Assembly (NCBI GenBank): GCA_050015395.1
Contig: JBEKBM010000012.1
Coordinates: 1 to 64,000, forward strand
Source of the DNA: Candidatus Bathyarchaeia archaeon
GTDB taxonomy: Archaea > Thermoproteota > Bathyarchaeia > Bathyarchaeales > Bathycorpusculaceae
Reading direction: 5' to 3'
DNA: 64,000 bases
Shown here: one piece after another, positions 1 to 64,000 of the stretch
Layout of the letters: each line of letters opens with the position of its first letter
Position numbering within the stretch: the stretch's first letter is position 1
Program-made: the position numbers and the translations under genes
The notes under the pieces: model-generated
Database searches by the model: none
What the model was told of the DNA's origin: nothing
What the model saw: only the letters and a program-made list of their open reading frames with translations

Positions 1-63
1 ATCTTGGCTCACAGGATAGGCAGACCGGAACTTGCCAACAGCATAGCAGCCTTCACTTACTAA
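1..63 (+). CDS. 3' end of a gene entering from the left edge (ILAHRIGRPELANSIAAFTY*), possibly a transposase C-terminus
   Basis: Open frame from base 1 to TAA at 61-63; the resemblance to IS transposase tails is an impression only. Confidence 0.3.
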   Translation: MLAHRIGRPELANSIAAFTY

Positions 64-188
64 ACGCCTAAAAACAGCTCTATTCGCGAAATTAAGCCAA
101 AAAAGAATTAATGACCACTTATGCGCGGGCAAGTTAAATAAATGGTTAAAAATGGTTATAAGTCCGTTTTTGCTTGTTTAAGCCTGTA

Positions 189-272
189 ATGGACTTATTT
201 GATGAACGCGTTTTGGCCGCGCTCAAAGACGGCAAACCCAGAAGTTTCCAAAAGTTGCCTCTAAATCCCATA
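189..272 (+). pseudogene. Truncated N-terminus of a putative winged-helix protein (MDLFDERVLAALKDGKPRSFQ...)
   Basis: ATG at 189; helix-1-like wHTH start that breaks off after about 25 codons; flanked by copies of a dispersed repeat. Confidence 0.4.
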
Positions 273-524
273 AAAGGAATAAAAACCATTTTCAACTTAT
301 TTCGGAAGCAGGCGCGCAGCAAAAAAGCAGATTAAAAAGTATCTGTTTTCTCCCAAATTCGAGGCGCAAAGTTTTTTATGGCTCTTAAGCTTTCTCAGAA
401 CTATGGTGGTAAGGTAAATCGCGTTTGAACGACATCCCAGAATCCAGCGAGGTTATTGTTGAACGCGCGCTGGGTTTCATTCCATACAAAAAAGCGACTT
501 GTCCAAATAGGAAATTTGAGCAGC

Positions 525-1828
525 TTGAAAACAACCAAAAAAGCTAGTCTAATTGTGATTCTTTTTCTTTTGAACGTGTGTATTATCTCGTCGACTTCCC
601 CAGCCAAAGCTCTCACCCAAGCTCCGCCTATAGAATGGCAACGTACTTTCAGCGGTGATGTAGGGTATTCGATTTTGCAGACATCTGACGGAGGGTATGC
701 AATAACAGGAATAAACGGTTCAAGCAGTCTGTTAATCAGAACTGATTCCGACGGCAATTTGCTGTGGGTCAAAGATTACGAAATTGGAGGAACAGAAACT
801 AATCTTCCATACATAGTCCAGACTAAGGATGGCGGGTATGCATTAGGAGGCACTATGGACAACATGTTTCTCATCGTGAAAGTTGATTCCCAGGGGACTA
901 TTCAGTGGAACAGAACATATGCTTATGATGCTCCCTACAATTCCCTTCGGGCCCTAATTCAAACTAGCGACGGAGGCTATGCTCTGGTGGGAACCTTTTC
1001 CCCTCCTCAAACCGCCTCTCATGCAATTGGAGAAATGTGGTTTGTTAAAACGGATTCTTTGGGCGACATGCAATGGAACACAACTATAGTTGGACCGGTT
1101 GGCAACTTCGCCAATACTGTGCTGCAAACTAATGATGGAGGCTACGTAATTTTTGGCACAAGCTGGGCTTCTGATACTTTGCCGTCAGCGTTTAAAATCA
1201 TCAGAACTGATTCTGATGGAAATGAACAATGGAACAGAACCTACGGGGGTCCGGCAATTTTTTCACTGCTGAAAGTGACTCTGGAATAATAACTAAAGAT
1301 GGGGGATATTTGTTAGCTGGAGTTAGCGTTAATAACGACAGCGATCGGTACGCTTGGATCGTCAAGGTTGACTCGCAAGGCAATATGATGTGGAATCAAA
1401 ATTATGGCGAAAACGGCAGTTGGGCACTGTGTGTTATTCAAAGTAATGATGGCGGGTATGCCTTTGCAGGATTGACCAACGGGAAAGACGTTGGGGTTTT
1501 TAAAATAAGTGCTGATGGCACACAAGAGTGGAATGAGACTTTTCCGGGAATCGCAATTTGGGGGAGTTCAATTGAGGATTTTGGCACATGCTTAGCCCAA
1601 TCAAATGATGGAGGATTCGTTTTAGTCGGTTCTAAGAATTCTCAGATTTTGCTGATTAAGATAGCTCCTTCCAACTCGTCTTCAAATGGTCTTTTCGTGG
1701 AAACTGTCCTGATAGTTGTGTTCTTTGTTGTGGTTGTTTCCGTAGTCGTTGCTGCTTTTTTGAAGAGAAGAAATATGCAGACAATGAAACAACGAGGTAA
1801 CTCTTTAAAGGTGTTAATGAAGCTGTAG
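525..1828 (+). CDS. Secreted beta-propeller-type repeat surface protein with C-terminal TM anchor, split by one frameshift
   Basis: Signal peptide from TTG 525; repeats QTxDGGY...KxDSxGxxxWNxTY continue across ORFs 456-1289 and 1229-1828; adding one G to the G5 run at 1245-1249 joins them (RTYGG-SGNFF); C-terminal TM plus KRR. Confidence 0.8.
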
Positions 1829-2130
1829 CACAGCGCGCCGCTTACTCGCTGAGATGTTAAACGAATAACACCAAGATAGCCACCTGACCAATCAAAGGGA
1901 TTCCCACAAGAAAGTGGTTATTGAAGCTGATTCGAAGCGCGCTGCCTTGTCCCGATATTACGTGATGTGGAACTGATATTATACTTTCTTTAATGTAGTT
2001 GATATATGGAAACTGTATCAAATGATAAATTGATACTCAGACCCTTTTAATTGATAATTGACCTTACTGAGAACATTTACAAAGCAACATCTTATCCTTA
2101 TTTGACCAAACAGCCTTCTTTTCTTGGGCA

Positions 2131-2349
2131 TTACTCAAGCCTCTGGGAATTGGAAAACGCGCGCGGTCTTTGCAATCTTCTGACCGCTATCGCGACGATT
2201 GCACTAAAACCTGCAACAAGTCCACTAACTAATAAGAAAACGGTAAGTACAAAACTGTGATAATAGAAACCCACAAAGTCAGACAAAAAAATCAGTGCGA
2301 TACCTAAATACAAACAAGCATATATCATAGTTTTATCCAAATCAGTCAT
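2131..2349 (-). CDS. Small two-TM membrane protein
   Basis: 72 aa, two hydrophobic segments, basic tail. Confidence 0.55.
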   Translation of the reverse strand: MTDLDKTMIYACLYLGIALIFLSDFVGFYYHSFVLTVFLLVSGLVAGFSAIVAIAVRRLQRPRAFSNSQRLE

Positions 2350-2430
2350 TTGGCTGTCAATCTCGAACTACAAAAACATTTACCATTTTTGAAATAAAAG
2401 GTTATGCAACGCTTGCAGTAATTAGCGCGC

Positions 2431-2625
2431 ATGCCTGTTCCGAAATTGGTCAAAAATGGTATTTATTCCCATTTTGCGCGCGCATACAAGCTTGACTATT
2501 ACAATCTGCCAAGAAAAATCGATTCTAAGCAACTGGCTAGAAAACTCAATTTAAAACGTTCCACTCTGGTAGTACACCGCAGAAAAGCCGAACTGCGCAT
2601 TCTTACTAAGATAATGAAAGGATGA
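2431..2625 (+). pseudogene. C-terminal HTH_10 (bacterio-opsin activator type) fragment
   Basis: AYKLDYYNLPRKIDSKQLARKLNLKRSTLVVHRRKAE matches the A(Y)xxGYYxxPR...ST...HLRKAE pattern; N-terminal domain missing and 5' part overlaps a dispersed repeat. Confidence 0.7.
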
Positions 2626-2852
2626 GCAATCAAATTACATATCAGAATCACACTCCAAGAAATTGCCAACATTAACACAAGCAAAAACTAATAGTGGGTA
2701 ATCTACACCAGCCACTTTCAAAACGTTGCATCGGGAAAAGCATGGACTTTTACCGTGCCCTGCGGCTTGAGGAAATGCCTGTAGCTTTTTCGTGTGGAAT
2801 TTAAACGTGGGTGTAAACCTAACATCCCGCGCCATATCTCCATTTGAGATTT

Positions 2853-3704
2853 TTATTGTAACCGTTTTTTGTGGATTGATAAGTATCTTCTGACAAAGTA
2901 GTTTATGAAGCCTTCTTCGGGTCGCTGCAACGCTTTGTAGTAGGATTTTCTTTTCGTGTATTCTATTATGAGCATAGGATAACCGTTTTTCCATAAGATG
3001 TAATTCATTAAGAGCCTTCCAATTCTGCCGTTTCCATCGCCGAAAGGATGAATTTTCTCGAACATGTAGTGAGCTCTAGCCGCAAGCTCGACGGAATTAA
3101 GGTTTGATTCGTTTATGAATGTTACAAGTTGTTTCATTAGGTTTTCGACGTTCTGCCAATCTGGCGCTAAGTAAGGTCCCACTCTGACAGGATAACTTCT
3201 AAATCTCCCTGCGATGTCAGATTTTGTCTCTGTGAAGATGTTTTGATGCCATTTCAAAAGAAGCTCATCTGATAATTCTTCTTTTGTTTTCAACATTTGC
3301 AGGAATGCAGATGCGTGCGATTCGGTTTCGCGGATGTCTTTAAGTGGCTTGTTAGGAGCCATTCTATCTTCTATTATTAACCTGGCTTCCTCAAGAGTTA
3401 TAGTGGATCCTTCGATGGCATTAGTGTTATAAGTAAATGCTATGGCTATCTCCTGCAGTTCTTTTTCTTGGGCAGATTGGGGAATTTCTTTCCATTCTCT
3501 CTGAAAGTCGTTTCTTATTTTTTCCAGCTTTTCAAATAAGGTTTCTTTGGCTTCAAGCAGAAGCTTGGCTTTAATTTCTTCAATGTTATCAGGTATGTTT
3601 TTGCCAAGGTAGAGTTCTTTTGTAACTACTTTTCCGTTTTTTCTGAAGGAATGTTGGAGGTAGAAATATTTTGTTTTGCCCTTTTCCCTTTTAATTATGC
3701 GCAT
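2853..3704 (-). CDS. Fic family protein (AMPylase) with N-terminal autoinhibitory motif
   Basis: HPFGDGNGRIGR catalytic motif; TNAIEGS inhibitory (S/T)xxxE(G/N) motif. Confidence 0.93.
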   Translation of the reverse strand: MRIIKREKGKTKYFYLQHSFRKNGKVVTKELYLGKNIPDNIEEIKAKLLLEAKETLFEKLEKIRNDFQREWKEIPQSAQEKELQEIAIAFTYNTNAIEGSTITLEEARLIIEDRMAPNKPLKDIRETESHASAFLQMLKTKEELSDELLLKWHQNIFTETKSDIAGRFRSYPVRVGPYLAPDWQNVENLMKQLVTFINESNLNSVELAARAHYMFEKIHPFGDGNGRIGRLLMNYILWKNGYPMLIIEYTKRKSYYKALQRPEEGFINYFVRRYLSIHKKRLQ

Positions 3705-3911
3705 AAGAATCTTACCATTACAAACAATATAAATATTTCATTTTAAGACAAAACGTAATGGTAATGCTGGCGGACCTAATCCCTGCCTCAAAACTGACCC
3801 ACCTCTGAACCATGAATTAAAGCCATTTTTTAGACAAAGGGACACCATGTGCGCTAGGATGTGTTCCGACGATAACCAAAAATATGGCGCAGTCTGTAGG
3901 AACATGGGTTT

Positions 3912-4265
3912 GTGACAGTGAAATCCGAGTTTGGCTGGGTGAAAGTGAACGGGGTCAAGTATGAAAATGACGTTATCCTTCACGTCGATGGGACAGTTAC
4001 TAAGAGGAAGAAGAAAAAATCTAAAGATTTGAAGCTCATCTATGGTCATACTCCTCTTTCAGAACGTGAACTAGATTTTCTTTCGGAAGAAAAGCCAGAT
4101 GTCGTCTACATCGGAACGGGTCATGACGCAGCGCTTCCCATTACACCTGAAGCTATTTTGATCCTGAAAAAATATGAAACCGTTATTCTGCCAACGCAAG
4201 AGATAACCGAAAAAATAAGCCAAGAGCATAGAAAAATGGCAGCATTAATCCACGTGACATGTTAA
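3912..4265 (+). CDS. Mth938-like domain protein
   Basis: FGWVKVNGVKYENDVI, VYIGTG, and terminal HVTC typical of the Mth938/DUF498 family. Confidence 0.85.
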   Translation: MTVKSEFGWVKVNGVKYENDVILHVDGTVTKRKKKKSKDLKLIYGHTPLSERELDFLSEEKPDVVYIGTGHDAALPITPEAILILKKYETVILPTQEITEKISQEHRKMAALIHVTC

Positions 4266-4599
4266 TTACTCTCGCGAAGTAATAGTAGATCAGATGTTTC
4301 CTTAAGGTTTTGCACCCACGCTTAGCGCCCTCGAGCATAATTAGCCTAAAGGGCGAATTGTGGTGTATCAGAGTCAAATCAGCCGACTTATAAGCAAATA
4401 TTCGGTGTCAGCTTCAACCTCCTTTCCTTTTTTTGTCTCAACAGGGTCTACGTATTATGCCCATTTACAGTTCATGCTTTGAAGTGTGACCCAAAAGCAG
4501 AAAGCGGACTTAAAACCATTTTTGCACTATTTTAGGGACAAAGCAGCAGCTAAGGACAATACCGAACTTTTATTAGCAAAGTCAAACTAACCTGTTGGG

Positions 4600-5448
4600 A
4601 TGGCGATGGTCATGGCGATCACGGTTAGCGAAGAGTTTGATGGCATCTCCGAAATTTATGATTCCACACGACAAGCGGCAACAGAGGCTGAGCTCCGCGC
4701 AGTTTCAAGCGAACTCAGAGAGTGCTGCACAATACTTGATGTGGGCGTTGGAACGGGCAGGTTCTCGAAGCCTCTTTCAGATCTTGGATTTGAAATGGTG
4801 GGGATAGACCTCTCTCGCAAGATGCTGCTCAAGGCAAGGCAGAAAGGAGTCCGTAACCTCATAATAGCAGACGCACGCAACATGCCATTCAAGGACGGAA
4901 CCTTTGACGCTTCAATCATAATTCACGTTCTCCATCTCCTTCCGGATTGGTTAAGCGTTGCACGGGAAATGGGTCGCGTAACGAAGAGTAAAGTTGCAGC
5001 ATTGTTAAGCAACGGGCATGGAGAATGGGGCAAGGCAGCGAATGTTTCAGGCAATTCAGCGTCTCCAGTTTATTCAGAGTTTTGGGTTCGCTACGCGCGA
5101 TTAAGGGAGGAAATGGGATACCCAGTCAAGCGGAACAGGCGAATGTGGCAGAACGAAGCGGAGGTCCGGGTAAAACTGCCTCCGATGAAAATTATAGAGG
5201 TAAGCGATAAAGTCATTATAACGAACGTGAGCGATCTCATGACAAGATTTCAACAAAGACCCTATTCTCTGCAGCAAGACATACCTATGGACGTGCATAA
5301 CAAGATAATCCAGAAACTTCTCGCGCCTACAGAAAACGCTGACTCCACGGGTATGGAGGCGGCGTCTGCTCTGCGAAACAAGCAGATAACGAGACGGATA
5401 ATCGAGGAACTTGCCGTCTGGCGACCTGATCAACTGCGCTCAGGATAA
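4600..5448 (+). CDS. Class I SAM-dependent methyltransferase
   Basis: ILDVGVGTG motif I, GIDLSRKML, ADARNMPFKDGTFD. Confidence 0.9.
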   Translation: MAMVMAITVSEEFDGISEIYDSTRQAATEAELRAVSSELRECCTILDVGVGTGRFSKPLSDLGFEMVGIDLSRKMLLKARQKGVRNLIIADARNMPFKDGTFDASIIIHVLHLLPDWLSVAREMGRVTKSKVAALLSNGHGEWGKAANVSGNSASPVYSEFWVRYARLREEMGYPVKRNRRMWQNEAEVRVKLPPMKIIEVSDKVIITNVSDLMTRFQQRPYSLQQDIPMDVHNKIIQKLLAPTENADSTGMEAASALRNKQITRRIIEELAVWRPDQLRSG

Positions 5449-5578
5449 TTCATTCTTTCACATCTTTACGCTTACGAGTGGAACAGTGTTTTCCTTCCCA
5501 GCCAGTTTGTCATTATCAAGTAAACAAGCTGTTCCGTTTTAATATGTTGATTTTGAAATTTCCGTTTCATATATGGTT

Positions 5579-6088
5579 TTATGAGTGGTGTTGTTTGATG
5601 AATTTGGAGAGGTCGATGATTTCTAGGTCGCCCTTGCATCTGGGGCAGGTTTTTTGGATTTCGGGTGCTCTTGCACCGATTTTCAGCGGTGCTCCACAGT
5701 GGCAACAGTAGTATGTTAGGGTTTGTCCTTTCTGGGAGAGGTTCTTGACGAGGGCAACTGCTTCTTTTTGCGTCTGGGTTAATTCTTTATTTTTCTTTTT
5801 ATCAGGATTTGCTTTTTTCTCGGTGGAGTAGTCTTTGCAGGTTTCCGCCTGAACAAAATACGTGTTAAACCCAGCCTTCACAGGCACCAAGGCTACGCTA
5901 GTCTTCTTACATGAATCCTCATCGAAGTAGCCGCAGTCCTCACAGGTCTTTTTCTTATCATACTCCTTCCGAAGCACCCAAAAACAATCTGCACAGTAAG
6001 CCCTCTGTTCCCCATTTGAAGTTACAATTAAGCCTGAACCAGAGAAGGATTTCTTGCAGCCACTGCATTCAAACCGCATAGTGTTCAC
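5579..6088 (-). CDS. Multi-cysteine zinc-finger/ribbon protein
   Basis: Several CxxC pairs (CSGC, CADC, CEDC, CCHC, CPRC). Confidence 0.7.
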   Translation of the reverse strand: MNTMRFECSGCKKSFSGSGLIVTSNGEQRAYCADCFWVLRKEYDKKKTCEDCGYFDEDSCKKTSVALVPVKAGFNTYFVQAETCKDYSTEKKANPDKKKNKELTQTQKEAVALVKNLSQKGQTLTYYCCHCGAPLKIGARAPEIQKTCPRCKGDLEIIDLSKFIKQHHS

Positions 6089-6328
6089 GTGAAAATTACT
6101 ATTTGATTAGCTTTTATTTATTGTTTGATGCTTTAAAATACCCGAATTCATGTTGAAAAGTGCATTAATTTTTGGGGTTAGGAAGAAAAATGAGCATTGA
6201 CCCGTATCTGTTCGGCGTTAAGTCTGTTCTGGCCCGCTATATTCACTTTCACCATTTTGTTTGTACGCTTAAGGGAGGGTAAGGTCTAAGAGCAGGTTAT
6301 ATTATACTGCTTGTAAAGGTGGATAAAT

Positions 6329-6457
6329 TTGTCTAGAAAAGCAAAGAAAGCTGAAGGACTCGAGCAGCATAAGAAACTGCAGCGCGAAAAAGATATGAAG
6401 AGAAAAGAGAAGAAACAGGTTTCGCTTCCAGCAAAACATGCGAAAGGCAAGAAATAA
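6329..6457 (+). CDS. 42-aa highly basic microprotein (MSRKAKKAEGLEQHKKLQREKDMKRKEKKQVSLPAKHAKGKK), below the ORF-track cutoff
   Basis: TTATATTA TATA-like box near 6297, AGGTGG RBS-like site, TTG start, T-rich tract after the stop. Confidence 0.65.
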   Translation: MSRKAKKAEGLEQHKKLQREKDMKRKEKKQVSLPAKHAKGKK

Positions 6458-6730
6458 TCAGTCTTGCGCTAAACAACCATTTTCTTTGTTATTTTCAGCG
6501 CTGTTTCTACGCAGTCATGGAAAATGCAAACATTATAGTTCTACATCTCGGCGTTTAACCCAAAATTCGTAAGGTCAAATTCTGTCAACCCACAATAAAG
6601 AAAGTAGTTTCTCTTGATGGCGCGTCACACACTTTAACTTCGCATCTACTGGATGCTTAATGTTTATATACCACTGAATAACGATTGATTTGTGCTCAAA
6701 TTTAGGTTAAAACAGGAAGTTGACTAAAAA

Positions 6731-6991
6731 ATGCCCGTATGTCCACAATGTGGGGCTACAGTGCCTGAAGGCGCGATCGCCTGCGGCAACTGTGGATCAC
6801 CCTTAAACTCCTCACAGACAAGTTCTGCGCCGTTTCAATCCACGTCCACAAGTTCAACGACATGGTCAACCAGAACCGACAACAGCGACCTATCAACGCG
6901 CCTAGAAAAAGCCCTCCGAAGAACTGAATTGTTAAGCTACGTTGCAATAGGCTTAGCCGCAGTCATACTCGTCATCCTTCTCATATTTTAG
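6731..6991 (+). CDS. Zinc-ribbon protein with C-terminal membrane anchor
   Basis: CPQCG...CGNCG, Ser/Thr linker, terminal TM helix; TTTATATA upstream. Confidence 0.75.
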   Translation: MPVCPQCGATVPEGAIACGNCGSPLNSSQTSSAPFQSTSTSSTTWSTRTDNSDLSTRLEKALRRTELLSYVAIGLAAVILVILLIF

Positions 6992-7053
6992 CTCTAACTC
7001 TGACAAGCATGGACCAAGACAGAAAACGCTCAACAGTCAAGAAGGAGAAAAAA

Positions 7054-7170
7054 ATGGAAAACCCCTCAGAAAATACTGTAACAAGAATAGAGCGAACGAA
7101 TAAACTACTCATGTATACAGTCATTATCGAAGTTGTCATCTTAGGTCTCATCTTAGTTCTCATCATATAG
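7054..7170 (+). CDS. 38-aa tail-anchored membrane peptide (MENPSENTVTRIERTNKLLMYTVIIEVVILGLILVLII)
   Basis: AAGGAG RBS before ATG 7054 (alternative in-frame ATG at 7009); single C-terminal TM; follows the previous gene. Confidence 0.55.
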   Translation: MENPSENTVTRIERTNKLLMYTVIIEVVILGLILVLII

Positions 7171-7476
7171 AAAGCCCATAAGCACGAGGACAAATGCAAC
7201 TTCACGAGTGGAAAGCAAATCGCGTTCGCTCAATACCATTATCCCATTTTTTGTTTCGCAGGGTGCGTAAATGGTTTTTATTTCTTAGCTTTGGGATTTG
7301 AGAGCCAACAATTCTGCGCGTGACATTAGCGATTGTTGCAAGCGTGTTATCTTCTACAAGAAAAACGCACCGAACAAATGAGGCTGTTGATCGATGGTTA
7401 GAACCATATTCAAGTTTGATTATCCTCCGAAAAATTTAAGCGGTACGCTTGGTCTCTGCTTTCCGAGCAAACCGCG

Positions 7477-8574
7477 ATGAACGCAAGCGACGACATCCTC
7501 TCTAGCAGACCAGTTAAACGGCGAAGTATCAAAAAGGAAAGCCGCAAGTTCAGCTTCATATTTTATCAGGCGCTCTACGGTCCCTTTGTTTTCGTCAAAG
7601 CAATATACAGCCAGATCATCCTCCTCGGACTCATGTTTGTCTGGGGAGCCGCAATTTTCTCCTATTTCGGGCATCTTCCTGTCCTCAGTTCTCTCCTCGC
7701 CTCTGTTTCAACCATAACCACGATTGGATTGTGTGTTCCAAACGGCGGCAATTTCGTCACCATGAATCATGTTGAAATAGTACTCTTAATTATCATGATA
7801 ATCACATCAGTAGGTGCAGGCGCATCGATAGTGCAAAGCAGCGTTAATACAGTAGTCAACGGCGACCTCGGCAAGGGCGAAGCCGAGAAGACACTCATAA
7901 AGAAGTTAAAAAAGCACGTCATCGTCTTCGGATACAGTCATCTCGGCAGATACGTTGTCGAGAAACTGGGCGACCTAGGCTTTGACTATGTCGTCCTCAC
8001 GAGAGATCCGAATATCTACCACGAATTATTGAAGAAAGATATCTTCGCGGTGCTAGAATACGAGACCCAGCCCATGACTTCGCTGAAAGCTGCCGGGATA
8101 GATCACGCTGCCATAGTTATCGTAGCCCACGATAAAGACCCAGATAACATGCTTGTAATACTAAGCGCGAGAAAACTGAGACCAGACATCAGAATAATCA
8201 GCGTAGTTCACGACCAGAGCCTGATAGAAACTGCCAAGAACGCCGGCGCCGACATGGTCATACCTTCTTCTGTTACGGTCGGCCACTTATTGGCGCTTTC
8301 CGCCGTGACAAAGGATCTGGTTGGCGTGGTTTTTTCCGAGAAAATCGGAACGCAGGAGATAGCTGAATTCTCAATTTTTAAAGCGTCTAAGCTTGTTGGT
8401 AAGGGATTGCAGGAGATTTCTAAATTCGCCACTGTTATCGGGGTGGTGCGAGACACGAAAGTGGTAACGAATATCTTTGACCCGTCCTTCAGGCTTAAGG
8501 AAAACGATACGCTACTTGTTCTCGGCGACCCAGCGAACCTATTAACGCTTGAAGAAGAAGCAAAAGCCCTTTAA
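7477..8574 (+). CDS. Two-TM ion channel with RCK (TrkA_N/TrkA_C) domains, atypical filter
   Basis: Pore helix STITTIGLC; HVIVFGYSHLG Rossmann motif; AGADMVI; C-terminal LKENDTLLVLG. Confidence 0.88.
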   Translation: MNASDDILSSRPVKRRSIKKESRKFSFIFYQALYGPFVFVKAIYSQIILLGLMFVWGAAIFSYFGHLPVLSSLLASVSTITTIGLCVPNGGNFVTMNHVEIVLLIIMIITSVGAGASIVQSSVNTVVNGDLGKGEAEKTLIKKLKKHVIVFGYSHLGRYVVEKLGDLGFDYVVLTRDPNIYHELLKKDIFAVLEYETQPMTSLKAAGIDHAAIVIVAHDKDPDNMLVILSARKLRPDIRIISVVHDQSLIETAKNAGADMVIPSSVTVGHLLALSAVTKDLVGVVFSEKIGTQEIAEFSIFKASKLVGKGLQEISKFATVIGVVRDTKVVTNIFDPSFRLKENDTLLVLGDPANLLTLEEEAKAL

Positions 8575-8851
8575 AAGAGCCGCTCTCTATAGGATAAAAT
8601 TCGCCTTATGCGAAAAATAGCTTACTGACTTATTTAGTTTTTGAGTACTGCTACCACTGTTTTCCTTAGTCTCATCTACCCCAAAACTTGAACCATTTGC
8701 TTCAGGTCCATTATAAGGGACGATTTAAACTCTAAAAGAAATGGCGAACAAAGCAGTCACGTTTCTTGGGGTCAAAGAGTCGAGTTATCGACTGAGCGGA
8801 AACTAATTATGGGTGAAAGCAGAACTTCCTCATAACGAGGAGTTTGGTTTT

Positions 8852-10624
8852 ATGTCTGCTAAAGATCCTGTTTGTGGAATGCCTTTAGACCCATCTAAAA
8901 CTCAGTTTACCACGAATTTTTTGTCGAGGCAATATTATTTTGACAGCGAGTACTGCATGAGCAGCTTCATCGAAGGCGCCAAAATTGCTTACTTCTCCAT
9001 GGAAATCGGCATAAACACTGACATGCCTACCTACAGCGGAGGACTAGGCGTTCTGGCCGGTGACGTGATTAGATCAAGTGCAGACTTGAGAATTCCGTTA
9101 GTCGCAGTGACCTTAATCAGCAAAAAAGGTTACCTCAAGCAAAAAATAACGCCTGATGGCTGGCAAATTGAATATCCTGAAGAATGGGATCCTTCGAAGT
9201 TCATGAAACTGCTGCCAGAAACTGCCGCCATCAAAATTGCTGGACGAGATGTAAGAATCGGCGTCTGGGTCTATGAGCAAGAGAGCCTAACGGGCGGAAC
9301 CATTCCTGTGCTATTCCTTACAACCGATGTTGAGGGGAACACTCAAGAGGATAGGGAAATTACTGATTTTCTTTATGGTGGCGACGAAAAATACAGATTA
9401 AAGCAGGAAATAGTTTTGGGGATAGGCGGGTTACGCGTCCTTGAGGCGTTAAAAATTAATGTTAAGAAATATCACATGAACGAGGGTCATAGCAGTCTTC
9501 TTACCCTTGAACTGTTAAAGAACAACGATTTGAACGCTGACAAAGTAAAAAACCTCTGTGTCTTCACCACTCATACTCCCGTGGCCGCTGCATTTGACAA
9601 ATTCTCCTACGACATGCTTTCAGAGGTTCTTGAAACCGAAGTGCCTGAGGAAACCTTGAAAGAATTTGGAGGATCTGACAGATTGAACATGACGCTTCTG
9701 GCTCTAAACCTAAGCAAATACACTAATGGTGTGACAGAAGCACATATGGAATACTCCAGGAAACTTTTTCCAGGATATCACATACAAGAAATAACTAACG
9801 GCGTTCACTCCTACACTTGGACTTGCCCCTGCTTTAGAGCGCTATTCGACAAGTATATTCCCCGATGGGCCAATGAACCAGAGCTCCTAGTAAGAGTTGA
9901 CACTATTCCCGATGAGGAGTTATGGGAAGCTCACGTGAAAGCGAAGCAAGATTTACTCGACTTTGTTCACTCTAGTTCGGGGCTCCAGATGGATATCGAC
10001 GCTTTAACGTTAGGCTTTGCCAGAAGAGCCACAGAGTACAAACGAGCAACAATGATCTTTTCAGATCTGGAAAAACTTAAAGAAGTCAAGAGCCAGAACA
10101 AGATTCAACTTATTTTCGCTGGAAAGGCACATCCTAAGGACGAGATGGGAAAAAGCCTCATCAAAGACATTTACGAGTTTATAGACCGCTTGAAAGGCGA
10201 AATCGAAATCGTCTATCTTGAAAATTACAACATGGAAATGGCGGGGAAACTGACTTCTGGAGTTGATGTCTGGCTGAACACGCCCATGCCGCCGTATGAG
10301 GCTTCTGGAACCAGCGGTATGAAGGCGGCGCACAATGGTGTGATCAACTTCAGTGTTTTAGACGGATGGTGGATAGAGGGCTGCGTGGAAGGTCTCACCG
10401 GTTGGGCGATAGGTCCATCCCCTGATCAAGCGATAAGCGAAGAAGAAAGAAGAAAAAGAGAACTAGGGGACCTCTACAACAAACTGGAATACCTCATAAT
10501 TCCAAAATTCTATCAGCAACGTGACGATTGGATTAGCATGATGAGAAACTCTATAGGTAAAGTCGCATATTACTTCAATACGCATCGGATGATGCGAAAG
10601 TACGCCACGGACGCCTATCTCTGA
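8852..10624 (+). CDS. glgP: Alpha-glucan (glycogen/maltodextrin) phosphorylase with N-terminal YHS/TRASH domain
   Basis: AYFSMEIG, YSGGLGVLAGD, MNEGH, FARRATEYKR, EASGTSGMK (PLP lysine); KDPVCGM at N-terminus; GAGGAG RBS before ATG 8852. Confidence 0.93.
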   Translation: MSAKDPVCGMPLDPSKTQFTTNFLSRQYYFDSEYCMSSFIEGAKIAYFSMEIGINTDMPTYSGGLGVLAGDVIRSSADLRIPLVAVTLISKKGYLKQKITPDGWQIEYPEEWDPSKFMKLLPETAAIKIAGRDVRIGVWVYEQESLTGGTIPVLFLTTDVEGNTQEDREITDFLYGGDEKYRLKQEIVLGIGGLRVLEALKINVKKYHMNEGHSSLLTLELLKNNDLNADKVKNLCVFTTHTPVAAAFDKFSYDMLSEVLETEVPEETLKEFGGSDRLNMTLLALNLSKYTNGVTEAHMEYSRKLFPGYHIQEITNGVHSYTWTCPCFRALFDKYIPRWANEPELLVRVDTIPDEELWEAHVKAKQDLLDFVHSSSGLQMDIDALTLGFARRATEYKRATMIFSDLEKLKEVKSQNKIQLIFAGKAHPKDEMGKSLIKDIYEFIDRLKGEIEIVYLENYNMEMAGKLTSGVDVWLNTPMPPYEASGTSGMKAAHNGVINFSVLDGWWIEGCVEGLTGWAIGPSPDQAISEEERRKRELGDLYNKLEYLIIPKFYQQRDDWISMMRNSIGKVAYYFNTHRMMRKYATDAYL

Positions 10625-10745
10625 CATAGCCTTGAAGAATCAAGGGCTCCAATAGCCAAACCGGACGCGAAAAGCAGAATAAAAACCATTTTAACCAATT
10701 TTTGGACAGGCATACACGTTAAAATTGGCCGATCAAAGAAGCCTT

Positions 10746-11246
10746 CTACTTTTTCTGTTTCTTTCTCTTTCGTCTGAGCTTGTTAACAATGTCAGCTTGT
10801 TCGGTAGGGAAGTAGTATGGCACCGTACCATAGGAACTTGGAGAGAGGGCGCGGGCGCGTTTTCTTTTAACTCGCCTCATCGCAACACGTTCTTTGATTT
10901 TCGCTGTCCGTGCGATTGAAATCAACTGATTCAATTTTTCCACGAGTTTTTCAGCATCTTCTGTGCGTTCAAGCGGAATGACAATATTCCGATGATGAGG
11001 GAGGCTTACATTGATTTTTCCAGTCTCGTCCAAATGCACCCAATCTATATCGCTCACGCGAATGTGCAACGGAACAAATACGCCAAGTATCCTGCCGATC
11101 GTTTCTTTCAGAACTGGTTTATTTTCAAGTGCTTCTTCGATTTCATTCTTGAAACTTCCCCTCAAGTCTATTTTGAGTAGATCATTGGTGAGCCTAATTG
11201 TAAAATGGGGATCCTCAACTTCCAAAACCATGAGTGTTCTAGGCAT
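10746..11246 (-). CDS. Hypothetical protein with basic C-terminus
   Basis: 166-aa ORF with AGGT RBS-like site upstream; no family recognised. Confidence 0.6.
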   Translation of the reverse strand: MPRTLMVLEVEDPHFTIRLTNDLLKIDLRGSFKNEIEEALENKPVLKETIGRILGVFVPLHIRVSDIDWVHLDETGKINVSLPHHRNIVIPLERTEDAEKLVEKLNQLISIARTAKIKERVAMRRVKRKRARALSPSSYGTVPYYFPTEQADIVNKLRRKRKKQKK

Positions 11247-11705
11247 TCTCTGACCTACCTATTAAGCATGTTAACAGATGAACATTGAACATTTTATACT
11301 TACCTTCTCATACTGCGGCATCATCGTTAAAAATCGTTAGGAGCGGTCTGAGTTAAGACAAACACAGTGTCGGAAGTACGCGGCTCTTGCCTTGTGTAGC
11401 GGCGTCAATTCACTTAGTATCTTTGCCGATGAGCCATATGATTGCGGATGACAGCGCAAAAAACGATTATCATCACTACCAATATGCTGAAAGCTTCTAT
11501 TCTCAACAGCTTAATCGCGACTAATTCTAGCGCATAGGAATATTAAAGCGTGCAACAGGCCCGTTATTATGCCGCTTAGTTTAGAGGCAGGACGGTTATC
11601 GTAAAAGAAATATTGCCGTTTCAGTGCGGTCACAGGATTTTCAGCTTGATTTATGAGGCTCACTACTTTCAAAAAATAGCACAGCCAGAAAACCCTTGAT
11701 CAAAC

Positions 11706-12395
11706 TTAATAGTATTGCTTCAATGGGTTTCGTGGGTCCGTCGCCAACTTTACGGAAGACGGGACCACAACGTTTTGCCAATCCTTTTCGATTCTGCGCT
11801 CTTCAGCTCCGTCAACATTAACGCTGTGTACGTGAAGAGCATATTCCATCGCTTGATCCTGCGGGTTCTCAAGCTGAAGCATCTGCTTAAGGCTTAAGTG
11901 TTCAAAAACTCGCCTAATCGGGCGCATTGAGTTGCCATGACATGAGATAGCCACATTACCCGGATTCTGTTGAAGCCACCCTTCAAGCTGCACAACAAAG
12001 GGCAAAGTGCGGCTTTCAACCATCTTGAGGCTTTCACCTTCAGGAGGCGCAAAATCGTAACCGCGGTGAACTTTGGCAAACCACTCGGGTTTTTCGGCTA
12101 CAAGCTCCATCTTGCTTTTGCCCTGCAACGTACCATAGCACCGTTCAATCAGGCGGTCATCCATGAAAACAGGAACGTTAAGGTGCGGTTTTAGGACAAT
12201 TTCAAGGGTTCTTTTGGCTCTCAAAAGGTGTGAAGTAAATGCATAATCAATTTTTTCTTGTTCCAGCTGTTTAGCAATCTCCTGCGCCTGCAAAAGTCCT
12301 TTTGAAGTTAAGTCCGGGTCACGCCAGCCTGAGAATATGCCGTTGCTGTTATCGGTAGTCTCAGCGTGTCTAAAGACGAACAGATTGCAGATCAT
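11706..12395 (-). CDS. gpmA: Histidine-phosphatase family phosphoglycerate mutase (2,3-BPG-dependent type)
   Basis: RHAET...FSGWRD, AFTSHLLRA, LIERCYGTLQG, PPEGESL, CHGNSMR; directly downstream of pyk. Confidence 0.8.
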   Translation of the reverse strand: MICNLFVFRHAETTDNSNGIFSGWRDPDLTSKGLLQAQEIAKQLEQEKIDYAFTSHLLRAKRTLEIVLKPHLNVPVFMDDRLIERCYGTLQGKSKMELVAEKPEWFAKVHRGYDFAPPEGESLKMVESRTLPFVVQLEGWLQQNPGNVAISCHGNSMRPIRRVFEHLSLKQMLQLENPQDQAMEYALHVHSVNVDGAEERRIEKDWQNVVVPSSVKLATDPRNPLKQYY

Positions 12396-12404
12396 AAACC
12401 ATTT

Positions 12405-13802
12405 TCACCAAAATGTCGTAAGCGCTGAGGATGCCGCAAATTCTCTTAACTCTTTTATGTTATGTATCTCTATTGAGTTGCTGGCGTGCTCCCTAGCGGT
12501 TCTCACACCCTCGGTGAACAAGACAGTTTCTTCATCATCAACCAGATGCATTTTATGAAGTTGGTTTGCAACTTCGGATATTCGGTCTTTTTCTTCGTTG
12601 TAGTTTACCAGAACTGGGTACACGCCGAATATGAGTTCCAGTTGTTTTTTGACTTTGATTTCAGGAGTGACAGCAATTATCGGCTGTGCAATCTTGAAGC
12701 GAGCTATCATTCGGGCTGTGTAGCCTGACCGCGTCAGAGTGATAACTTTGTGAACGGGCATACTTTGACATATATCCTGGATTGCCCTGCTTACCGTGTC
12801 AGAAATGTTGATAAACGGAGTATCTTCAACGTTGCTTTTAACGGCTTTTTCTGTTTCATTCGCTATGCGAGTCATCATCTCAACGGCTTCAACAGGATAC
12901 TGACCAACCGCTGTTTCTCCAGAAAGCATAACGGCATCTGACCCGTCAAGTATAGCGTTTGCAACATCACTGACTTCAGCCCTGGTTGGACACGGTTGAT
13001 TAATCATCGATTCAAGCATCTCTGTCGCAGTGACAACAAGCTTACCCTTCTGATTGCATAATTTGATAAGGGATTTCTGAACCAAAGGCACTCTTTCAGG
13101 TTCGATTTCAACGCCTAAATCTCCCCTTGCAACCATTAATCCACTAGCGGCTTCTAAAATCTCTTCGACGTTTTGAACCCCCTCAAAGTTTTCAATCTTG
13201 GCGATTATTCCGCCGCCAAAACCATTGGTCTGGGACAAGTTTTTCACGTCTTCTGCATTTCGCGTGAATGAAAGCGCAACGTATTCGACGTCATGCTTTT
13301 TTGCAAAACTTATGATCTCCAAGTCTTTCTCAGGGAAAGTTGGAACTGAAAGATGCTTATTGGGAACGTTAACTCCTTTTCCATCTTCTATGACGCCGCT
13401 GTCCAAGGTCAGAAGCCGAAGTTTTCGATCTTTCTTTTCAACTACGCGCGTTCTAATTTTTCCATTATCGATGTATACTTCGTCATCAACCTCCATTTCG
13501 TCATAGAAATCGTGATTGAAACTGACTTCTTCCCCGTCGAAGCCTACTTCCAAAATGTCTCCTTTAGTGAAGATCTTTCGTTGAGATGCCTTGATTCTAA
13601 TTTCTGGTCCTTTGATGTCAATTATTATGGGGATATCCGCAATTTCCCGTACTGTTTCTATAACCGACTGGTATTGAGCGAGATTTCCATAAGCAGTATT
13701 TATCCTTGCGCCGTTCATGCCAGCTTGGAACATTTTTTCAATCGTTTGCTTTGAAAAGCTTGCGGGACCCACAGTGCATATGATCTTTGTTTTCTTCAAC
13801 AA
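12405..13802 (-). CDS. pyk: Pyruvate kinase
   Basis: KTKIICTVGP, DIKGPEIR, AKIEN, MVARGDLGVE, PTRAEVSDVANA, MLSGETA. Confidence 0.96.
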   Translation of the reverse strand: MLKKTKIICTVGPASFSKQTIEKMFQAGMNGARINTAYGNLAQYQSVIETVREIADIPIIIDIKGPEIRIKASQRKIFTKGDILEVGFDGEEVSFNHDFYDEMEVDDEVYIDNGKIRTRVVEKKDRKLRLLTLDSGVIEDGKGVNVPNKHLSVPTFPEKDLEIISFAKKHDVEYVALSFTRNAEDVKNLSQTNGFGGGIIAKIENFEGVQNVEEILEAASGLMVARGDLGVEIEPERVPLVQKSLIKLCNQKGKLVVTATEMLESMINQPCPTRAEVSDVANAILDGSDAVMLSGETAVGQYPVEAVEMMTRIANETEKAVKSNVEDTPFINISDTVSRAIQDICQSMPVHKVITLTRSGYTARMIARFKIAQPIIAVTPEIKVKKQLELIFGVYPVLVNYNEEKDRISEVANQLHKMHLVDDEETVLFTEGVRTAREHASNSIEIHNIKELREFAASSALTTFW

Positions 13803-14225
13803 AACCTCTCCTCACGCATTCTAAAATATGGCACATTCCAAGTTAAGGTTAACGGTGAGTAATTCAGGGTTGTCCCTGAAAATTTGGTTGTGACTGTTTT
13901 TTTTTGACGAAGAACAATAGCGTAGGCTAACAATTTTAGGACGGTATGTAACGCTGATATCCAACGATAAAATATCCGAATTGAAGTTGTCACAGAAACA
14001 AAGGCGTGCACACGTTCATCCTGTGATGTTTGAATTGGCTAAAAATGGGCAATCACCTTCTTCAATTTGTCCTTTGGACTCGCGGGTTTGAAACCAGAAA
14101 ACTGCTCCGTTTGCGAGTTTTAGAGATATTTAAACTCAAAGGCTCTACCTTTTGGATACAAATTTCAAGCTCTTACCAGGTGCTGATGCACAAGGACTAA
14201 ATAAGACGCCTGTCAAACGAGTATT

Positions 14226-15263
14226 GTGAAAACACTTAGAGATTTTCTGGACTTTGCGGTGTATTCACCGTTTTACATTGTCAAAGCTATTTGGATTCAG
14301 CTTTCGTTGCTGGCATCAATGTTTGTTCTTGGAGCTTTGATCTTCGCCCATTATCAAGGTCTGGATCCATTGACCGCTTTTCTTGCTGCTGTCTCAACGA
14401 TTACCACAATCGGAATCTATGCGCCCAATATTGTTACGATGCCTGTGCTTGAAAAAGTACTTCTAATAGTAGGCATTATAGTTAGCGTAGGGTCAGCAGC
14501 TTCTCTTCTTCAAGCGACGTTTACTGCTGCAATGAAAAGAGAACTACTTACCCAAACTCTCGCAACAAGGAAGATAAACAGAATGAAGAATCACGTAATC
14601 GTAGTAGGCTACAAATTCCTAGGCAAATACGTCGTCGAAGGCTTAAAGTCCATAGGTTCAGAGTTCGTAGTCATAGCAAAAGATAACGATCAACTTGAAA
14701 CGCTCAGAAAAGACGGCGTAGAAGCAGTAGGCGGACCAACTACACATATCTACGAAACCCTGAAAAAAGCTGGCGTAGAGAGAGCTTCTCATTTAATATC
14801 CACTTTCGATGATGATGGAGACAACATGCTTACCATCTTAACCGCAAAAAAGCTTAACAAAAATATTCATGCTGTGTCAATAATTAACGATAAGGAACTA
14901 GTAGAAAGCGCGAAGGCTGCTGGAGCAGATACTGTGGCACCCATTTACGACATAATAGGGCAAATGTTAGCATCTTCGACAATTTCGAGTGAAGTTGCAG
15001 GCATAGTTCTTTCTGAGAAACTCAAATCTAAATATGTTGTTGGATTCGAAATAACTTCTCAAGGCCTAAAATACGGAGACATCGATAAAGGTGACCCAAT
15101 ATTATTAGTTTACAGAAATGATGAAATAATTCATAACTTGACCGCAGACTTTGAACTCCAAAAAGGAGACTTCGTCTATGTACTTGCCGATAACCAATCA
15201 GCGGCATCTTTCAAAAATAGATTGGAATCATTGTCCTCAAGAAACAAGAATACAAAACAATAA
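14226..15263 (+). CDS. Second two-TM RCK-domain ion channel, atypical filter
   Basis: STITTIGIYAP pore region; HVIVVGYKFLG; AGADTV; paralog of 7477-8574. Confidence 0.88.
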   Translation: MKTLRDFLDFAVYSPFYIVKAIWIQLSLLASMFVLGALIFAHYQGLDPLTAFLAAVSTITTIGIYAPNIVTMPVLEKVLLIVGIIVSVGSAASLLQATFTAAMKRELLTQTLATRKINRMKNHVIVVGYKFLGKYVVEGLKSIGSEFVVIAKDNDQLETLRKDGVEAVGGPTTHIYETLKKAGVERASHLISTFDDDGDNMLTILTAKKLNKNIHAVSIINDKELVESAKAAGADTVAPIYDIIGQMLASSTISSEVAGIVLSEKLKSKYVVGFEITSQGLKYGDIDKGDPILLVYRNDEIIHNLTADFELQKGDFVYVLADNQSAASFKNRLESLSSRNKNTKQ

Positions 15264-15328
15264 TCAATATCTTTGACTTAGCCTTGAAATATTAAGGGTT
15301 CTTGGATTTGGGCGAGGCGAACTAAGGT

Positions 15329-17776
15329 ATGGACCAAAACTCTTTAACTACTGAAGAGGCAAAAAAAGCTGATAACGATGAATTACTAAAGAAGCTAGCA
15401 GCAAATCAGAATGGTCTTTCTTCCTCAGAAGCGGAAAAACGACTTCAGCAATACGGTCCTAACGAAATTCAGGAGAAAAAAGTCAACCCGCTACTCAAGT
15501 TTCTTCACTATTTTTGGGGTCCAATTCCATGGATGATTGAAGCCGCAGTAATAATGTCTGCGGTCATCCAACGGTGGCCTGATTTTGCAATAATTTTAAC
15601 TCTACTTATGGTAAACGCCATAGTAGGGTCCTGGCAGGAACGCAAAGCAGGAAACGCTATAGAACTGCTAAAGAAAAGACTAGCCCTAAAAGCGCGGGTC
15701 CTGCGAGATGGCAAATGGCAGGGAATGCCGGCTGAAAAACTCGTGCCAGGCGACATTGTTCGACTGCGCTTAGGAGACATCATCCCCGCCGACGTAAAAC
15801 TAATTGAAGGAGATTACCTTTTAACTGACGAATCCGCACTAACCGGCGAATCTCTTCCAGTAGAGAAACATCTCTCCGACATCGGATACGCATCTTCCAT
15901 CGTCAAACAAGGCGAAATGAACGCACTCGTAGTCAACACCGCCGCAAAAACCTTTTTCGGCAAAACCGCCAAACTCGTAGAGCAAGCCCAAACCCCAAGC
16001 CACTTCCAAAAAGCCATCAGCAAAATAGGCGATTACCTGATTTTCCTAGCGATAGGACTCGTAATAATAATCGTTTTGGTCTCGATTTTTCGCGGTCAAA
16101 ACATCTTAGACATCATTCAGTTTGCATTGATCTTGACGGTTGCGGGAATACCTGCTGCACTTCCCGCGGTTCTGTCAGTCACCATGGCTGTAGGCGCCAT
16201 AGCTCTCGCAAGAAAGGAAGCGATAGTTAGCAAATTAGTTGCAATTGAGGAAATGGCAAGCATGGATGTGCTGTGCTCAGACAAAACTGGCACTATCACC
16301 AAGAATGCGCTCACTATGGGAGGAACCAAACCTTATGCCAAATTCACAGAAAATGACGCCCTATTGTTCAGTGCGCTTGCTTCAAGAGAAGAAGATCAAG
16401 ATCCAATCGACCTAGCAATTTTAACGAAAACCAAGAGCACACCCGCTATTTCTGATAGAATTGAACACATTAAAGTGACCAGTTTTAAGCCCTTCGATCC
16501 AGTCATAAAGAGAACAGAGGCAACAGTGCAAGAAGAAGATGGAAGTCAGTTCAAGGTAACTAAAGGAGCCCCTCAAGCGATTCTGGCATTGATAGAAGAC
16601 AAGAAGTCAATCGACGACAGATTGACGGAGGATGTTAATGAATTCGCTAAGAAAGGGTACCGTGCGCTGGGTGTGGCTCGAACTAACAAGGAGAATAAGT
16701 GGCAATTTGCGGGTTTAATTGGTTTGTTTGATCCACCAAGGGAAGATTCAGCCCAAACAATAAAAACAGCTCAATCAATGGGCGTCAACGTGAAAATGGT
16801 CACTGGTGACCACATAGCTATTGCCAAAGAAATTTCGAGCCAAGTAAACCTTGGAAACAATATTATATTGCCCGCTGCTTTTTTGGACAAGCCTGACAGT
16901 CAGGCTCAACGCGTGGTTGAAGAAGCTGAAGGTTTTGCAGAAGTCTTCCCTGAGCATAAGTACAGAATTGTTGAGCTTCTCCAAGAAAAAGGGCACATTG
17001 TGGGAATGACAGGCGATGGGGTTAATGACGCGCCTGCTTTGAAGAAAGCTAACGCTGGTATTGCTGTTGAGGGCGCTACCGACGCTGCGAAGTCCGCGGC
17101 GGATATAGTTCTGACCAAACCTGGTCTTTCGGTTATTATCGATGCGATTAAGGAGAGCCGCAAGATTTTCCAGCGAATGACGAATTATTGCACGTACCGC
17201 ATCGCTGAAACGATACGTGTGTTGCTTTTCATGACTGCATCAATCGTCATTTTCCAGTTTTTCCCAATTACTGCTCTGATGCTTGTTTTGTTGGCGCTTC
17301 TAAATGACCTACCGATAATGACGATAGCTTATGACAACGTAAAGTACTCTAATAAACCGGAAAAATGGGACATGCGGACTTTGTTGGGAATAGCAACGTT
17401 TCTTGGAATAATCGGGGTATTCTCAAGTTTCGGAATTCTCTACATCGGATTAGTTGTGCTGAAGCTAAACCTACTAGTGCTCCAGTCTTTCATATACCTG
17501 AAGCTTGCAGTGGCGGGAAATATGACTGTGTTTGTCGCGAGGACTAAGGGTCATTTTTGGTCTGTCAAACCTGCAAAGCAGCTTCTTTTTGCATCCATAG
17601 CTGTTCAATTTACCGCTATAATAATTACTGTATACGGTATTCTGCTTCCCGCAATGGGCTGGGGGCTAGCCGCTCTCGTGTGGGGTTATGCGTTTACACT
17701 TTTCTTAATAACTGATTTTGCAAAAGTGCGCCTATACAAGCTACTAGACCACACAGGAATTGTATTCAAAAGGTGA
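15329..17776 (+). CDS. Plasma-membrane proton-efflux P-type ATPase (type IIIA)
   Basis: TGES, GIPAALP, CSDKTGT, KGAPQ, DPPR, FAEVFPEHKY, GDGVNDAP, LND...IAYD. Confidence 0.93.
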   Translation: MDQNSLTTEEAKKADNDELLKKLAANQNGLSSSEAEKRLQQYGPNEIQEKKVNPLLKFLHYFWGPIPWMIEAAVIMSAVIQRWPDFAIILTLLMVNAIVGSWQERKAGNAIELLKKRLALKARVLRDGKWQGMPAEKLVPGDIVRLRLGDIIPADVKLIEGDYLLTDESALTGESLPVEKHLSDIGYASSIVKQGEMNALVVNTAAKTFFGKTAKLVEQAQTPSHFQKAISKIGDYLIFLAIGLVIIIVLVSIFRGQNILDIIQFALILTVAGIPAALPAVLSVTMAVGAIALARKEAIVSKLVAIEEMASMDVLCSDKTGTITKNALTMGGTKPYAKFTENDALLFSALASREEDQDPIDLAILTKTKSTPAISDRIEHIKVTSFKPFDPVIKRTEATVQEEDGSQFKVTKGAPQAILALIEDKKSIDDRLTEDVNEFAKKGYRALGVARTNKENKWQFAGLIGLFDPPREDSAQTIKTAQSMGVNVKMVTGDHIAIAKEISSQVNLGNNIILPAAFLDKPDSQAQRVVEEAEGFAEVFPEHKYRIVELLQEKGHIVGMTGDGVNDAPALKKANAGIAVEGATDAAKSAADIVLTKPGLSVIIDAIKESRKIFQRMTNYCTYRIAETIRVLLFMTASIVIFQFFPITALMLVLLALLNDLPIMTIAYDNVKYSNKPEKWDMRTLLGIATFLGIIGVFSSFGILYIGLVVLKLNLLVLQSFIYLKLAVAGNMTVFVARTKGHFWSVKPAKQLLFASIAVQFTAIIITVYGILLPAMGWGLAALVWGYAFTLFLITDFAKVRLYKLLDHTGIVFKR

Positions 17777-17952
17777 TGCAGCTCATTCCATGCAGACAGC
17801 ACAATAGTGCGTGCCATAGAAGGCGAAAAAAGAAATTTAAAGATTAATTCAGAAGAGAAAACCAATTATGGCCGCCTAAACTCATTTATTCAACTCAGCA
17901 CAACACACTAAAAGTATATATTCAAACAAACTAATAATTACTTGGTGATTTT

Positions 17953-18237
17953 TTGACAAGTGTTAGCGAATTGAATGGAAAGAAGGTTATCGGAGCGGGT
18001 GCTTTCACTCTAGGCGAAGTGGAAGGAGCCGAAGTCGATACCAAGAATTGGCAAATCACGCATCTTCAAGTGAAACTGAATAGTGAAGCAACGGAACAGT
18101 TCAAATTCAAGAAACCTGTGCTAGGTCACGTGGTGGTTCTTCTGCCAGTCACTATAATAAAGGCTGTCGGAGACGTGGTTTCCTTAGGTAATTCTATTGA
18201 AGAATTGAAGAGCATTGTCAGACCCAAGCAAGACTAA
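17953..18237 (+). CDS. PRC-barrel domain protein
   Basis: SELNGKKVIG...LGEVEG.EVD..W.I..L...IKAVGDVVSL. Confidence 0.85.
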   Translation: MTSVSELNGKKVIGAGAFTLGEVEGAEVDTKNWQITHLQVKLNSEATEQFKFKKPVLGHVVVLLPVTIIKAVGDVVSLGNSIEELKSIVRPKQD

Positions 18238-18314
18238 AGCACTGACGGAACCATTTTGACAAGTTACAGCCATCATATATCCGAAGTGTAAATAGAGTTT
18301 TGTGGGAAAAATGC

Positions 18315-18659
18315 ATGAAGATCTCAAAGAGCAAAGCTCTGGAATTGATTGATCAAAAAATAGCCCAGTTCAACGATGTCCTTAATAAAACGAATTACGA
18401 AAATCGTTATGATGAAGCTTATCAGCTTGCTTTTGATGGCGCAGAGACCCTGATAACCCAACTTTTTTCGTCCGATACAGCAGAAGAATTCAAACTTGTT
18501 ACTTCTTCTTTTTTTGCGGGAGGGTTATCGCCTGTGAGAGAGTTGCGAGGGTATAAGGAGCATCTTCGACTCTGCATTGCCCAATTAGAAATATATAAAA
18601 TGCGCATCTCATCTTTTTCGGAAGACGACGTGGCTGAGGAAAAAAAATTAGTGAAATAG
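18315..18659 (+). CDS. Hypothetical helical protein
   Basis: ORF-track 18300-18659; ATG at 18315 is the likelier start; no family recognised. Confidence 0.55.
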   Translation: MKISKSKALELIDQKIAQFNDVLNKTNYENRYDEAYQLAFDGAETLITQLFSSDTAEEFKLVTSSFFAGGLSPVRELRGYKEHLRLCIAQLEIYKMRISSFSEDDVAEEKKLVK

Positions 18660-18771
18660 CATCTGCTTCCTTTAGCCAATATCCTGCCGCGAATCCGCCG
18701 CTTTTTCTCTCTCGAACGTACGCTTCTACTTAAGTAAACTTAAATATTGCAGGAAGAAACAGGTTTTTACA

Positions 18772-19806
18772 TTAATTAGAAATGTTTCGCTGTGAGTTTT
18801 TGGGTTCTTCCAAGGCATCTGGATGCCTCCTAACTACAATGTGTGTGGGAGACAATATCTCCATGTTTGCTTTCTTAAATTCAGTGAGAATGTTATCGAT
18901 CAGGTCGCTCTTTATGTTTATGAGCCTGTTCGGTTTGTCTGTGTAAGCGTTTATTTCATAGGTTATGGTGTAGTTGCCGAGGTCTCTGAACAGGACATAT
19001 GGTTTTTTGTCTGGGTCATCCAATATTAACCCGTTTGTCATCTCTGCGCATTTAATTAATTGTTTCTTTGCCTCTTCTTTGTCGATGTCGTATCCGAGAG
19101 TGACAGGTATATAAATCTGCACGGTTTTGAGACCGCTAAAATTCTTTATCTCTTTGTTTATGATTGCTAAGTTGGGTATGCTGATAACCTCATCCTTAAT
19201 CGTTTTGACCCGCGTGAAGAAGAAGCCGAGTTCAACGATGTCCCCATAGTCTTCACCTATTTGTACCCTGTCGCCTGTTTTAAATTCGGTTGTTCCGTCC
19301 AAGACGACGTAGGCTAAGATGTTTCCAAGTACGCTGGAAGTAAACAAGCCTAAAACAAAGGTTAAGGCTACGATCAGCCCTGTTCCAAGAACTCCAGCGA
19401 TGTATGTTCCGATGAACGAATAAGCCCATACGTAGATTATGGCTAAGATTGCAAAAAGATAGATGATGTAAGTTAAATATCGTGAAACTGATCGGAATGC
19501 GTTTGTTCTTGCGGCTGGTTCTCTTATCATTCTTGTTAATGCGGGAGAAGCTGCAACGACAATGGTGGGTATTACAATTTTTATCGCGATAGCCAAACCG
19601 AACCAAACGAAAAGGGAGAGAACAATCTTTTGAAGGACACTATAAATTAGTATCTGAACATTGCTGGGGCCAAAAATCGCTAGTGTACCAGTATTGTAGA
19701 CTATTTCAACTATCGCAAGGAGAACTATTAGAGCTGCAAGTCTCAATAAGAACCAGACGGCGTATTTTTTGAAAAGAACTTTCATCTGCAAATTTTGGTT
19801 CTGCAA
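18772..19806 (-). CDS. Small-conductance mechanosensitive channel (MscS family)
   Basis: N-terminal TMs, FKTGDRVQIGEDYGDIVELG, SIPN. Confidence 0.9.
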   Translation of the reverse strand: MQNQNLQMKVLFKKYAVWFLLRLAALIVLLAIVEIVYNTGTLAIFGPSNVQILIYSVLQKIVLSLFVWFGLAIAIKIVIPTIVVAASPALTRMIREPAARTNAFRSVSRYLTYIIYLFAILAIIYVWAYSFIGTYIAGVLGTGLIVALTFVLGLFTSSVLGNILAYVVLDGTTEFKTGDRVQIGEDYGDIVELGFFFTRVKTIKDEVISIPNLAIINKEIKNFSGLKTVQIYIPVTLGYDIDKEEAKKQLIKCAEMTNGLILDDPDKKPYVLFRDLGNYTITYEINAYTDKPNRLINIKSDLIDNILTEFKKANMEILSPTHIVVRRHPDALEEPKNSQRNISN

Positions 19807-20386
19807 GACTTTCCCAGTTATTAATTTCGTTCGAATGCTATATAAAACTATGTCGTCTCTGCATTTAGACGTTAAAGGCTAACAAAACTCGAGTGCTTGT
19901 GGAAGTCTTTTCGGATGCTATGTTTTTGAAGTTTAGGAGTTTTGTTAAGTAAGGAAATGATTGAGGCTGACTACGGCGAAGTTGTATTTTCTGATCTCGC
20001 AGTGATGAGAAAACAGATGTTTTTGTTCGCCTTCAAACTTCTGGGATTAATAACGATGTGGTTCCGTTGCTTGCAAGAAGGATTTCTGAGGAAATAAAAA
20101 AAGAAACTGGTTTTTCAAATAGCGTAAAAGTAATGATTGTTCCAGTTAGTATCTATAGTTCATAGAAAAAGGATTCCAATCATCCTATCCAGCGACCCTA
20201 TTTGGCCATACTCTAGGATGATAATCAACCTTGCAACCATGAAAGTGAGACTTGCTAGATTCAAAATCTAAAATTCGTCAAATCATAAACGGATTTGTAC
20301 TCAGAAAATTTAGCTCACGCTAAGCACTCACTAGTAGTGCAGGCTGTTGTGCACTAGAAAACCTTATTTCCGTTCACCAGTGTATT

Positions 20387-20812
20387 ATGAAGATTATGCG
20401 CACAGTTAAAGAGATAATGAAGCCTGTCGTCAATATAGGTCCAAAGCAGACAGTCTTGGAAGCTGCTAACCTCATGAAGAAGTCTGATAGGGGCAGTTTG
20501 CTGATTGTTGATGGCAAAATTACTGTTGGCATCATAACCGAGAGAGATCTTGTTATAAGGGTCATCGCAAAAAACCTGCCTCACACTACTCCAGTTTCGG
20601 AGGTTATGTCATCGCCTCTCATAACAATTGACGCTAATGTTACCCTGAAGAAAGCTGCCAGAATTATGGGCGAACATAGGATAAGACGGCTTCCAGTCAG
20701 CGAGAGCGGAGGAGTGGCAGGAATTCTAGTTGCATCTGACGTATTGCGACAACTGTCCAACAAAACTTTAGCCGAGGATATCTGGGAAGCCCTTGTTGTA
20801 GAGCACCAGTAG
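20387..20812 (+). CDS. CBS-domain pair protein
   Basis: VGIITERDL, EVMSSPLITI, IRRLPV. Confidence 0.9.
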   Translation: MKIMRTVKEIMKPVVNIGPKQTVLEAANLMKKSDRGSLLIVDGKITVGIITERDLVIRVIAKNLPHTTPVSEVMSSPLITIDANVTLKKAARIMGEHRIRRLPVSESGGVAGILVASDVLRQLSNKTLAEDIWEALVVEHQ

Positions 20813-21007
20813 CAAGTTTCATCGCGCACGCTTTCCTATCCATATCATTTTGATTATTGAAGTGCGCCCTCTGAGAACACGTGCGCGTTTCAGCCGACAT
20901 TGAATGCGTCCATAAGGCCGTTTGTCGCCCCTTCCAAGCGCGTGCGCTTCAAGTTTCAAGTTCATCGTAAGAGTTAAATTTGCCTTGCATTCATCCTTTT
21001 AGCAGAG

Positions 21008-21454
21008 ATGAATTTTATGCCTGAAATGAATTTTGAAGGTACCGCCACATGGAAAGGTGCAACAGAATGCGAACTATCAATTAAAGGCAAGAAACTCGTT
21101 ACTGTCAGTCCACCACCGTCGTTTGGTGGAAAAGAAGGCTATTGTGTACCTGAAGACATTTTTGCTGCTGCTTTAGCTTCATGCATCAATACGTTGTTTC
21201 TTTTGATTGCAAAAAATAGCCAGTTAGGGCTTAAAAGTTTGGAAACCATTGCGAATGTTAAAATGAACGTGGAAGGCATGGAGAAACTGATTTTCACAGA
21301 TGTGCACTTCAACATGAACGTTGGCTTGGAGAATGACAATGAGCGTGAACGCAAGAAGGCTAACATGGTGTATGGGATGGCGCAGAAGATTTGTCCGATT
21401 CGGCAGTCGTGGGGCGAAGCTGTTCCAATAAGTTTTGAACTCAATTTCAAGTAA
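21008..21454 (+). CDS. OsmC/Ohr family protein
   Basis: PPPSFGG, PEDIFAAALASC and second Cys in ICPI. Confidence 0.88.
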   Translation: MNFMPEMNFEGTATWKGATECELSIKGKKLVTVSPPPSFGGKEGYCVPEDIFAAALASCINTLFLLIAKNSQLGLKSLETIANVKMNVEGMEKLIFTDVHFNMNVGLENDNERERKKANMVYGMAQKICPIRQSWGEAVPISFELNFK

Positions 21455-21586
21455 GACCTATTGGTTTAGCCTCCACATTTTCTTTTCTTGTATTTCTGGT
21501 GCAATAACCTAAAGTGAACGAGTTTTATGTGCAATGAGTGCGTTTGGAAAATGACCCTTCAATGAAGCAAAATAAGCGCGCTGCAC

Positions 21587-22015
21587 TTATTCATCTCGTT
21601 CTAAGTAAGGTTCTTCGTTAGCTTGGAGTTTTTTCAGTTTGGTTAAGCGTGCATCCACGGTTTGGTGTATTGTGGTTCTGAGTTCTTCTCCTTGAATTGT
21701 TTTGCTAACTTTGTTAATTTCATTTGCTAGTTCGTTGTCTCCTAAGGTTTCTCTAATCCATATGGCAAAGTCTCCACGCTTAAAGTGGAACTCCACCGAC
21801 TTAGCATCTATCGTCCGTATTGCGTTACAAAAATCCGCAAGGCAGGTTGAACACCTATTAGTGTACTGTCCAATATCTGTGAAGAAGTAGAAGGCATTGT
21901 TGGCGGGCACAATTCTCAGAATATTTGAGGATAGTTTTGGATCAGTTTTGTCTTCAGCTTTTTTAGTTTTCACGCGCGGGCTGTTTGTCTTTCCGACTAT
22001 GGCGATTGCTAACAA
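21587..22015 (-). CDS. DUF5752-like protein
   Basis: AFYFFTDIG...SVEFHFKRGDFAIWIRETLGDNELA. Confidence 0.75.
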   Translation of the reverse strand: MLAIAIVGKTNSPRVKTKKAEDKTDPKLSSNILRIVPANNAFYFFTDIGQYTNRCSTCLADFCNAIRTIDAKSVEFHFKRGDFAIWIRETLGDNELANEINKVSKTIQGEELRTTIHQTVDARLTKLKKLQANEEPYLERDE

Positions 22016-22240
22016 GCAAATGTCTCCGATTAAATCATGCTTTACCGAGAATAATACTTTTTTGTATCAAGCTATTTGAAACATATTTTGCGATCTTGAT
22101 GCAATGTTTTTGAGGGAAGGTCTATACATTCAAGACTTAATGCCTTGCAGCCTAACAATTTTGAGCAAACCAGTTTTTCCTGAATCGGAATTTCAAGAAA
22201 TCTTATATAATTCAGGACTAACTATCCACAGTGTTTCAAG

Positions 22241-23437
22241 ATGGTAGACCTTGTCTCGTTAGCCTTGATCACAAGCGCTCTTATTATTGTGATAGGTTTC
22301 TTAGGCAACTACCTCTTTGCAAAGAAAGGCATACCCGACATGCTGTTCCTCATAGTCTTAGGAATGATTGTTGGCCCAGTACTGCACATATTTGACACCA
22401 GCGCAATTCAGGGATTTGCACCCTACATTTCAGCATTGGCACTTGTTTTCATCTTATTTGATGGCGGCATGGGCATAAGCATCAGACAAGTTCTTTCCCA
22501 CAGCCTCAGGGCGGCCTTGCTCGCTCTGTTGGGTTTTCTGTTCAGTGTCTTAGCAGTAGCGCTTTTCATGGTTTCAATTTTTGGAGTCCCTCTTTCTTAT
22601 GGTCTACTTTTCGGGAGCATTTATGGCGGAAGCAGCTCAATAGTGGTAATCTCCTTGGCTTCCAAAATCAAAATTAGCGAAAAAGGCAAAACAACATTAA
22701 TACTTGAATCAGCAACAACCGATATCCTGTGCATTGTAGTTTCTCTCGCCTTAATCGGAGCCATAATGACAGGACATACAGATTACATGTCAATCGGTGC
22801 CGGAATCGCAGGAAAATTCCTAATCGGAGCAGGACTTGGAATAGCGCTGGGAATTCTGGGACTCTTTGTCTTGAGGAGGGTTTCTTATTTGCCTTTTTCT
22901 TACATGCTAACATTAGCCATTGCGCTTTTCGCCTACTCAATCTCAGAAACCGTAGGAGGCAGCGGGGCATTGAGTGCACTAGTTTTTGGTCTGATCCTAG
23001 GTAACGAAACTGCAGTTTTCAAGGTTCTTCGGAGAAAGACAACGGCTAACTTGGCAGTGGATGAGGGATTGAGGCGTTTTAAATCTGAAATTGCGTTTTT
23101 TATAAGGACTTTCTTTTTTGTGTTTCTCGGGATAATTGCAACTATATCCAACGTGAATTTCATCTTTTTGGGAATTGCCCTATCACTTCTTCTTCTCATT
23201 GTCAGATATGGCGCCGTTTATCTGACGACTTTGAGAAATAAGCTTAAAAATGAAAGATCCATTTTGACTTTTGTTCTTACACGCGGCTTAGCTGCCGCAG
23301 TTCTGGCGACTTTGCCTGCGGAGTACGGCCTGTCCTATGCTCCTTTGTTCATTAACTTTGCTGTAGTAATTATCATGTCCACTGCAGTTATAGCAACAGT
23401 CGGCGTTATCGTCCTTTCGCGGAAACAAAGCGGGTAA
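22241..23437 (+). CDS. Cation:proton antiporter (CPA1, NhaP-like)
   Basis: About 13 TMs, LFDGG, LESATTD, FFFVFLG, TRGLAAAVLA. Confidence 0.9.
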   Translation: MVDLVSLALITSALIIVIGFLGNYLFAKKGIPDMLFLIVLGMIVGPVLHIFDTSAIQGFAPYISALALVFILFDGGMGISIRQVLSHSLRAALLALLGFLFSVLAVALFMVSIFGVPLSYGLLFGSIYGGSSSIVVISLASKIKISEKGKTTLILESATTDILCIVVSLALIGAIMTGHTDYMSIGAGIAGKFLIGAGLGIALGILGLFVLRRVSYLPFSYMLTLAIALFAYSISETVGGSGALSALVFGLILGNETAVFKVLRRKTTANLAVDEGLRRFKSEIAFFIRTFFFVFLGIIATISNVNFIFLGIALSLLLLIVRYGAVYLTTLRNKLKNERSILTFVLTRGLAAAVLATLPAEYGLSYAPLFINFAVVIIMSTAVIATVGVIVLSRKQSG

Positions 23438-23493
23438 AGTAGAGACCACAAAAAAGCAGTTTTTTTTGGCACCGAGTTAACAAAGAAGGAATT

Positions 23494-23772
23494 TTACTTT
23501 GGTGGTTGAATAAAGTTTTTTAGCTCACTGATTGGTTTGTTGAGGCTTACTACATCAGCCACAACCGCTATGGCGTCTATTGAAAGCAAAATATCTATAC
23601 GCCCCATGAATGGTTTCTTGTAACCCAGAATCTCGATTGCCTCATCAGATAATTCTAGCTGCAAACTGGTTACCTTCCAACTTACTGGGTCGATTTCAAC
23701 GTCAAAGACTGTTCCCACTATCCTAGCTCCAGCTCCGACAACTTCTTTACCATTCAACTCTGAAGGGCGCAT
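23494..23772 (-). CDS. PRC-barrel domain protein (paralog of 17953-18237)
   Basis: SELNGKEVVGAGA...EID...W.V..L...KKP..G...DVVSL. Confidence 0.85.
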   Translation of the reverse strand: MRPSELNGKEVVGAGARIVGTVFDVEIDPVSWKVTSLQLELSDEAIEILGYKKPFMGRIDILLSIDAIAVVADVVSLNKPISELKNFIQPPK

Positions 23773-23980
23773 GATATCGCTTATCTCTCTTTTTCCATTT
23801 AAAGATTTCCTGAATAACTAAATTCAGCGCGCCGCGCAATAAGTAGTGTGAAACCAAACTTTGAGAGTGGAAACAATTGGCTCTAATTCTGAGAAACTAA
23901 TAAATTAGCCTCTGCCGTAACTGAATGTTAAGGTGTCAAATTTGGTTGCTGAAAAAGTAATGCATTTTCACGGATGCCAG

Positions 23981-25225
23981 ATGGCAACCACTAATTCCGT
24001 GAAACAGCACAAACTGAGGAAGCTCATAGCGTGTCTATCAGACAAAGAGGGAAGGGGAATGGAGTTCATCTCGCTCTACATACCTCGAGAGACATCAATA
24101 GATGACATAGTCGCAACCCTCAAGCAGGAGTCTGATTCTGTTGCCATGAAATCTGAGAGCGTTAGGGATCGCCTTCAAGACGCCATCAAAAATGTGATCC
24201 AGCGTATAAAGCTGCAGAAGGAAATTCCAGAGAATGGACTCGCGATATTTGCTGGAACTTTCGTCGCCAACGAGGCGGAAAGCGAAGTTTTGAACGTCGA
24301 AGAGCTCATCCCACCAGAGCCAATTACCGCCTATCTTTACGAGGTTGACGACCATTTCCGGTTAGAACCGCTAAGGGAAATGCTGAGAAACCAAAGAGTT
24401 GTGGGACTTATCGCCATGGATTCAAAAGAGGCTAGCTTCGGAATACTCAATGGTGAACGCCTCGAATTAATCGAAAAAATCACGTCAGGGATTCCAGGAA
24501 AGACTGTAAAGGGCGGGCAGAGCCAAAGGAGATACGAAAGAGAACGCGACATGGAAGTCACATACTTTTTCCACAGGGTTGCGGAGCATGCAACAAAGGC
24601 ATTTCTCGAGAACCATAAAGTAACGGCGTTGATAGTTGGAGGACCGGGCCAAACGAAAGAGGATTTCTTAAAGGGAGATTACCTTAATTATGAACTAAAG
24701 AATGCGCTTCTGAGCACAGTTGATACGCAATCCGCCGACAGAGAAGCGGTGAAAGAGGTGCTTGACAAATCATCTGAGACACTGAAGAATATGTGCGCGC
24801 CAGAGGAGAAGAAGACCGTGCAGCGCCTTCTGGCATACATGGGCAAACAAGATGGTTTGGCTATTTGCGGCCTAGATTCAGTGTTGAACGCGCTTAAGAA
24901 TGGTGAAGTGGAAGTTGCACTACTGACAGATAGTACAGATATGATTGAAATTGTTGTAATGTGCAAAAGATGCGAACTATCAAGGGCGCAGATAGTAAAT
25001 AAGGAGAAGAAGGTTCAAACTGTACAGGAAATGATATCTAGCCCATGCGAGAAGTGCAACGCGGTTGAATACGAGGTGGAGGAGAAGGACATAATAGATG
25101 TCTTAGAGGATGTGGCTTCACAGACAGACGCAAGGGTTGAGGTGATATCTACAGAGTCGGAAGAAAAAGCAAAGCTCACAGCTTTGGGAGGCTTTGCCGC
25201 TCTCTTGAGATACAGACCTAGATAA
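23981..25225 (+). CDS. Divergent paralog of archaeal release factor aRF1
   Basis: GRGMEFISLYIP, PENGLAIFAG, KGGQSQRRY, VGGPGQTK, Zn-ribbon insert, LGGFAALLRY; NIKS and YxCxxxF motifs altered. Confidence 0.9.
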   Translation: MATTNSVKQHKLRKLIACLSDKEGRGMEFISLYIPRETSIDDIVATLKQESDSVAMKSESVRDRLQDAIKNVIQRIKLQKEIPENGLAIFAGTFVANEAESEVLNVEELIPPEPITAYLYEVDDHFRLEPLREMLRNQRVVGLIAMDSKEASFGILNGERLELIEKITSGIPGKTVKGGQSQRRYERERDMEVTYFFHRVAEHATKAFLENHKVTALIVGGPGQTKEDFLKGDYLNYELKNALLSTVDTQSADREAVKEVLDKSSETLKNMCAPEEKKTVQRLLAYMGKQDGLAICGLDSVLNALKNGEVEVALLTDSTDMIEIVVMCKRCELSRAQIVNKEKKVQTVQEMISSPCEKCNAVEYEVEEKDIIDVLEDVASQTDARVEVISTESEEKAKLTALGGFAALLRYRPR

Positions 25226-25544
25226 AGTGAAATGAGAATCGCGAGAACCTTTTCTGGGAGTTTTATCTTGGGAGCATTTAACTCCGAAACGGGGTCAAAG
25301 TTTTGAGATCGATCGATAGGAATACGAGTTTATCCGGGAGTCTGGAGAGCTCCTCGCAGGCCTTTGGTGTATGGGACACTTGATTTAAACAGGGGAAGCG
25401 TGTTAGAAGGCGACGATGAACTCGACGAATGACGATCCTACTATGAAAACCGCTAAAGCGTCTTTATGTTTGCTTAGACAGATTGATTAAGGGCTTTAGA
25501 GATTTAGAAAACAAGCTTCAATGAAAGTTGCAGCGAAAGGGTAG

Positions 25545-27101
25545 GTGGTTGTCCTGGTTCCTAGCATTGAACTCATTGTGGCGGCGTTCCTGCTTATGGC
25601 TTTCTTAGCTGCCGTCCTATCTACAAGGCTTAGGATACCGTACACTCTGGTTTTGGTCTTAACAGGGATTGCAATCACCGTGGTCGCATCTTCGTTTACT
25701 CTGGAAGGAGGGTCTTTCGAGAACCTGATTTCTCAGTTGAGATCACTCTGCGCTCAGCTTCTCGAAGGTGGCGGAGGCGGTCTTTTCGTGGGCGTCGTTG
25801 TTCCCCCCTTGATATTCGAAGCCATGATTCACCTTCGCGCCAGTGATTTGCGGGCTGTAATCAAGCCTTCGTTAGCCTTAGCAACCGTAGGCGTTTTGAT
25901 AGCGACTTCTGTTGGGGGGCTTATCTTGTGGAAGGGCGTCGGTCTTTCGCCGTATGTTTCTTTTCTTTTCGCCGCGTTGATTGCCCCAACGGACGCGGTT
26001 ACGGTTTTGGAGGTTTTTCGACGGGTCAAGGTTCCTTCCAAACTATCTACGCTACTAGACACAGAAGCGGCGTTCAACGACGCCACTGGCATCGTCTTAT
26101 TCACTATAATCCTTTCAACTGTCGGTCTTCAAAAGGTCGCGGTAACGCAAACAGTGCTCAGTTTCGGGTTCATCCTTGGTGCAGGTGTCTTAATTGGGTT
26201 AGCGGTCGCGTTTCTAGGCGAAGTACTTTCAAGCTTGATAGCGGACAGAGTGGCCGAAACCATCTTGGCGGTTGCGGTGGTGTACGGGTCGTACGCTTTG
26301 GCAACAGGAATAGGCGCCTCAGGGCTAATAGCGGTCGCCGTGGCAGGGTTGTACTTTGGCAACTTCACGATGCGGTCCGCCATGGAAACCGCGTCAAAAG
26401 AAGCCGTGACGACATTTTGGCAGATAGCAGCCTTCTTAGGCAACTCGATAGCGTTTCTAATCATCGGTTTCGAGACAAATATTATCACTCTTTCGCAATC
26501 AGTTCTGATCATCGTGGCCGCCTACGCCGCCGTAACCTTAGCCAGAGCCGCCACAGTGTACCCAATACTCGCCGTGTTCAACAAATTCGGAGACAAAATA
26601 TCCGTGGTCTGGCGCAACATTGCCATGCTTGGCGGGGTCCGAGGTGCCTTGTCCATAGCGCTGGTTGCCACAATAACAACTTCTGCAGTAATTTCTAAGG
26701 GAGATATAAACACCATAAACACAATGGTGCTTGGAGTAGCCTTTATCTCAATCGTGTTCCAGGTGCCTTTGCTGTTCCGCTACGTAAGGAAAAAAATACC
26801 GCAAACCGACACCGTGTCAGAAACAAAAATTGACGAACAATTCAATCTAATAGCCTCACACATGGAAGAAGTGAGAAAACTAAAATCAGAAGGCAAAATA
26901 TCCAATGAAGAATTCACAAAAAGAATAGAAGAAAACAAAAAGAAACTAGACGAGCTAATCGCAACCTCGCCCATCACAGTTGAAACAAGAAAAATTATCC
27001 TCGCAAGAGCCTCCGCGTTATACAATTCTTTCCCCAAAATGCCTAAACGCAAAACCAAAGACAAAAACAAAGAAGCAAAAACCAAAACAACCAAAGACTA
27101 G
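25545..27101 (+). CDS. Na+/H+ antiporter (CPA1 family) with C-terminal cytoplasmic extension
   Basis: PPLIFEA, APTDAV, EAAFNDA, GGVRGALSIAL. Confidence 0.9.
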   Translation: MVVLVPSIELIVAAFLLMAFLAAVLSTRLRIPYTLVLVLTGIAITVVASSFTLEGGSFENLISQLRSLCAQLLEGGGGGLFVGVVVPPLIFEAMIHLRASDLRAVIKPSLALATVGVLIATSVGGLILWKGVGLSPYVSFLFAALIAPTDAVTVLEVFRRVKVPSKLSTLLDTEAAFNDATGIVLFTIILSTVGLQKVAVTQTVLSFGFILGAGVLIGLAVAFLGEVLSSLIADRVAETILAVAVVYGSYALATGIGASGLIAVAVAGLYFGNFTMRSAMETASKEAVTTFWQIAAFLGNSIAFLIIGFETNIITLSQSVLIIVAAYAAVTLARAATVYPILAVFNKFGDKISVVWRNIAMLGGVRGALSIALVATITTSAVISKGDINTINTMVLGVAFISIVFQVPLLFRYVRKKIPQTDTVSETKIDEQFNLIASHMEEVRKLKSEGKISNEEFTKRIEENKKKLDELIATSPITVETRKIILARASALYNSFPKMPKRKTKDKNKEAKTKTTKD

Positions 27102-27175
27102 CTGCCTGTATCCTTTTGGTTCAAAAAACCAAAAACTTTTAACGCTAATGTAATCAGTGATGAAGTAGTGTTTTT

Positions 27176-27478
27176 ATGTCATTTTTTGAGTCAATAGATG
27201 CTAACGGCATCAAGCTAAGTTTTGTTGAAAAAGGAACCGGACCACCAGTAATTCTTGTTCACGGAATCCCCACAGATTACAGAGCATGGGAGAATCAAAT
27301 GGAGGTTCTATCAAAGAGTTTCAGGACATTAAGCTACAGCAGAAGATGTTCCTACCCTAACCAAAACAAAGATTACGAGAACAGCACGATCGAAAACAAC
27401 GCCGAGGGCCTCAGCTGGTTCATTATCCTGAAGGAAGCTAAACCACAACCGTTCCAATCCATCCCCAACATCTTCTAA
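27176..27478 (+). pseudogene. Truncated alpha/beta hydrolase (N-terminal part only)
   Basis: GTGPPVILVHG...W..Q oxyanion region present; ends before the GxSxG nucleophile. Confidence 0.75.
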
Positions 27479-27536
27479 ACCAAAGCGAGTAGGCAAAAAG
27501 TATAATCGACTGTTGTGAATGATTCTTACTTTTCAG

Positions 27537-28763
27537 CTACCTGCCCACAGCCGAATTAGAAAGCGATTGCGTGGGCGATTTCTTTGGTTGCTTTTTCAAT
27601 TTAGTTTTTAAAAATCGCTGCAACGCCACGATAGCGTCTGGTTTGCCAGCAGGTTTGATTTTCACAGCGCCTCTGTCGCATGTTATATAACATTCCAGAC
27701 ACTTGGTACACTTAGATAGTGAGTCTTTGTCAGTTAGGTTTATGTCTGCGGGGCAAACTTTTTCGCATTGTTTTTGGTCCGCTTGTCGGCAAGCCATGCA
27801 GTAGTCCAGTCGATAGTCTTCGCAGGTTTTGGGGCATCCTTTCATAACGCATTTTTCGTCGTTGAGCGTGGGCTTGATGAGTGGGCTGAAGGAGCCAGCG
27901 ATGTTCAGGGTTGCCCCGACTGGGCATATTTTTCTGCACCAGTATCGCCTCTCTCTCAAACTTACAAGTATAGCCACCGCGGGGATGGCCCAGAGTTCAG
28001 CGATTATGTAAAATAGTGTTCCGGTGTAGCCGACCAACACTGTCTTGAGATAAAAAACTGATTTAAGGTGGATCATTCCTCGCGTTGATATTCCGATAGG
28101 GCAGATGGCGCAGAACACGGGAAACCTGAGAAGGGCGGAGCCGACTAGTGCAGTCCCAAGAATCCCATTTGTCAAAGTGGCGTTTTTGTTTGCAAGTAGT
28201 CGGCTAAAGGGGCATGTTGGGCAGGCTACGCTGCTTATTGATTGCGAGACGCTGAGTTGGGCGGCCTGTTTTGCTTTTCTCCTTTCTTTGTTTCGAAGAC
28301 GCCTTTCATCTCGCCTCGCGTTTAGCCTTGGAATGTACTTTTCAACGCCTTTGTCGAAAGAGTCGATCATTGTGCCGAGGGGACAGACCCAGCTGCAGAA
28401 GACGTTGCCCAACACAAAAATTGGTATGAGGAACACGAGCAAGGCAACTATTGTGGGGATTAAAAGTGTGAGACCTGCTCTTCCAGTCAGTAGAATCTGC
28501 AGACCACCGAGAGGGCAAAGCAACCAAGCGCCGGGTCCTACTGAACCGTAGAAGAGTACCCAAGTGCTACATACGGATTCACCCATAGGCAGCGTGAAAA
28601 GTGGCTTGTTCAGTCCTCCAAAGAAGAGGCTGTACACGGGTTCAGCGCTGGGAGCTTTGGCGAGATAGAGGATGGGAACCACGAAAATTAGCAAGAAAGC
28701 AGCCTTGACTGACCATCTGAAATATCTGATAGCTTTTCTTCGATTGCCCTTCCTTTCAGTCAA
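27537..28763 (-). CDS. NapH/MauN-like membrane 4Fe-4S protein
   Basis: CPLGGLQ, FCSWVCPLG, FCAICPIG, WCRKICPVG, CEKVCP, CTKCLECYITC with TMs. Confidence 0.85.
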   Translation of the reverse strand: MTERKGNRRKAIRYFRWSVKAAFLLIFVVPILYLAKAPSAEPVYSLFFGGLNKPLFTLPMGESVCSTWVLFYGSVGPGAWLLCPLGGLQILLTGRAGLTLLIPTIVALLVFLIPIFVLGNVFCSWVCPLGTMIDSFDKGVEKYIPRLNARRDERRLRNKERRKAKQAAQLSVSQSISSVACPTCPFSRLLANKNATLTNGILGTALVGSALLRFPVFCAICPIGISTRGMIHLKSVFYLKTVLVGYTGTLFYIIAELWAIPAVAILVSLRERRYWCRKICPVGATLNIAGSFSPLIKPTLNDEKCVMKGCPKTCEDYRLDYCMACRQADQKQCEKVCPADINLTDKDSLSKCTKCLECYITCDRGAVKIKPAGKPDAIVALQRFLKTKLKKQPKKSPTQSLSNSAVGR

Positions 28764-29265
28764 CCCTTTTCACCACTTTCCTATCACGTCAACTATTAGA
28801 AACAAATGGTCATATTTTTTTTTGTGGGCCGTTAACGAAAAAGTGGCTGTAACCTAAAATACTTTTCTTAATGACCGTTGCAAAGTTCTTGAACAGGGCT
28901 ATTTGTGATTTTAGCCATATTCCACATTTGAAGCCAAAGTGGTTTCCACATTCCAATTGTGCCACAAAAGGCTGAGACAGTAGTATTATTCGACAATAGT
29001 TTTTGGCGAAAATGGTTTTTGAAAGGTATTCTGCTTGTATCTTTTTAGGAACTCTGCGGTATGTAAATTAATTGAGAATCAAACGTGGTTAACTTATAGT
29101 AAGCTTCTGCTTGTAAAGTGTAGGGTCCTTTTGTAAGTTTTTATCCCCCCTTTTTGCAGGAGCACTGCGTCTTCAATACCGATTAAAGACGACAAACTTG
29201 GCGCTTAATGTTTAATAGGCGCTACCGTAAACTATGCTTTTAACAGCTATTTCACGGTTGATTTG

Positions 29266-31848
29266 ATGGCGGATAACCAAGAGCTTTTGTCTCTGCCTGT
29301 TGACGACGTTTTAGCTCAGCTGAAGACGTCCCAGTCTGGGCTGTCTTCGCAGGAAGTTCAGAGCCGCCTTGCAACGTACGGGCCGAACGAGCTGGCTGAG
29401 AAGCAGAAACGCACCGGACTCGTTGAGATTCTCTATCACTTGAGAAATCCGCTTGTGCTTATCCTTCTGATTGCGGCTTTGATCTCTGGGTTTGTGGGGT
29501 ACGTAACGGACGCGGTTATAATTTTCTTTATTGTGCTTCTCAGCATTGTTCTTGATGTGTATCAAGAATCTAAGGCTCAGAACGCCGCCGAAGCGCTTAA
29601 AGAAAGAGTGACCACAAAAGCGACGGTTCTCAGAGACGGCGTTAAACAAGAAGTGAATCTTTCTGAAATCGTCCCGGGCGACATAGTGTATCTCATAGCG
29701 GGAGACCTTGTTCCCGCCGATTGTAGATTAATCAGCGCGAAGGACCTGAACCTTAACCAGTCAGCGTTAACGGGCGAAGCGTTTCCGGTTGAAAAGAATG
29801 CTGCTCCACTTTCAACGGTGACGTCTGAGCTGACGGGCTGGAACAATTACGTTTTCTTGGGAACCTCGGTGGTTAGCGGAACTGGAACCGCAGTCGTGGC
29901 GAAGACTGGCAGCTTAACCGAGTACGGGGGAATCGCCAAAGAACTTGTGACTAAGGCGCCTGAAACAGAGTTTGAGAAGGGGCTTAGGCGGTTCGGAGCT
30001 TTAATGACTGAGGTCACGCTTTTCCTTGTGGTTTTCGTCTTTTTTGTGAACGCGTTTTTCTATGCGGGCTCCCGCAGCATTTTGCAGTCGCTGCTTTTCG
30101 CGGTGGCTCTTGCGGTGGGCTTGACGCCGGAGCTTTTGCCCATGATAATGTCCATTAACCTGTCCAGAGGCGCCGTAGCGATGTCAAAAAAGGGCGTTAT
30201 CGTGAAACGGTTGGCCTCGATTCAGAACTTTGGCAATATGGACGTTTTATGCACGGATAAAACTGGCACGCTCACCGAGAACAAGCTTTCGCTAAACGAG
30301 TACGAGGATTTGGAGGGAAAAGAAGCCCCGAAAGTGCTGATGTACGGTTACTTCAACAGCGTTTTTGACGCGGGACTGAAAAGCCCTCTGGACGACGCCA
30401 TACTTCAATACAAGCAGTTCGACGTGAACGACGTCCAGAAAATTGACGAGGTGCCGTTTGACTTTATCAGGAGACGCATTTCGGTGGTGGTCGAGTACGA
30501 AGGGCAAAGACTCTTAATCTCCAAAGGAGCCCCCGAAGAAATCCTCAAAATCTGCGCCTACTGCGAAACTGACGAAAACCTGACCGATTTGACAACTGTT
30601 TGCCAAGGCAAGTTTGAGCAGAAATACAACGACCTCAGCGCTCAGGGATACAGGGTTTTAGCGGTCGCGTACAAGAAAGTTAAAGACGACAAAACGCACT
30701 ACTCGATAGACGACGAAACCGACATGGTTTTTCTGGGGTTCCTGTCTTTTCTCGACCCGCCAAAAGAAAGCGCGAAGGAATCAATCCGTTTGCTGGAAAG
30801 AGACGGCGTGGAACTCAAAATAGTCACCGGCGACAATGAGCTAGTCACAAAAACAACCTGCGAACAATTGGGCTTCAACATAAAAGGAATCATTCTCGGA
30901 AACGACATTGCTCAGCTCCAAGACGATGCCCTAGCTCGGGTTGTGGAGGACAACAACATTTTTGCTCGTGTGAACCCAGCTCAAAAAGATAGAGTGATCA
31001 GGGCTTTGCGGTCTAACGGGCATGTGGTGGGGTATATGGGCGACGGCATCAACGACGCTCCTTCCTTGAAAACGGCGGACGTTGGCATATCGGTGGAGAA
31101 CGCTGTTGACGTCGCGAAGGAATCCGCCGATCTCATACTGCTACGGCCTGACTTGACTGTGCTTGATCAAGGGGTTTTGGAAGGCCGAAAAACCTTCGGC
31201 AACACCATGAAGTACATCATGATGGGTGTCAGCTCGAACTTCGGCACAATGTTCAGCGTTGCTGGAGCGTCTTTGTTCCTGAACTTTCTGCCTATGACGG
31301 CTATTCAGATTCTCCTAAACAACCTCTTGTATGATCTTTCCGAAGCGACTATACCAACAGACAACGTAGACGAAGAGTACATTGAAAAACCGAAAAGACT
31401 GGATATCTCGTACATAAGAAGGTTCATGGTGATCATGGGACCGGTAAGCTCTATTTTTGATTTTCTGATTTTCTTTTTAATGTTGGTAGTGTTCAAAGCG
31501 GCGGTTCCCGTTTTTCAAACCGCTTGGTTCGTGGAGTCTCTTGCAACGCAAACGCTTGTGGTTTTCGTGTTGAGAACCAGAAAAACGCCGTTTTACAAAA
31601 GCAAGCCTGGCAGATATTTGCTGATAAGCAGCTTGGCCGTCGTGGCGGTCGCGTTCGCACTGCCCTACACGCCGCTCGGTGCAGTATTCAATTTTTCGCC
31701 TCCCCCTGCAACGTTCTATCTAGCCCTTGCGGGCCTAATAGCTGCATACTTGCTTCTGGCTGAGGTTGTCAAGAAATGGTTCACAAAACGATACGCTTAC
31801 CTCCTGGAACAAAGCTACGTGCCGAAAAAAACAAAACTTGCGAGCTAA
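29266..31848 (+). CDS. mgtA: Magnesium-translocating P-type ATPase (type IIIB)
   Basis: AVGLTPELLP, CTDKTGT, PFDFIRRR, KGAPEE, GDGINDAP, SSNFG, NNLLYD. Confidence 0.92.
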   Translation: MADNQELLSLPVDDVLAQLKTSQSGLSSQEVQSRLATYGPNELAEKQKRTGLVEILYHLRNPLVLILLIAALISGFVGYVTDAVIIFFIVLLSIVLDVYQESKAQNAAEALKERVTTKATVLRDGVKQEVNLSEIVPGDIVYLIAGDLVPADCRLISAKDLNLNQSALTGEAFPVEKNAAPLSTVTSELTGWNNYVFLGTSVVSGTGTAVVAKTGSLTEYGGIAKELVTKAPETEFEKGLRRFGALMTEVTLFLVVFVFFVNAFFYAGSRSILQSLLFAVALAVGLTPELLPMIMSINLSRGAVAMSKKGVIVKRLASIQNFGNMDVLCTDKTGTLTENKLSLNEYEDLEGKEAPKVLMYGYFNSVFDAGLKSPLDDAILQYKQFDVNDVQKIDEVPFDFIRRRISVVVEYEGQRLLISKGAPEEILKICAYCETDENLTDLTTVCQGKFEQKYNDLSAQGYRVLAVAYKKVKDDKTHYSIDDETDMVFLGFLSFLDPPKESAKESIRLLERDGVELKIVTGDNELVTKTTCEQLGFNIKGIILGNDIAQLQDDALARVVEDNNIFARVNPAQKDRVIRALRSNGHVVGYMGDGINDAPSLKTADVGISVENAVDVAKESADLILLRPDLTVLDQGVLEGRKTFGNTMKYIMMGVSSNFGTMFSVAGASLFLNFLPMTAIQILLNNLLYDLSEATIPTDNVDEEYIEKPKRLDISYIRRFMVIMGPVSSIFDFLIFFLMLVVFKAAVPVFQTAWFVESLATQTLVVFVLRTRKTPFYKSKPGRYLLISSLAVVAVAFALPYTPLGAVFNFSPPPATFYLALAGLIAAYLLLAEVVKKWFTKRYAYLLEQSYVPKKTKLAS

Positions 31849-31960
31849 ACAACCAATTAGTTCGGATTGTCCCGCTTAAGACTGAATATCTTTAGTCCGC
31901 ATTTTTTCAATCCAACCACGACTCAACTCAAAACTCTGAACAGTTTTGGCTGTTTTTCCA

Positions 31961-32030
31961 GTTTTTTCTAAGTCAATTAACAATTTTTTTCAGTTCGGGC
32001 CAGATACCCCATTTGCGGTCAAATCCCACA
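31961..32030 (+). repeat. Left copy of a degenerate direct repeat ending in a tRNA T-arm-like GGTCAAATCCCACA
   Basis: GTTTTTTCTAAG ... CCCATTTGCGGTCAAATCCCACA; partner at 37497-37570. Confidence 0.5.
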
Positions 32031-32173
32031 GGTCAGGCTTCGGTTTCGTTCCCTTTTTGTGCGGTCTCCAAAAAATACATAAATTTACTGGTTTCAATAT
32101 TAAAAAATTATAGAAAATCCCAAAAAATGCAGACTTTAAATTAGAAAAATCTAAAAATAAATGTTTAGGGAGT

Positions 32174-32407
32174 TTATTCTTCCATCATTATTAAAGTTAA
32201 AGTTGACCTAACTTGCTTGATTGTGCGAATTTTGTGTGTCACTGAATCCTTTAGCTCTTCCATAGTGTCTGCTTTGACTCGTATGACTAGATCGTATACG
32301 CCATAGGAAACGTAAGCTTCTTCGACGTTATTTATGTTCCTAAGCTGTTTTAGAACGTTATCTTCTGATCCCGACTCAACATTAAATAATACATACGCTC
32401 GTGGCAT
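32174..32407 (-). CDS. Stand-alone Lrp/AsnC ligand-binding (RAM) domain protein
   Basis: AYVLFNVESG, EAYVSYGVYDLVIRV, VRSTLTL. Confidence 0.9.
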   Translation of the reverse strand: MPRAYVLFNVESGSEDNVLKQLRNINNVEEAYVSYGVYDLVIRVKADTMEELKDSVTHKIRTIKQVRSTLTLIMMEE

Positions 32408-32652
32408 TCTAACACCTCTTTTTAATAAATTACAAAGGTAATTAAATAGTTTGGCATAAAAACGGTTTTATTTTAACTGTTAAACAGTTCAAGTTGACGC
32501 TGTGCCTAATAAAATATTTACATTAAATTCCCTAAGGAACACTTTTCACATGTGAAAGGAAAAAGAAATTTTAATTTTAAGAGCTTTTTCCACAAACGTT
32601 AAATGTACCTTGGCATTCATTTTATCAAAATCTTCCCGGAGATCCTCAAAAC

Positions 32653-34572
32653 ATGAAAATCATATCAAAAGAAGATTTCCAGAGCTTTATAGATGCTTTA
32701 ATAAAAGATGATTCTTTGAACGTTATTGGCGTTAAATCGCGAGGAAATAAATTTGCTTTTGCCCCTCTCGAGTCCGCTGAGGAATTGCGTCTGGACTATG
32801 ACGTAACTTTGCTGCCTCCGAAAAAATATTTCTTCCCTCAACGTGAAACATTATTTACCTATGACTTGTCAGATGGATTTTCGGCTAAAAATCCAGAGGA
32901 AATCAAGCCGATGGTAATTGTAGGTGTTCACCCTTATGACATTGTAGCCCTACTTCACATGGATGAAATATTCAGGGAAACGAAGTCCGATCCCTATTAT
33001 TTTAAGAAACGAGACGCAGCAATAATAATAGGCGTCAACATTCAAAAGATGTCAAAATGGAATTTTTCTTCCTTTATGGGCAGTGCGGCTATAGATTACG
33101 GCTATGATCTTATGCTTACAGACTTGGGTAATAGATATGCAATAAACATTGGCTCTCAAAAAGGAGAAGACCTATTATCTAAATACGCAAAGAACGTCAC
33201 ACTCGCATTGGCACGCGACGTCCAGATTGCTGGGCAGAAAAAAAGAGAAGTAATGGGCATGTCTCAGCAAAAGTTTGACTTTCCGCCTGAACTTATTCCT
33301 GAACTGCTTAAGGACAGTTATGGAAAAAGTGGATTCTGGGAAAAGCATTCTGAAAAATGTCTAGCCTGCGGTTCATGCGTTCTAGTATGTCCAACATGTT
33401 ATTGTTTTGATGTTAAAGAAAACCTTGATCTTTCCCTAGAGCACGGTGAGAGGATCAGAACGTGGGATGGCTGCTTACTAGAAGATTTTGCGAAAATTGC
33501 CTCAGGAGAAAACTTCCGTGCTACAAGACCTACAAGATACCGCCATCGATATTTCAAAAAAGGAAAGTATTTGTTCGATACTTTCGGTTTTATTTCTTGT
33601 GTTGGCTGTGGAAGATGCTCTTCAAATTGCCTCCCCGATATAGCGAATCCTGTTAACCTCTTCAACGACATGTATCATGAAAATAAAGACAGCGGAGAGC
33701 AAATGGCAACCATCGCTGCTCAGCCAGACGTTAACATTCAAACAGAAGGAGACATAGATTACGTACCAAAGCTAGCAACCATAATCAAGAAAGTACCGAT
33801 GACTTCGATGGAAACACTGTTTGAAATCAAACTAGATGACGGATCAGAACTTAGTCACAAACCAGGCCAATTTGTAGAAGTCTCAGTCTTTGGAATAGGC
33901 GAGGCGCCAATATCCTTATCCTCCTCACCGACAAAGAAAGAAACGTTCGAAGTTTGCGTACGCAAGTTAGGAAATGTTACTACAAAATTACACAGGCTCA
34001 ATGTGGGTGATAAAGTAGGAATCAGAGGTCCATTTGGTAATGGGTTTGATGTTGGCTCTCTAAAGGGCAAAGACCTCTTATTCATAGCAGGTGGTCTTGG
34101 AATAGCACCCCTCAGATCCCTAATCAATTATGTTCTTGACAACAGAAAAGACTTCGGTCGCGTCTATCTGCTATACGGATGTAAAGAACCAAAGGAACTG
34201 CTTTTTAGCGATGAACTAGTCTCAATAGCGTCCAAAGAAAATGTTGAGTTCAAACCTACTGTAAACTGGTGTCCTGAAAATGAAGCTTGGAGCGGCAACA
34301 TAGGTGTAATCACAACGCTTATTCCTCAAGTCTCTTTTGATCCAGAGAAGACGCTAGCAATATTATGTGGTCCCCCAGTCATGTACAAATTTGTAATTGC
34401 AGATCTTAAAAAACGAAATGTCCCAGATGATCACATAATCATGTCACTTGAAAGAAGAATGAAATGCGGTGTAGGAAAATGTGGTCACTGCCAAATTAAC
34501 CAAATCTACGTCTGCAAAGACGGCCCTGTTTTCAATTATTCAAAAATAAAAGGTGTTCCGGAGGCTCTGTAA
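32653..34572 (+). CDS. Group 3b (sulf)hydrogenase beta (4Fe-4S) and gamma (FAD/NAD(P), 2Fe-2S) subunits fused in one ORF
   Basis: CLACGSCVLVCPTCYCF and CVGCGRCSSNC (beta); PGQF, GEAPIS, RGPFGNGF, AGGLGIAP, ERRMKCGVGKCGHC...CKDGPVF (gamma). Confidence 0.92.
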   Translation: MKIISKEDFQSFIDALIKDDSLNVIGVKSRGNKFAFAPLESAEELRLDYDVTLLPPKKYFFPQRETLFTYDLSDGFSAKNPEEIKPMVIVGVHPYDIVALLHMDEIFRETKSDPYYFKKRDAAIIIGVNIQKMSKWNFSSFMGSAAIDYGYDLMLTDLGNRYAINIGSQKGEDLLSKYAKNVTLALARDVQIAGQKKREVMGMSQQKFDFPPELIPELLKDSYGKSGFWEKHSEKCLACGSCVLVCPTCYCFDVKENLDLSLEHGERIRTWDGCLLEDFAKIASGENFRATRPTRYRHRYFKKGKYLFDTFGFISCVGCGRCSSNCLPDIANPVNLFNDMYHENKDSGEQMATIAAQPDVNIQTEGDIDYVPKLATIIKKVPMTSMETLFEIKLDDGSELSHKPGQFVEVSVFGIGEAPISLSSSPTKKETFEVCVRKLGNVTTKLHRLNVGDKVGIRGPFGNGFDVGSLKGKDLLFIAGGLGIAPLRSLINYVLDNRKDFGRVYLLYGCKEPKELLFSDELVSIASKENVEFKPTVNWCPENEAWSGNIGVITTLIPQVSFDPEKTLAILCGPPVMYKFVIADLKKRNVPDDHIIMSLERRMKCGVGKCGHCQINQIYVCKDGPVFNYSKIKGVPEAL

Positions 34573-35309
34573 TGAAACCCAAAGTTGCTTTCTTTGATTT
34601 TGCAGGCTGTGAAGGAGACCAATTACAAGTAGCTAATCTCGAAGAAGACATTTTAGCTCTTCTTGGTCAAGTTGAAATTGTTAGCTTTAGAGAAGTCATG
34701 AAAGAACACAGCGACAATTATGACATAGCTTTTGTTGAAGGCTCTTGCACTAGGCTACAAGACGAGGATCGACTAAAAACGATCAGAAAAAACGCTAAAA
34801 CCGTAGTTGCTATAGGATCATGCGCGACAATCGGCGGAATCAACTCTCTTAGAAACTACAAAGATTTGGATAACGTCAAAAAAACTGTGTATGGCGAGAA
34901 TGCGAGGCTCTTCGATAGTTACGCTGCAAGACCTGTAGATGCAGTAATTCCCGTAGATGCCTACGTTCATGGATGCCCAATAGACAAAGATGACTTCTTA
35001 CAAGTTGTCAAATCACTTTTACTGGGAAAGAAGCCGGAAACTCCGACTTACCCAGTTTGTGTAGAATGCAAAAAAAACGAAAACGTATGTGCCTTTGAGC
35101 GAGGTCAATTTTGTGTCGGAACAGTAACAAGAGCTGGCTGCAACTCATGCTGTGTAAATGAGGGAACAATATGTTGGGGTTGCCGTGGCCTTGTAGACAA
35201 TCCAAATGAGAATTCCCACAAGGAAGTTTTGATAAAATATGGTCTCACAGTTGATGACGCAATTAGTAAGTTTAGATTGTATTTTGGTTGGCAGGAGGCA
35301 AAAAGATGA
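34572..35309 (+). CDS. hydD: Group 3b NiFe hydrogenase small (delta) subunit
   Basis: GCEGD, VEGS, GSCA, GCP, VCVEC, CWGCRG; overlaps upstream stop (TAATG). Confidence 0.9.
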   Translation: MKPKVAFFDFAGCEGDQLQVANLEEDILALLGQVEIVSFREVMKEHSDNYDIAFVEGSCTRLQDEDRLKTIRKNAKTVVAIGSCATIGGINSLRNYKDLDNVKKTVYGENARLFDSYAARPVDAVIPVDAYVHGCPIDKDDFLQVVKSLLLGKKPETPTYPVCVECKKNENVCAFERGQFCVGTVTRAGCNSCCVNEGTICWGCRGLVDNPNENSHKEVLIKYGLTVDDAISKFRLYFGWQEAKR

Positions 35310-36616
35310 AAGAATCAAATATTGACGTTGAAGTCCACCATATAACCAGAGTTGAAGGACACGGAAACATCAATGTGAATGTCAAAAATGGACTTATAGA
35401 AAAATGTGAATGGAGCATTTCAGAAGCACCAAGGTTCTTTGAAGCCATGGTTGTAGGAAGATCATGGAATGAACTACACCACATTACCTCTCGAATATGC
35501 GGCATATGCTCAATTGGCCATTCACTTGCTTCATTGAAAGCCACAGAATCAGCCTTAGGCATAACTATAAGTGAACAAGACCTAAAACTTAGAAAGCTAG
35601 CATTACACGCGGAAAATATGCAGAGTCACATTTTACATTTAGGTTTTCTTGTTCTGCCTGATTTGATGGGTGTAGGTTCGGTAATTCCTCTTGCGTCTAC
35701 AAATCTTTCAGAGGTTAAGATAGTTCTTCAACTTCACAGAACCGCAAATGAGATGTCAAACTTGATCTGTGGAAGAACAACACATCCTCAAAGATTGATA
35801 CCAGGCGGTTTCTCCAAAATCCCGTCGATGAAAGAATTGATAGTGCTTAGAAAGAAACTGCAAGATTCTATTCCAAACCTTCTAGTCGTGGCGGAATTAT
35901 TTAAGAGCTTAGCAGGCAGATTACCTAACTTCAAAAGAGAAACAGAATTCATTTCTTTAACTGACCCAAGTGAATACGCACTCTATGACGGAAAAATGGC
36001 TTCATCAGACACTGGTACTGCACCAGTAAAAGAATATCTTGCATACACAAACGAGTACATTATTCCGCAATCTACCGCTAAATGGGCAAAGCATACCCGT
36101 GAATCGTACATGGTAGGTGCTTTAGCCAGGCTAAACATCAATTACAAGAGATTATCCCCAATGGCTCAAAAAACAGCTGAGAAGTTCAATCTTCTACCAA
36201 TGTGCTATAATCCTTTCATGAATAGTATTGCTCAACTTGTCGAAGTAGTTCACAGCGTCGAAGATTCGATACGCCTAATAAACGAACTTGAAGCAACAGG
36301 TCTACAACCTCAACCAGACTACAATAAACCAGAAGTCAAATTGAAGGCAGGCACCGGCGTTGGTGCAGTAGAGGCACCAAGAGGCATATTATTCCATGAT
36401 TACACCTACAACGAAAAGGGGATATGCACAAAAGCCAATTGTATAATCCCAACCAACCAAAACCACGGAAACATTCAGTTAGACATGAAATCTATTCTTC
36501 CGCAGATTATCGATAAACCGCAAAAAGAGATCGAGTTAACGCTGGAAATGTTAGTAAGAGCTTACGACCCATGCATTTCTTGCTCCACACACGTTGTAAA
36601 AGTCAACTTAACTTAG
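35306..36616 (+). CDS. hydA: Group 3b NiFe hydrogenase large (alpha) subunit
   Basis: TRVEGHG, SRICGIC (L1), EAPRG, DPCISCSTH (L2) plus a short cleavable tail; ATGA overlap. Confidence 0.94.
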   Translation: MKESNIDVEVHHITRVEGHGNINVNVKNGLIEKCEWSISEAPRFFEAMVVGRSWNELHHITSRICGICSIGHSLASLKATESALGITISEQDLKLRKLALHAENMQSHILHLGFLVLPDLMGVGSVIPLASTNLSEVKIVLQLHRTANEMSNLICGRTTHPQRLIPGGFSKIPSMKELIVLRKKLQDSIPNLLVVAELFKSLAGRLPNFKRETEFISLTDPSEYALYDGKMASSDTGTAPVKEYLAYTNEYIIPQSTAKWAKHTRESYMVGALARLNINYKRLSPMAQKTAEKFNLLPMCYNPFMNSIAQLVEVVHSVEDSIRLINELEATGLQPQPDYNKPEVKLKAGTGVGAVEAPRGILFHDYTYNEKGICTKANCIIPTNQNHGNIQLDMKSILPQIIDKPQKEIELTLEMLVRAYDPCISCSTHVVKVNLT

Positions 36617-36698
36617 ACCGAACGAATCCTTCAGCAGCCAAATATTGACTCAGCCAAAATTCCGATGAGTATCCATCAATAAAGACGGAATTTGATAT

Positions 36699-36815
36699 AT
36701 GGTAGTAAGATTAATTCTTGATTCGGGAAGAAAAATGGTGAATTTGCTATTAGGGTAAGCGACTCATGGCACGGGCTAGGATTAGGATCAAAACTTATGG
36801 ATTACATTATTGGTG
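36699..36815 (+). pseudogene. GNAT acetyltransferase remnant (type found fused to acyl-CoA synthetases)
   Basis: VVRLILDSGRK / GEFAIRVSDSWHGLGLGSKLMDYII read across a shift in the A run at 36731-36735. Confidence 0.65.
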
Positions 36816-37048
36816 TATATTTAGCTCTTGTTTTTTCTTCTTTAGTGCTTTTTTTCTACATTAAAAAACAGCTTTTTCTATGTTGAAAAGCACCGTTCTG
36901 CATGCAAAGTGCGCGGTCTTCGTTCTATGCACATCTATGTTGAATCATATTTGAAGCCTATTAGGATCATCTAGTAGACCGGGAGGTAGGCTGTAGCGCA
37001 CACACAAATCCCTAAGACAAAAACCAAGAACTAAATGCATACCAAATT

Positions 37049-37366
37049 CTAAATATTTAAGTCGTTTAAAAATTTCCAGAATTCTTCGATACACCTGATA
37101 ACTCTTATTTCTAAATAGTTAAAGCCGTAATTTGTGTCCTCATCAATTGGTTCTCTGAAAAAACCCACCGTATGAGGATAATTCTTTTCAAACTCCACAA
37201 CATCCACAATATCCATTAAACTAACTTTAGACTTTGCGTTTCCCCTCTTCCGATCTTTGAACACTACTGAATAGTAAAGGTATTTTCTTCCCTCATTTCC
37301 TGACGCGGGAAAACTGATTAACCAATCCATCTCTTGGAAATGAAAACTTTTCGTTTTTCTTTCCAA
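37049..37366 (-). CDS. Hypothetical protein
   Basis: 105-aa ORF, GAGG upstream of TTG start. Confidence 0.55.
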   Translation of the reverse strand: MERKTKSFHFQEMDWLISFPASGNEGRKYLYYSVVFKDRKRGNAKSKVSLMDIVDVVEFEKNYPHTVGFFREPIDEDTNYGFNYLEIRVIRCIEEFWKFLNDLNI

Positions 37367-37496
37367 TTTCCTAGCGCCTCAACTCAACACATTCAACTAC
37401 CAATGAGCAACACACCTATGTTAATACTTGCCGTCAAAATTAAAGTTCTGACCAGCAAAAATTTTTGACAAGTATTCGATTAATTTTCCTTTTACG

Positions 37497-37570
37497 GTTT
37501 TTTCTAAGCAAAGGTAAATTTAGGTTATTTGGTTCCGACCCATTTTGGTTTCAAATCCCACATCCCCCGT
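37497..37570 (+). repeat. Right copy of the degenerate direct repeat; resembles a tRNA 3' half (GGTTTCAAATCCCACATCCCCCG)
   Basis: GTTTTTTCTAAG ... CCCATTTTGGTTTCAAATCCCACA; partner at 31961-32030. Confidence 0.5.
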
Positions 37571-37881
37571 CATTTCACAAATTATATCTGCAATTAAAAT
37601 TAAGAAATTATCACAAAACAAGCTGGTGAAACTTGTATACTTGTCACCGCACATAATTTTTTTGGTTTGTTCACATTTTTACTTAGCAACAGTTCGATTT
37701 TAGTTAGCGATTGTGAACGATTGTTCAGCTCAGTGATGATAACCTATTAATTGTGCTAGTTACTTTATTTTTGGAAACATAGAAATATAGCAGGCTTATA
37801 GGACGTAGCATTTACGGGTACAAATAAAAAATAAAAAAAGCGATTCGAACAAGCAGTCCTCTTTTGAAGGTAAAGTTCCTA

Positions 37882-37965
37882 GAGTTTCCGATTGTTGGGA
37901 TTGACGCTTCTGCAGGCGGCTTAGAAGCGTTTAAGGTGTTGCTTGAGGGTTTGCCGGTTGAGGCG
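37882..37965 (+). pseudogene. CheB methylesterase N-terminal remnant
   Basis: EFPIVGIDASAGGLEAFKVLLEGLP matches the xPIVGIGASAGGLEA start of CheB/CheR fusions; no continuation. Confidence 0.7.
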
Positions 37966-38015
37966 AACAATCAACTCCACAACTGCTGAAGTCGCCGAAA
38001 GCGGACAAACAGGAA

Positions 38016-38443
38016 ATGAAGGGAAATGATTTAGAGTGCAAGAATTTGAAAGCCGTCTGGGATGATGACAAGAAAAAAGCAGAATTCGCAAAAGGCTTAG
38101 AATCAGCTGCCCGAGCAAGATTTGCGCGAGACGTACAGCACTTGCCCGAAGAAATTTTGAATAAGTGTAAGGAATACATAAAAGACCAGGCTAAAGACCA
38201 GGTTCAAGAGTTAACTGAAGATGCTATAACAGCTTTCTTTGTCGCGGTTCCCGAGTTGGGGTTCTGACACATGTTTTTGTCGAGGTATCCAAGTACATGA
38301 CGAAGGATACTGAAGCTGAACCAAGCTTGTTTGAAAAGTTTGTGAACGACTACAACAGCGTTATTAACACACACGCCGAGGCGACTCGATTAGCTGAGTT
38401 AGCCGACTTCCGATATAACGAGTACAAAACGCATTGTCTGTAA
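38016..38443 (+). CDS. Hypothetical helical protein, probably frameshifted
   Basis: ORF 38016-38267; one extra G in the G4 run at 38258-38261 extends it (VLTHVFVEVSKY...KTHCL*) to 38443. Confidence 0.45.
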
Positions 38444-38580
38444 TTGCCTAAAACACAGTTTATTTGCATTTCGTGTTTTTCATATCTTCTTTTTGTATTT
38501 CTGTTGTACGTATGCCTTTTTTAACAATAAGTAATAATGTTTATTAAGACTTACGACAGCTTACCTTTTAGGAAAATATA

Positions 38581-39048
38581 TTGGCCATCAATAAAGCTGT
38601 CCTAATTTCTATAGTTATATTAGCGCTTACTGGAGTTGTGCTTGCGGTGTTGTCGTCAGGTTTGCTCGTGGCGCAGCAGTCTGTTTCAACTAGTGGTAAT
38701 GTTGGGGGGAGCATTTTAAGTTCGGTTAATATTGGTGTCTTCAGCGATGTAGCTGCAACTTCTAATTGCTCGAGCATTGATTGGGGGAGCTTAAGTGCGG
38801 GCAGCACAGTAACCCAAACCGTTTACGTGAAGAATACTGGCAGCACACCTGAAACGCTGAGCATGGCCACTTCAGACTGGAACCCGTCATCAGCCAATTC
38901 ATCTTTGACTTTGACCTGGAACATGGAAGGCACCTCTTTACCCGCTGGTTTAGTTGTAGCGGCAACGCTTACGCTCACCGTAGCAGCAAATACGGGAAGT
39001 TTAACCAGTTTCAGCTTCAACATAGTGATATCAGGCTCCGCGCAATAG
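38581..39048 (+). CDS. Secreted Ser/Thr-rich beta-sandwich protein, TasA/bundling-pilin-like
   Basis: N-terminal signal/TM; IDWGSLSAG.TVTQTVYVKNTG; terminal FSFNIVISG strand. Confidence 0.65.
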   Translation: MAINKAVLISIVILALTGVVLAVLSSGLLVAQQSVSTSGNVGGSILSSVNIGVFSDVAATSNCSSIDWGSLSAGSTVTQTVYVKNTGSTPETLSMATSDWNPSSANSSLTLTWNMEGTSLPAGLVVAATLTLTVAANTGSLTSFSFNIVISGSAQ

Positions 39049-39252
39049 CAAGAAACATGCTTTACATCTATGCCAGGGTCAATTGATCTGAGCAAGCAGT
39101 TTTTTTATCTGAATTTTTGTTATTCCAGGTTGTGAATCGTTTTTTTTAGGTATTTTTGGATGCGAATTTTAACAAGTTGCTTGGAGTGTTTAGTGCCTTT
39201 AAGGGGCAGTGTATGGAAAACCTTATGTTTCGTTCTGGAGTAATCAATTAAG

Positions 39253-39732
39253 TTGTTCGAGGAGAAAGGTGTGAGTAGAGAAGGAGAGACGCGATTGCGG
39301 GTTACTAAGGATTCGCCTCCAGCTTTTACTGATGCTTCTCTTGAAAGACTCAAGGTGCAAAAGGAATTAGTTGAGAAGCTTAAGGTTCAATGGAAGCTTT
39401 TGTGGAGTGAACGCTTCAACGATAAGGTGAGAGCTGAAGGCGTTTCGGTAAGTGACTACGCATCCTTGCGCGTGGAGCGTGGCACCATTATTCATGCAAC
39501 TAGGGATTTTAAGGCGTTAAATTTTAAGGAAATCCTTGAACAGCACCTTGTTGAAGGCTCTGACCGTTTTGTTCAGCCAGTTGTTGATGTAGGAGGCTGG
39601 AATAAATTCGTAAAAACCAAAATCACCAATCGCATCCCTCAGAGAGACAAGCATAATCTGCTGTATGTTCCTAAGAAGCGGGAAGTTCAACAGCCCAAGA
39701 AAGGCGGGCGCGGTTGGCTTCACGCAACCTAA
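39253..39732 (+). CDS. Hypothetical protein
   Basis: 159-aa ORF ending GGRGWLH; start uncertain (GTG near 39271 possible). Confidence 0.6.
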   Translation: MFEEKGVSREGETRLRVTKDSPPAFTDASLERLKVQKELVEKLKVQWKLLWSERFNDKVRAEGVSVSDYASLRVERGTIIHATRDFKALNFKEILEQHLVEGSDRFVQPVVDVGGWNKFVKTKITNRIPQRDKHNLLYVPKKREVQQPKKGGRGWLHAT

Positions 39733-40119
39733 ACTTCGCTTATTATCAATTATTAAATTTGGTTCTGTTAACTTGTGAGATTTCGGCTTAGATAGGGCAT
39801 TTGTGTGTGCGCTACAGCCTACCCCCTAGTCTACTAGATGCTTCTAATATGCTTCAAATATGTTTCAACATAGGTGTGCATAGAAGTGAGGTGCGCACTT
39901 TTGCATGCAGAATTGGTGAAATTACATGTAGAATTGGATGCAAATTTGTTAGCTTAACATCTTTGCCTATAAAATTGGGTCAGCGATGATTGACGATTTC
40001 TCACAGCTTGGGCTCGAAGCCGTCGCCTCACATCATCCAGGCGCTTAAATGGGTCTTGGAAGATTTATTTATTTTGATATTCAAAAATCAAAATGGTACT
40101 AAGCCACTAAAAAAGCATT

Positions 40120-40347
40120 ATGAAATTTGATGGCTTTCCAAGAGAAAAGACAATCTTATCCTTCAAGCTAACAAATGGTGTAGGCTGGTTAACCACTTAT
40201 CGCCTCATCATTCAACAAGAGAAGCATAACCCGCGCCTCAACATCATGGAGAGGCAAGACCCTGAAATGTACCTTTTACGCGATTTTGAGAAAGCCGAAA
40301 TAAAAGACGAAACGCTCACCGTTAGTGGACTTTTTTTGAGCGTTTAA
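40120..40347 (+). pseudogene. Probably truncated hypothetical gene colliding with the 3' end of the convergent surface-protein gene
   Basis: 75-aa ORF whose last codons overlap 40322-40347 on the other strand. Confidence 0.4.
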
Positions 40348-41455
40348 TCATCATGGTCCACAATGCAAGTGCAGCCGCACAAGCGATGAAAGCACCCGCC
40401 GCGCCTATACTGCTTTCTGGAAGTACGAGTGGCATTGGTACCACAAAGGTTGCGGGGGCTGAAGTGCCTTGGTTGTCTGTTGCGTTAACCGTGTAGCTGC
40501 CAGGGGTTGCGGTTGCTGGGACGGTGAATGTTGCTTTGAAGGAGCCTGTGTCGTCTGTGGTGGTTGTCCCGCTTAGAGTTACGGATGTTCCGTCGAAAGT
40601 TGCTGTCATAGGTGAGTTAACGGCGAAGCCTGAACCAGAAATTGTGATTACATCACCCGGTTGACCTGATGAAGGTGTCAAAGTGATTGATGGTGCTGCG
40701 GGGAAGGTTACGAGTGTGGCTAGCCATGAGCCAACGCCTGCTCCTGTTGTTCCCGATTCGGCTTGACCAGTGGATGAAACAATGTTTTCAAGGTAACTGA
40801 CTGAGATTCCGTTGTTTAATGCTCCGTCAAGTAATAAGAAGCCGTTTGTGGGCGATGATTGGCTATAACCATTTAGGAGTGCGCCGCCAACCCATAGTTC
40901 ATTAGCGTAAGTGGTTGTAGGTGTCTTACCAGTATCTATAACTGCGCTGTTACCCTCGGAATCGGTTAATTGGTCTATATAGTGGTTTTGTATATAAGCG
41001 GTGTCTAGTCCGCTGTATTCGCAAATGTCCGTAGTTGCGCAGGTTATGGTTCCTGTCCCTTGGATAAAGGGTAAGGCAATTGTTATGGTCTTTGATGCGG
41101 TTGCTGAATTTACTAGTCCCCACCACACTTGTATGCTGCAACCGCCGCTACTGCTAGTGGTAGTCCATGAATGGCTAGCGGGCCAGGTTACTCCGGTTTG
41201 AGTTATTTGGGGACCAACTTGGGGCTGGTTTGAACCAGTCAATTCTAGGCCCATTACAGCTATGAGAACATCGCCGCTCTGTGGAGTTTGTGCCAAAGTA
41301 ACTGAAATGGGGCTGCTGCCTGTTGTTGTTCCTTGCGCAGGGCCTTGCACCCGCGTGATAGCTGGAGCTGGATCATTCGCATAAACAGGACTTGGTACAC
41401 AAATTATTACCATACTAAGGACTAGTATACTTATAACTAGAAGAGCCTTCTTCGT
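40322..41455 (-). CDS. Secreted surface protein A (beta-rich domain + IPT/TIG-like domain) with PES-TM-basic C-terminal sorting signal
   Basis: C-terminus VLPESSIGAAGAFIACAAALALWTMMIKRSKKVH; signal peptide extends to an ACG at 41455 that aligns with the paralog's ATG. Confidence 0.85.
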   Translation of the reverse strand, partial: TKKALLVISILVLSMVIICVPSPVYANDPAPAITRVQGPAQGTTTGSSPISVTLAQTPQSGDVLIAVMGLELTGSNQPQVGPQITQTGVTWPASHSWTTTSSSGGCSIQVWWGLVNSATASKTITIALPFIQGTGTITCATTDICEYSGLDTAYIQNHYIDQLTDSEGNSAVIDTGKTPTTTYANELWVGGALLNGYSQSSPTNGFLLLDGALNNGISVSYLENIVSSTGQAESGTTGAGVGSWLATLVTFPAAPSITLTPSSGQPGDVITISGSGFAVNSPMTATFDGTSVTLSGTTTTDDTGSFKATFTVPATATPGSYTVNATDNQGTSAPATFVVPMPLVLPESSIGAAGAFIACAAALALWTMMIKRSKKVH

Positions 41456-41473
41456 AGTTTCCCCTCTCCCTTC

Positions 41474-41583
41474 CTCTCGTTAGCACCTAAATTACACCAT
41501 AGCTTAAATATCCTACATTTCTTGATTGACGGGAGCATGCGGTTGGATGTTTGCTTCTCTTGTCCAGTTTTTTATAGAGTAGC
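41474..41583 (-). promoter_or_regulatory. Conserved upstream element, copy 1
   Basis: Blocks CTCTCGTTAGCAC-TAAAT, TTTCTTGATTGA--GGAGCATGCGGTT-GATGTTTG and GTTTTTTATAGAGTAGC shared with 43447-43562. Confidence 0.7.
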
Positions 41584-42172
41584 GTATGCTAAATGCAAAA
41601 CCCCCCACAACGCACTTCAAGCCAATCACAGAGTAGCAAATGCTTAAAATCTGGGCGAGAAAATTCAATCAAGTAACAAATAACAAATAAAAGCATAAAC
41701 GTATAGGCGTGGATCTGCTGATATTACATCTGTTACTTTTGGCATAAGCAGAAATTTTAATGCTTACCTGAGAATTAAGGACGCGACGACTTATGATAAG
41801 CTTGCTAACGCCAACTTCCTTTATCTTTTAACAATAAGCATCCGTAGCGTAGGCTAATATAGCAATAAAATGGCAAAAGTTGAACGCTTTTTCTTAACAA
41901 CTGGAAAAGTAACCTTAACTTAAAATAAAAAGATCTGAGAAAAACTCACCCAGCAATACAATGACAACACACAACTGAAATTAGCCGACAACCCCTCTGA
42001 AACCGATATAAGATTGATACAAAAAGCGCCAAAAAAATAATGGTGCATGCGATGTCTGTTCAGTTTCCTTCATTGAAATAGCCAGAAAAATATAAATTGG
42101 TTCAACTACCGCGGTTTCGCCAAAGATGTTTTATAAAATATTACGTTGTTCCTTTAACAGGAAGTGAAAACT

Positions 42173-42277
42173 ATGAAAGGGTACGCAGTCAATCATGAAA
42201 AGGAAACCTTAAAAAACAGTAACTTCCGCCACGTTCTTTATACAGGCAGATATAACCAGCTTGTTCTGATGAGTTAG
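42173..42277 (+). pseudogene. Cupin-domain gene remnant (N-terminal 34 aa)
   Basis: MKGYAVNHEKETLKNSNFRHVLYTGRYNQLVLMS* matches the N-terminus of a common cupin family; ends at TAG with no homologous continuation. Confidence 0.7.
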
Positions 42278-42340
42278 CTGCGCCTTTTGAAAAGCTTGGT
42301 TGTATGTAAGCAATAAAAATCCTTAAAAAGAGAAAATTGT

Positions 42341-43429
42341 TTAGTTAATTTTCTTGCGTTTTGTCGCTATTGTCCATACTGCGAGGGCAGCTGCACACGC
42401 AAAAACAGAACTAATCACGCCTACAGGGCTTTCAGGAGTCACTGTGAATGGATTGAGGCTATTATCGGCTGAAGCGCCTTGGTTGTCGGTTGCTATGACC
42501 GTGTAGCCGCCATTGGTTTCGCTTGGGACTTGGAATGTGCACGTGAAATAACCTGTGCTATCTGTGGTTGTTGTGCCGATTAGAGTTAAGGGTGATCCGT
42601 CGAAAGTTGCTGTCATTGGTGAGTCAACGGCGAATCCATAACCAGTAAGCGTGATAGTAGCCCCCGGCCCACCGTAGTTAGGCGTTAGAGTTATCGATGG
42701 GGTTGCGGGTAAGGTTACAAGTATGGCTACCCAAACGCCTGATCCACCAACCGCGGTGGTTCCTGACTCAGCGTTACCGGTTGATGAAACGATGTTTTCT
42801 AGATAGCTTAGGGAGATACCAGTGCTTATGGCACCATCAAGTAATGTGAACCCGTGAGTGGGCGATGATTGAGCGTAAGTGTTTAAAATTGCGCCGCCAA
42901 CCCACAACTCGTTTGCATAAGTTGTTGGATCAGTTGCAGTAGTGTCTGTGGTTGTGGTGGGGCTAGTCTTTGTTTTTGAAGCAGTTTGGTCTCCCTGGGG
43001 GTGACTTATTATGTAAGCTGTGTTTAATCCGCTATACTCGCAAACATCTGCAACGGCAGAAGTGATTGTTCCTGTTAGAGAGATTGTTGTGGTTTTGGAT
43101 GCGCTTGCTGAGTCGACTATACCAGCCCACACTTCTATATCGTAACCAGTCATTGAAGTGGAAAAGATGTTATACCAAGTTACTCCAGTTTGACTTATTG
43201 AGCCAACACTAGGCGATGTACCCTTTGCACCTATTACAGCTACGAGCACATTGCCGCTGCTGGGTGTGTTTGACAGCGTAACTGAAAGAGAGCCCAGGGT
43301 TAATATTCCTCGGGCATTGCCTTGCACCCGTGTAATAGCTTGTGGACCGTTTGCGTGTACAAAGCTAGGTAAACTGACTAATACGATGCTCAAAATTAAT
43401 ACTATGGTAATTATAAGATTTTTCTTCAT
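42341..43429 (-). CDS. Secreted surface protein B, paralog of A, with PES-TM-basic C-terminal sorting signal
   Basis: Signal peptide MKKN...VHA; shared ITRVQG, CEYSGL, YANELWVGGA, PSITLTP, DNQG motifs; C-terminus VTPESPVGVISSVFACAAALAVWTIATKRKKIN. Confidence 0.88.
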   Translation of the reverse strand: MKKNLIITIVLILSIVLVSLPSFVHANGPQAITRVQGNARGILTLGSLSVTLSNTPSSGNVLVAVIGAKGTSPSVGSISQTGVTWYNIFSTSMTGYDIEVWAGIVDSASASKTTTISLTGTITSAVADVCEYSGLNTAYIISHPQGDQTASKTKTSPTTTTDTTATDPTTYANELWVGGAILNTYAQSSPTHGFTLLDGAISTGISLSYLENIVSSTGNAESGTTAVGGSGVWVAILVTLPATPSITLTPNYGGPGATITLTGYGFAVDSPMTATFDGSPLTLIGTTTTDSTGYFTCTFQVPSETNGGYTVIATDNQGASADNSLNPFTVTPESPVGVISSVFACAAALAVWTIATKRKKIN

Positions 43430-43446
43430 AGTTTACCCTCACCTTT

Positions 43447-43562
43447 CTCTCGTTAGCACTTAAATCAGCGCCACTAGTTTATATGTTTTATCCCTTTCTT
43501 GATTGATAGGAGCATGCGGTTAGATGTTTGATTCGCATACGCCCCGTTTTTTATAGAGTAGC
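43447..43562 (-). promoter_or_regulatory. Conserved upstream element, copy 2
   Basis: Same three blocks as 41474-41583, in the same order and spacing. Confidence 0.7.
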
Positions 43563-43609
43563 TTACTTCTGCCCAGTTGTTACGTCGTTCTATCTTAACC
43601 TTAACGTTT

Positions 43610-45625
43610 TTAGTAGGGAACCCATTCCACGTATATTTCGTCATTTATAGCTGATATTTTTTGGTATAATATTTGATTTTGGCGGAATTCCTCTATTTTG
43701 TTTTCGTAATGATTTGCGTTCCCTTGCGGAAGGTCAGGGTTTTCAAATTGTTTGTTCTTAAGTTGTTTAAGCAGGGTTTTGTCTGCTTCGGGGAGGGCTG
43801 CGATTTTTTTCCGAGCCGCAACGCGCATTAATAATTTCTTGCCTGTCAGCGTGGCTATTGAGAAGATTAGTATTATGGCTACGAATATGGTGGATGCTTC
43901 TTGGTTTCTGTATATGTCAATGACGAAAGTGCTGTTGGATATTTTGAATTGACCCCATATGTTTTCGTAGGCTTGGCTAAGAGAGAACAGCTGAGTCGTT
44001 GCTGCTTGAATGTTCATTGCTTGAGCAGTTTGGTTGTTTATGTCTGTAACGTATTTTAGTAAAGTGATTTTGACGGCATAATTGGTTATTGTGCCGTTTG
44101 TTTCCAGATTGAGAGAGTCAAACCAGTAAACTAGATCAAGTGTCTGATTGAGGGTCGGAGCATTTGCAATGATTTCTTCTCCGTTTACGATGCTATCGTT
44201 TTGATCGTATATGGTTAGGTCAGTTATTTTTTCGATGTTTATGGGGTATGCTTGATAGTTTAGGCATCCTTCCCAAGTGTGGAATTGCGATTGAAGATTG
44301 GAAACCTCGAAAATTGCGTATACTGTATTAGAGCTGCTATTTTGTGTGAGGAGGTAGTCGCCTACAAAAATCAAACCCAATTCTTGTTCAGCTTGTGTCT
44401 CTCGCCCTAAGAAAGCTGCAGACCAACCAGTGGCGTTTGAGAAAGCGGCAAGTTCACCCGTGCTAGGGTTGAAGTTTAGGGCTGATTCGTCCCCTTTCGC
44501 TACGACGTTATAATTTACTGCTGCCGCTTGAACTATGAGGTCTGAACAAATCAAAAGAAAAAGCAAAACTATCGCCATTCGTCTCCAGTCAATTTTAGTT
44601 TTGGGCCAATGGAGAATTCGCCCGCATTTGTCGCATATTGTTTGTGAGTTCTTGCAAAAAGAGCAAACGTTGGCTTTCCCTTGTATAAAAGAAAGCTTAA
44701 GCACTTTGCTTCCGAAATACAACAAAATTAGTGTTCCGACGAATGCAAGCGCTGTTCCGGCGACGTCATGGAAGAATTCGAGGGCCAAGCCGAGACCCCA
44801 AAAGTGCCCCAGAACAACCATTGTAATTATTCTAAACACATTAAGGAAGTAAGCTGCACAAACAGCGAGAGCAGCGTAAAGGATTTTTTTGATTGGGGAA
44901 CCAGAAGCTAGGTAGCCGAAAACAACTGCGCAGAACAGAAAGGCGGTTAGGGAATATATTCCGGAACATGCGGCGTCCAAAGAAAACTGAATTTTTGCTC
45001 CAGCTGCGGTGATGGTGCTTAATACTACAATCGGTTGATAGGTAATGCCAATTGGAAGGAAGGGCTTAAGAATTGAGGATGCCAAAGCACCGTCCGAAGA
45101 CATCAGGTTTCCGCCGTAAGCATCCATGAAAAATAGTGGAAAAGGACTTAGGAAAGCTACCAAGGCGATTGGAAAAACCAGTAGTTTAAGCGTGTCAGCG
45201 CCGAAAATAAGCAGGGTTACGCCTGCGACAAAGATGGGCAGAGATAGAAGGTGAAGTTGCAGTGAATAGAAGGAGTAGGAACCCAAAACATATATGAGAA
45301 GTGCTAACAGTAAAAGGGATACGCCAAATAAATCTTGAGACTTGGAGTTTTTGCGTGAAACCAAAAAGGCTTTTCTGCGTCTATAAAAGAAGTAGGCTAC
45401 AACAAAGGGAACCAGCAGGACATACTGTGCTTCCTGATCGGATAGGGCGAGGCTAAACACTTGCACGAAGTCTTGAAAATACGTTACGATTGGAAATATG
45501 AGAAACAATGAGAGTTTAATGCTAAGGGGCACAAAATTCGGCGATTTTAAGGCTGCCCTCCAATTGAACAATCCGCTCTTTATTTTCTCAATGTTCAACT
45601 GTCCTGGGTTCCCCTCTGGTCTCAA
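43610..45625 (-). CDS. Exosortase/archaeosortase family protein with Zn-ribbon and EpsI-like extracellular extension
   Basis: About 8 TMs with the Cys/Arg/His triad region (AACSGI, NVFRI, FFHD); CSFC...CDKC; TM; soluble domain with FHTWEGC; final TM. Confidence 0.88.
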   Translation of the reverse strand: MRPEGNPGQLNIEKIKSGLFNWRAALKSPNFVPLSIKLSLFLIFPIVTYFQDFVQVFSLALSDQEAQYVLLVPFVVAYFFYRRRKAFLVSRKNSKSQDLFGVSLLLLALLIYVLGSYSFYSLQLHLLSLPIFVAGVTLLIFGADTLKLLVFPIALVAFLSPFPLFFMDAYGGNLMSSDGALASSILKPFLPIGITYQPIVVLSTITAAGAKIQFSLDAACSGIYSLTAFLFCAVVFGYLASGSPIKKILYAALAVCAAYFLNVFRIITMVVLGHFWGLGLALEFFHDVAGTALAFVGTLILLYFGSKVLKLSFIQGKANVCSFCKNSQTICDKCGRILHWPKTKIDWRRMAIVLLFLLICSDLIVQAAAVNYNVVAKGDESALNFNPSTGELAAFSNATGWSAAFLGRETQAEQELGLIFVGDYLLTQNSSSNTVYAIFEVSNLQSQFHTWEGCLNYQAYPINIEKITDLTIYDQNDSIVNGEEIIANAPTLNQTLDLVYWFDSLNLETNGTITNYAVKITLLKYVTDINNQTAQAMNIQAATTQLFSLSQAYENIWGQFKISNSTFVIDIYRNQEASTIFVAIILIFSIATLTGKKLLMRVAARKKIAALPEADKTLLKQLKNKQFENPDLPQGNANHYENKIEEFRQNQILYQKISAINDEIYVEWVPY

Positions 45626-46206
45626 TCTAAATAGCCATGGTTTATTAAGCTTTAAGAAGCAGAAATATAATTTGCATCCTTAAGAACATAGCGCAGATCT
45701 AGCAGATTGACTGATCTGCAATTGTATTAGCAGGTTTTAAGAAGACAATTTACTCCTTTTTTTATTCAAGCCAAGCATAATTTCAAAAGCCAAAGATAAT
45801 ATTCATCTAAAACTGAAAGCGTTCAACGTAGCTAATTTAGCAATTATGGAAAAAAATGAAACTTTAGCTTATTTCTTACGGGCTGATTGTCTCCCATGTA
45901 ACCTAACGCTTAACCGCATTGCTGAGCGTTGCTTTTTGCTTGGCTAAGTTCTCTCGGCATGGGACTTTTCGCGCCCGCGCCTCACCTGTTCCATAATTGG
46001 GTAGAACTCCTTCGTCATAGGTGCAAGATTTGTTGTGCTTGCTTCCTCTGTTAAGTCCGTCGTTATGGGTGCTCATTTTTGGTGAGGCAATAAAAATAAG
46101 TGCGAGGGGATTGGTTAAATGTTGCTGTGTGATCACGCATGTTCATTGTTACTAGTCACTAAAGTTCATTGTTATAGAGTGCTTTTGAGAGCGCTAAAAG
46201 TGCATT

Positions 46207-47205
46207 TCATTTGATTATGTTTTGCGGTTTGCCTTGAATGAAGGCTTTAATGTTTTCAATGGTGCCGTTAACAAGCCGCTCTAAGGACTCTTTACTGTTA
46301 AACGCGCAATGAGGCGTTATAATCACGTTTTTGAGCCTCAAAAGAATATGCTCTTGCAGCATCGTTGCCAACTGTTCCCGTGGAATATTATCCAAAAGCA
46401 ACTGTGCCTCCTCTCGAATAAGTGCTTCTTGCTCCAAAACATCCAAGCCTGCGCCTCTGAGATGACCACTCAAAAGTGCTTCAGTTAGCGCTTGTGAATC
46501 GATGAGCCCGCCTCTTGCGGTATTGATTACGACGGCGCCCCTCTTCATGAGTTTGATGGTGTCCTTGTTTAAGAAGTGATGAGTCTCATTGTTGAATGGC
46601 AAATGTAAAGTAACCACGTCTGACTGCGCTAGCAAGTCAGGCCAATCCACATATTTGAAGCCTAAAGCGTCTGCCAAATTCATGTTAGGAAACTTATCAT
46701 AAGCCAACACTTCCATCCTGAAGCCCTTAGCTATCTCAATCACTTTGGTGCCAATCCTACCAGTGCCCAGAACTCCGAGGATTTTTCCGTTTAAATCAAA
46801 GCCTCGAACGCCTTCACATGTGAAGTCGCCTTGACGTGTTCTCTCGTAAGAGTCATGGATATTGCGTGAGAGGGAAAGAATCAAAGCGAACGTGTGCTCA
46901 GCAACAGTAACCTCGCCATAGGTAGGAACATTGCAAACTAAAATGCCCCTTCGCCTGCAAGCTTCAAGGTCTATGTGGTCAAAACCCGTTGAACGAGTAG
47001 CGATTAAACGTGCCTTTTCAAGTTTATCGATGACGCCGCTGTTCAGGTTAGAGTAAATGAAAACTGAGACAACCTCAAAATCCACAACTTGGTCAACGTT
47101 TGCTTCACTTAATTCTTCCTTGAACAGGCGAATCTCATAATCGGCTAACCCCTTTTCTAGAAGGGGCTGCTCCCAGTCTTGAACCTCAAAGAAAGCAATC
47201 TTCAA
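46207..47205 (-). CDS. D-2-hydroxyacid dehydrogenase (D-lactate dehydrogenase-like)
   Basis: RSTGFDHID, VAEH, GVLGTGRIG, INTARG, GLDVLEQE, ITPH. Confidence 0.9.
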   Translation of the reverse strand: MKIAFFEVQDWEQPLLEKGLADYEIRLFKEELSEANVDQVVDFEVVSVFIYSNLNSGVIDKLEKARLIATRSTGFDHIDLEACRRRGILVCNVPTYGEVTVAEHTFALILSLSRNIHDSYERTRQGDFTCEGVRGFDLNGKILGVLGTGRIGTKVIEIAKGFRMEVLAYDKFPNMNLADALGFKYVDWPDLLAQSDVVTLHLPFNNETHHFLNKDTIKLMKRGAVVINTARGGLIDSQALTEALLSGHLRGAGLDVLEQEALIREEAQLLLDNIPREQLATMLQEHILLRLKNVIITPHCAFNSKESLERLVNGTIENIKAFIQGKPQNIIK

Positions 47206-47670
47206 AAAACTCGCCGCTGTAACATTGAGTCTTATGCTTGGTATAAATAATTTGGTATGTATTTTAATCCCTAAAGTGTGAAAAACAATGAGCAGAACAC
47301 ATTAAAACTTCTATCACAGTACCAGAAATAGGGGTACTTTTTTTGGTCGTTTGGATAACAAAAAGAGGGTAAGTAGGTTATTTTTAGCTAGTGGGAATAG
47401 GTCTAAAAAATAGGCAGATAGGCGTAATATTGCCTTAGACATTGCATAGAAAATCCTAAAAGGCGTATACTATTTGCTTGGCAGTTTCAGTAGCAAAAAG
47501 AAGGCTTCCCCCGTGGGTAAGCCAGCTTCTCAAACAAGCGTTTATAAGCTGTTATGGACGTGCCTTCCTTGGTAGAGAGTTAGCCATGTTATCTTCTAAG
47601 AGTTAAAACGCTAATTCCGATTGGTAAGGTTTAAGTGTGACATTCATGCTTTATGTGCAAGGTGCATTAA

Positions 47671-47832
47671 ATGCCAACTCACGGTTCATTATCTAAAGCT
47701 GGAAAAGTCCGCTCTCAAACGCCGAAAATCCAGGCGACACCAAAAACATCGCCAAGCCCAAAAAACCGAAGCAGACGCAACTACGAGAAACGCGTGATTC
47801 TGCAGAGGAAACCTGGGCAAAACTGGCTCTAA
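47671..47832 (+). CDS. rps30e: Ribosomal protein eS30 (S30e), absent from the ORF track
   Basis: [20 protein letters not shown]...RRNYEKR, 53 aa; AGGTG RBS. Confidence 0.95.
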
Positions 47833-47916
47833 GCGTTAGACCTATAGAAATAGGTTATCGTCACTTTTTTGACAAAAGTTAAGAGAAGATGGCGGTCTTA
47901 ATATTATGTGATAGAT

Positions 47917-48107
47917 ATGGATGAAACACCAGAAATTTATCCACAATTAAAAAAATTGAAAATGACATCGAAACTATTAAGATTCTTCTAATAAGAGGTC
48001 GAAAAATGCCAAGGAAAATAGCGAAGTTGGAAGGTTCACTTAAGGCAGAGATAAGCGAAGAGGATATTGAAGAAGCGGAAAAATCGATTTTCAAGTTTAG
48101 TGACTAA
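47917..48107 (+). pseudogene. Putative antitoxin, frameshifted at an A7 run
   Basis: One extra A at 47949-47955 gives MDETPEIYPQLKKIENDIETIK...KLEGSLKAEISEEDIEEAEKSIF; immediately precedes a PIN remnant. Confidence 0.55.
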
Positions 48108-48108
48108 A

Positions 48109-48302
48109 ATGTATGTAACTGATGCGCATGCTTTTCTTTGGTTTCTTTTACAAGATAAAAAAGAAGGCAAGAAAGCCTTGGAAATTTTTCGAGCGAGCTG
48201 CATGACCGAATAATAGTTGCCACAGCAAAACTCTTGAACGCTAAGCTGATAACAAAAGATGCTAACATAATTGATTCCAAACTAGTTGAGACCATCTGGT
48301 AA
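48109..48302 (+). pseudogene. PIN-domain (VapC) toxin with large internal deletion
   Basis: MYVTDAHAFLWFL start and ELHDRIIVATAKLLNAKLITKD...TIW* end in different frames, middle missing. Confidence 0.75.
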
Positions 48303-48391
48303 GTTTAACTCATAAGCAAAAACTGTTTTTTCAAGCCTTAAACGCTCCTCAACGTTAGTGTAGTTTATTTATCACTTAACTAAACCATATT

Positions 48392-50008
48392 TTGGTACCT
48401 TCAACCTTGAAAAACGAAAATGCCTTACGGGAAATCATAAACATTCTAATGGAAATGCCGCATCCCACACGTGAAGAAGCGAACCGCCTAAAAATAAAAA
48501 CCGCAGCCAAATACCAACTTGAGGAGGTGCCGTCAAACGCTGATTTAATAAGGCTTTTAACGCCAAAAGAAGCAAAGCGCCTTTTACCCATTTTGCGAAG
48601 GAAGACAACGCGCACAATCTCTGGAGTAACAGTAGTCGCCACCATGACTAAACCCTACCCGTGTCCACAGCCAGAACCATGCGCCTACTGCCCCGGAGGA
48701 CCAACCCAGGGCTCTCCGCAAAGTTACACTGGACATGAGCCGGCAGCCATGCGCGGAACCCAAAACAACTTCGACCCCTACATGCAAGTCAGAAGCCGCA
48801 TCGACCAGCTCTCAGCAATTGGGCACAAAGTGGATAAAATCGAGCTAATCGTCATGGGAGGAACTTTCCCCGCAACGCCCGTGGAGTACCAAACGTGGTT
48901 TATCCAACGCTGCCTAGACGCAATAACAGGCAAAAACTCCCAGAGCTTAGAGGAGGCAAAAGCAAACGCTGAAACAAGCAAAACTCGCAACGTAGGCATA
49001 ACCGTGGAAACTCGTCCAGACTGGGCAAAACAACCGCACATAAACGCAATGCTGGACATGGGAGTAACGCGCATTGAACTTGGCGTACAAAACCCAGACG
49101 ACGAGATATACCGTTTAGTCGGCAGAACCCACACTGTAGCAGACGTAGAAGAAGCAACACGCATCGCAAAGGACGCGGGACTCAAAATTGTTTACCACTT
49201 AATGCCTGGAATGCCCGGCTCCAACCCGCAAAAGGACCTTGCCGCGTTCAAGCGGGTTTTCACTGACCCAGCCTTCAAGCCAGACATGATTAAAATTTAC
49301 CCGTGCCTGTGCATCGCTGGCACAAAAGCCAATGAATGGTACCAAAGCGGCACCTACAAACCCTACACAACAGAACAAGCGGTTGAACTTATCGCTGAAG
49401 TCAAAAAGTTCATCCCGCCGTGGGTAAGAGTGATGCGTGTTCAACGGGACATTCCAGCAGGACTCATCTTGGCTGGTGTTAAGAAGAGCAACCTACGCCA
49501 ACTTGTGCATGAACAACTCAAGGCGCAAGGCGACAAGTGCCAATGCATCCGATGCAGAGAAGTGGGGCACAGAATGGCAGTTGACCATGTGAAGCCAGAT
49601 CTGGAAAAAATCAAAATCCAATCAATCAGGTATGATGCTTCCGAGGGCAAGGAAGTCTTCATTTCAGCCGAAGATCAACAAAATAACATCCTGTTAGGCT
49701 ATTTGCGTTTGCGTGTACCATCCGCGAAGGCGCACAGGCCAGAAATCGCCGTTGCACCATCCGCTATTGTTCGTGAGCTTCACGTTTACGGTCCACTTGT
49801 GCCAGTTGGAAAACACTCTGTTGGCGCTTGGCAGCATAAAGGCTTTGGTGCAGACTTGCTAAGGGAAGCGGAACGCATGGCGCTTGAGGATTATGATTTG
49901 AAAAAGCTTTTAGTTATAAGTGCGTTAGGAACAAGAAGATATTACATGCGTTTCGGTTACGAGCGCGATGGAGTTTACGTATCCAAAAAACTGGAGAACC
50001 CTCGATGA
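48392..50008 (+). CDS. elp3: tRNA uridine(34) carboxymethylation enzyme Elp3 (radical SAM + KAT)
   Basis: RTISGV, CPQPEPCAYCPGG, QSYTGHEP, MGGTF, ETRPD, KIYP, RVQRDIP, CIRCRE, RELHVYG, QHKGFG. Confidence 0.95.
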   Translation: MVPSTLKNENALREIINILMEMPHPTREEANRLKIKTAAKYQLEEVPSNADLIRLLTPKEAKRLLPILRRKTTRTISGVTVVATMTKPYPCPQPEPCAYCPGGPTQGSPQSYTGHEPAAMRGTQNNFDPYMQVRSRIDQLSAIGHKVDKIELIVMGGTFPATPVEYQTWFIQRCLDAITGKNSQSLEEAKANAETSKTRNVGITVETRPDWAKQPHINAMLDMGVTRIELGVQNPDDEIYRLVGRTHTVADVEEATRIAKDAGLKIVYHLMPGMPGSNPQKDLAAFKRVFTDPAFKPDMIKIYPCLCIAGTKANEWYQSGTYKPYTTEQAVELIAEVKKFIPPWVRVMRVQRDIPAGLILAGVKKSNLRQLVHEQLKAQGDKCQCIRCREVGHRMAVDHVKPDLEKIKIQSIRYDASEGKEVFISAEDQQNNILLGYLRLRVPSAKAHRPEIAVAPSAIVRELHVYGPLVPVGKHSVGAWQHKGFGADLLREAERMALEDYDLKKLLVISALGTRRYYMRFGYERDGVYVSKKLENPR

Positions 50009-51363
50009 GTCAACTTGAAAATTCAGGTTACAAGGGCTCAGCCTTAGAAGCCCTCAAAAAGGCGGACTGCGACGTTGGAGACATCATACGAGTCATCAGC
50101 AAAGGCAAAAACTATGAAGGCATCCTTATTCCCCGCTCAGAACTAGGCGAAGGCACCGCCGTCATCGTTAAAATGAAAAGCGGCTACAACATCGGCATAC
50201 GCATTACACCAGAAGTTAAAATTGAAAAAATCGGGAAAGGCGCAAAACCCGCTTTCGCTTCGCCGCCCCTGCCAAAACAGAACCCAGCTTTGCCCCATGT
50301 TGTGATAATGAGCACGGGCGGAACAATCGCCAGCCGAGTTGACTACCGCACAGGAGCAGTACGCTCAGCACTTTCCGCAAGCGACCTCTACGGCGTAGTT
50401 CCAGAACTCTCAGACGTTGCCCAAGTTGACACAGAAATAGTCTTCAGCTTATACAGTGAAAACATAACCCAGAAACACTGGAAAGAACTCGCAGAAACAG
50501 TAGCGAAACGCATTGAAGAAGGCGTAGACGGCGTGGTAATTGCGCACGGCACAGATACGATGGCTTACACTTCAGCCGCGTTAAGCTTCGCACTGCAAAA
50601 CCTGCCTGTCCCAGTCATAGTTGTTGGCGCTCAACGTTCCTCTGACCGCCCAAGCAGTGACGCAGCAACAAACCTTATCGGTGCGGTGAAAGCCGCTGGG
50701 GAAGGACCGTTCGCGGAAGTAGGCTTAGCCATGCATGAAGCCGTCTCCGACACCGCTATTGTCATTCATAGGGGAACAAAAGTCCGCAAATGCCACACAA
50801 GCCGACGAGACACCTTCAAATCAATCAACGGGTTCCCAATGGCAAGAGTAAAAAATCAACAAGTAACCATGCTAACAAACCAGTACCAGCACCGTGACAC
50901 ATCAAAAAAGCTGGTTCTGAAACCAAATTTCAGCGAAAAAGCCGCTTTAATCAAATTTTACCCAGGGCTTGACCCAGCAATCATCGACTGGTATGTCGAC
51001 AAAGGCGCAAGGGGCATTTTGCTGGAAGGCTCAGGTTTAGGTCACGTAAGCAAATACTGCTTTGACAGCATCAAAAACGCTGTTGCAAAAGGCGTAGTGG
51101 TTGCGTTGGCTTCCCAGTGCATTTGGGGAAGAGTAAACATGAACGTGTACGACACGGGCAGAGACTTGCTATCCTTCGGCGTAATCCCAATGGATGACAT
51201 GTTCCCTGAAACAGCCCTTGTCAAGCTAATGTGGGTTCTGGGACAAACCGACAGCCCGCAAGAAGCAGCGAAGCTTTTGAAAACTAACGTTGCGGGAGAA
51301 TTCTCGCCAAGAACGCTTCCTCAAGAAGACATCTTTGAAGGAGGAGAAAAAGTTGGCAATTGA
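50005..51363 (+). CDS. gatD: Glu-tRNA(Gln) amidotransferase subunit D
   Basis: KMKSGYNIG, STGGTIASRVDYRTG, HGTDT, GAQRSSDRPSSDA, RKCHTSRRD. Confidence 0.96.
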   Translation: MSQLENSGYKGSALEALKKADCDVGDIIRVISKGKNYEGILIPRSELGEGTAVIVKMKSGYNIGIRITPEVKIEKIGKGAKPAFASPPLPKQNPALPHVVIMSTGGTIASRVDYRTGAVRSALSASDLYGVVPELSDVAQVDTEIVFSLYSENITQKHWKELAETVAKRIEEGVDGVVIAHGTDTMAYTSAALSFALQNLPVPVIVVGAQRSSDRPSSDAATNLIGAVKAAGEGPFAEVGLAMHEAVSDTAIVIHRGTKVRKCHTSRRDTFKSINGFPMARVKNQQVTMLTNQYQHRDTSKKLVLKPNFSEKAALIKFYPGLDPAIIDWYVDKGARGILLEGSGLGHVSKYCFDSIKNAVAKGVVVALASQCIWGRVNMNVYDTGRDLLSFGVIPMDDMFPETALVKLMWVLGQTDSPQEAAKLLKTNVAGEFSPRTLPQEDIFEGGEKVGN

Positions 51364-53248
51364 CTACGCTAAAGTAGGGTTAAAAGTTGGTTTAGAAATC
51401 CACCAGCAACTGAACGCAAAAACAAAACTGTTCTGCAGTTGCCCGCTTGAACTCTTCAAGGAAGAGCCAGAAATCACTTTCCTACGCAGGCTAAGACCAA
51501 CGCAGAGTGAACTAGGCCAAGTTGACCCTGCTGCATATTTTGAGTTCCAGAAAGGCGTAAAAATCCTCTACGAAGCAAACAAAGCAAGCGCGTGCCTTGT
51601 GGAAATGGATGAGGAACCACCGCACCCCATAAACACGGAAGCAGTCGAGATTGTGCTAACAGTAGCATTAATGACGAACTCTGTGCCGATTGATGAAGTT
51701 CACGTTATGCGCAAAACCGTCATTGACGGCTCTAACACAAGTGGTTTTCAGCGAACATGCATTATTGCCTCTGACGGATGGATTAAGGTTGGAGAAAAAA
51801 CCATTCCAATCCAAGCTTTAAGCCTAGAAGAGGATGCAGCGCGCAAAACAGGAACAGAAAACGAGGGCAAAACGATTCGTTACCGCATAGACCGCTTAGG
51901 CATACCGCTCATCGAAGTCACCACTGGACCAGTAATCTACTCGCCAATGGAAGCACAGGAAGTCGCGTTCGCCATAGGCAGGATTTTACGCGATACTGGC
52001 AAAGTAATGCGCGGTTTAGGCACTATACGTCAAGACTTGAACGTGTCCTTGCCAAATGGCGCTTTGATTGAGATTAAAGGTGTCCAAGAGCTTGAGTTAA
52101 TCTCTAAAGTGGTAGATTACGAGGTTCAACGGCAACTTGGGCTTATCAGCGTAAAAGAGGAACTCACAAAGCGAGGCGTTAAAACAGAAGACCTAAAGCA
52201 AGAATTCGTTGACGTTTCAAATATCTTTAAGGAAACAAAATGCAAAGTCATCCAAAAAGCAATTGACAAAAACCAGAAAGTCCTAGCTGTTAAGCTGCCA
52301 AAGTTCGCAGGACTCTTAAAACGTGAACTTATGCCTGACTTCCGCGTTGGAACCGAACTTTCTGATAGGGCAAAGTTCTGGGGCAGAGTCGGCGGAATAT
52401 TCCACACTGACGAAATGCCCAATTACGACATCACCCCCCAAGAAGTAGAAGCCTTAAGAAAAACGGTTGATGCAGGTGAATTGGACGCGGCAGTTTTCGT
52501 TGCTGACACGGCAGAAAACGTTTTGGACGCCTTAAAAGCCGTTGTTGAACGTGCACAAGAAGCAGTAACTGGTGTTCCAGCTGAAACTCGCACGGCAAAA
52601 GAGGATGGAACAACAAGGTATATGCGCCCAAGACCAGGAGCAGCAAGAATGTACCCTGAAACCGACATCCCGCCAACACTGATAACCGACGACTTAATGG
52701 AGACGGTTCGCAACAACTTGCCTGAGCCTGCCGAAAAGAAACTCTCACGCTTGATTAAGCAGTACGGTTTAAATGAGAAGTTAGCCAAGCAAATTGCCGA
52801 CTCAGAATATAACCTTCTATTCGAAGAAATCGTGAAAGAAACTGGGGTTCAAGCTTCAACTGTGGCAGCGTTCTTAACTGAAACACTCAAGGCTCTGAAA
52901 CGTGATGGTGCCCAAGTTGAAAAAGTCGGAGAAGACCAAATAAAAAGTATTTTTAGGGCTGTCGGTTCAGGAGAACTTACGAAAGAGGCTGTGCCAGATG
53001 TTTTTAGCTGGCTTTCAAAAAACGAGGGCAAATCCGTGCAGGATGCCGTAGCCGCCTTGGGTTTGAAAATGTTAACTGAAGCTGAGTTGGCGCCGATTGT
53101 TGACCGCGCGGTTGCAGCTAGCAAGCAGTCAGTTGATAAGTTGGGTAAGAATGCTTACGGAATGCTTATGGGCGCTGTAATGAAGGAAGTGCGTGGAAAG
53201 GCTAATCCTGAATTGGTTGCCAAACTGTTGAGGGAACGCCTCAAATAA
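51353..53248 (+). CDS. gatE: Glu-tRNA(Gln) amidotransferase subunit E
   Basis: GLEIHQQL, RRLRPTQSELG, MRKTVIDGSNTSGFQRT, RGLGTIRQD, RPRPGAARMYPETD; TTG start at 51353 overlapping gatD. Confidence 0.96.
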   Translation: MAIDYAKVGLKVGLEIHQQLNAKTKLFCSCPLELFKEEPEITFLRRLRPTQSELGQVDPAAYFEFQKGVKILYEANKASACLVEMDEEPPHPINTEAVEIVLTVALMTNSVPIDEVHVMRKTVIDGSNTSGFQRTCIIASDGWIKVGEKTIPIQALSLEEDAARKTGTENEGKTIRYRIDRLGIPLIEVTTGPVIYSPMEAQEVAFAIGRILRDTGKVMRGLGTIRQDLNVSLPNGALIEIKGVQELELISKVVDYEVQRQLGLISVKEELTKRGVKTEDLKQEFVDVSNIFKETKCKVIQKAIDKNQKVLAVKLPKFAGLLKRELMPDFRVGTELSDRAKFWGRVGGIFHTDEMPNYDITPQEVEALRKTVDAGELDAAVFVADTAENVLDALKAVVERAQEAVTGVPAETRTAKEDGTTRYMRPRPGAARMYPETDIPPTLITDDLMETVRNNLPEPAEKKLSRLIKQYGLNEKLAKQIADSEYNLLFEEIVKETGVQASTVAAFLTETLKALKRDGAQVEKVGEDQIKSIFRAVGSGELTKEAVPDVFSWLSKNEGKSVQDAVAALGLKMLTEAELAPIVDRAVAASKQSVDKLGKNAYGMLMGAVMKEVRGKANPELVAKLLRERLK

Positions 53249-53334
53249 CACTTTTTTCTTGCAAAAACCAGCGCTGAGGCGCAAATCCTAAAAAGGCTTA
53301 ACATAGCTTATAGCAAGTAAGTGGAAGAGTTAAA

Positions 53335-53805
53335 ATGAAGCGTATTGAAGCACGTATTAAAACTCCTTTCGGAGAAGTGGTCATTGAGGGAGAAAATCCC
53401 CAAGAAATTCTTGACATGCTTGGAGTTATCCCAGAAGGTTTCGTTGAGAAACTAAACGATTTTGTGTCTAACAAACTTACACCGTCAGGGGCACAGTTAA
53501 AAGGTATCGTTGAACCCACAACCGAAGGCCCAGTAATAGTTACACGTGAAAAGCTCACGCATTATGAGGCTGTAGGATTGATTCTTTACGCTTCAGAAGA
53601 AAAAAAGAGTACCGCAGCCCAAGTTACTAAACTTTTAGACTCTAGCGGCATAAACGCTATGGTTCCTGCACGATTAAATGAAATGACCAAGCGTGGACAA
53701 ATATTCAAGCCCGACCCGAATAAGCCAGAGTTTAAGCTTACAATTCAAGGTGAGAAATGGATTGAAGAAGAGGTTCTCACGAAGCTTAGAGGCAAAATGA
53801 GTTGA
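53335..53805 (+). CDS. Hypothetical protein with probable C-terminal winged helix
   Basis: VPARLNEMTKRGQI...FKLTIQGEKWI wing pattern. Confidence 0.7.
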   Translation: MKRIEARIKTPFGEVVIEGENPQEILDMLGVIPEGFVEKLNDFVSNKLTPSGAQLKGIVEPTTEGPVIVTREKLTHYEAVGLILYASEEKKSTAAQVTKLLDSSGINAMVPARLNEMTKRGQIFKPDPNKPEFKLTIQGEKWIEEEVLTKLRGKMS

Positions 53806-54314
53806 GCATTAAAGCAGAAAAAATCCAGGTTCAAATCAAATATAAAGGAATTGAGCAGCAGTTTTCCGCTGACCCGCAAGACGCATGGCTTCTGGTAAAC
53901 CAGTTTTTCAAAGACTTTATTCCCTCATTCGAAATAGCCCAGAAACTTTGGCTCAGCGTCGACCTTCAACAACTCGCCAAAGAACTAAATGGCATAGTGG
54001 CTTTTTCATGTGATGGCGCAAGCCTGCTGGCTCCTAAGAGCAAGTTAACGGATAATGAAGCTTTATCGATTTGGCTAACAGCCCAGTACCTTGGGCATAA
54101 ACTAGGCATGCTCAACAGCGACTCACTATCAAAAGATGAGTTGCAAGCTAAGCTTGGAAAAAGCGGCAAAATAACCAGCACACGCTTAGGCGAACTGGCA
54201 AAAAACGGTGTAGTGCAGAAGACTGCTGACGATAAGTTTAGGATAACAACCTACGGCGTTATGCAAACGCAAAAAGAGGTTATTCCAAAAATCAAATCAA
54301 AAATTAAAGCCTAA
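53802..54314 (+). CDS. Hypothetical protein with probable C-terminal winged helix
   Basis: ITSTRLGELAKNGVV...FRITTYG; 4-nt overlap with previous gene. Confidence 0.7.
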   Translation: MSIKAEKIQVQIKYKGIEQQFSADPQDAWLLVNQFFKDFIPSFEIAQKLWLSVDLQQLAKELNGIVAFSCDGASLLAPKSKLTDNEALSIWLTAQYLGHKLGMLNSDSLSKDELQAKLGKSGKITSTRLGELAKNGVVQKTADDKFRITTYGVMQTQKEVIPKIKSKIKA

Positions 54315-54726
54315 ATTTCTTCTTAACAAGTGAAGACAGTAGATTCGCAGGGCAAAAAGGGTTTGTGGTTTTGTTTAAAAGTTAACCTTTGGATTTAGGT
54401 TTTCTATTGCTCTGGGTTTTCAAAAGGGCTCCTTTAATATCTGTGTGATCTCTACCTACCTGGTAGGTCACAAAATATATACGTTTTGCATATACGTTTG
54501 TATATACACTGGGCATGTGCCTAAAGCGTTTAAGCCTAGTGCGAGGTCTTGTAAGTAAGTGCTCTTATCCATTGAAAGAATCTCTTAATACTGACAGGCT
54601 CTTGAGTGAATACTCCGCGTCATCGTTTCAGCAGGTTTCACGCCCAACTAAAGCTTACTTGCGGAACTACTAGAAGAGCAAAATGTATATTACTTGCATG
54701 CTACACATTTTTATTGAGGTTGGCTA

Positions 54727-54981
54727 ATGAATTTTTCAATCTTACTGCCGACAATATATTCAATTCTCAGCAGTTTGGGACTCGGATCATTAAACATACC
54801 TTTTCTCATCATTCTGGTCATAATTGGCTTGATAATAATAATTCTGATAAAGCTATTTCTAGTGCTGATTCCTGCAATTATCGTTGCTGCCATCGTATAT
54901 TTCCTTTCTGGCCATGACCTGTTTTGGACTGGCATTGCCTTCCTAATAGTTGCGCTCTTATCGATACTATCCAAAATATGA
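54727..54981 (+). CDS. Small hydrophobic membrane protein
   Basis: 84 aa, almost entirely TM; GAGGT RBS. Confidence 0.7.
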   Translation: MNFSILLPTIYSILSSLGLGSLNIPFLIILVIIGLIIIILIKLFLVLIPAIIVAAIVYFLSGHDLFWTGIAFLIVALLSILSKI

Positions 54982-55177
54982 AAAGCCTCTAAACATCAAA
55001 TAAACAAGTTTCTTCTTTTTTTAACCACTTTGCTGACAAACGCTTTCTATAACTTGTTCTCTGAAAGAGCCTAAATAAGATTTTATTTTTCAGTTGCGTT
55101 AATGGTGTTTCATAAGACTTTTATATTGGGTCATGGGTTCTTGGTTATTACAAGAAATCCATTAGGAACACGATAAT

Positions 55178-55420
55178 ATGATGGAACCAAGTAAAAAACC
55201 GTTGAATGTCCTCATAAAACAATTGCATGGAAATATTGAAGTCGTTCTTAAAAATGGTTTCGACTATAAGGGAAAAATGATAAAATGCGACGGGCACATG
55301 AACATTCTTCTTGAAGGCGCAAACGAATCCAAAGACGAACAATTAATGACAAACTACGGCAATGTGCTGCTTCGCGGAAACAACGTTCTCTACATTGTCC
55401 TAGACGCCGATAAGCATTAA
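55178..55420 (+). CDS. Sm-like archaeal protein (SmAP/LSm)
   Basis: Sm1 LKNG...G...DGHMNILL and Sm2 LLRGNNV. Confidence 0.92.
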   Translation: MMEPSKKPLNVLIKQLHGNIEVVLKNGFDYKGKMIKCDGHMNILLEGANESKDEQLMTNYGNVLLRGNNVLYIVLDADKH

Positions 55421-56316
55421 ATAGCCAAACTTCTGGTTTTCCCAGTCACGTAATCGCAGGCTTCTTCAATAGCCACTTTTAAGTTAAACTTGCGGTTGAA
55501 AAAAGTAAGTACGTTTTTAAGGTCTCGCTCAAGCAATTCCTCCGCGTTTGCATGATCAGTCATCACGTATTGTGGCCAGTCAATAATGAGGATATGCCCA
55601 TCAGGTTTTAGGATGATGTTGTAGTCGCTGAGGTCTGCGTGAATAATGTGCGCTTTCAAGTACGCTTTCCTTACATTGCGCAATATTTCTTTTAGGATTT
55701 TTTCAGGCTTTTGAATCTCTTTATATTTGGATAATTCTGCACCTTCAATCATTCCCATGGCAATAACGTGTCTGTTTTGGCTTATTGGCTCTGGTACTGA
55801 AACGCCGTTTTTGTAAACAAGTTGCATCGCTTGGAACTCTTTTTCTGCTGATACATGCGATTGGAAAAGCCATGAGGAGTGTTCGCGTATGTAGCCTCTT
55901 TTTCTTCTTGTTTGCCTAAAGCTTATTCTTCCTAGCCTATGAAATTTCACGGCTATGCGTTTGCCGTCGGGGCTTAATGCGTCATAAACATCCGCTTCTT
56001 TTCCAACGCCTAGGGATTGCCCAAACGAGTCAATTACTCCTGCTTTGACAAGGGTATTTATCGCTAGGCAATCGTAGCCTGCATAGTTTAAGGTGTGCCC
56101 AACATAAGCTCCTTTTGTTCGGTAAATTAATCCTAGCTTGTTCAGCTTGCCCAACGTAAATTCTATACGTTCCATTGGCAGTTTTGCGTATTTTTGTATT
56201 TGCTCTATAGGTACAAATTCGCGTTTGCTCATAGCAGCTTCGATAATGTTTAGTATTCTGAAATCTTCGCTTTCAAGTTGTCGGAATACTTTGACTGCTA
56301 CTTCAGCACTTGACAC
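55417..56316 (-). CDS. rio2: RIO2-type Ser/Thr kinase
   Basis: N-terminal wHTH, GYDCLA, GVGKEADVY, KFHRLGRISF, HADLSDYNI, IDWPQ. Confidence 0.93.
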   Translation of the reverse strand: MSSAEVAVKVFRQLESEDFRILNIIEAAMSKREFVPIEQIQKYAKLPMERIEFTLGKLNKLGLIYRTKGAYVGHTLNYAGYDCLAINTLVKAGVIDSFGQSLGVGKEADVYDALSPDGKRIAVKFHRLGRISFRQTRRKRGYIREHSSWLFQSHVSAEKEFQAMQLVYKNGVSVPEPISQNRHVIAMGMIEGAELSKYKEIQKPEKILKEILRNVRKAYLKAHIIHADLSDYNIILKPDGHILIIDWPQYVMTDHANAEELLERDLKNVLTFFNRKFNLKVAIEEACDYVTGKTRSLAI

Positions 56317-56476
56317 ACTTATGATGTAGGTTGCTTTTCACTTAAACACTATGTTCCCGTAGCATTAACAGAGTTTTTTGGGTTGGACTTATATGGAAGT
56401 AATGTAAGAATATGGTTAAATATGCCAAAACCGCCCACAAATAATAGATGTTTGATGTAACGTTTGGTTTTGAAAC

Positions 56477-57199
56477 ATGGCAGTAGATCAAGAAAATATT
56501 TCAAAGATACTTTCAATCCTTTCGCATTCTTTGCGAAGGGAAATACTGCTGAACCTGAGCGAAAAAAGCGAGTCATCCTTCACTGACTTGCTTAACCTGC
56601 TAAAGGTTGATACTGGAAAATTAAGTTTTCACCTTCGCTCGTTAGAGGTTTTCATAGAGCAAACCCCTACGGGCAAGTACAAATTAAGCAGGGCTGGTGA
56701 AAGCGCAGTAAGAGTTATCCATGACGTAGAAGGCTGGGCAGAAGTAGCGGATGTACAAAGAAAAGAAAGCCAACTTCCGCTTGCTTCTCTAAAAAACAGA
56801 ATTTCAGCTTTCGTAATTGATTTTGCGTTAATACTTGCAATCACGATGGCAATTATTTTTCTTCCCCAACTCATTTCTATGTCTGCGGCAACCTTTTTCG
56901 CGGCATTAACCAGAACAGTACTTTTCATTACTGTGGGTCTTCTTTGGCTTTATTCTACTTTGCTTGAAGGATTTAACAGTCAAACCATAGGCAAACGCAT
57001 TATGGGTTTGAAGGTCGTTAGAACTGATGGAAAGAAAATGTCCTATGACCATGCAGCAGTAAGGAACTTTGGGAAAATTTTGCCTCTGTTGCCCTTTGAC
57101 TTAATTATTGGGTGGCGACTGAAAAATCCCACATTCATGAGGTACTTTGACAAGTTTGCCGGTACAACCGTCATTGACCTGCGTTCATCTCACCTATAG
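56477..57199 (+). CDS. ArsR-type HTH fused to RDD membrane domain
   Basis: LSHSLRREIL...GKLSFHL; RISAFVID, QTIGKRIMGLKVV, DKFAGTTVI. Confidence 0.85.
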   Translation: MAVDQENISKILSILSHSLRREILLNLSEKSESSFTDLLNLLKVDTGKLSFHLRSLEVFIEQTPTGKYKLSRAGESAVRVIHDVEGWAEVADVQRKESQLPLASLKNRISAFVIDFALILAITMAIIFLPQLISMSAATFFAALTRTVLFITVGLLWLYSTLLEGFNSQTIGKRIMGLKVVRTDGKKMSYDHAAVRNFGKILPLLPFDLIIGWRLKNPTFMRYFDKFAGTTVIDLRSSHL

Positions 57200-57271
57200 T
57201 ATTCCCCTCATTTTTAATGTAAAATCTTATTTGGTGCCAGATGTAATAGTCTTCTACTGGACAGGATTCAC

Positions 57272-57736
57272 ATGAGCGAAATGGAACTTCGGGTGTCAAA
57301 AATTAAAGACGGCACAGTCATCGACCACATTAGAGGTGGATACGCGTTGGATGTCATCAAGATTTTAGGAATAACAGGCAAGGAAAAACGGGTAATTACT
57401 ATCGCCATTAATGTTCCAAGCAAACGTTTCGGAGTCAAGGACATCGTGAAAATTGAAGGTCGAGCACTTAACTCTCAGGAGGTTAATCGAATAGCTTTAG
57501 TGGCTCCTCACGCATCAATCAACATTATTCATAATTACAAGGTTGTTGAAAAGCTGGAAGTTAAGTTGCCGAAGGCTATTGAAGGGATAGTTAAATGCGT
57601 AAATCCGTGTTGCATAAGTAACAGCGATGAACCAGTAGCCTCAAAATTTTACGTTAAGAACGAGGAACCTTTATCGTTGAAATGCCATTATTGCGGCATC
57701 ATTTTAGAACAGGCTGATGTTCTCCAACAACTCTAG
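57272..57736 (+). CDS. pyrI: Aspartate carbamoyltransferase regulatory subunit
   Basis: IKDGTVIDHI, KDIVKIE, CVNPCCISN...CHYC. Confidence 0.96.
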   Translation: MSEMELRVSKIKDGTVIDHIRGGYALDVIKILGITGKEKRVITIAINVPSKRFGVKDIVKIEGRALNSQEVNRIALVAPHASINIIHNYKVVEKLEVKLPKAIEGIVKCVNPCCISNSDEPVASKFYVKNEEPLSLKCHYCGIILEQADVLQQL

Positions 57737-57744
57737 TAACGGCT

Positions 57745-58206
57745 TCACCCTAAGCTTTCTTGCGCCAACTCAAACAATTTTTTAAAATCTTTTTCATGAA
57801 AAACTTTGCCTTGATTTATTCCTGGGCACTCAAGCGTAAAATCAAAATTATGCAACCCTTTCTTCTCATCAAATTTTAACTCAAAGGGATAAAACATGCA
57901 AATTAATGGTCTTAACGGGTAAATGCTGCATTGATTGTCTTTTAAGTAGACGCATTTGCCTTCACTTGTCTTTTTCATTTCATAAACGTAAGGAAGCTTA
58001 TCCTTAATTTCCCCTGAAAAATCAAGTATGAGCTGGGAAGTATGAGAGGCAATCTTTTTGGCTTCGGCTTCTAAGAGGAGAATATGCCTATTTTTTTGTT
58101 TAGTGTCACCGCAGCATAAACCACATCTATTGCAGTCGAACAGTATGTTAACGGGATAGGTAAAGTCCACTTTTGGTCCACAACTAATTCTTGAAAGAGG
58201 TGCCAT
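57745..58206 (-). CDS. YkgJ family cysteine-cluster protein
   Basis: CNRCGLCC, CVYL...CSIYPLRPLICMFYPF, CPG. Confidence 0.88.
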   Translation of the reverse strand: MAPLSRISCGPKVDFTYPVNILFDCNRCGLCCGDTKQKNRHILLLEAEAKKIASHTSQLILDFSGEIKDKLPYVYEMKKTSEGKCVYLKDNQCSIYPLRPLICMFYPFELKFDEKKGLHNFDFTLECPGINQGKVFHEKDFKKLFELAQESLG

Positions 58207-58230
58207 AAAAACTTCGCAGGCTACTTTGTT

Positions 58231-58575
58231 TTATTCAGGCTGTTTATTACGGTGACCTTCGCCATACTGGAAAGAACGGCTAAAGTTTTTGTCGAGTTTT
58301 CTTTGGAATACTTCGTCGAGGTTCATGTTTGGACAAGCTAAGCGGCTTGCATCTAAAACATAAAAGATCACATCGATTAATTCTTCAGCTATTTTTTCTT
58401 CAGGCAAACCTTTTTTCCAAGCATCACTTGCTTCGCCTAGCTCTATGAAGGCAAAAAGCAGTTTCTTTGGAATGTCTTCAGGCTTATTGTAAAATCCCTT
58501 GGCAATTACAAGAGATTCTATTTGCTTCTTCATCTGTTCCAGATTCAACTTCGGTTTCGCCTCAAGACTTAACAA
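58231..58575 (-). CDS. MazG-like nucleotide pyrophosphohydrolase
   Basis: ELGEA...EELIDV. Confidence 0.82.
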   Translation of the reverse strand: MLSLEAKPKLNLEQMKKQIESLVIAKGFYNKPEDIPKKLLFAFIELGEASDAWKKGLPEEKIAEELIDVIFYVLDASRLACPNMNLDEVFQRKLDKNFSRSFQYGEGHRNKQPE

Positions 58576-58871
58576 AAACTATAGCTCCCTTATTTATAGT
58601 TAAATCTAGGCAGCGAAAGCTTGCAAGTTGCTTGTGACTGCTATAGCACTACCACAAATTTTTATTTTATATTAAACGCGTAGGATATTATCAGCGAACA
58701 TTGCGAGTCGTTTGGCAGGCAAACCTGCTGCCATGATATGGCTCTGTCCCAAATCTGCACTATGGGGCTTAGGCTCCCAAATGTGTATTTTTGGGCATCC
58801 TTTTAGGCGGTTAGAGTAATCTGCCAAACGGCACCTCAACATTTAAAATTTTAAAAAAATGCTCGAGCTTA

Positions 58872-59219
58872 TTACTTTTCTATTTGCTTTAGCAATTGTT
58901 CAAGCAAAGGTTTGGAGCCTGCTAAATCAATCTTTGATGTATCCCAGAGTATTTGGAGGTCTACTCCGAAGTATTCGTGGATTAGTTTGTCTCGCATTCC
59001 AGTCATTCTTTTCCATGCAATCTCAGGATGTTCCCTTTTTACGCTTGCAGGGATGTTTTTCGCTGCTTCTCATATGACAGCGAAATTCCTTATGACCGCA
59101 TCGATAGTTTTATTGTCTTTGGAGAATTGCTCAAACGTTAGTCTCTCCAAGTACTGGTTTATTCTTCCAATGGCTTCCAAAATATCTTGAATATACATTC
59201 TATAGTCTTTTTCACGCAT
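58872..59219 (-). pseudogene. HEPN/DUF86 (HepT-like) RNase toxin with an in-frame TGA at codon 50
   Basis: DAVIRNFAVI*EAAK...WKRMTGMRDKLIHEYFGVD; TGA (59070-59072) replaces the Gly of IGEA; overlaps the MNT stop. Confidence 0.85.
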
Positions 59220-59517
59220 AAACCGTCTCTCTCAGAACACGTTCCTTAATGAATGGCTTCAAAGCGTCCCTTGTTACAAGATCAACCTTTATCCCAAGCT
59301 TCTTTGTCAAGAATTCCTCAAGTTCCAAAAACTTGAAGAAACCAACCTGGGCGTCCTTTGAGAAAGTTACAAGGATATCTACATCACTTTTTTTGGTTTG
59401 TTCTCCACGGGTGTAAGAACCGAAGACTCCTATCGTTTCCACCCCGAACCTGTCTCTGAGCGTCGGCTTAAGCGTTTCTAAGGTTGATTTTATTTCTTCG
59501 AGAGTCTTCATGAACAA
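59212..59517 (-). CDS. Minimal nucleotidyltransferase (MNT) antitoxin
   Basis: FGSYTRGEQTKKSDVDILV, KVDLVT. Confidence 0.92.
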   Translation of the reverse strand: MFMKTLEEIKSTLETLKPTLRDRFGVETIGVFGSYTRGEQTKKSDVDILVTFSKDAQVGFFKFLELEEFLTKKLGIKVDLVTRDALKPFIKERVLRETVYA

Positions 59518-59899
59518 CTATTACGCTGCTTCCTTCTTTTCTATTTTATGCAACAAAACTAAACGTAAGTTAGCAGAATTTGGTTTGGCTTTTTTGTAGA
59601 GCTCTTTATCGATTTTTCATCTAGCAAAGTTGTGGTTGGCTGTGTTTTTAGCATTCGTATTTACGATTTTCAAGAAAATGTGTGTAGGCAGAATCGTTGA
59701 TACTTACGATCTAAAGGGCGTCAAACTTTCCATAAACAAAACAGGAAAGGCCGCTTGAAACAGCAGAAAAAATTTTGCTCAAACATTTCCATTAATCCCT
59801 TGCTGGATTAGCTATTTTAGTTATTATAATCTGTAAAAACAGTTTCGGTCAAGTAAACTTTTAATCTCATATTAGCAATTGACCTTAGGTTGATCAGGT

Positions 59900-60166
59900 A
59901 TGGCTAGGGTAAAATGCAAGAAATGTGGAAACGTCTTCGAATACACTTACAAACCGTTGGCTTCATTGGTGCATCTTGGACCTTACAAACAAGTCCAGTG
60001 TCCAGCCTGCGGAAAAAGCAGTTGGCTCAACACCTACTCATCAGTGAAAGACCCGGTAACTTGGCCTCCAGAAGGAAAACAGCAAGAGCAGTTTGCCCCG
60101 CCCCAGTTAACTGAGCAAGAACTGGAAAAGAAGCACATAGAAGAATCAAAATACGAAAAAGCCTAA
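59900..60166 (+). CDS. Small zinc-ribbon protein
   Basis: CKKCG...CPACG; AGGT RBS; first gene before the ABC pair. Confidence 0.7.
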   Translation: MARVKCKKCGNVFEYTYKPLASLVHLGPYKQVQCPACGKSSWLNTYSSVKDPVTWPPEGKQQEQFAPPQLTEQELEKKHIEESKYEKA

Positions 60167-60194
60167 ACTTAAATGATATTGGACAGCGCAGGGC

Positions 60195-61124
60195 ATGATT
60201 GACACCGAGAATCTCACCCGAAAATTTGGCAATCTAACAGCTGTAGATAACGTCACCCTGCACGTGGACGAAGGCGAGGTTTTTGGTTTTCTTGGACCCA
60301 ACGGCGCAGGAAAAACCACCACTGTGCGCATGCTCTGCTGTCTAATCGGAAAAACCAGCGGCAATGCCCGCATAGGCGACTTTGCCGTTGACAATGAAGC
60401 TGATCGTCTCAAAATAAGAAAAATGGTTGGCATACTGCCCGAAAACGTCGGCTTATACGACAGTCTAAGTGCCTACCGCAACCTTGACTTTTACGGAAAA
60501 CTCTACGAGGTCCCAGAAGCGAAACGGCGAGAAAACATTGAACATCTCCTGCGGCTGCTGGGCATCTGGGAGCGTAGAGACGACGCCGTCGGCACATTCT
60601 CGAAAGGCACCAAACAGAAAATCGCCATCGCCCGCGCCCTAATCCACGACCCTCAAGTGTTGTTTCTGGATGAACCTACAGCGAATTTGGATCCTGAAGC
60701 CTCAAAAACAGTTCGGGACTTTGTTCTGGGCCTCAAAAAAGAGAAACGCACCATCTTCCTGAACACTCACAACCTAGACGAAGCGGAGCGGCTCTGCGAC
60801 CGCATCGCCATCCTGAAAACTCGTCTAATCGTGGTTGACTCACCCAAAAACTTAGAGCGCAGCCTATACAACCGAAAAACCATAGTCCACCTAGACAGTG
60901 TCACCAGCGCGGTTTTAGCCGCCGTTAGGGGGCTGAGTGCAGTGAAGAACCTGAAAACCAGCGACAACAAGTTAATTCTTGACATGGATAATCCAGAGAG
61001 AGATAATCCTGAGTTGGTGCGAGCGATTGTAGCTGCGGGCGGCAACATCCAATACGTCACGGAGCTGCGGTCCACGCTTGAAGATGTCTACTTGAAATTA
61101 ATTCGGGAGGCGCCGGCGCAATGA
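60195..61124 (+). CDS. ABC transporter ATP-binding protein (ABC-2 exporter type)
   Basis: GPNGAGKTT, FSKG, LFLDEP, H-loop NTH. Confidence 0.93.
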   Translation: MIDTENLTRKFGNLTAVDNVTLHVDEGEVFGFLGPNGAGKTTTVRMLCCLIGKTSGNARIGDFAVDNEADRLKIRKMVGILPENVGLYDSLSAYRNLDFYGKLYEVPEAKRRENIEHLLRLLGIWERRDDAVGTFSKGTKQKIAIARALIHDPQVLFLDEPTANLDPEASKTVRDFVLGLKKEKRTIFLNTHNLDEAERLCDRIAILKTRLIVVDSPKNLERSLYNRKTIVHLDSVTSAVLAAVRGLSAVKNLKTSDNKLILDMDNPERDNPELVRAIVAAGGNIQYVTELRSTLEDVYLKLIREAPAQ

Positions 61125-61873
61125 GATTATGGAAGTCATGGATAGTAACTTCAAAAGACTTGAGTGTATTCAAGAAAAACAAGTACATCCTCTACTCCTT
61201 AGTTGCTCTACCCTTCATATTCGGCGTGGTGCTTCCGATTATTTTCATACTTATTTTAGGAACTGAAGCGTCCCAGCTTACGCAAGCTCAATTCATTAAT
61301 GTTGCTAATATACTCGCAAATACAGGTTCGACATATTTTGCTCTTATACCTGTGATTCTCCCTTCGATAATGGGTTCGTACAGTATTGTAGGCGAAAAAA
61401 TCGAAAAAAGCCTTGAACCCTTATTGGCTACTCCGACGACGGATGGCGAGCTGCTGTTGGGCAAAAGCTTAGCCACCTTCCTACCCACCATAGGAGTAAC
61501 TTACATCGGCGCAGCGATATTCATAACAATCATGGATGTTTGGTCCTACATTAAACTCGGGTTTTTCTTGCTTCCGAACACAGATTTGGCATTAATACTT
61601 GGTGTGATGGCGCCTTTAGCCTGCGTCTTAAGTGTCGAAGCCAACATCATCATATCTTCCAAGGTAAACGATATACGTGCAGCTCAGCAATTAGGGACAC
61701 TTGTAGTTATCCCCCTGTTGCTCCTGTTAGTTTTTGCAGTCCAAATCACAATAATCCCCATTAGCTTGCTCGCCTTAATCGTGTCCGCAGTATTAGCCGT
61801 CGTAGACATCGCACTGTTCTACCTAAGCAAAGCAACCTTCCAAAGAGAAGAAATACTAACTAAATGGAAATAA
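61121..61873 (+). CDS. ABC-2 type permease
   Basis: Six TMs, GEK...LEPLLATP...LLGK; ATGA overlap. Confidence 0.9.
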   Translation: MRLWKSWIVTSKDLSVFKKNKYILYSLVALPFIFGVVLPIIFILILGTEASQLTQAQFINVANILANTGSTYFALIPVILPSIMGSYSIVGEKIEKSLEPLLATPTTDGELLLGKSLATFLPTIGVTYIGAAIFITIMDVWSYIKLGFFLLPNTDLALILGVMAPLACVLSVEANIIISSKVNDIRAAQQLGTLVVIPLLLLLVFAVQITIIPISLLALIVSAVLAVVDIALFYLSKATFQREEILTKWK

Positions 61874-62069
61874 ACCTCAAAATAACAAGGTCAAGAAAAA
61901 TACGGGTTATACTTTTACTTACCTTTCTCTCACGCATTGTAGGTATAACACTTGCTTTTTCAACGTTTTAAGCCATGAATGCTGTTGGTAATCGTACAAA
62001 CAGGTGTTCACCAAAATAAGTAGCGGGCACGCTTGGAATTCAAGAGACTATTTTAGGCTACCGCATGAT

Positions 62070-62396
62070 TTATGGATTTTTGGTGAGTTCTATCAGTTGC
62101 TTCTTGGTTAATCCCGCTCCCGGCGTGGCATCAAGTCTTTTGTGCACTTTTCCTTTTTTGAAAAGAATCACAGTTGGGTAGTATTCGATTGAGTATTTCT
62201 CGCATAGGTCTGGTTTGTCATCGACTACCACGCTTATGCATTCATGCGGGTTGGCTTTCGCGTACTCCTCAAATATTGGTACAAACATTTGGGAAAATGG
62301 GCACCATGAAGCATAAAAGAGGACAAAGGCTTTCTCTTTAGCCTCCAAAATACCATCAATATTTTCTTCGGCTTGCTCCTGCTTTTTCTTATCCAT
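62070..62396 (-). CDS. Thioredoxin-fold protein with monothiol WCPFS site
   Basis: FYASWCPFS, cis-Pro YPT, FKKG. Confidence 0.85.
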   Translation of the reverse strand: MDKKKQEQAEENIDGILEAKEKAFVLFYASWCPFSQMFVPIFEEYAKANPHECISVVVDDKPDLCEKYSIEYYPTVILFKKGKVHKRLDATPGAGLTKKQLIELTKNP

Positions 62397-62402
62397 TCTC
62401 TT

Positions 62403-63110
62403 TCACCTCTCTCTGTCCTCTTCTGGATAGTGACTGCTGTCACAAAACGGTTTATTTGAGGATTTTCCGCAGCGGCAAAGAGTCACGCGATTTCGCACCT
62501 CATAGAGTTTTCCGTCCGCAGAGTAGACTGGGATTCCACCACGAACCCAAAATGGTCCACCGACGCCTATACTCGGATCCTCAATTATGCCAATCGACTT
62601 GGCTAAAACAGGCTCAATTGTCATGCCAGTTTTCTTATCTAAAACTACAAGCCTGCCTGAGGGACAATCGCAAGCATTTTCTATCGCGTTTTTCTTGGCT
62701 TTCGGGTCGTCTGATTTGGGAATTACATCCCAGATATCGCCGCCTCGATGGCAAAAACGTGCCGAAGCACAGAGTATCTCTGCATCCTTTAACTTTAATT
62801 CTGGACCATCAATTATTTTTGCTGCATTCTCGAAAGGCTCATTTGTGCTTGTTTCTGTTCCATCAAAATTTACTTTCAAATGAGTGCTATCGCAAAATGG
62901 CTTGTTATTGGATTGACCGCACCGGCATAAGGCATAGTTTTCTGTAGTCTTCAAGTTTTTTCCTATGACCCATTTGGCTGGGGTCCCTTGTAAGTCGCAT
63001 TTTATTGTCATGCTAAACAAAGGAATGCCTCCAGAAACCAAATATGGCCCATCCTTGCTAACGGTTATCTTGCAGTCTTCTTTTGCACTTGAATTTTTTG
63101 GCAATTTCAT
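62403..63110 (-). CDS. Double CDGSH-type Fe-S protein with central divergent ferredoxin-like domain
   Basis: LCRCGQSNNKPFCDSTH and LCRCGKSSNKPFCDSSH; central CASARFC...CPSGRL. Confidence 0.9.
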   Translation of the reverse strand: MKLPKNSSAKEDCKITVSKDGPYLVSGGIPLFSMTIKCDLQGTPAKWVIGKNLKTTENYALCRCGQSNNKPFCDSTHLKVNFDGTETSTNEPFENAAKIIDGPELKLKDAEILCASARFCHRGGDIWDVIPKSDDPKAKKNAIENACDCPSGRLVVLDKKTGMTIEPVLAKSIGIIEDPSIGVGGPFWVRGGIPVYSADGKLYEVRNRVTLCRCGKSSNKPFCDSSHYPEEDRER

Positions 63111-63218
63111 TACCTCAACTTTACTGAATCAAAATGAAAGTAATAAGGTTACTACGAAGTAAACCAAGTTGCAAGATAAAAATAGCGGGAAAGTTAGCAA
63201 AGAAAAATCAAAGGTTTT

Positions 63219-64000
63219 TCACTGTAGCTCTGTAATTTCAGCGTGTCTTAATTGCCGTTTTGCTATTCCTGCGAAGACCTTGTAAAATTCTTTCAGGGCA
63301 ACTCGATACCCCTTATCCATGAAGGACATGTCTAAAAGATTGTCAACCCAGCGGATGCTGTGTTCGGCGCATTGGAACATTAGTTGCTTGTGGAGTTCAT
63401 TCATTCCTGTTTGTGTGAACCAGTCTTTGTTTTTCAATCTCCCCAGAGGAACGAAGAATAAGGGCACAATGAGGCTTCGGCAATCTTTAACGTCGTCTAT
63501 AAGCTCCATCGTTTTTATGATATCGTCCTCAGTTTCTTCAGGAAGTCCAACGATTAGAGTTCCGGCTGGAATCAACTTGTGATCATGCATTATTCCCAAG
63601 CCTTGCCGAGCAACCATGGGCCATTCTTCGGGCTTAAACGGAAGCGCTTTAGCTGGCATGATTTTTTTGGCAAGTTCAGCTGAGCCTGTTTCGATGCCGA
63701 TTTCTGCTCCCCACCATGCTTGCTTTTGAAGTATGATTTCTGAGAGTTTGGAGACGAGCTTTGGTTTTGAAGCTACAGCAGCTAAGGAACAGTGGCTCCA
63801 ACTTATGGTTTGGACCTTGCTCATGACTACTTCGTGAAGTTTTAGCAGCTTTTCGTCATTGGGCACTGCGTTCGGGGAACCATACAGCATGACGTCTTCC
63901 GAGTGCAAGCAGATAACACGCTGTTTACCGACCTCAACGTTGACTGTTAATTCCCGCACGATTTTATCAAGGGGATACCAACGTAGGGGTCTGAGTGTAA
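63219..64000 (-). CDS. Radical SAM protein, C-terminal part (runs off the window)
   Basis: LHSEDV, EIGIETGS, TLIVGLPEETEDD, VPLFFVP; cluster motif lies beyond the edge. Confidence 0.7.
   Translation of the reverse strand, partial: TLRPLRWYPLDKIVRELTVNVEVGKQRVICLHSEDVMLYGSPNAVPNDEKLLKLHEVVMSKVQTISWSHCSLAAVASKPKLVSKLSEIILQKQAWWGAEIGIETGSAELAKKIMPAKALPFKPEEWPMVARQGLGIMHDHKLIPAGTLIVGLPEETEDDIIKTMELIDDVKDCRSLIVPLFFVPLGRLKNKDWFTQTGMNELHKQLMFQCAEHSIRWVDNLLDMSFMDKGYRVALKEFYKVFAGIAKRQLRHAEITELQ

Follow-up and report, generated by a model that had tools for sequence, protein, structure and literature searches.

Does a cluster of three minus-strand genes in a Bathyarchaeon encode a protein-sorting system with a signal of its own, or is it one local form of something more widely distributed? 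The cluster lies within a 64,000-nucleotide stretch of DNA that was analysed as a whole (the window, to which all coordinates refer). In an initial annotation, it was postulated that an exosortase-family enzyme and two adjacent secreted proteins form a dedicated pair of sortase and substrates, recognizable by an undescribed PES signal. That reading as a whole is partly supported. With a probability of roughly three in four, the locus is instead one local example of an archaeal exosortase system, as yet uncurated, that is akin to the bacterial PEP-CTERM/exosortase system.

The enzyme is of the family to which it had been assigned. An intact gene at 43610-45625 (minus strand) encodes 671 amino acids in the open reading frame listing, and its product matches Pfam PF09721 (130.7 bits, cut-off 25.7) and NCBIfam TIGR04178 (66.8 bits, cut-off 23). 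The true protein probably has 662 residues, since the second TTG, at 45596-45598, matches the start of a 70% identical orthologue. In the structure model (pLDDT 84.2, pTM 0.84), a multi-helix membrane core (residues 31-308; 44702-45535) contains the catalytic residues: Cys220 (codon 44966-44968) in the context ACSG, Arg265 (44831-44833) in LNVFRI, and His286 (44768-44770) in FFH. All three are invariant in the 19 aligned members of the family; in an alignment of 35 sequences, Arg265 and His286 are again invariant, and Cys220 is at least 90% conserved. Judged by its sequence, the protein belongs to the exosortase family and has kept its Cys/Arg/His set intact.

The core is separated from the membrane helix that follows by a Cys4 (CxxC...CxxC) ribbon (residues 321-334; 44624-44665), presumably on the cytoplasmic side, whose cysteines (C321, C324, C331, and C334) are 80-95% conserved in the 19-member alignment; one fused paralogue (L061) lacks it. 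An alpha/beta ectodomain follows (residues 383-558; 43952-44479), delimited from the structure model and conservation, bordered by membrane helices 347-372 and 575-610, and marked by the motif H449-x-W451-E452-x-C454-L455, which is conserved in both alignments. Positions 7-436 of the 486 in the model of XrtD, an exosortase-EpsI fusion, align to residues 63-522 of the enzyme, and by position the ectodomain is EpsI-like; searched alone against Pfam and NCBIfam, it matched no family, so that no model confirms this likeness for the domain by itself. Past the last membrane helix, a C-terminal domain (residues 613-671; 43613-43789) is modelled as two helices and a beta-hairpin, which to the eye looks winged-helix-like; its W668 is 80-95% conserved in the 19- and 35-sequence alignments.

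The Cys/Arg/His core is common to this enzyme and the bacterial exosortases (EpsH/XrtA). The HMMs on which this enzyme scores best, in partial matches, are XrtD, EpsH, XrtA, and XrtW; XrtD (TIGR04152) and XrtW (NF038142) are exosortase-EpsI fusions, and the window enzyme is likewise fused to a C-terminal ectodomain. However, it stays far under the specific cut-offs (97 versus 400 for XrtD, 79.8 versus 105.55 for EpsH, and 78.6 versus 208 for XrtA), and it adds the Cys4 ribbon and cytoplasmic end domain to the bacterial plan. When enzyme and tails were scored against the curated pairs, as had been proposed, neither reached the cut-off of any specific pair; for the enzyme, no specific Xrt or Art model of NCBIfam passed, only the generic exosortase/archaeosortase models. 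ArtA (TIGR04125) is not among its NCBIfam matches. Archaeosortase A, which acts on PGF-CTERM proteins in Haloferax volcanii, is to our knowledge the sole archaeal member for which cleavage and lipid anchoring have been proven experimentally. ArtA recognizes a PGF signal and is a small enzyme; the ribbon, the ectodomain, and the end domain of the window enzyme are all absent from it. The window enzyme is a bacterial-type exosortase with an ectodomain fused to it, rather than an archaeosortase of the ArtA-ArtD kind, and belongs to a Bathyarchaeia-wide family built of exosortase core, Cys4 ribbon, ectodomain, and cytoplasmic tail.

Two paralogous proteins, 59-61% identical, are indeed encoded downstream of the enzyme on the same strand, cargo A (362 amino acids) at 42341-43429 and cargo B (363 amino acids from an internal ATG) at 40322-41413. 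In the structure model of cargo A (pLDDT 92.1), the signal peptide (residues 1-26) is followed by a beta-sandwich N-domain (33-242), then by an Ig-like domain of the IPT/TIG type (244-327), and last by the sorting tail. Structural matches of the Ig-like domain are to IPT/TIG domains and their beta-sandwich relatives, with Z of 8-11 across some 75-85 residues; the NCBIfam GxPGS Ig-like domain gives 26.1 bits on cargo A, under its cut-off of 45. The regions upstream of the two genes also align. In the spacer between the enzyme and cargo A (43430-43609), a TATA-like block at 43546-43562 is accompanied by another conserved block at 43509-43521, and the same blocks recur at 41567-41583 and 41532-41544, respectively, in the duplicated region upstream of cargo B (41456-41600); both regions are putative promoters. 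Cargo A and cargo B arose by a recent tandem duplication, and a promoter-like region precedes each of them.

Both paralogues had been described as secreted. This fits cargo A, the only one of the two with a complete, ATG-started signal peptide. In cargo B, an ACG at 41453-41455 occupies the position homologous to the ATG of cargo A, and in frame upstream of it there is no ATG, GTG, or TTG; consequently, the frame from the internal ATG at 41413 begins in the middle of the signal peptide (counted from the ACG, the protein at 40322-41455 would have 377 amino acids). Cargo B, with no canonical start before its signal peptide, may not be exported. It has a real, if somewhat less than even, chance of being a decaying or silenced duplicate that leaves cargo A alone as a working substrate, because its start is now ACG and a protein begun at the following ATG would lack a usable signal peptide. 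The change from ATG to ACG lies within an alignable 5' region; the ACG base is the same in contigs from four sequencing runs (2017-2020), among which the cargo B stretch shows zero differences, and in an orthologue from elsewhere (93% identity) the gene call starts at a GTG that lies later still, so that it too lacks a signal peptide. Against decay, the rest of the frame runs unbroken through 363 codons in both populations, the tail is fully preserved, and a Shine-Dalgarno-like GGAGAGGGG is retained before the ACG, so that initiation there is possible.

The tripartite C-terminal signal is present as described. The two proteins end in ...FTVTPESPVGVISSVFACAAALAVWTIATKRKKIN and ...LVLPESSIGAAGAFIACAAALALWTMMIKRSKKVH, that is, in V-x-P-E-S-x-x-G, then a membrane helix, and then a Lys/Arg tail. 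In cargo A (42344-42451; tail profile 55.8 bits, E 1.2e-14) the parts are PFTV-TPES-PVG, the helix SSVFACAAALAVWTIA (residues 335-358 of the structure model), and TKRKKIN; in cargo B (40325-40435; 53.0 bits, E 8.7e-14) they are MPLV-LPES-SIG, AAGAFIACAAALALWTMMI, and KRSKKVH. None of the curated C-terminal sorting models matched either tail, the PEP-CTERM model included. Among 22 tails of the family that were examined, a PEY tail from another genome (G030) passes Loki-CTERM (NF033507; 24.8 versus 19.9 bits), the sole curated tail model above its cut-off on any tail of the family; the name Loki-CTERM was not found in a literature search.

Across the whole 2.59-Mb genome, the tail profile (E <= 1e-4) finds five places, two of them within 3.3 kb downstream of the genome's sole enzyme of exosortase type. 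With cargo A and cargo B counted as a single event because they are a tandem duplicate, the chance of such adjacency is arithmetically about 0.006. Contigs C4 and C15 bear further tails, two of them intact and one interrupted; counting cargo A and cargo B, the genome has at least four intact cargo genes. Furthermore, the closest orthologous enzymes (70%, 62%, and 60% identity; L005, L006, and G014) have no adjacent cargo, and their genomes carry dispersed PES/PEY tails. A dedicated, one-to-one system does not fit these findings.

Nor does PES form a signal class of its own. Among 58 parsed tails, PES (13) is one variant of the third position beside PEY (30), PEI, PEV, and others, and metagenome loci also hold PEP, PEA, and PDS tails. 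The neighbours of the enzyme family bear VPE-Y/S/I/V/A/P tails, PEY being the commonest, and true VPEP accounts for 12 of 63 tails beside other members of the archaeal family. The intramembrane Cys and Trp, taken initially as conserved, occur in 36 and 5 of the 58 tails, respectively: Cys is frequent, and Trp recurs in the orthologous cargo family. In relatives, sortases about 30% identical to the window enzyme are flanked by small secreted proteins that carry VVPEYxxG, VLPESxxG, or VVPEIPVLG, a helix, and Lys/Arg, and next to single sortases of this kind (G034 and G008) PES and PEY tails stand side by side. At the level of the subclade, PES tails are thus found without this sortase clade, where the initial annotation expected none. 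Near-invariant instead are the Pro and the Gly at fixed spacing before the helix, across unrelated cargo of 80 to more than 1000 residues.

Enzyme and tails are paired across the Bathyarchaeia. In an order-level sample of 61 genomes, tails (E <= 1e-4) are found in 16 of the 19 with the enzyme versus 2 of the 42 without it, a partly circular count, as 12 of those 16 genomes supplied tails to the profile. An evenly drawn class-level sample of 251 genomes is nearly independent of the profile; it holds the full-length enzyme in 20 genomes, tails (E <= 1e-4) in 21, and both in 18, so that tails occur in 18 of 20 genomes with the enzyme versus 3 of 231 without (16 of 18 versus 3 of 231 when the two profile-source genomes are removed). 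These counts overstate independence, since the genomes are kin. Adjacency is frequent: in 10 of the 18 genomes with both, enzyme and tail are no more than about 5 kb apart. Among the best 80 of 406 metagenome loci with relatives of the enzyme, 23 have a profile-positive tail within 5 kb, and all listed tail genes are on the enzyme strand; a looser tail pattern finds 46 of these 80, and 21 of the 28 in which either flank extends for 3 kb or more. Tail density in the flanks of these best 80 of 406 is 0.127 per kb versus 0.0066 per kb in the window genome. The enzyme was found without a tail in two class-level genomes (G137 and G215) and, with fragmentary or partial matches, in three at order level (G039, G055, and G056).

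The tails could also be plain, uncut C-terminal membrane anchors, paired with the enzyme by shared inheritance of a surface-protein gene island. The compared genomes are kin, and real-looking tails do occur in genomes without the enzyme (G026, G051, and G024 at order level; G170, G051, and G220 at class level), where they may undergo some other processing or none, or where the enzyme gene may be unassembled. However, the near-invariant spacing of Pro and Gly in unrelated cargo is not expected of a plain anchor, Cys, Arg, and His are kept in all aligned enzymes, and the pairing recurs in several families within the class and on metagenome contigs whose cargo differs. Uncut anchors are thus an improbable explanation.

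The same genome holds a second, distant sortase on contig C18, of the type that acts in ArtC/PEF-CTERM (TIGR03762/TIGR03024) and thaumarchaeosortase/PEFG-CTERM (TIGR04297). These systems are archaeal too; their signal joins V-P-E-x to a helix and a basic tail, and their enzymes are of the superfamily to which the window enzyme belongs. The ArtC model gives the 671-residue enzyme 20.3 bits against a cut-off of 100, and no thaumarchaeosortase model matches it. Of the 61 order-level genomes, 43 have the second sortase, as do 31 of 36 within the genus, a distribution that does not track PES/PEY tails. Eight VPEF/VPEL/IPEA-type tails occur in the window genome; the VPEF tails go with the second sortase and constitute the genome's other sorting pathway. 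That the window tails are divergent PEF-CTERM signals for this sortase, with the 671-residue enzyme acting on something else, is an alternative already named in the initial annotation, and it is very unlikely: both signals have V-P-E, a helix, and basic residues, and sortase and PEF-type tails are at hand, but the window tails give no PEF-CTERM match even at E <= 10 whereas each of three VPEF tails from the window genome gives a sub-threshold one (11.9-17 bits), PEF-type tails follow Pro/Thr-rich linkers and have no x-x-G, PES/PEY-x-x-G tails occur almost only alongside the exosortase, and two genomes (G006 and G043) have tails and exosortase with no second sortase found.

The likeness to the PEP-CTERM system extends to the three-part signal (V-P-E-x, helix, basic cluster) and to genomes with several cargo proteins that show little homology to proteins already known. 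The 2006 survey (Haft 2006, PMC1569441) describes, for bacteria, genomes with more than a single tail, solitary cargo genes preceded by long intergenic regions, EpsH-EpsI fusions, and a link to polysaccharide genes, each with a parallel in these archaea or their relatives, and it records no PEP-CTERM in Archaea. Of four relatives examined, three have a gene for a Wzx-type flippase (PF01943) no more than 3.5 kb from the enzyme; none was found on the contig of the window, and the locus, unlike many relatives, has no polysaccharide genes. The archaeal system differs in that the third residue is Ser in the window tails and most often Tyr in the family, that the Gly three residues past the motif is nearly invariant, and that the host has no outer membrane.

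If the archaeal exosortase reading is correct, an N-terminal signal peptide would send the cargo out through Sec, and the C-terminal helix and basic tail would keep it tethered, with V-x-P-E-(S/Y)-x-x-G at the outer face of the membrane. There it would be met by a sortase whose eight-helix-type core, with Cys220, Arg265, and His286, would be followed by the Cys4 ribbon, the EpsI-like ectodomain, and the small cytoplasmic end domain. ArtA makes a Cys-dependent cut before the C-terminal helix and moves the mature protein to a membrane-bound acceptor, and the chemistry of the window enzyme is presumed to be the same. By this analogy, it would recognize the motif and, by way of a Cys-acyl intermediate, cleave the cargo there or close by, and the mature cargo would then be handed to a cell-surface acceptor, either lipid or glycan. 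What this peat-dwelling Bathyarchaeon carries is an unnamed archaeal version of PEP-CTERM/exosortase, not a separate new signal.

The 671-aa product of the minus-strand gene at 43610-45625, identified from the ORF listing and from Pfam and NCBIfam searches, belongs to the exosortase superfamily, as the initial annotation had surmised from its Cys/Arg/His region. It scores 130.7 bits on Pfam PF09721 (cut-off 25.7) and 66.8 bits on NCBIfam TIGR04178 (cut-off 23; 72.1 bits in a genome-wide search), and its predicted membrane core is polytopic. The predicted catalytic residues are well conserved: in an alignment of 19 family members, C220 (within ACSG), N262, R265, and H286 are invariant in all 19, and in an alignment of 35 sequences R265 and H286 are again invariant, with C220 at least 90% conserved. 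Among the specific NCBIfam models for Xrt and Art enzymes, on the other hand, no cut-off is reached by this enzyme, and three other family members tested likewise stay below those of EpsH and the Xrt models. The window enzyme gives 97.1 bits on XrtD (cut-off 400), 79.8 on EpsH (TIGR02602; cut-off 105.55), 78.6 on XrtA (cut-off 208), 66.9 on XrtW (cut-off 425), and 20.3 on ArtC (cut-off 100), and the thaumarchaeosortase model is absent from its NCBIfam matches. Its database relatives, where named, carry only "exosortase" or "exosortase/archaeosortase family protein".

An AlphaFold model of the enzyme (pLDDT 84.2, pTM 0.84) predicts a helical membrane core of packed long helices (residues 31-308), a ribbon (about 311-338), a membrane helix (347-372), an alpha/beta ectodomain (383-558), a second membrane helix (575-610), and an end domain of two helices and a hairpin (613-670). 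A Cys4 set (C321, C324, C331, C334) is 80-95% conserved in the 19-member alignment, and the ectodomain motif H449-x-W-E-x-C-L is also conserved there; both were confirmed on the 35 sequences. The XrtD and XrtW models represent bacterial fusions of an exosortase with EpsI (TIGR02914 / DUF3485), and their alignments extend over most of the ectodomain, reaching residue 522 of the enzyme for XrtD and residue 515 of a relative for XrtW. An EpsI-like ectodomain is probable but unproven, because the ectodomain alone matches no family in Pfam or NCBIfam and no solved structure matches: Foldseek with the enzyme model gave no PDB match at E <= 0.001, its rows for the ectodomain being weak START/Bet v 1-like ones only, and a PDB sequence search with the enzyme returned nothing meaningful. 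The end domain and the ribbon, each searched alone, have no Pfam match. A complex prediction of core residues 25-345 with a 36-residue tail (score 0.01, mark 0.32) yields no verdict.

The enzyme's listed TTG start is probably nine codons too early (window 45596-45625), and translation would instead begin at a second TTG (45596-45598), which is preceded by GAGGGG. From this codon the protein begins MNIEKIKSGLFNW..., in agreement with the start of a 70% identical orthologue (MNSEKIKKVLFNW...).

Enzymes of this 671-aa type are found in 19 of 61 related genomes. One of these, G014, has two copies, 60% and 66% identical to the window enzyme; those found elsewhere in the 61-genome search are 22-36% identical and are mostly open frames of roughly 690-720 aa. 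At E <= 1e-10, a search of a large protein database gives 78 relatives, which fall into a close group of 68 proteins (41-76% identity) and a distant one of nine (P0070-P0078; about 28-34%). On contig C1 of G014, a close paralogue is contained in a single 1784-aa open frame (L061:9334-14688), which is without the Cys4 ribbon and has about 1100 additional C-terminal residues.

The enzyme gene and two cargo genes are arranged head to tail on the minus strand. Cargo A (362 aa, 42341-43429) and cargo B (363 aa as listed, 40322-41413) are 59-61% identical paralogues whose C-termini, ...FTVTPESPVGVISSVFACAAALAVWTIATKRKKIN and ...LVLPESSIGAAGAFIACAAALALWTMMIKRSKKVH, are exactly the tripartite tails first described for this pair of secreted proteins. 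The tails stand at the extreme C-terminus, there are several instances in the genome, and N-terminal signal peptides are found in cargo A and in further tail-bearing proteins encoded on contigs C4 and C15. In a structure model of cargo A (pLDDT 92.1), a signal-peptide helix (residues 3-19) is followed by a beta-sandwich N-domain (33-242; window 42704-43333), an Ig-like domain of the IPT/TIG kind (244-327; Z 8-11), and the tail helix (335-358). Foldseek and a wide structural search with cargo A matched the Ig-like domain (residues 241-328) only and barely probed the N-domain, which belongs to no family in Pfam, NCBIfam, or PHROGs. Database relatives of the N-domain include many 230-260-aa proteins that start MAITRVQGNARG... 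and are without a signal peptide (P0092-P0141), and the domain's nearest ESM Atlas clusters consist mostly of hypothetical proteins from viruses (cosine 0.96, TM 0.80-0.82). One relative is a fusion with a phage Mu F-like head-protein domain. As a lead only, the N-domain may represent a viral structural domain copied for display on the cell surface.

The duplication that produced the two cargo genes took in about 140 bp of upstream sequence, including a TATA-like block. At the position of cargo A's ATG start, cargo B has ACG (41453-41455, minus strand) within a 5' region that is otherwise conserved, including a Shine-Dalgarno-like GGAGAGGGG, and there is no alternative in-frame start upstream of the ACG. 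Contigs of four runs from 2017 to 2020 all carry this same sequence, so the ACG is not an assembly slip. In another assembly, a 93% identical orthologue of cargo B is called from a still later GTG and has no signal peptide. The 927-bp spacer between the cargo genes has no ORF of at least 60 aa, and an Rfam search over 36500-48500, which covers it, found nothing at E <= 0.1. A 65-base part of the spacer (41931-41995) also occurs, with 3-5 differences, on separate short contigs in three of four runs and looks like a small repeated element.

The initial annotation had read the tail as a candidate PES signal with a conserved intramembrane Cys and Trp, read by an enzyme dedicated to these two substrates. 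A motif search with the CAAALA helix did find only the two paralogues, but a profile built from the C-terminal tails of sortase neighbours (V-x-P-E-x-x-x-G, helix, Lys/Arg) found more, and a signal unique to the pair was rejected. Of ten 20-kb regions around related sortases, five have small secreted proteins directly beside the enzyme (L062, L063, L064, L066, L068). Neighbour tails in such regions include VVPEYALGGLAALGACF...KKR, VLPESAYGALSALAACAAGF...K, YLPESPLGS..., and VVPQYPLG..., and VVPEIPVLG... tails are present in two shorter loci (L017 and L023). When 18 neighbour tails were aligned, the Pro was invariant and the Gly nearly so, with the consensus xxxVVPEYPxGxLxALxACFxAFxxFKxR. In the 58 tails parsed from the loci gathered up to then, PEY (30) outnumbers PES (13); PEI occurs in five, PEV in three, PQY in two, and five other variants once each. 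A Cys lies within the helix in 36 of the 58 and a Trp in only 5, although a Trp near the helix end recurs in the orthologous cargo family. The shared ACAAALAxWT is thus a trace of recent duplication and not of the signal. Since the third motif residue is free (P, Y, S, I, V, A) while the Pro-Glu and the Gly three residues beyond the motif are fixed, it is these latter positions that the enzyme probably reads.

Nor does the distribution of tails within genomes fit a strictly dedicated pair. Of the five tails in the window genome, four are intact and one is interrupted. Beyond the two cargo proteins, a 334-aa protein on C4 ends in ...MVTPESAIG... with neither Cys nor Trp, and a 403-aa protein on C15 in ...ATPEYPLG.... 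In two other genomes (G034 and G008), PES and PEY tails both flank one sortase, which is the genome's single enzyme and is 28-30% identical to that of the window. The genomes with the closest orthologues (G014 and those of loci L005 and L006) have dispersed VLPES, VVPES, VLPEY, TPEY, TPEF, and TPEN tails. The interrupted tail belongs to a third gene of the window genome (G000:C15:39685-39792; L136:3186-3293), in which a TGA directly follows VTPESS, with GTLTVTAAGFAAFGAFGIFKISRKK continuing in frame after it. This removes the sorting tail exactly at the expected enzyme cut site, and the gene may be a pseudogene or may specify a form secreted without anchoring.

The tails were also compared with curated signal classes. 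On the Loki-CTERM model (NF033507), a PEY tail of one genome (G030) scores 24.8 bits against a cut-off of 19.9, and this is the only one of 22 family tails to pass any curated cut-off. The model does not match the two window tails, and the name Loki-CTERM was not found in the literature search. The PEP-CTERM model (TIGR02595) matched one of 18 family tails, at E 0.37, and neither window tail at E <= 10; the motif PEP is found in 12 of 63 tails beside other family members, the window motif being P-E-S. The PEF-CTERM variant that the initial annotation had offered as its alternative is not supported: that model matches none of the family tails tested, window tails included, and the enzyme scores 20.3 against 100 bits on ArtC. 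VPEF tails of the window genome served as a control: all three tested score 11.9-17 bits on PEF-CTERM (cut-off 23); they are preceded by Pro/Thr-rich linkers and are without x-x-G. Hence the window genome has two classes of tail as well as two sortases. The second sortase, a 354-aa protein on C18, scores 71.6 bits on the thaumarchaeosortase model and 39.3 on ArtC, both below cut-off. Scoring against curated HMMs, which had been suggested at the outset, leaves the enzyme under every specific cut-off. The window tails, when searched alone as segments of 32 and 50 residues, have no match at E <= 10 to any C-terminal sorting model of NCBIfam.

At least six proteins of the window genome share a different end, ...TATPTS(V/I)AN(M/L)YFVP, a helix, and LRK(K/R)P. 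They are encoded on contigs C1, C10, C19 (two), C23, and C27, and a more divergent C6 protein may belong with them; five have 850-950 aa, and the C27 protein, the sixth, is truncated at a contig end. One scores 14.9 bits on a GGIII-like transmembrane region model (cut-off 22). This end may be a third anchoring signal in the genome.

The co-occurrence of enzyme and tails, proposed initially as a check on the pairing, was examined in two samples of genomes. The window genome (2.59 Mb in 42 contigs, the window being contig C12) has exactly two exosortase/archaeosortase homologues by genome search, and the window stretch is present in at least 24 peat and wetland metagenome runs, each a possible source of this DNA. 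In an order-level sample of 61 genomes, tails at a profile E <= 1e-4 occur in 16 of 19 genomes with an exosortase and in 2 of 42 without, a count that is partly circular because 12 of the 16 fed the profile. One genome without an exosortase (G024) has a real-looking tail at E 6.9e-4, and in the three tail-bearing genomes without an exosortase, ArtC-like sortases are the only ones found. A class-level sample of 251 evenly drawn Bathyarchaeia genomes was then considered, with the enzyme set fixed ahead of the tail search at 20 genomes having a full-length enzyme. Of the 31 matches listed, those confined to the core were excluded, namely ten weak ones to ArtC-like proteins and one of 288 aa. Tails (E <= 1e-4) were found in 21 genomes, 18 of them within the enzyme set, and when two genomes that were a source of the profile are removed, in 16 of 18 genomes with the enzyme versus 3 of 231 without; because the genomes compared are all relatives, none of these counts can be treated as independent trials. 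In 10 of the 18 class-level genomes with both, a tail and the enzyme are separated by no more than about 5 kb. The distribution of the second sortase (43 of the 61 genomes; 31 of 36 in the genus) does not match that of the tails. The pathway was detected in about 8% (20/251) of the Bathyarchaeia genomes sampled.

Metagenome contigs yielded 406 relatives, and the best 80 of the 406 loci were analysed. A profile-positive tail lies within 5 kb in 23 of these 80, and the tail genes listed are all on the enzyme's strand, mostly within 600 bp. Many other loci have neighbours ending in FVVPEP..., LVVPEA..., or FVVPDS..., followed by a helix and RKR. With a looser, permissive pattern, which also catches a few permease C-termini and tails of the PEF type, 46 of the best 80 loci have a tail, as do 21 of the 28 among them with at least 3 kb on both sides; the tail density is 0.127 per kb in the metagenome flanks versus 0.0066 per kb in the window's genome. 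Apart from the window's own, 5 of 10 close-clade loci have a tail gene 51-556 bp downstream, and their cargo proteins are different.

Two plus-strand genes near the cargo genes belong to no Pfam family: one (38581-39048) encodes a protein of 155 aa whose hydrophobic N-terminal helix is followed by a beta-rich body, the other (39253-39732) a 159-aa basic protein ending ...GGRGWLHAT. Comparable pairs are also found near related sortases (L062, L063, L064, L066). The 159-aa protein was considered as a system component and rejected, as it belongs to a multi-copy family found in 39 of 61 genomes that does not follow the enzyme; the family has four matches, one partial, in the window genome, and its presence is independent of the sortase. 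Distant-clade sortases repeatedly have, a few kb away and often after tail-bearing genes, a membrane protein of some 210 aa that carries the motif LLNYTPWGIRLTP (L149:15902-16543, L156:14224-14886, L067:16994-17605, L068:12598-13254, and others). This protein is absent near the window's enzyme.

Taken together, these results provide good support, from comparative genomics, for a real enzyme-signal pair. We would classify the system as a new archaeal variant, so far uncurated, of the exosortase/PEP-CTERM type; it is neither a categorically new PES system nor a strictly dedicated one. Its closest known counterpart is bacterial PEP-CTERM/EpsH together with the EpsI fusions, with which the archaeal family shares build and logic; the named Art and Xrt systems compared were mainly those with NCBIfam models. 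Among named records, the nearest to the window are Bathyarchaeota/Bathyarchaeia MAGs, and archaea of this group are not known to have an outer membrane. Haft et al. (2006, PMC1569441) describe bacterial PEP-CTERM as an almost invariant Pro-Glu-Pro followed by a helix of 14 residues and a cluster of basic residues, present in many copies per genome on cargo encoded in single-gene units behind long spacers. According to the same paper, EpsH lies among polysaccharide genes, EpsH-EpsI fusions exist, the hosts have an outer membrane, and PEP-CTERM was not seen in Archaea (Haft et al. 2006, PMC1569441). The archaeal family differs in that it fails every curated PEP-CTERM/Xrt membership cut-off, varies in the third motif residue, and adds the Gly, the Cys4 ribbon, and a predicted cytoplasmic end domain. 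In addition, the window enzyme does not lie among exopolysaccharide genes as judged by PF01943 (Wzx-type flippase), the only polysaccharide family scanned, which is absent from its contig, whereas three of four relatives tested have such a flippase no more than 3.5 kb from the enzyme. Literature searches for exosortase, archaeosortase, or PEP-CTERM in Bathyarchaeia and for archaeal EpsI, made partly on titles and the starts of abstracts, found no published description of the system.

These findings have led to a bolder hypothesis, to which we would give only about one chance in eight. In this model, the Bathyarchaeia family, with its core, Cys4 ribbon, EpsI-like ectodomain, and cytoplasmic winged-helix-like end, would together with its V-P-E-x-x-x-G tails constitute a genuine PEP-CTERM system in Archaea. 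It would attach surface proteins to a glycan that has been exported, not to a lipid, and its cargo would include a surface beta-sandwich shared with viruses of these archaea, for example as a decoy or receptor mimic. If so, the acceptor chemistry of exosortases would need no outer membrane. Exosortases are widespread, and we know of none in bacteria for which the acceptor or product has been defined. A compact archaeal version, with few cargo proteins, a single membrane, and frequent flippase adjacency, would offer a simpler setting for the acceptor question. Bathyarchaeia are a dominant uncultured group in peat and sediments, and current annotation calls the enzyme only an "exosortase/archaeosortase family protein" and the cargo "hypothetical"; a single model each for enzyme and tail would give a name to a sorting pathway and a set of surface proteins.
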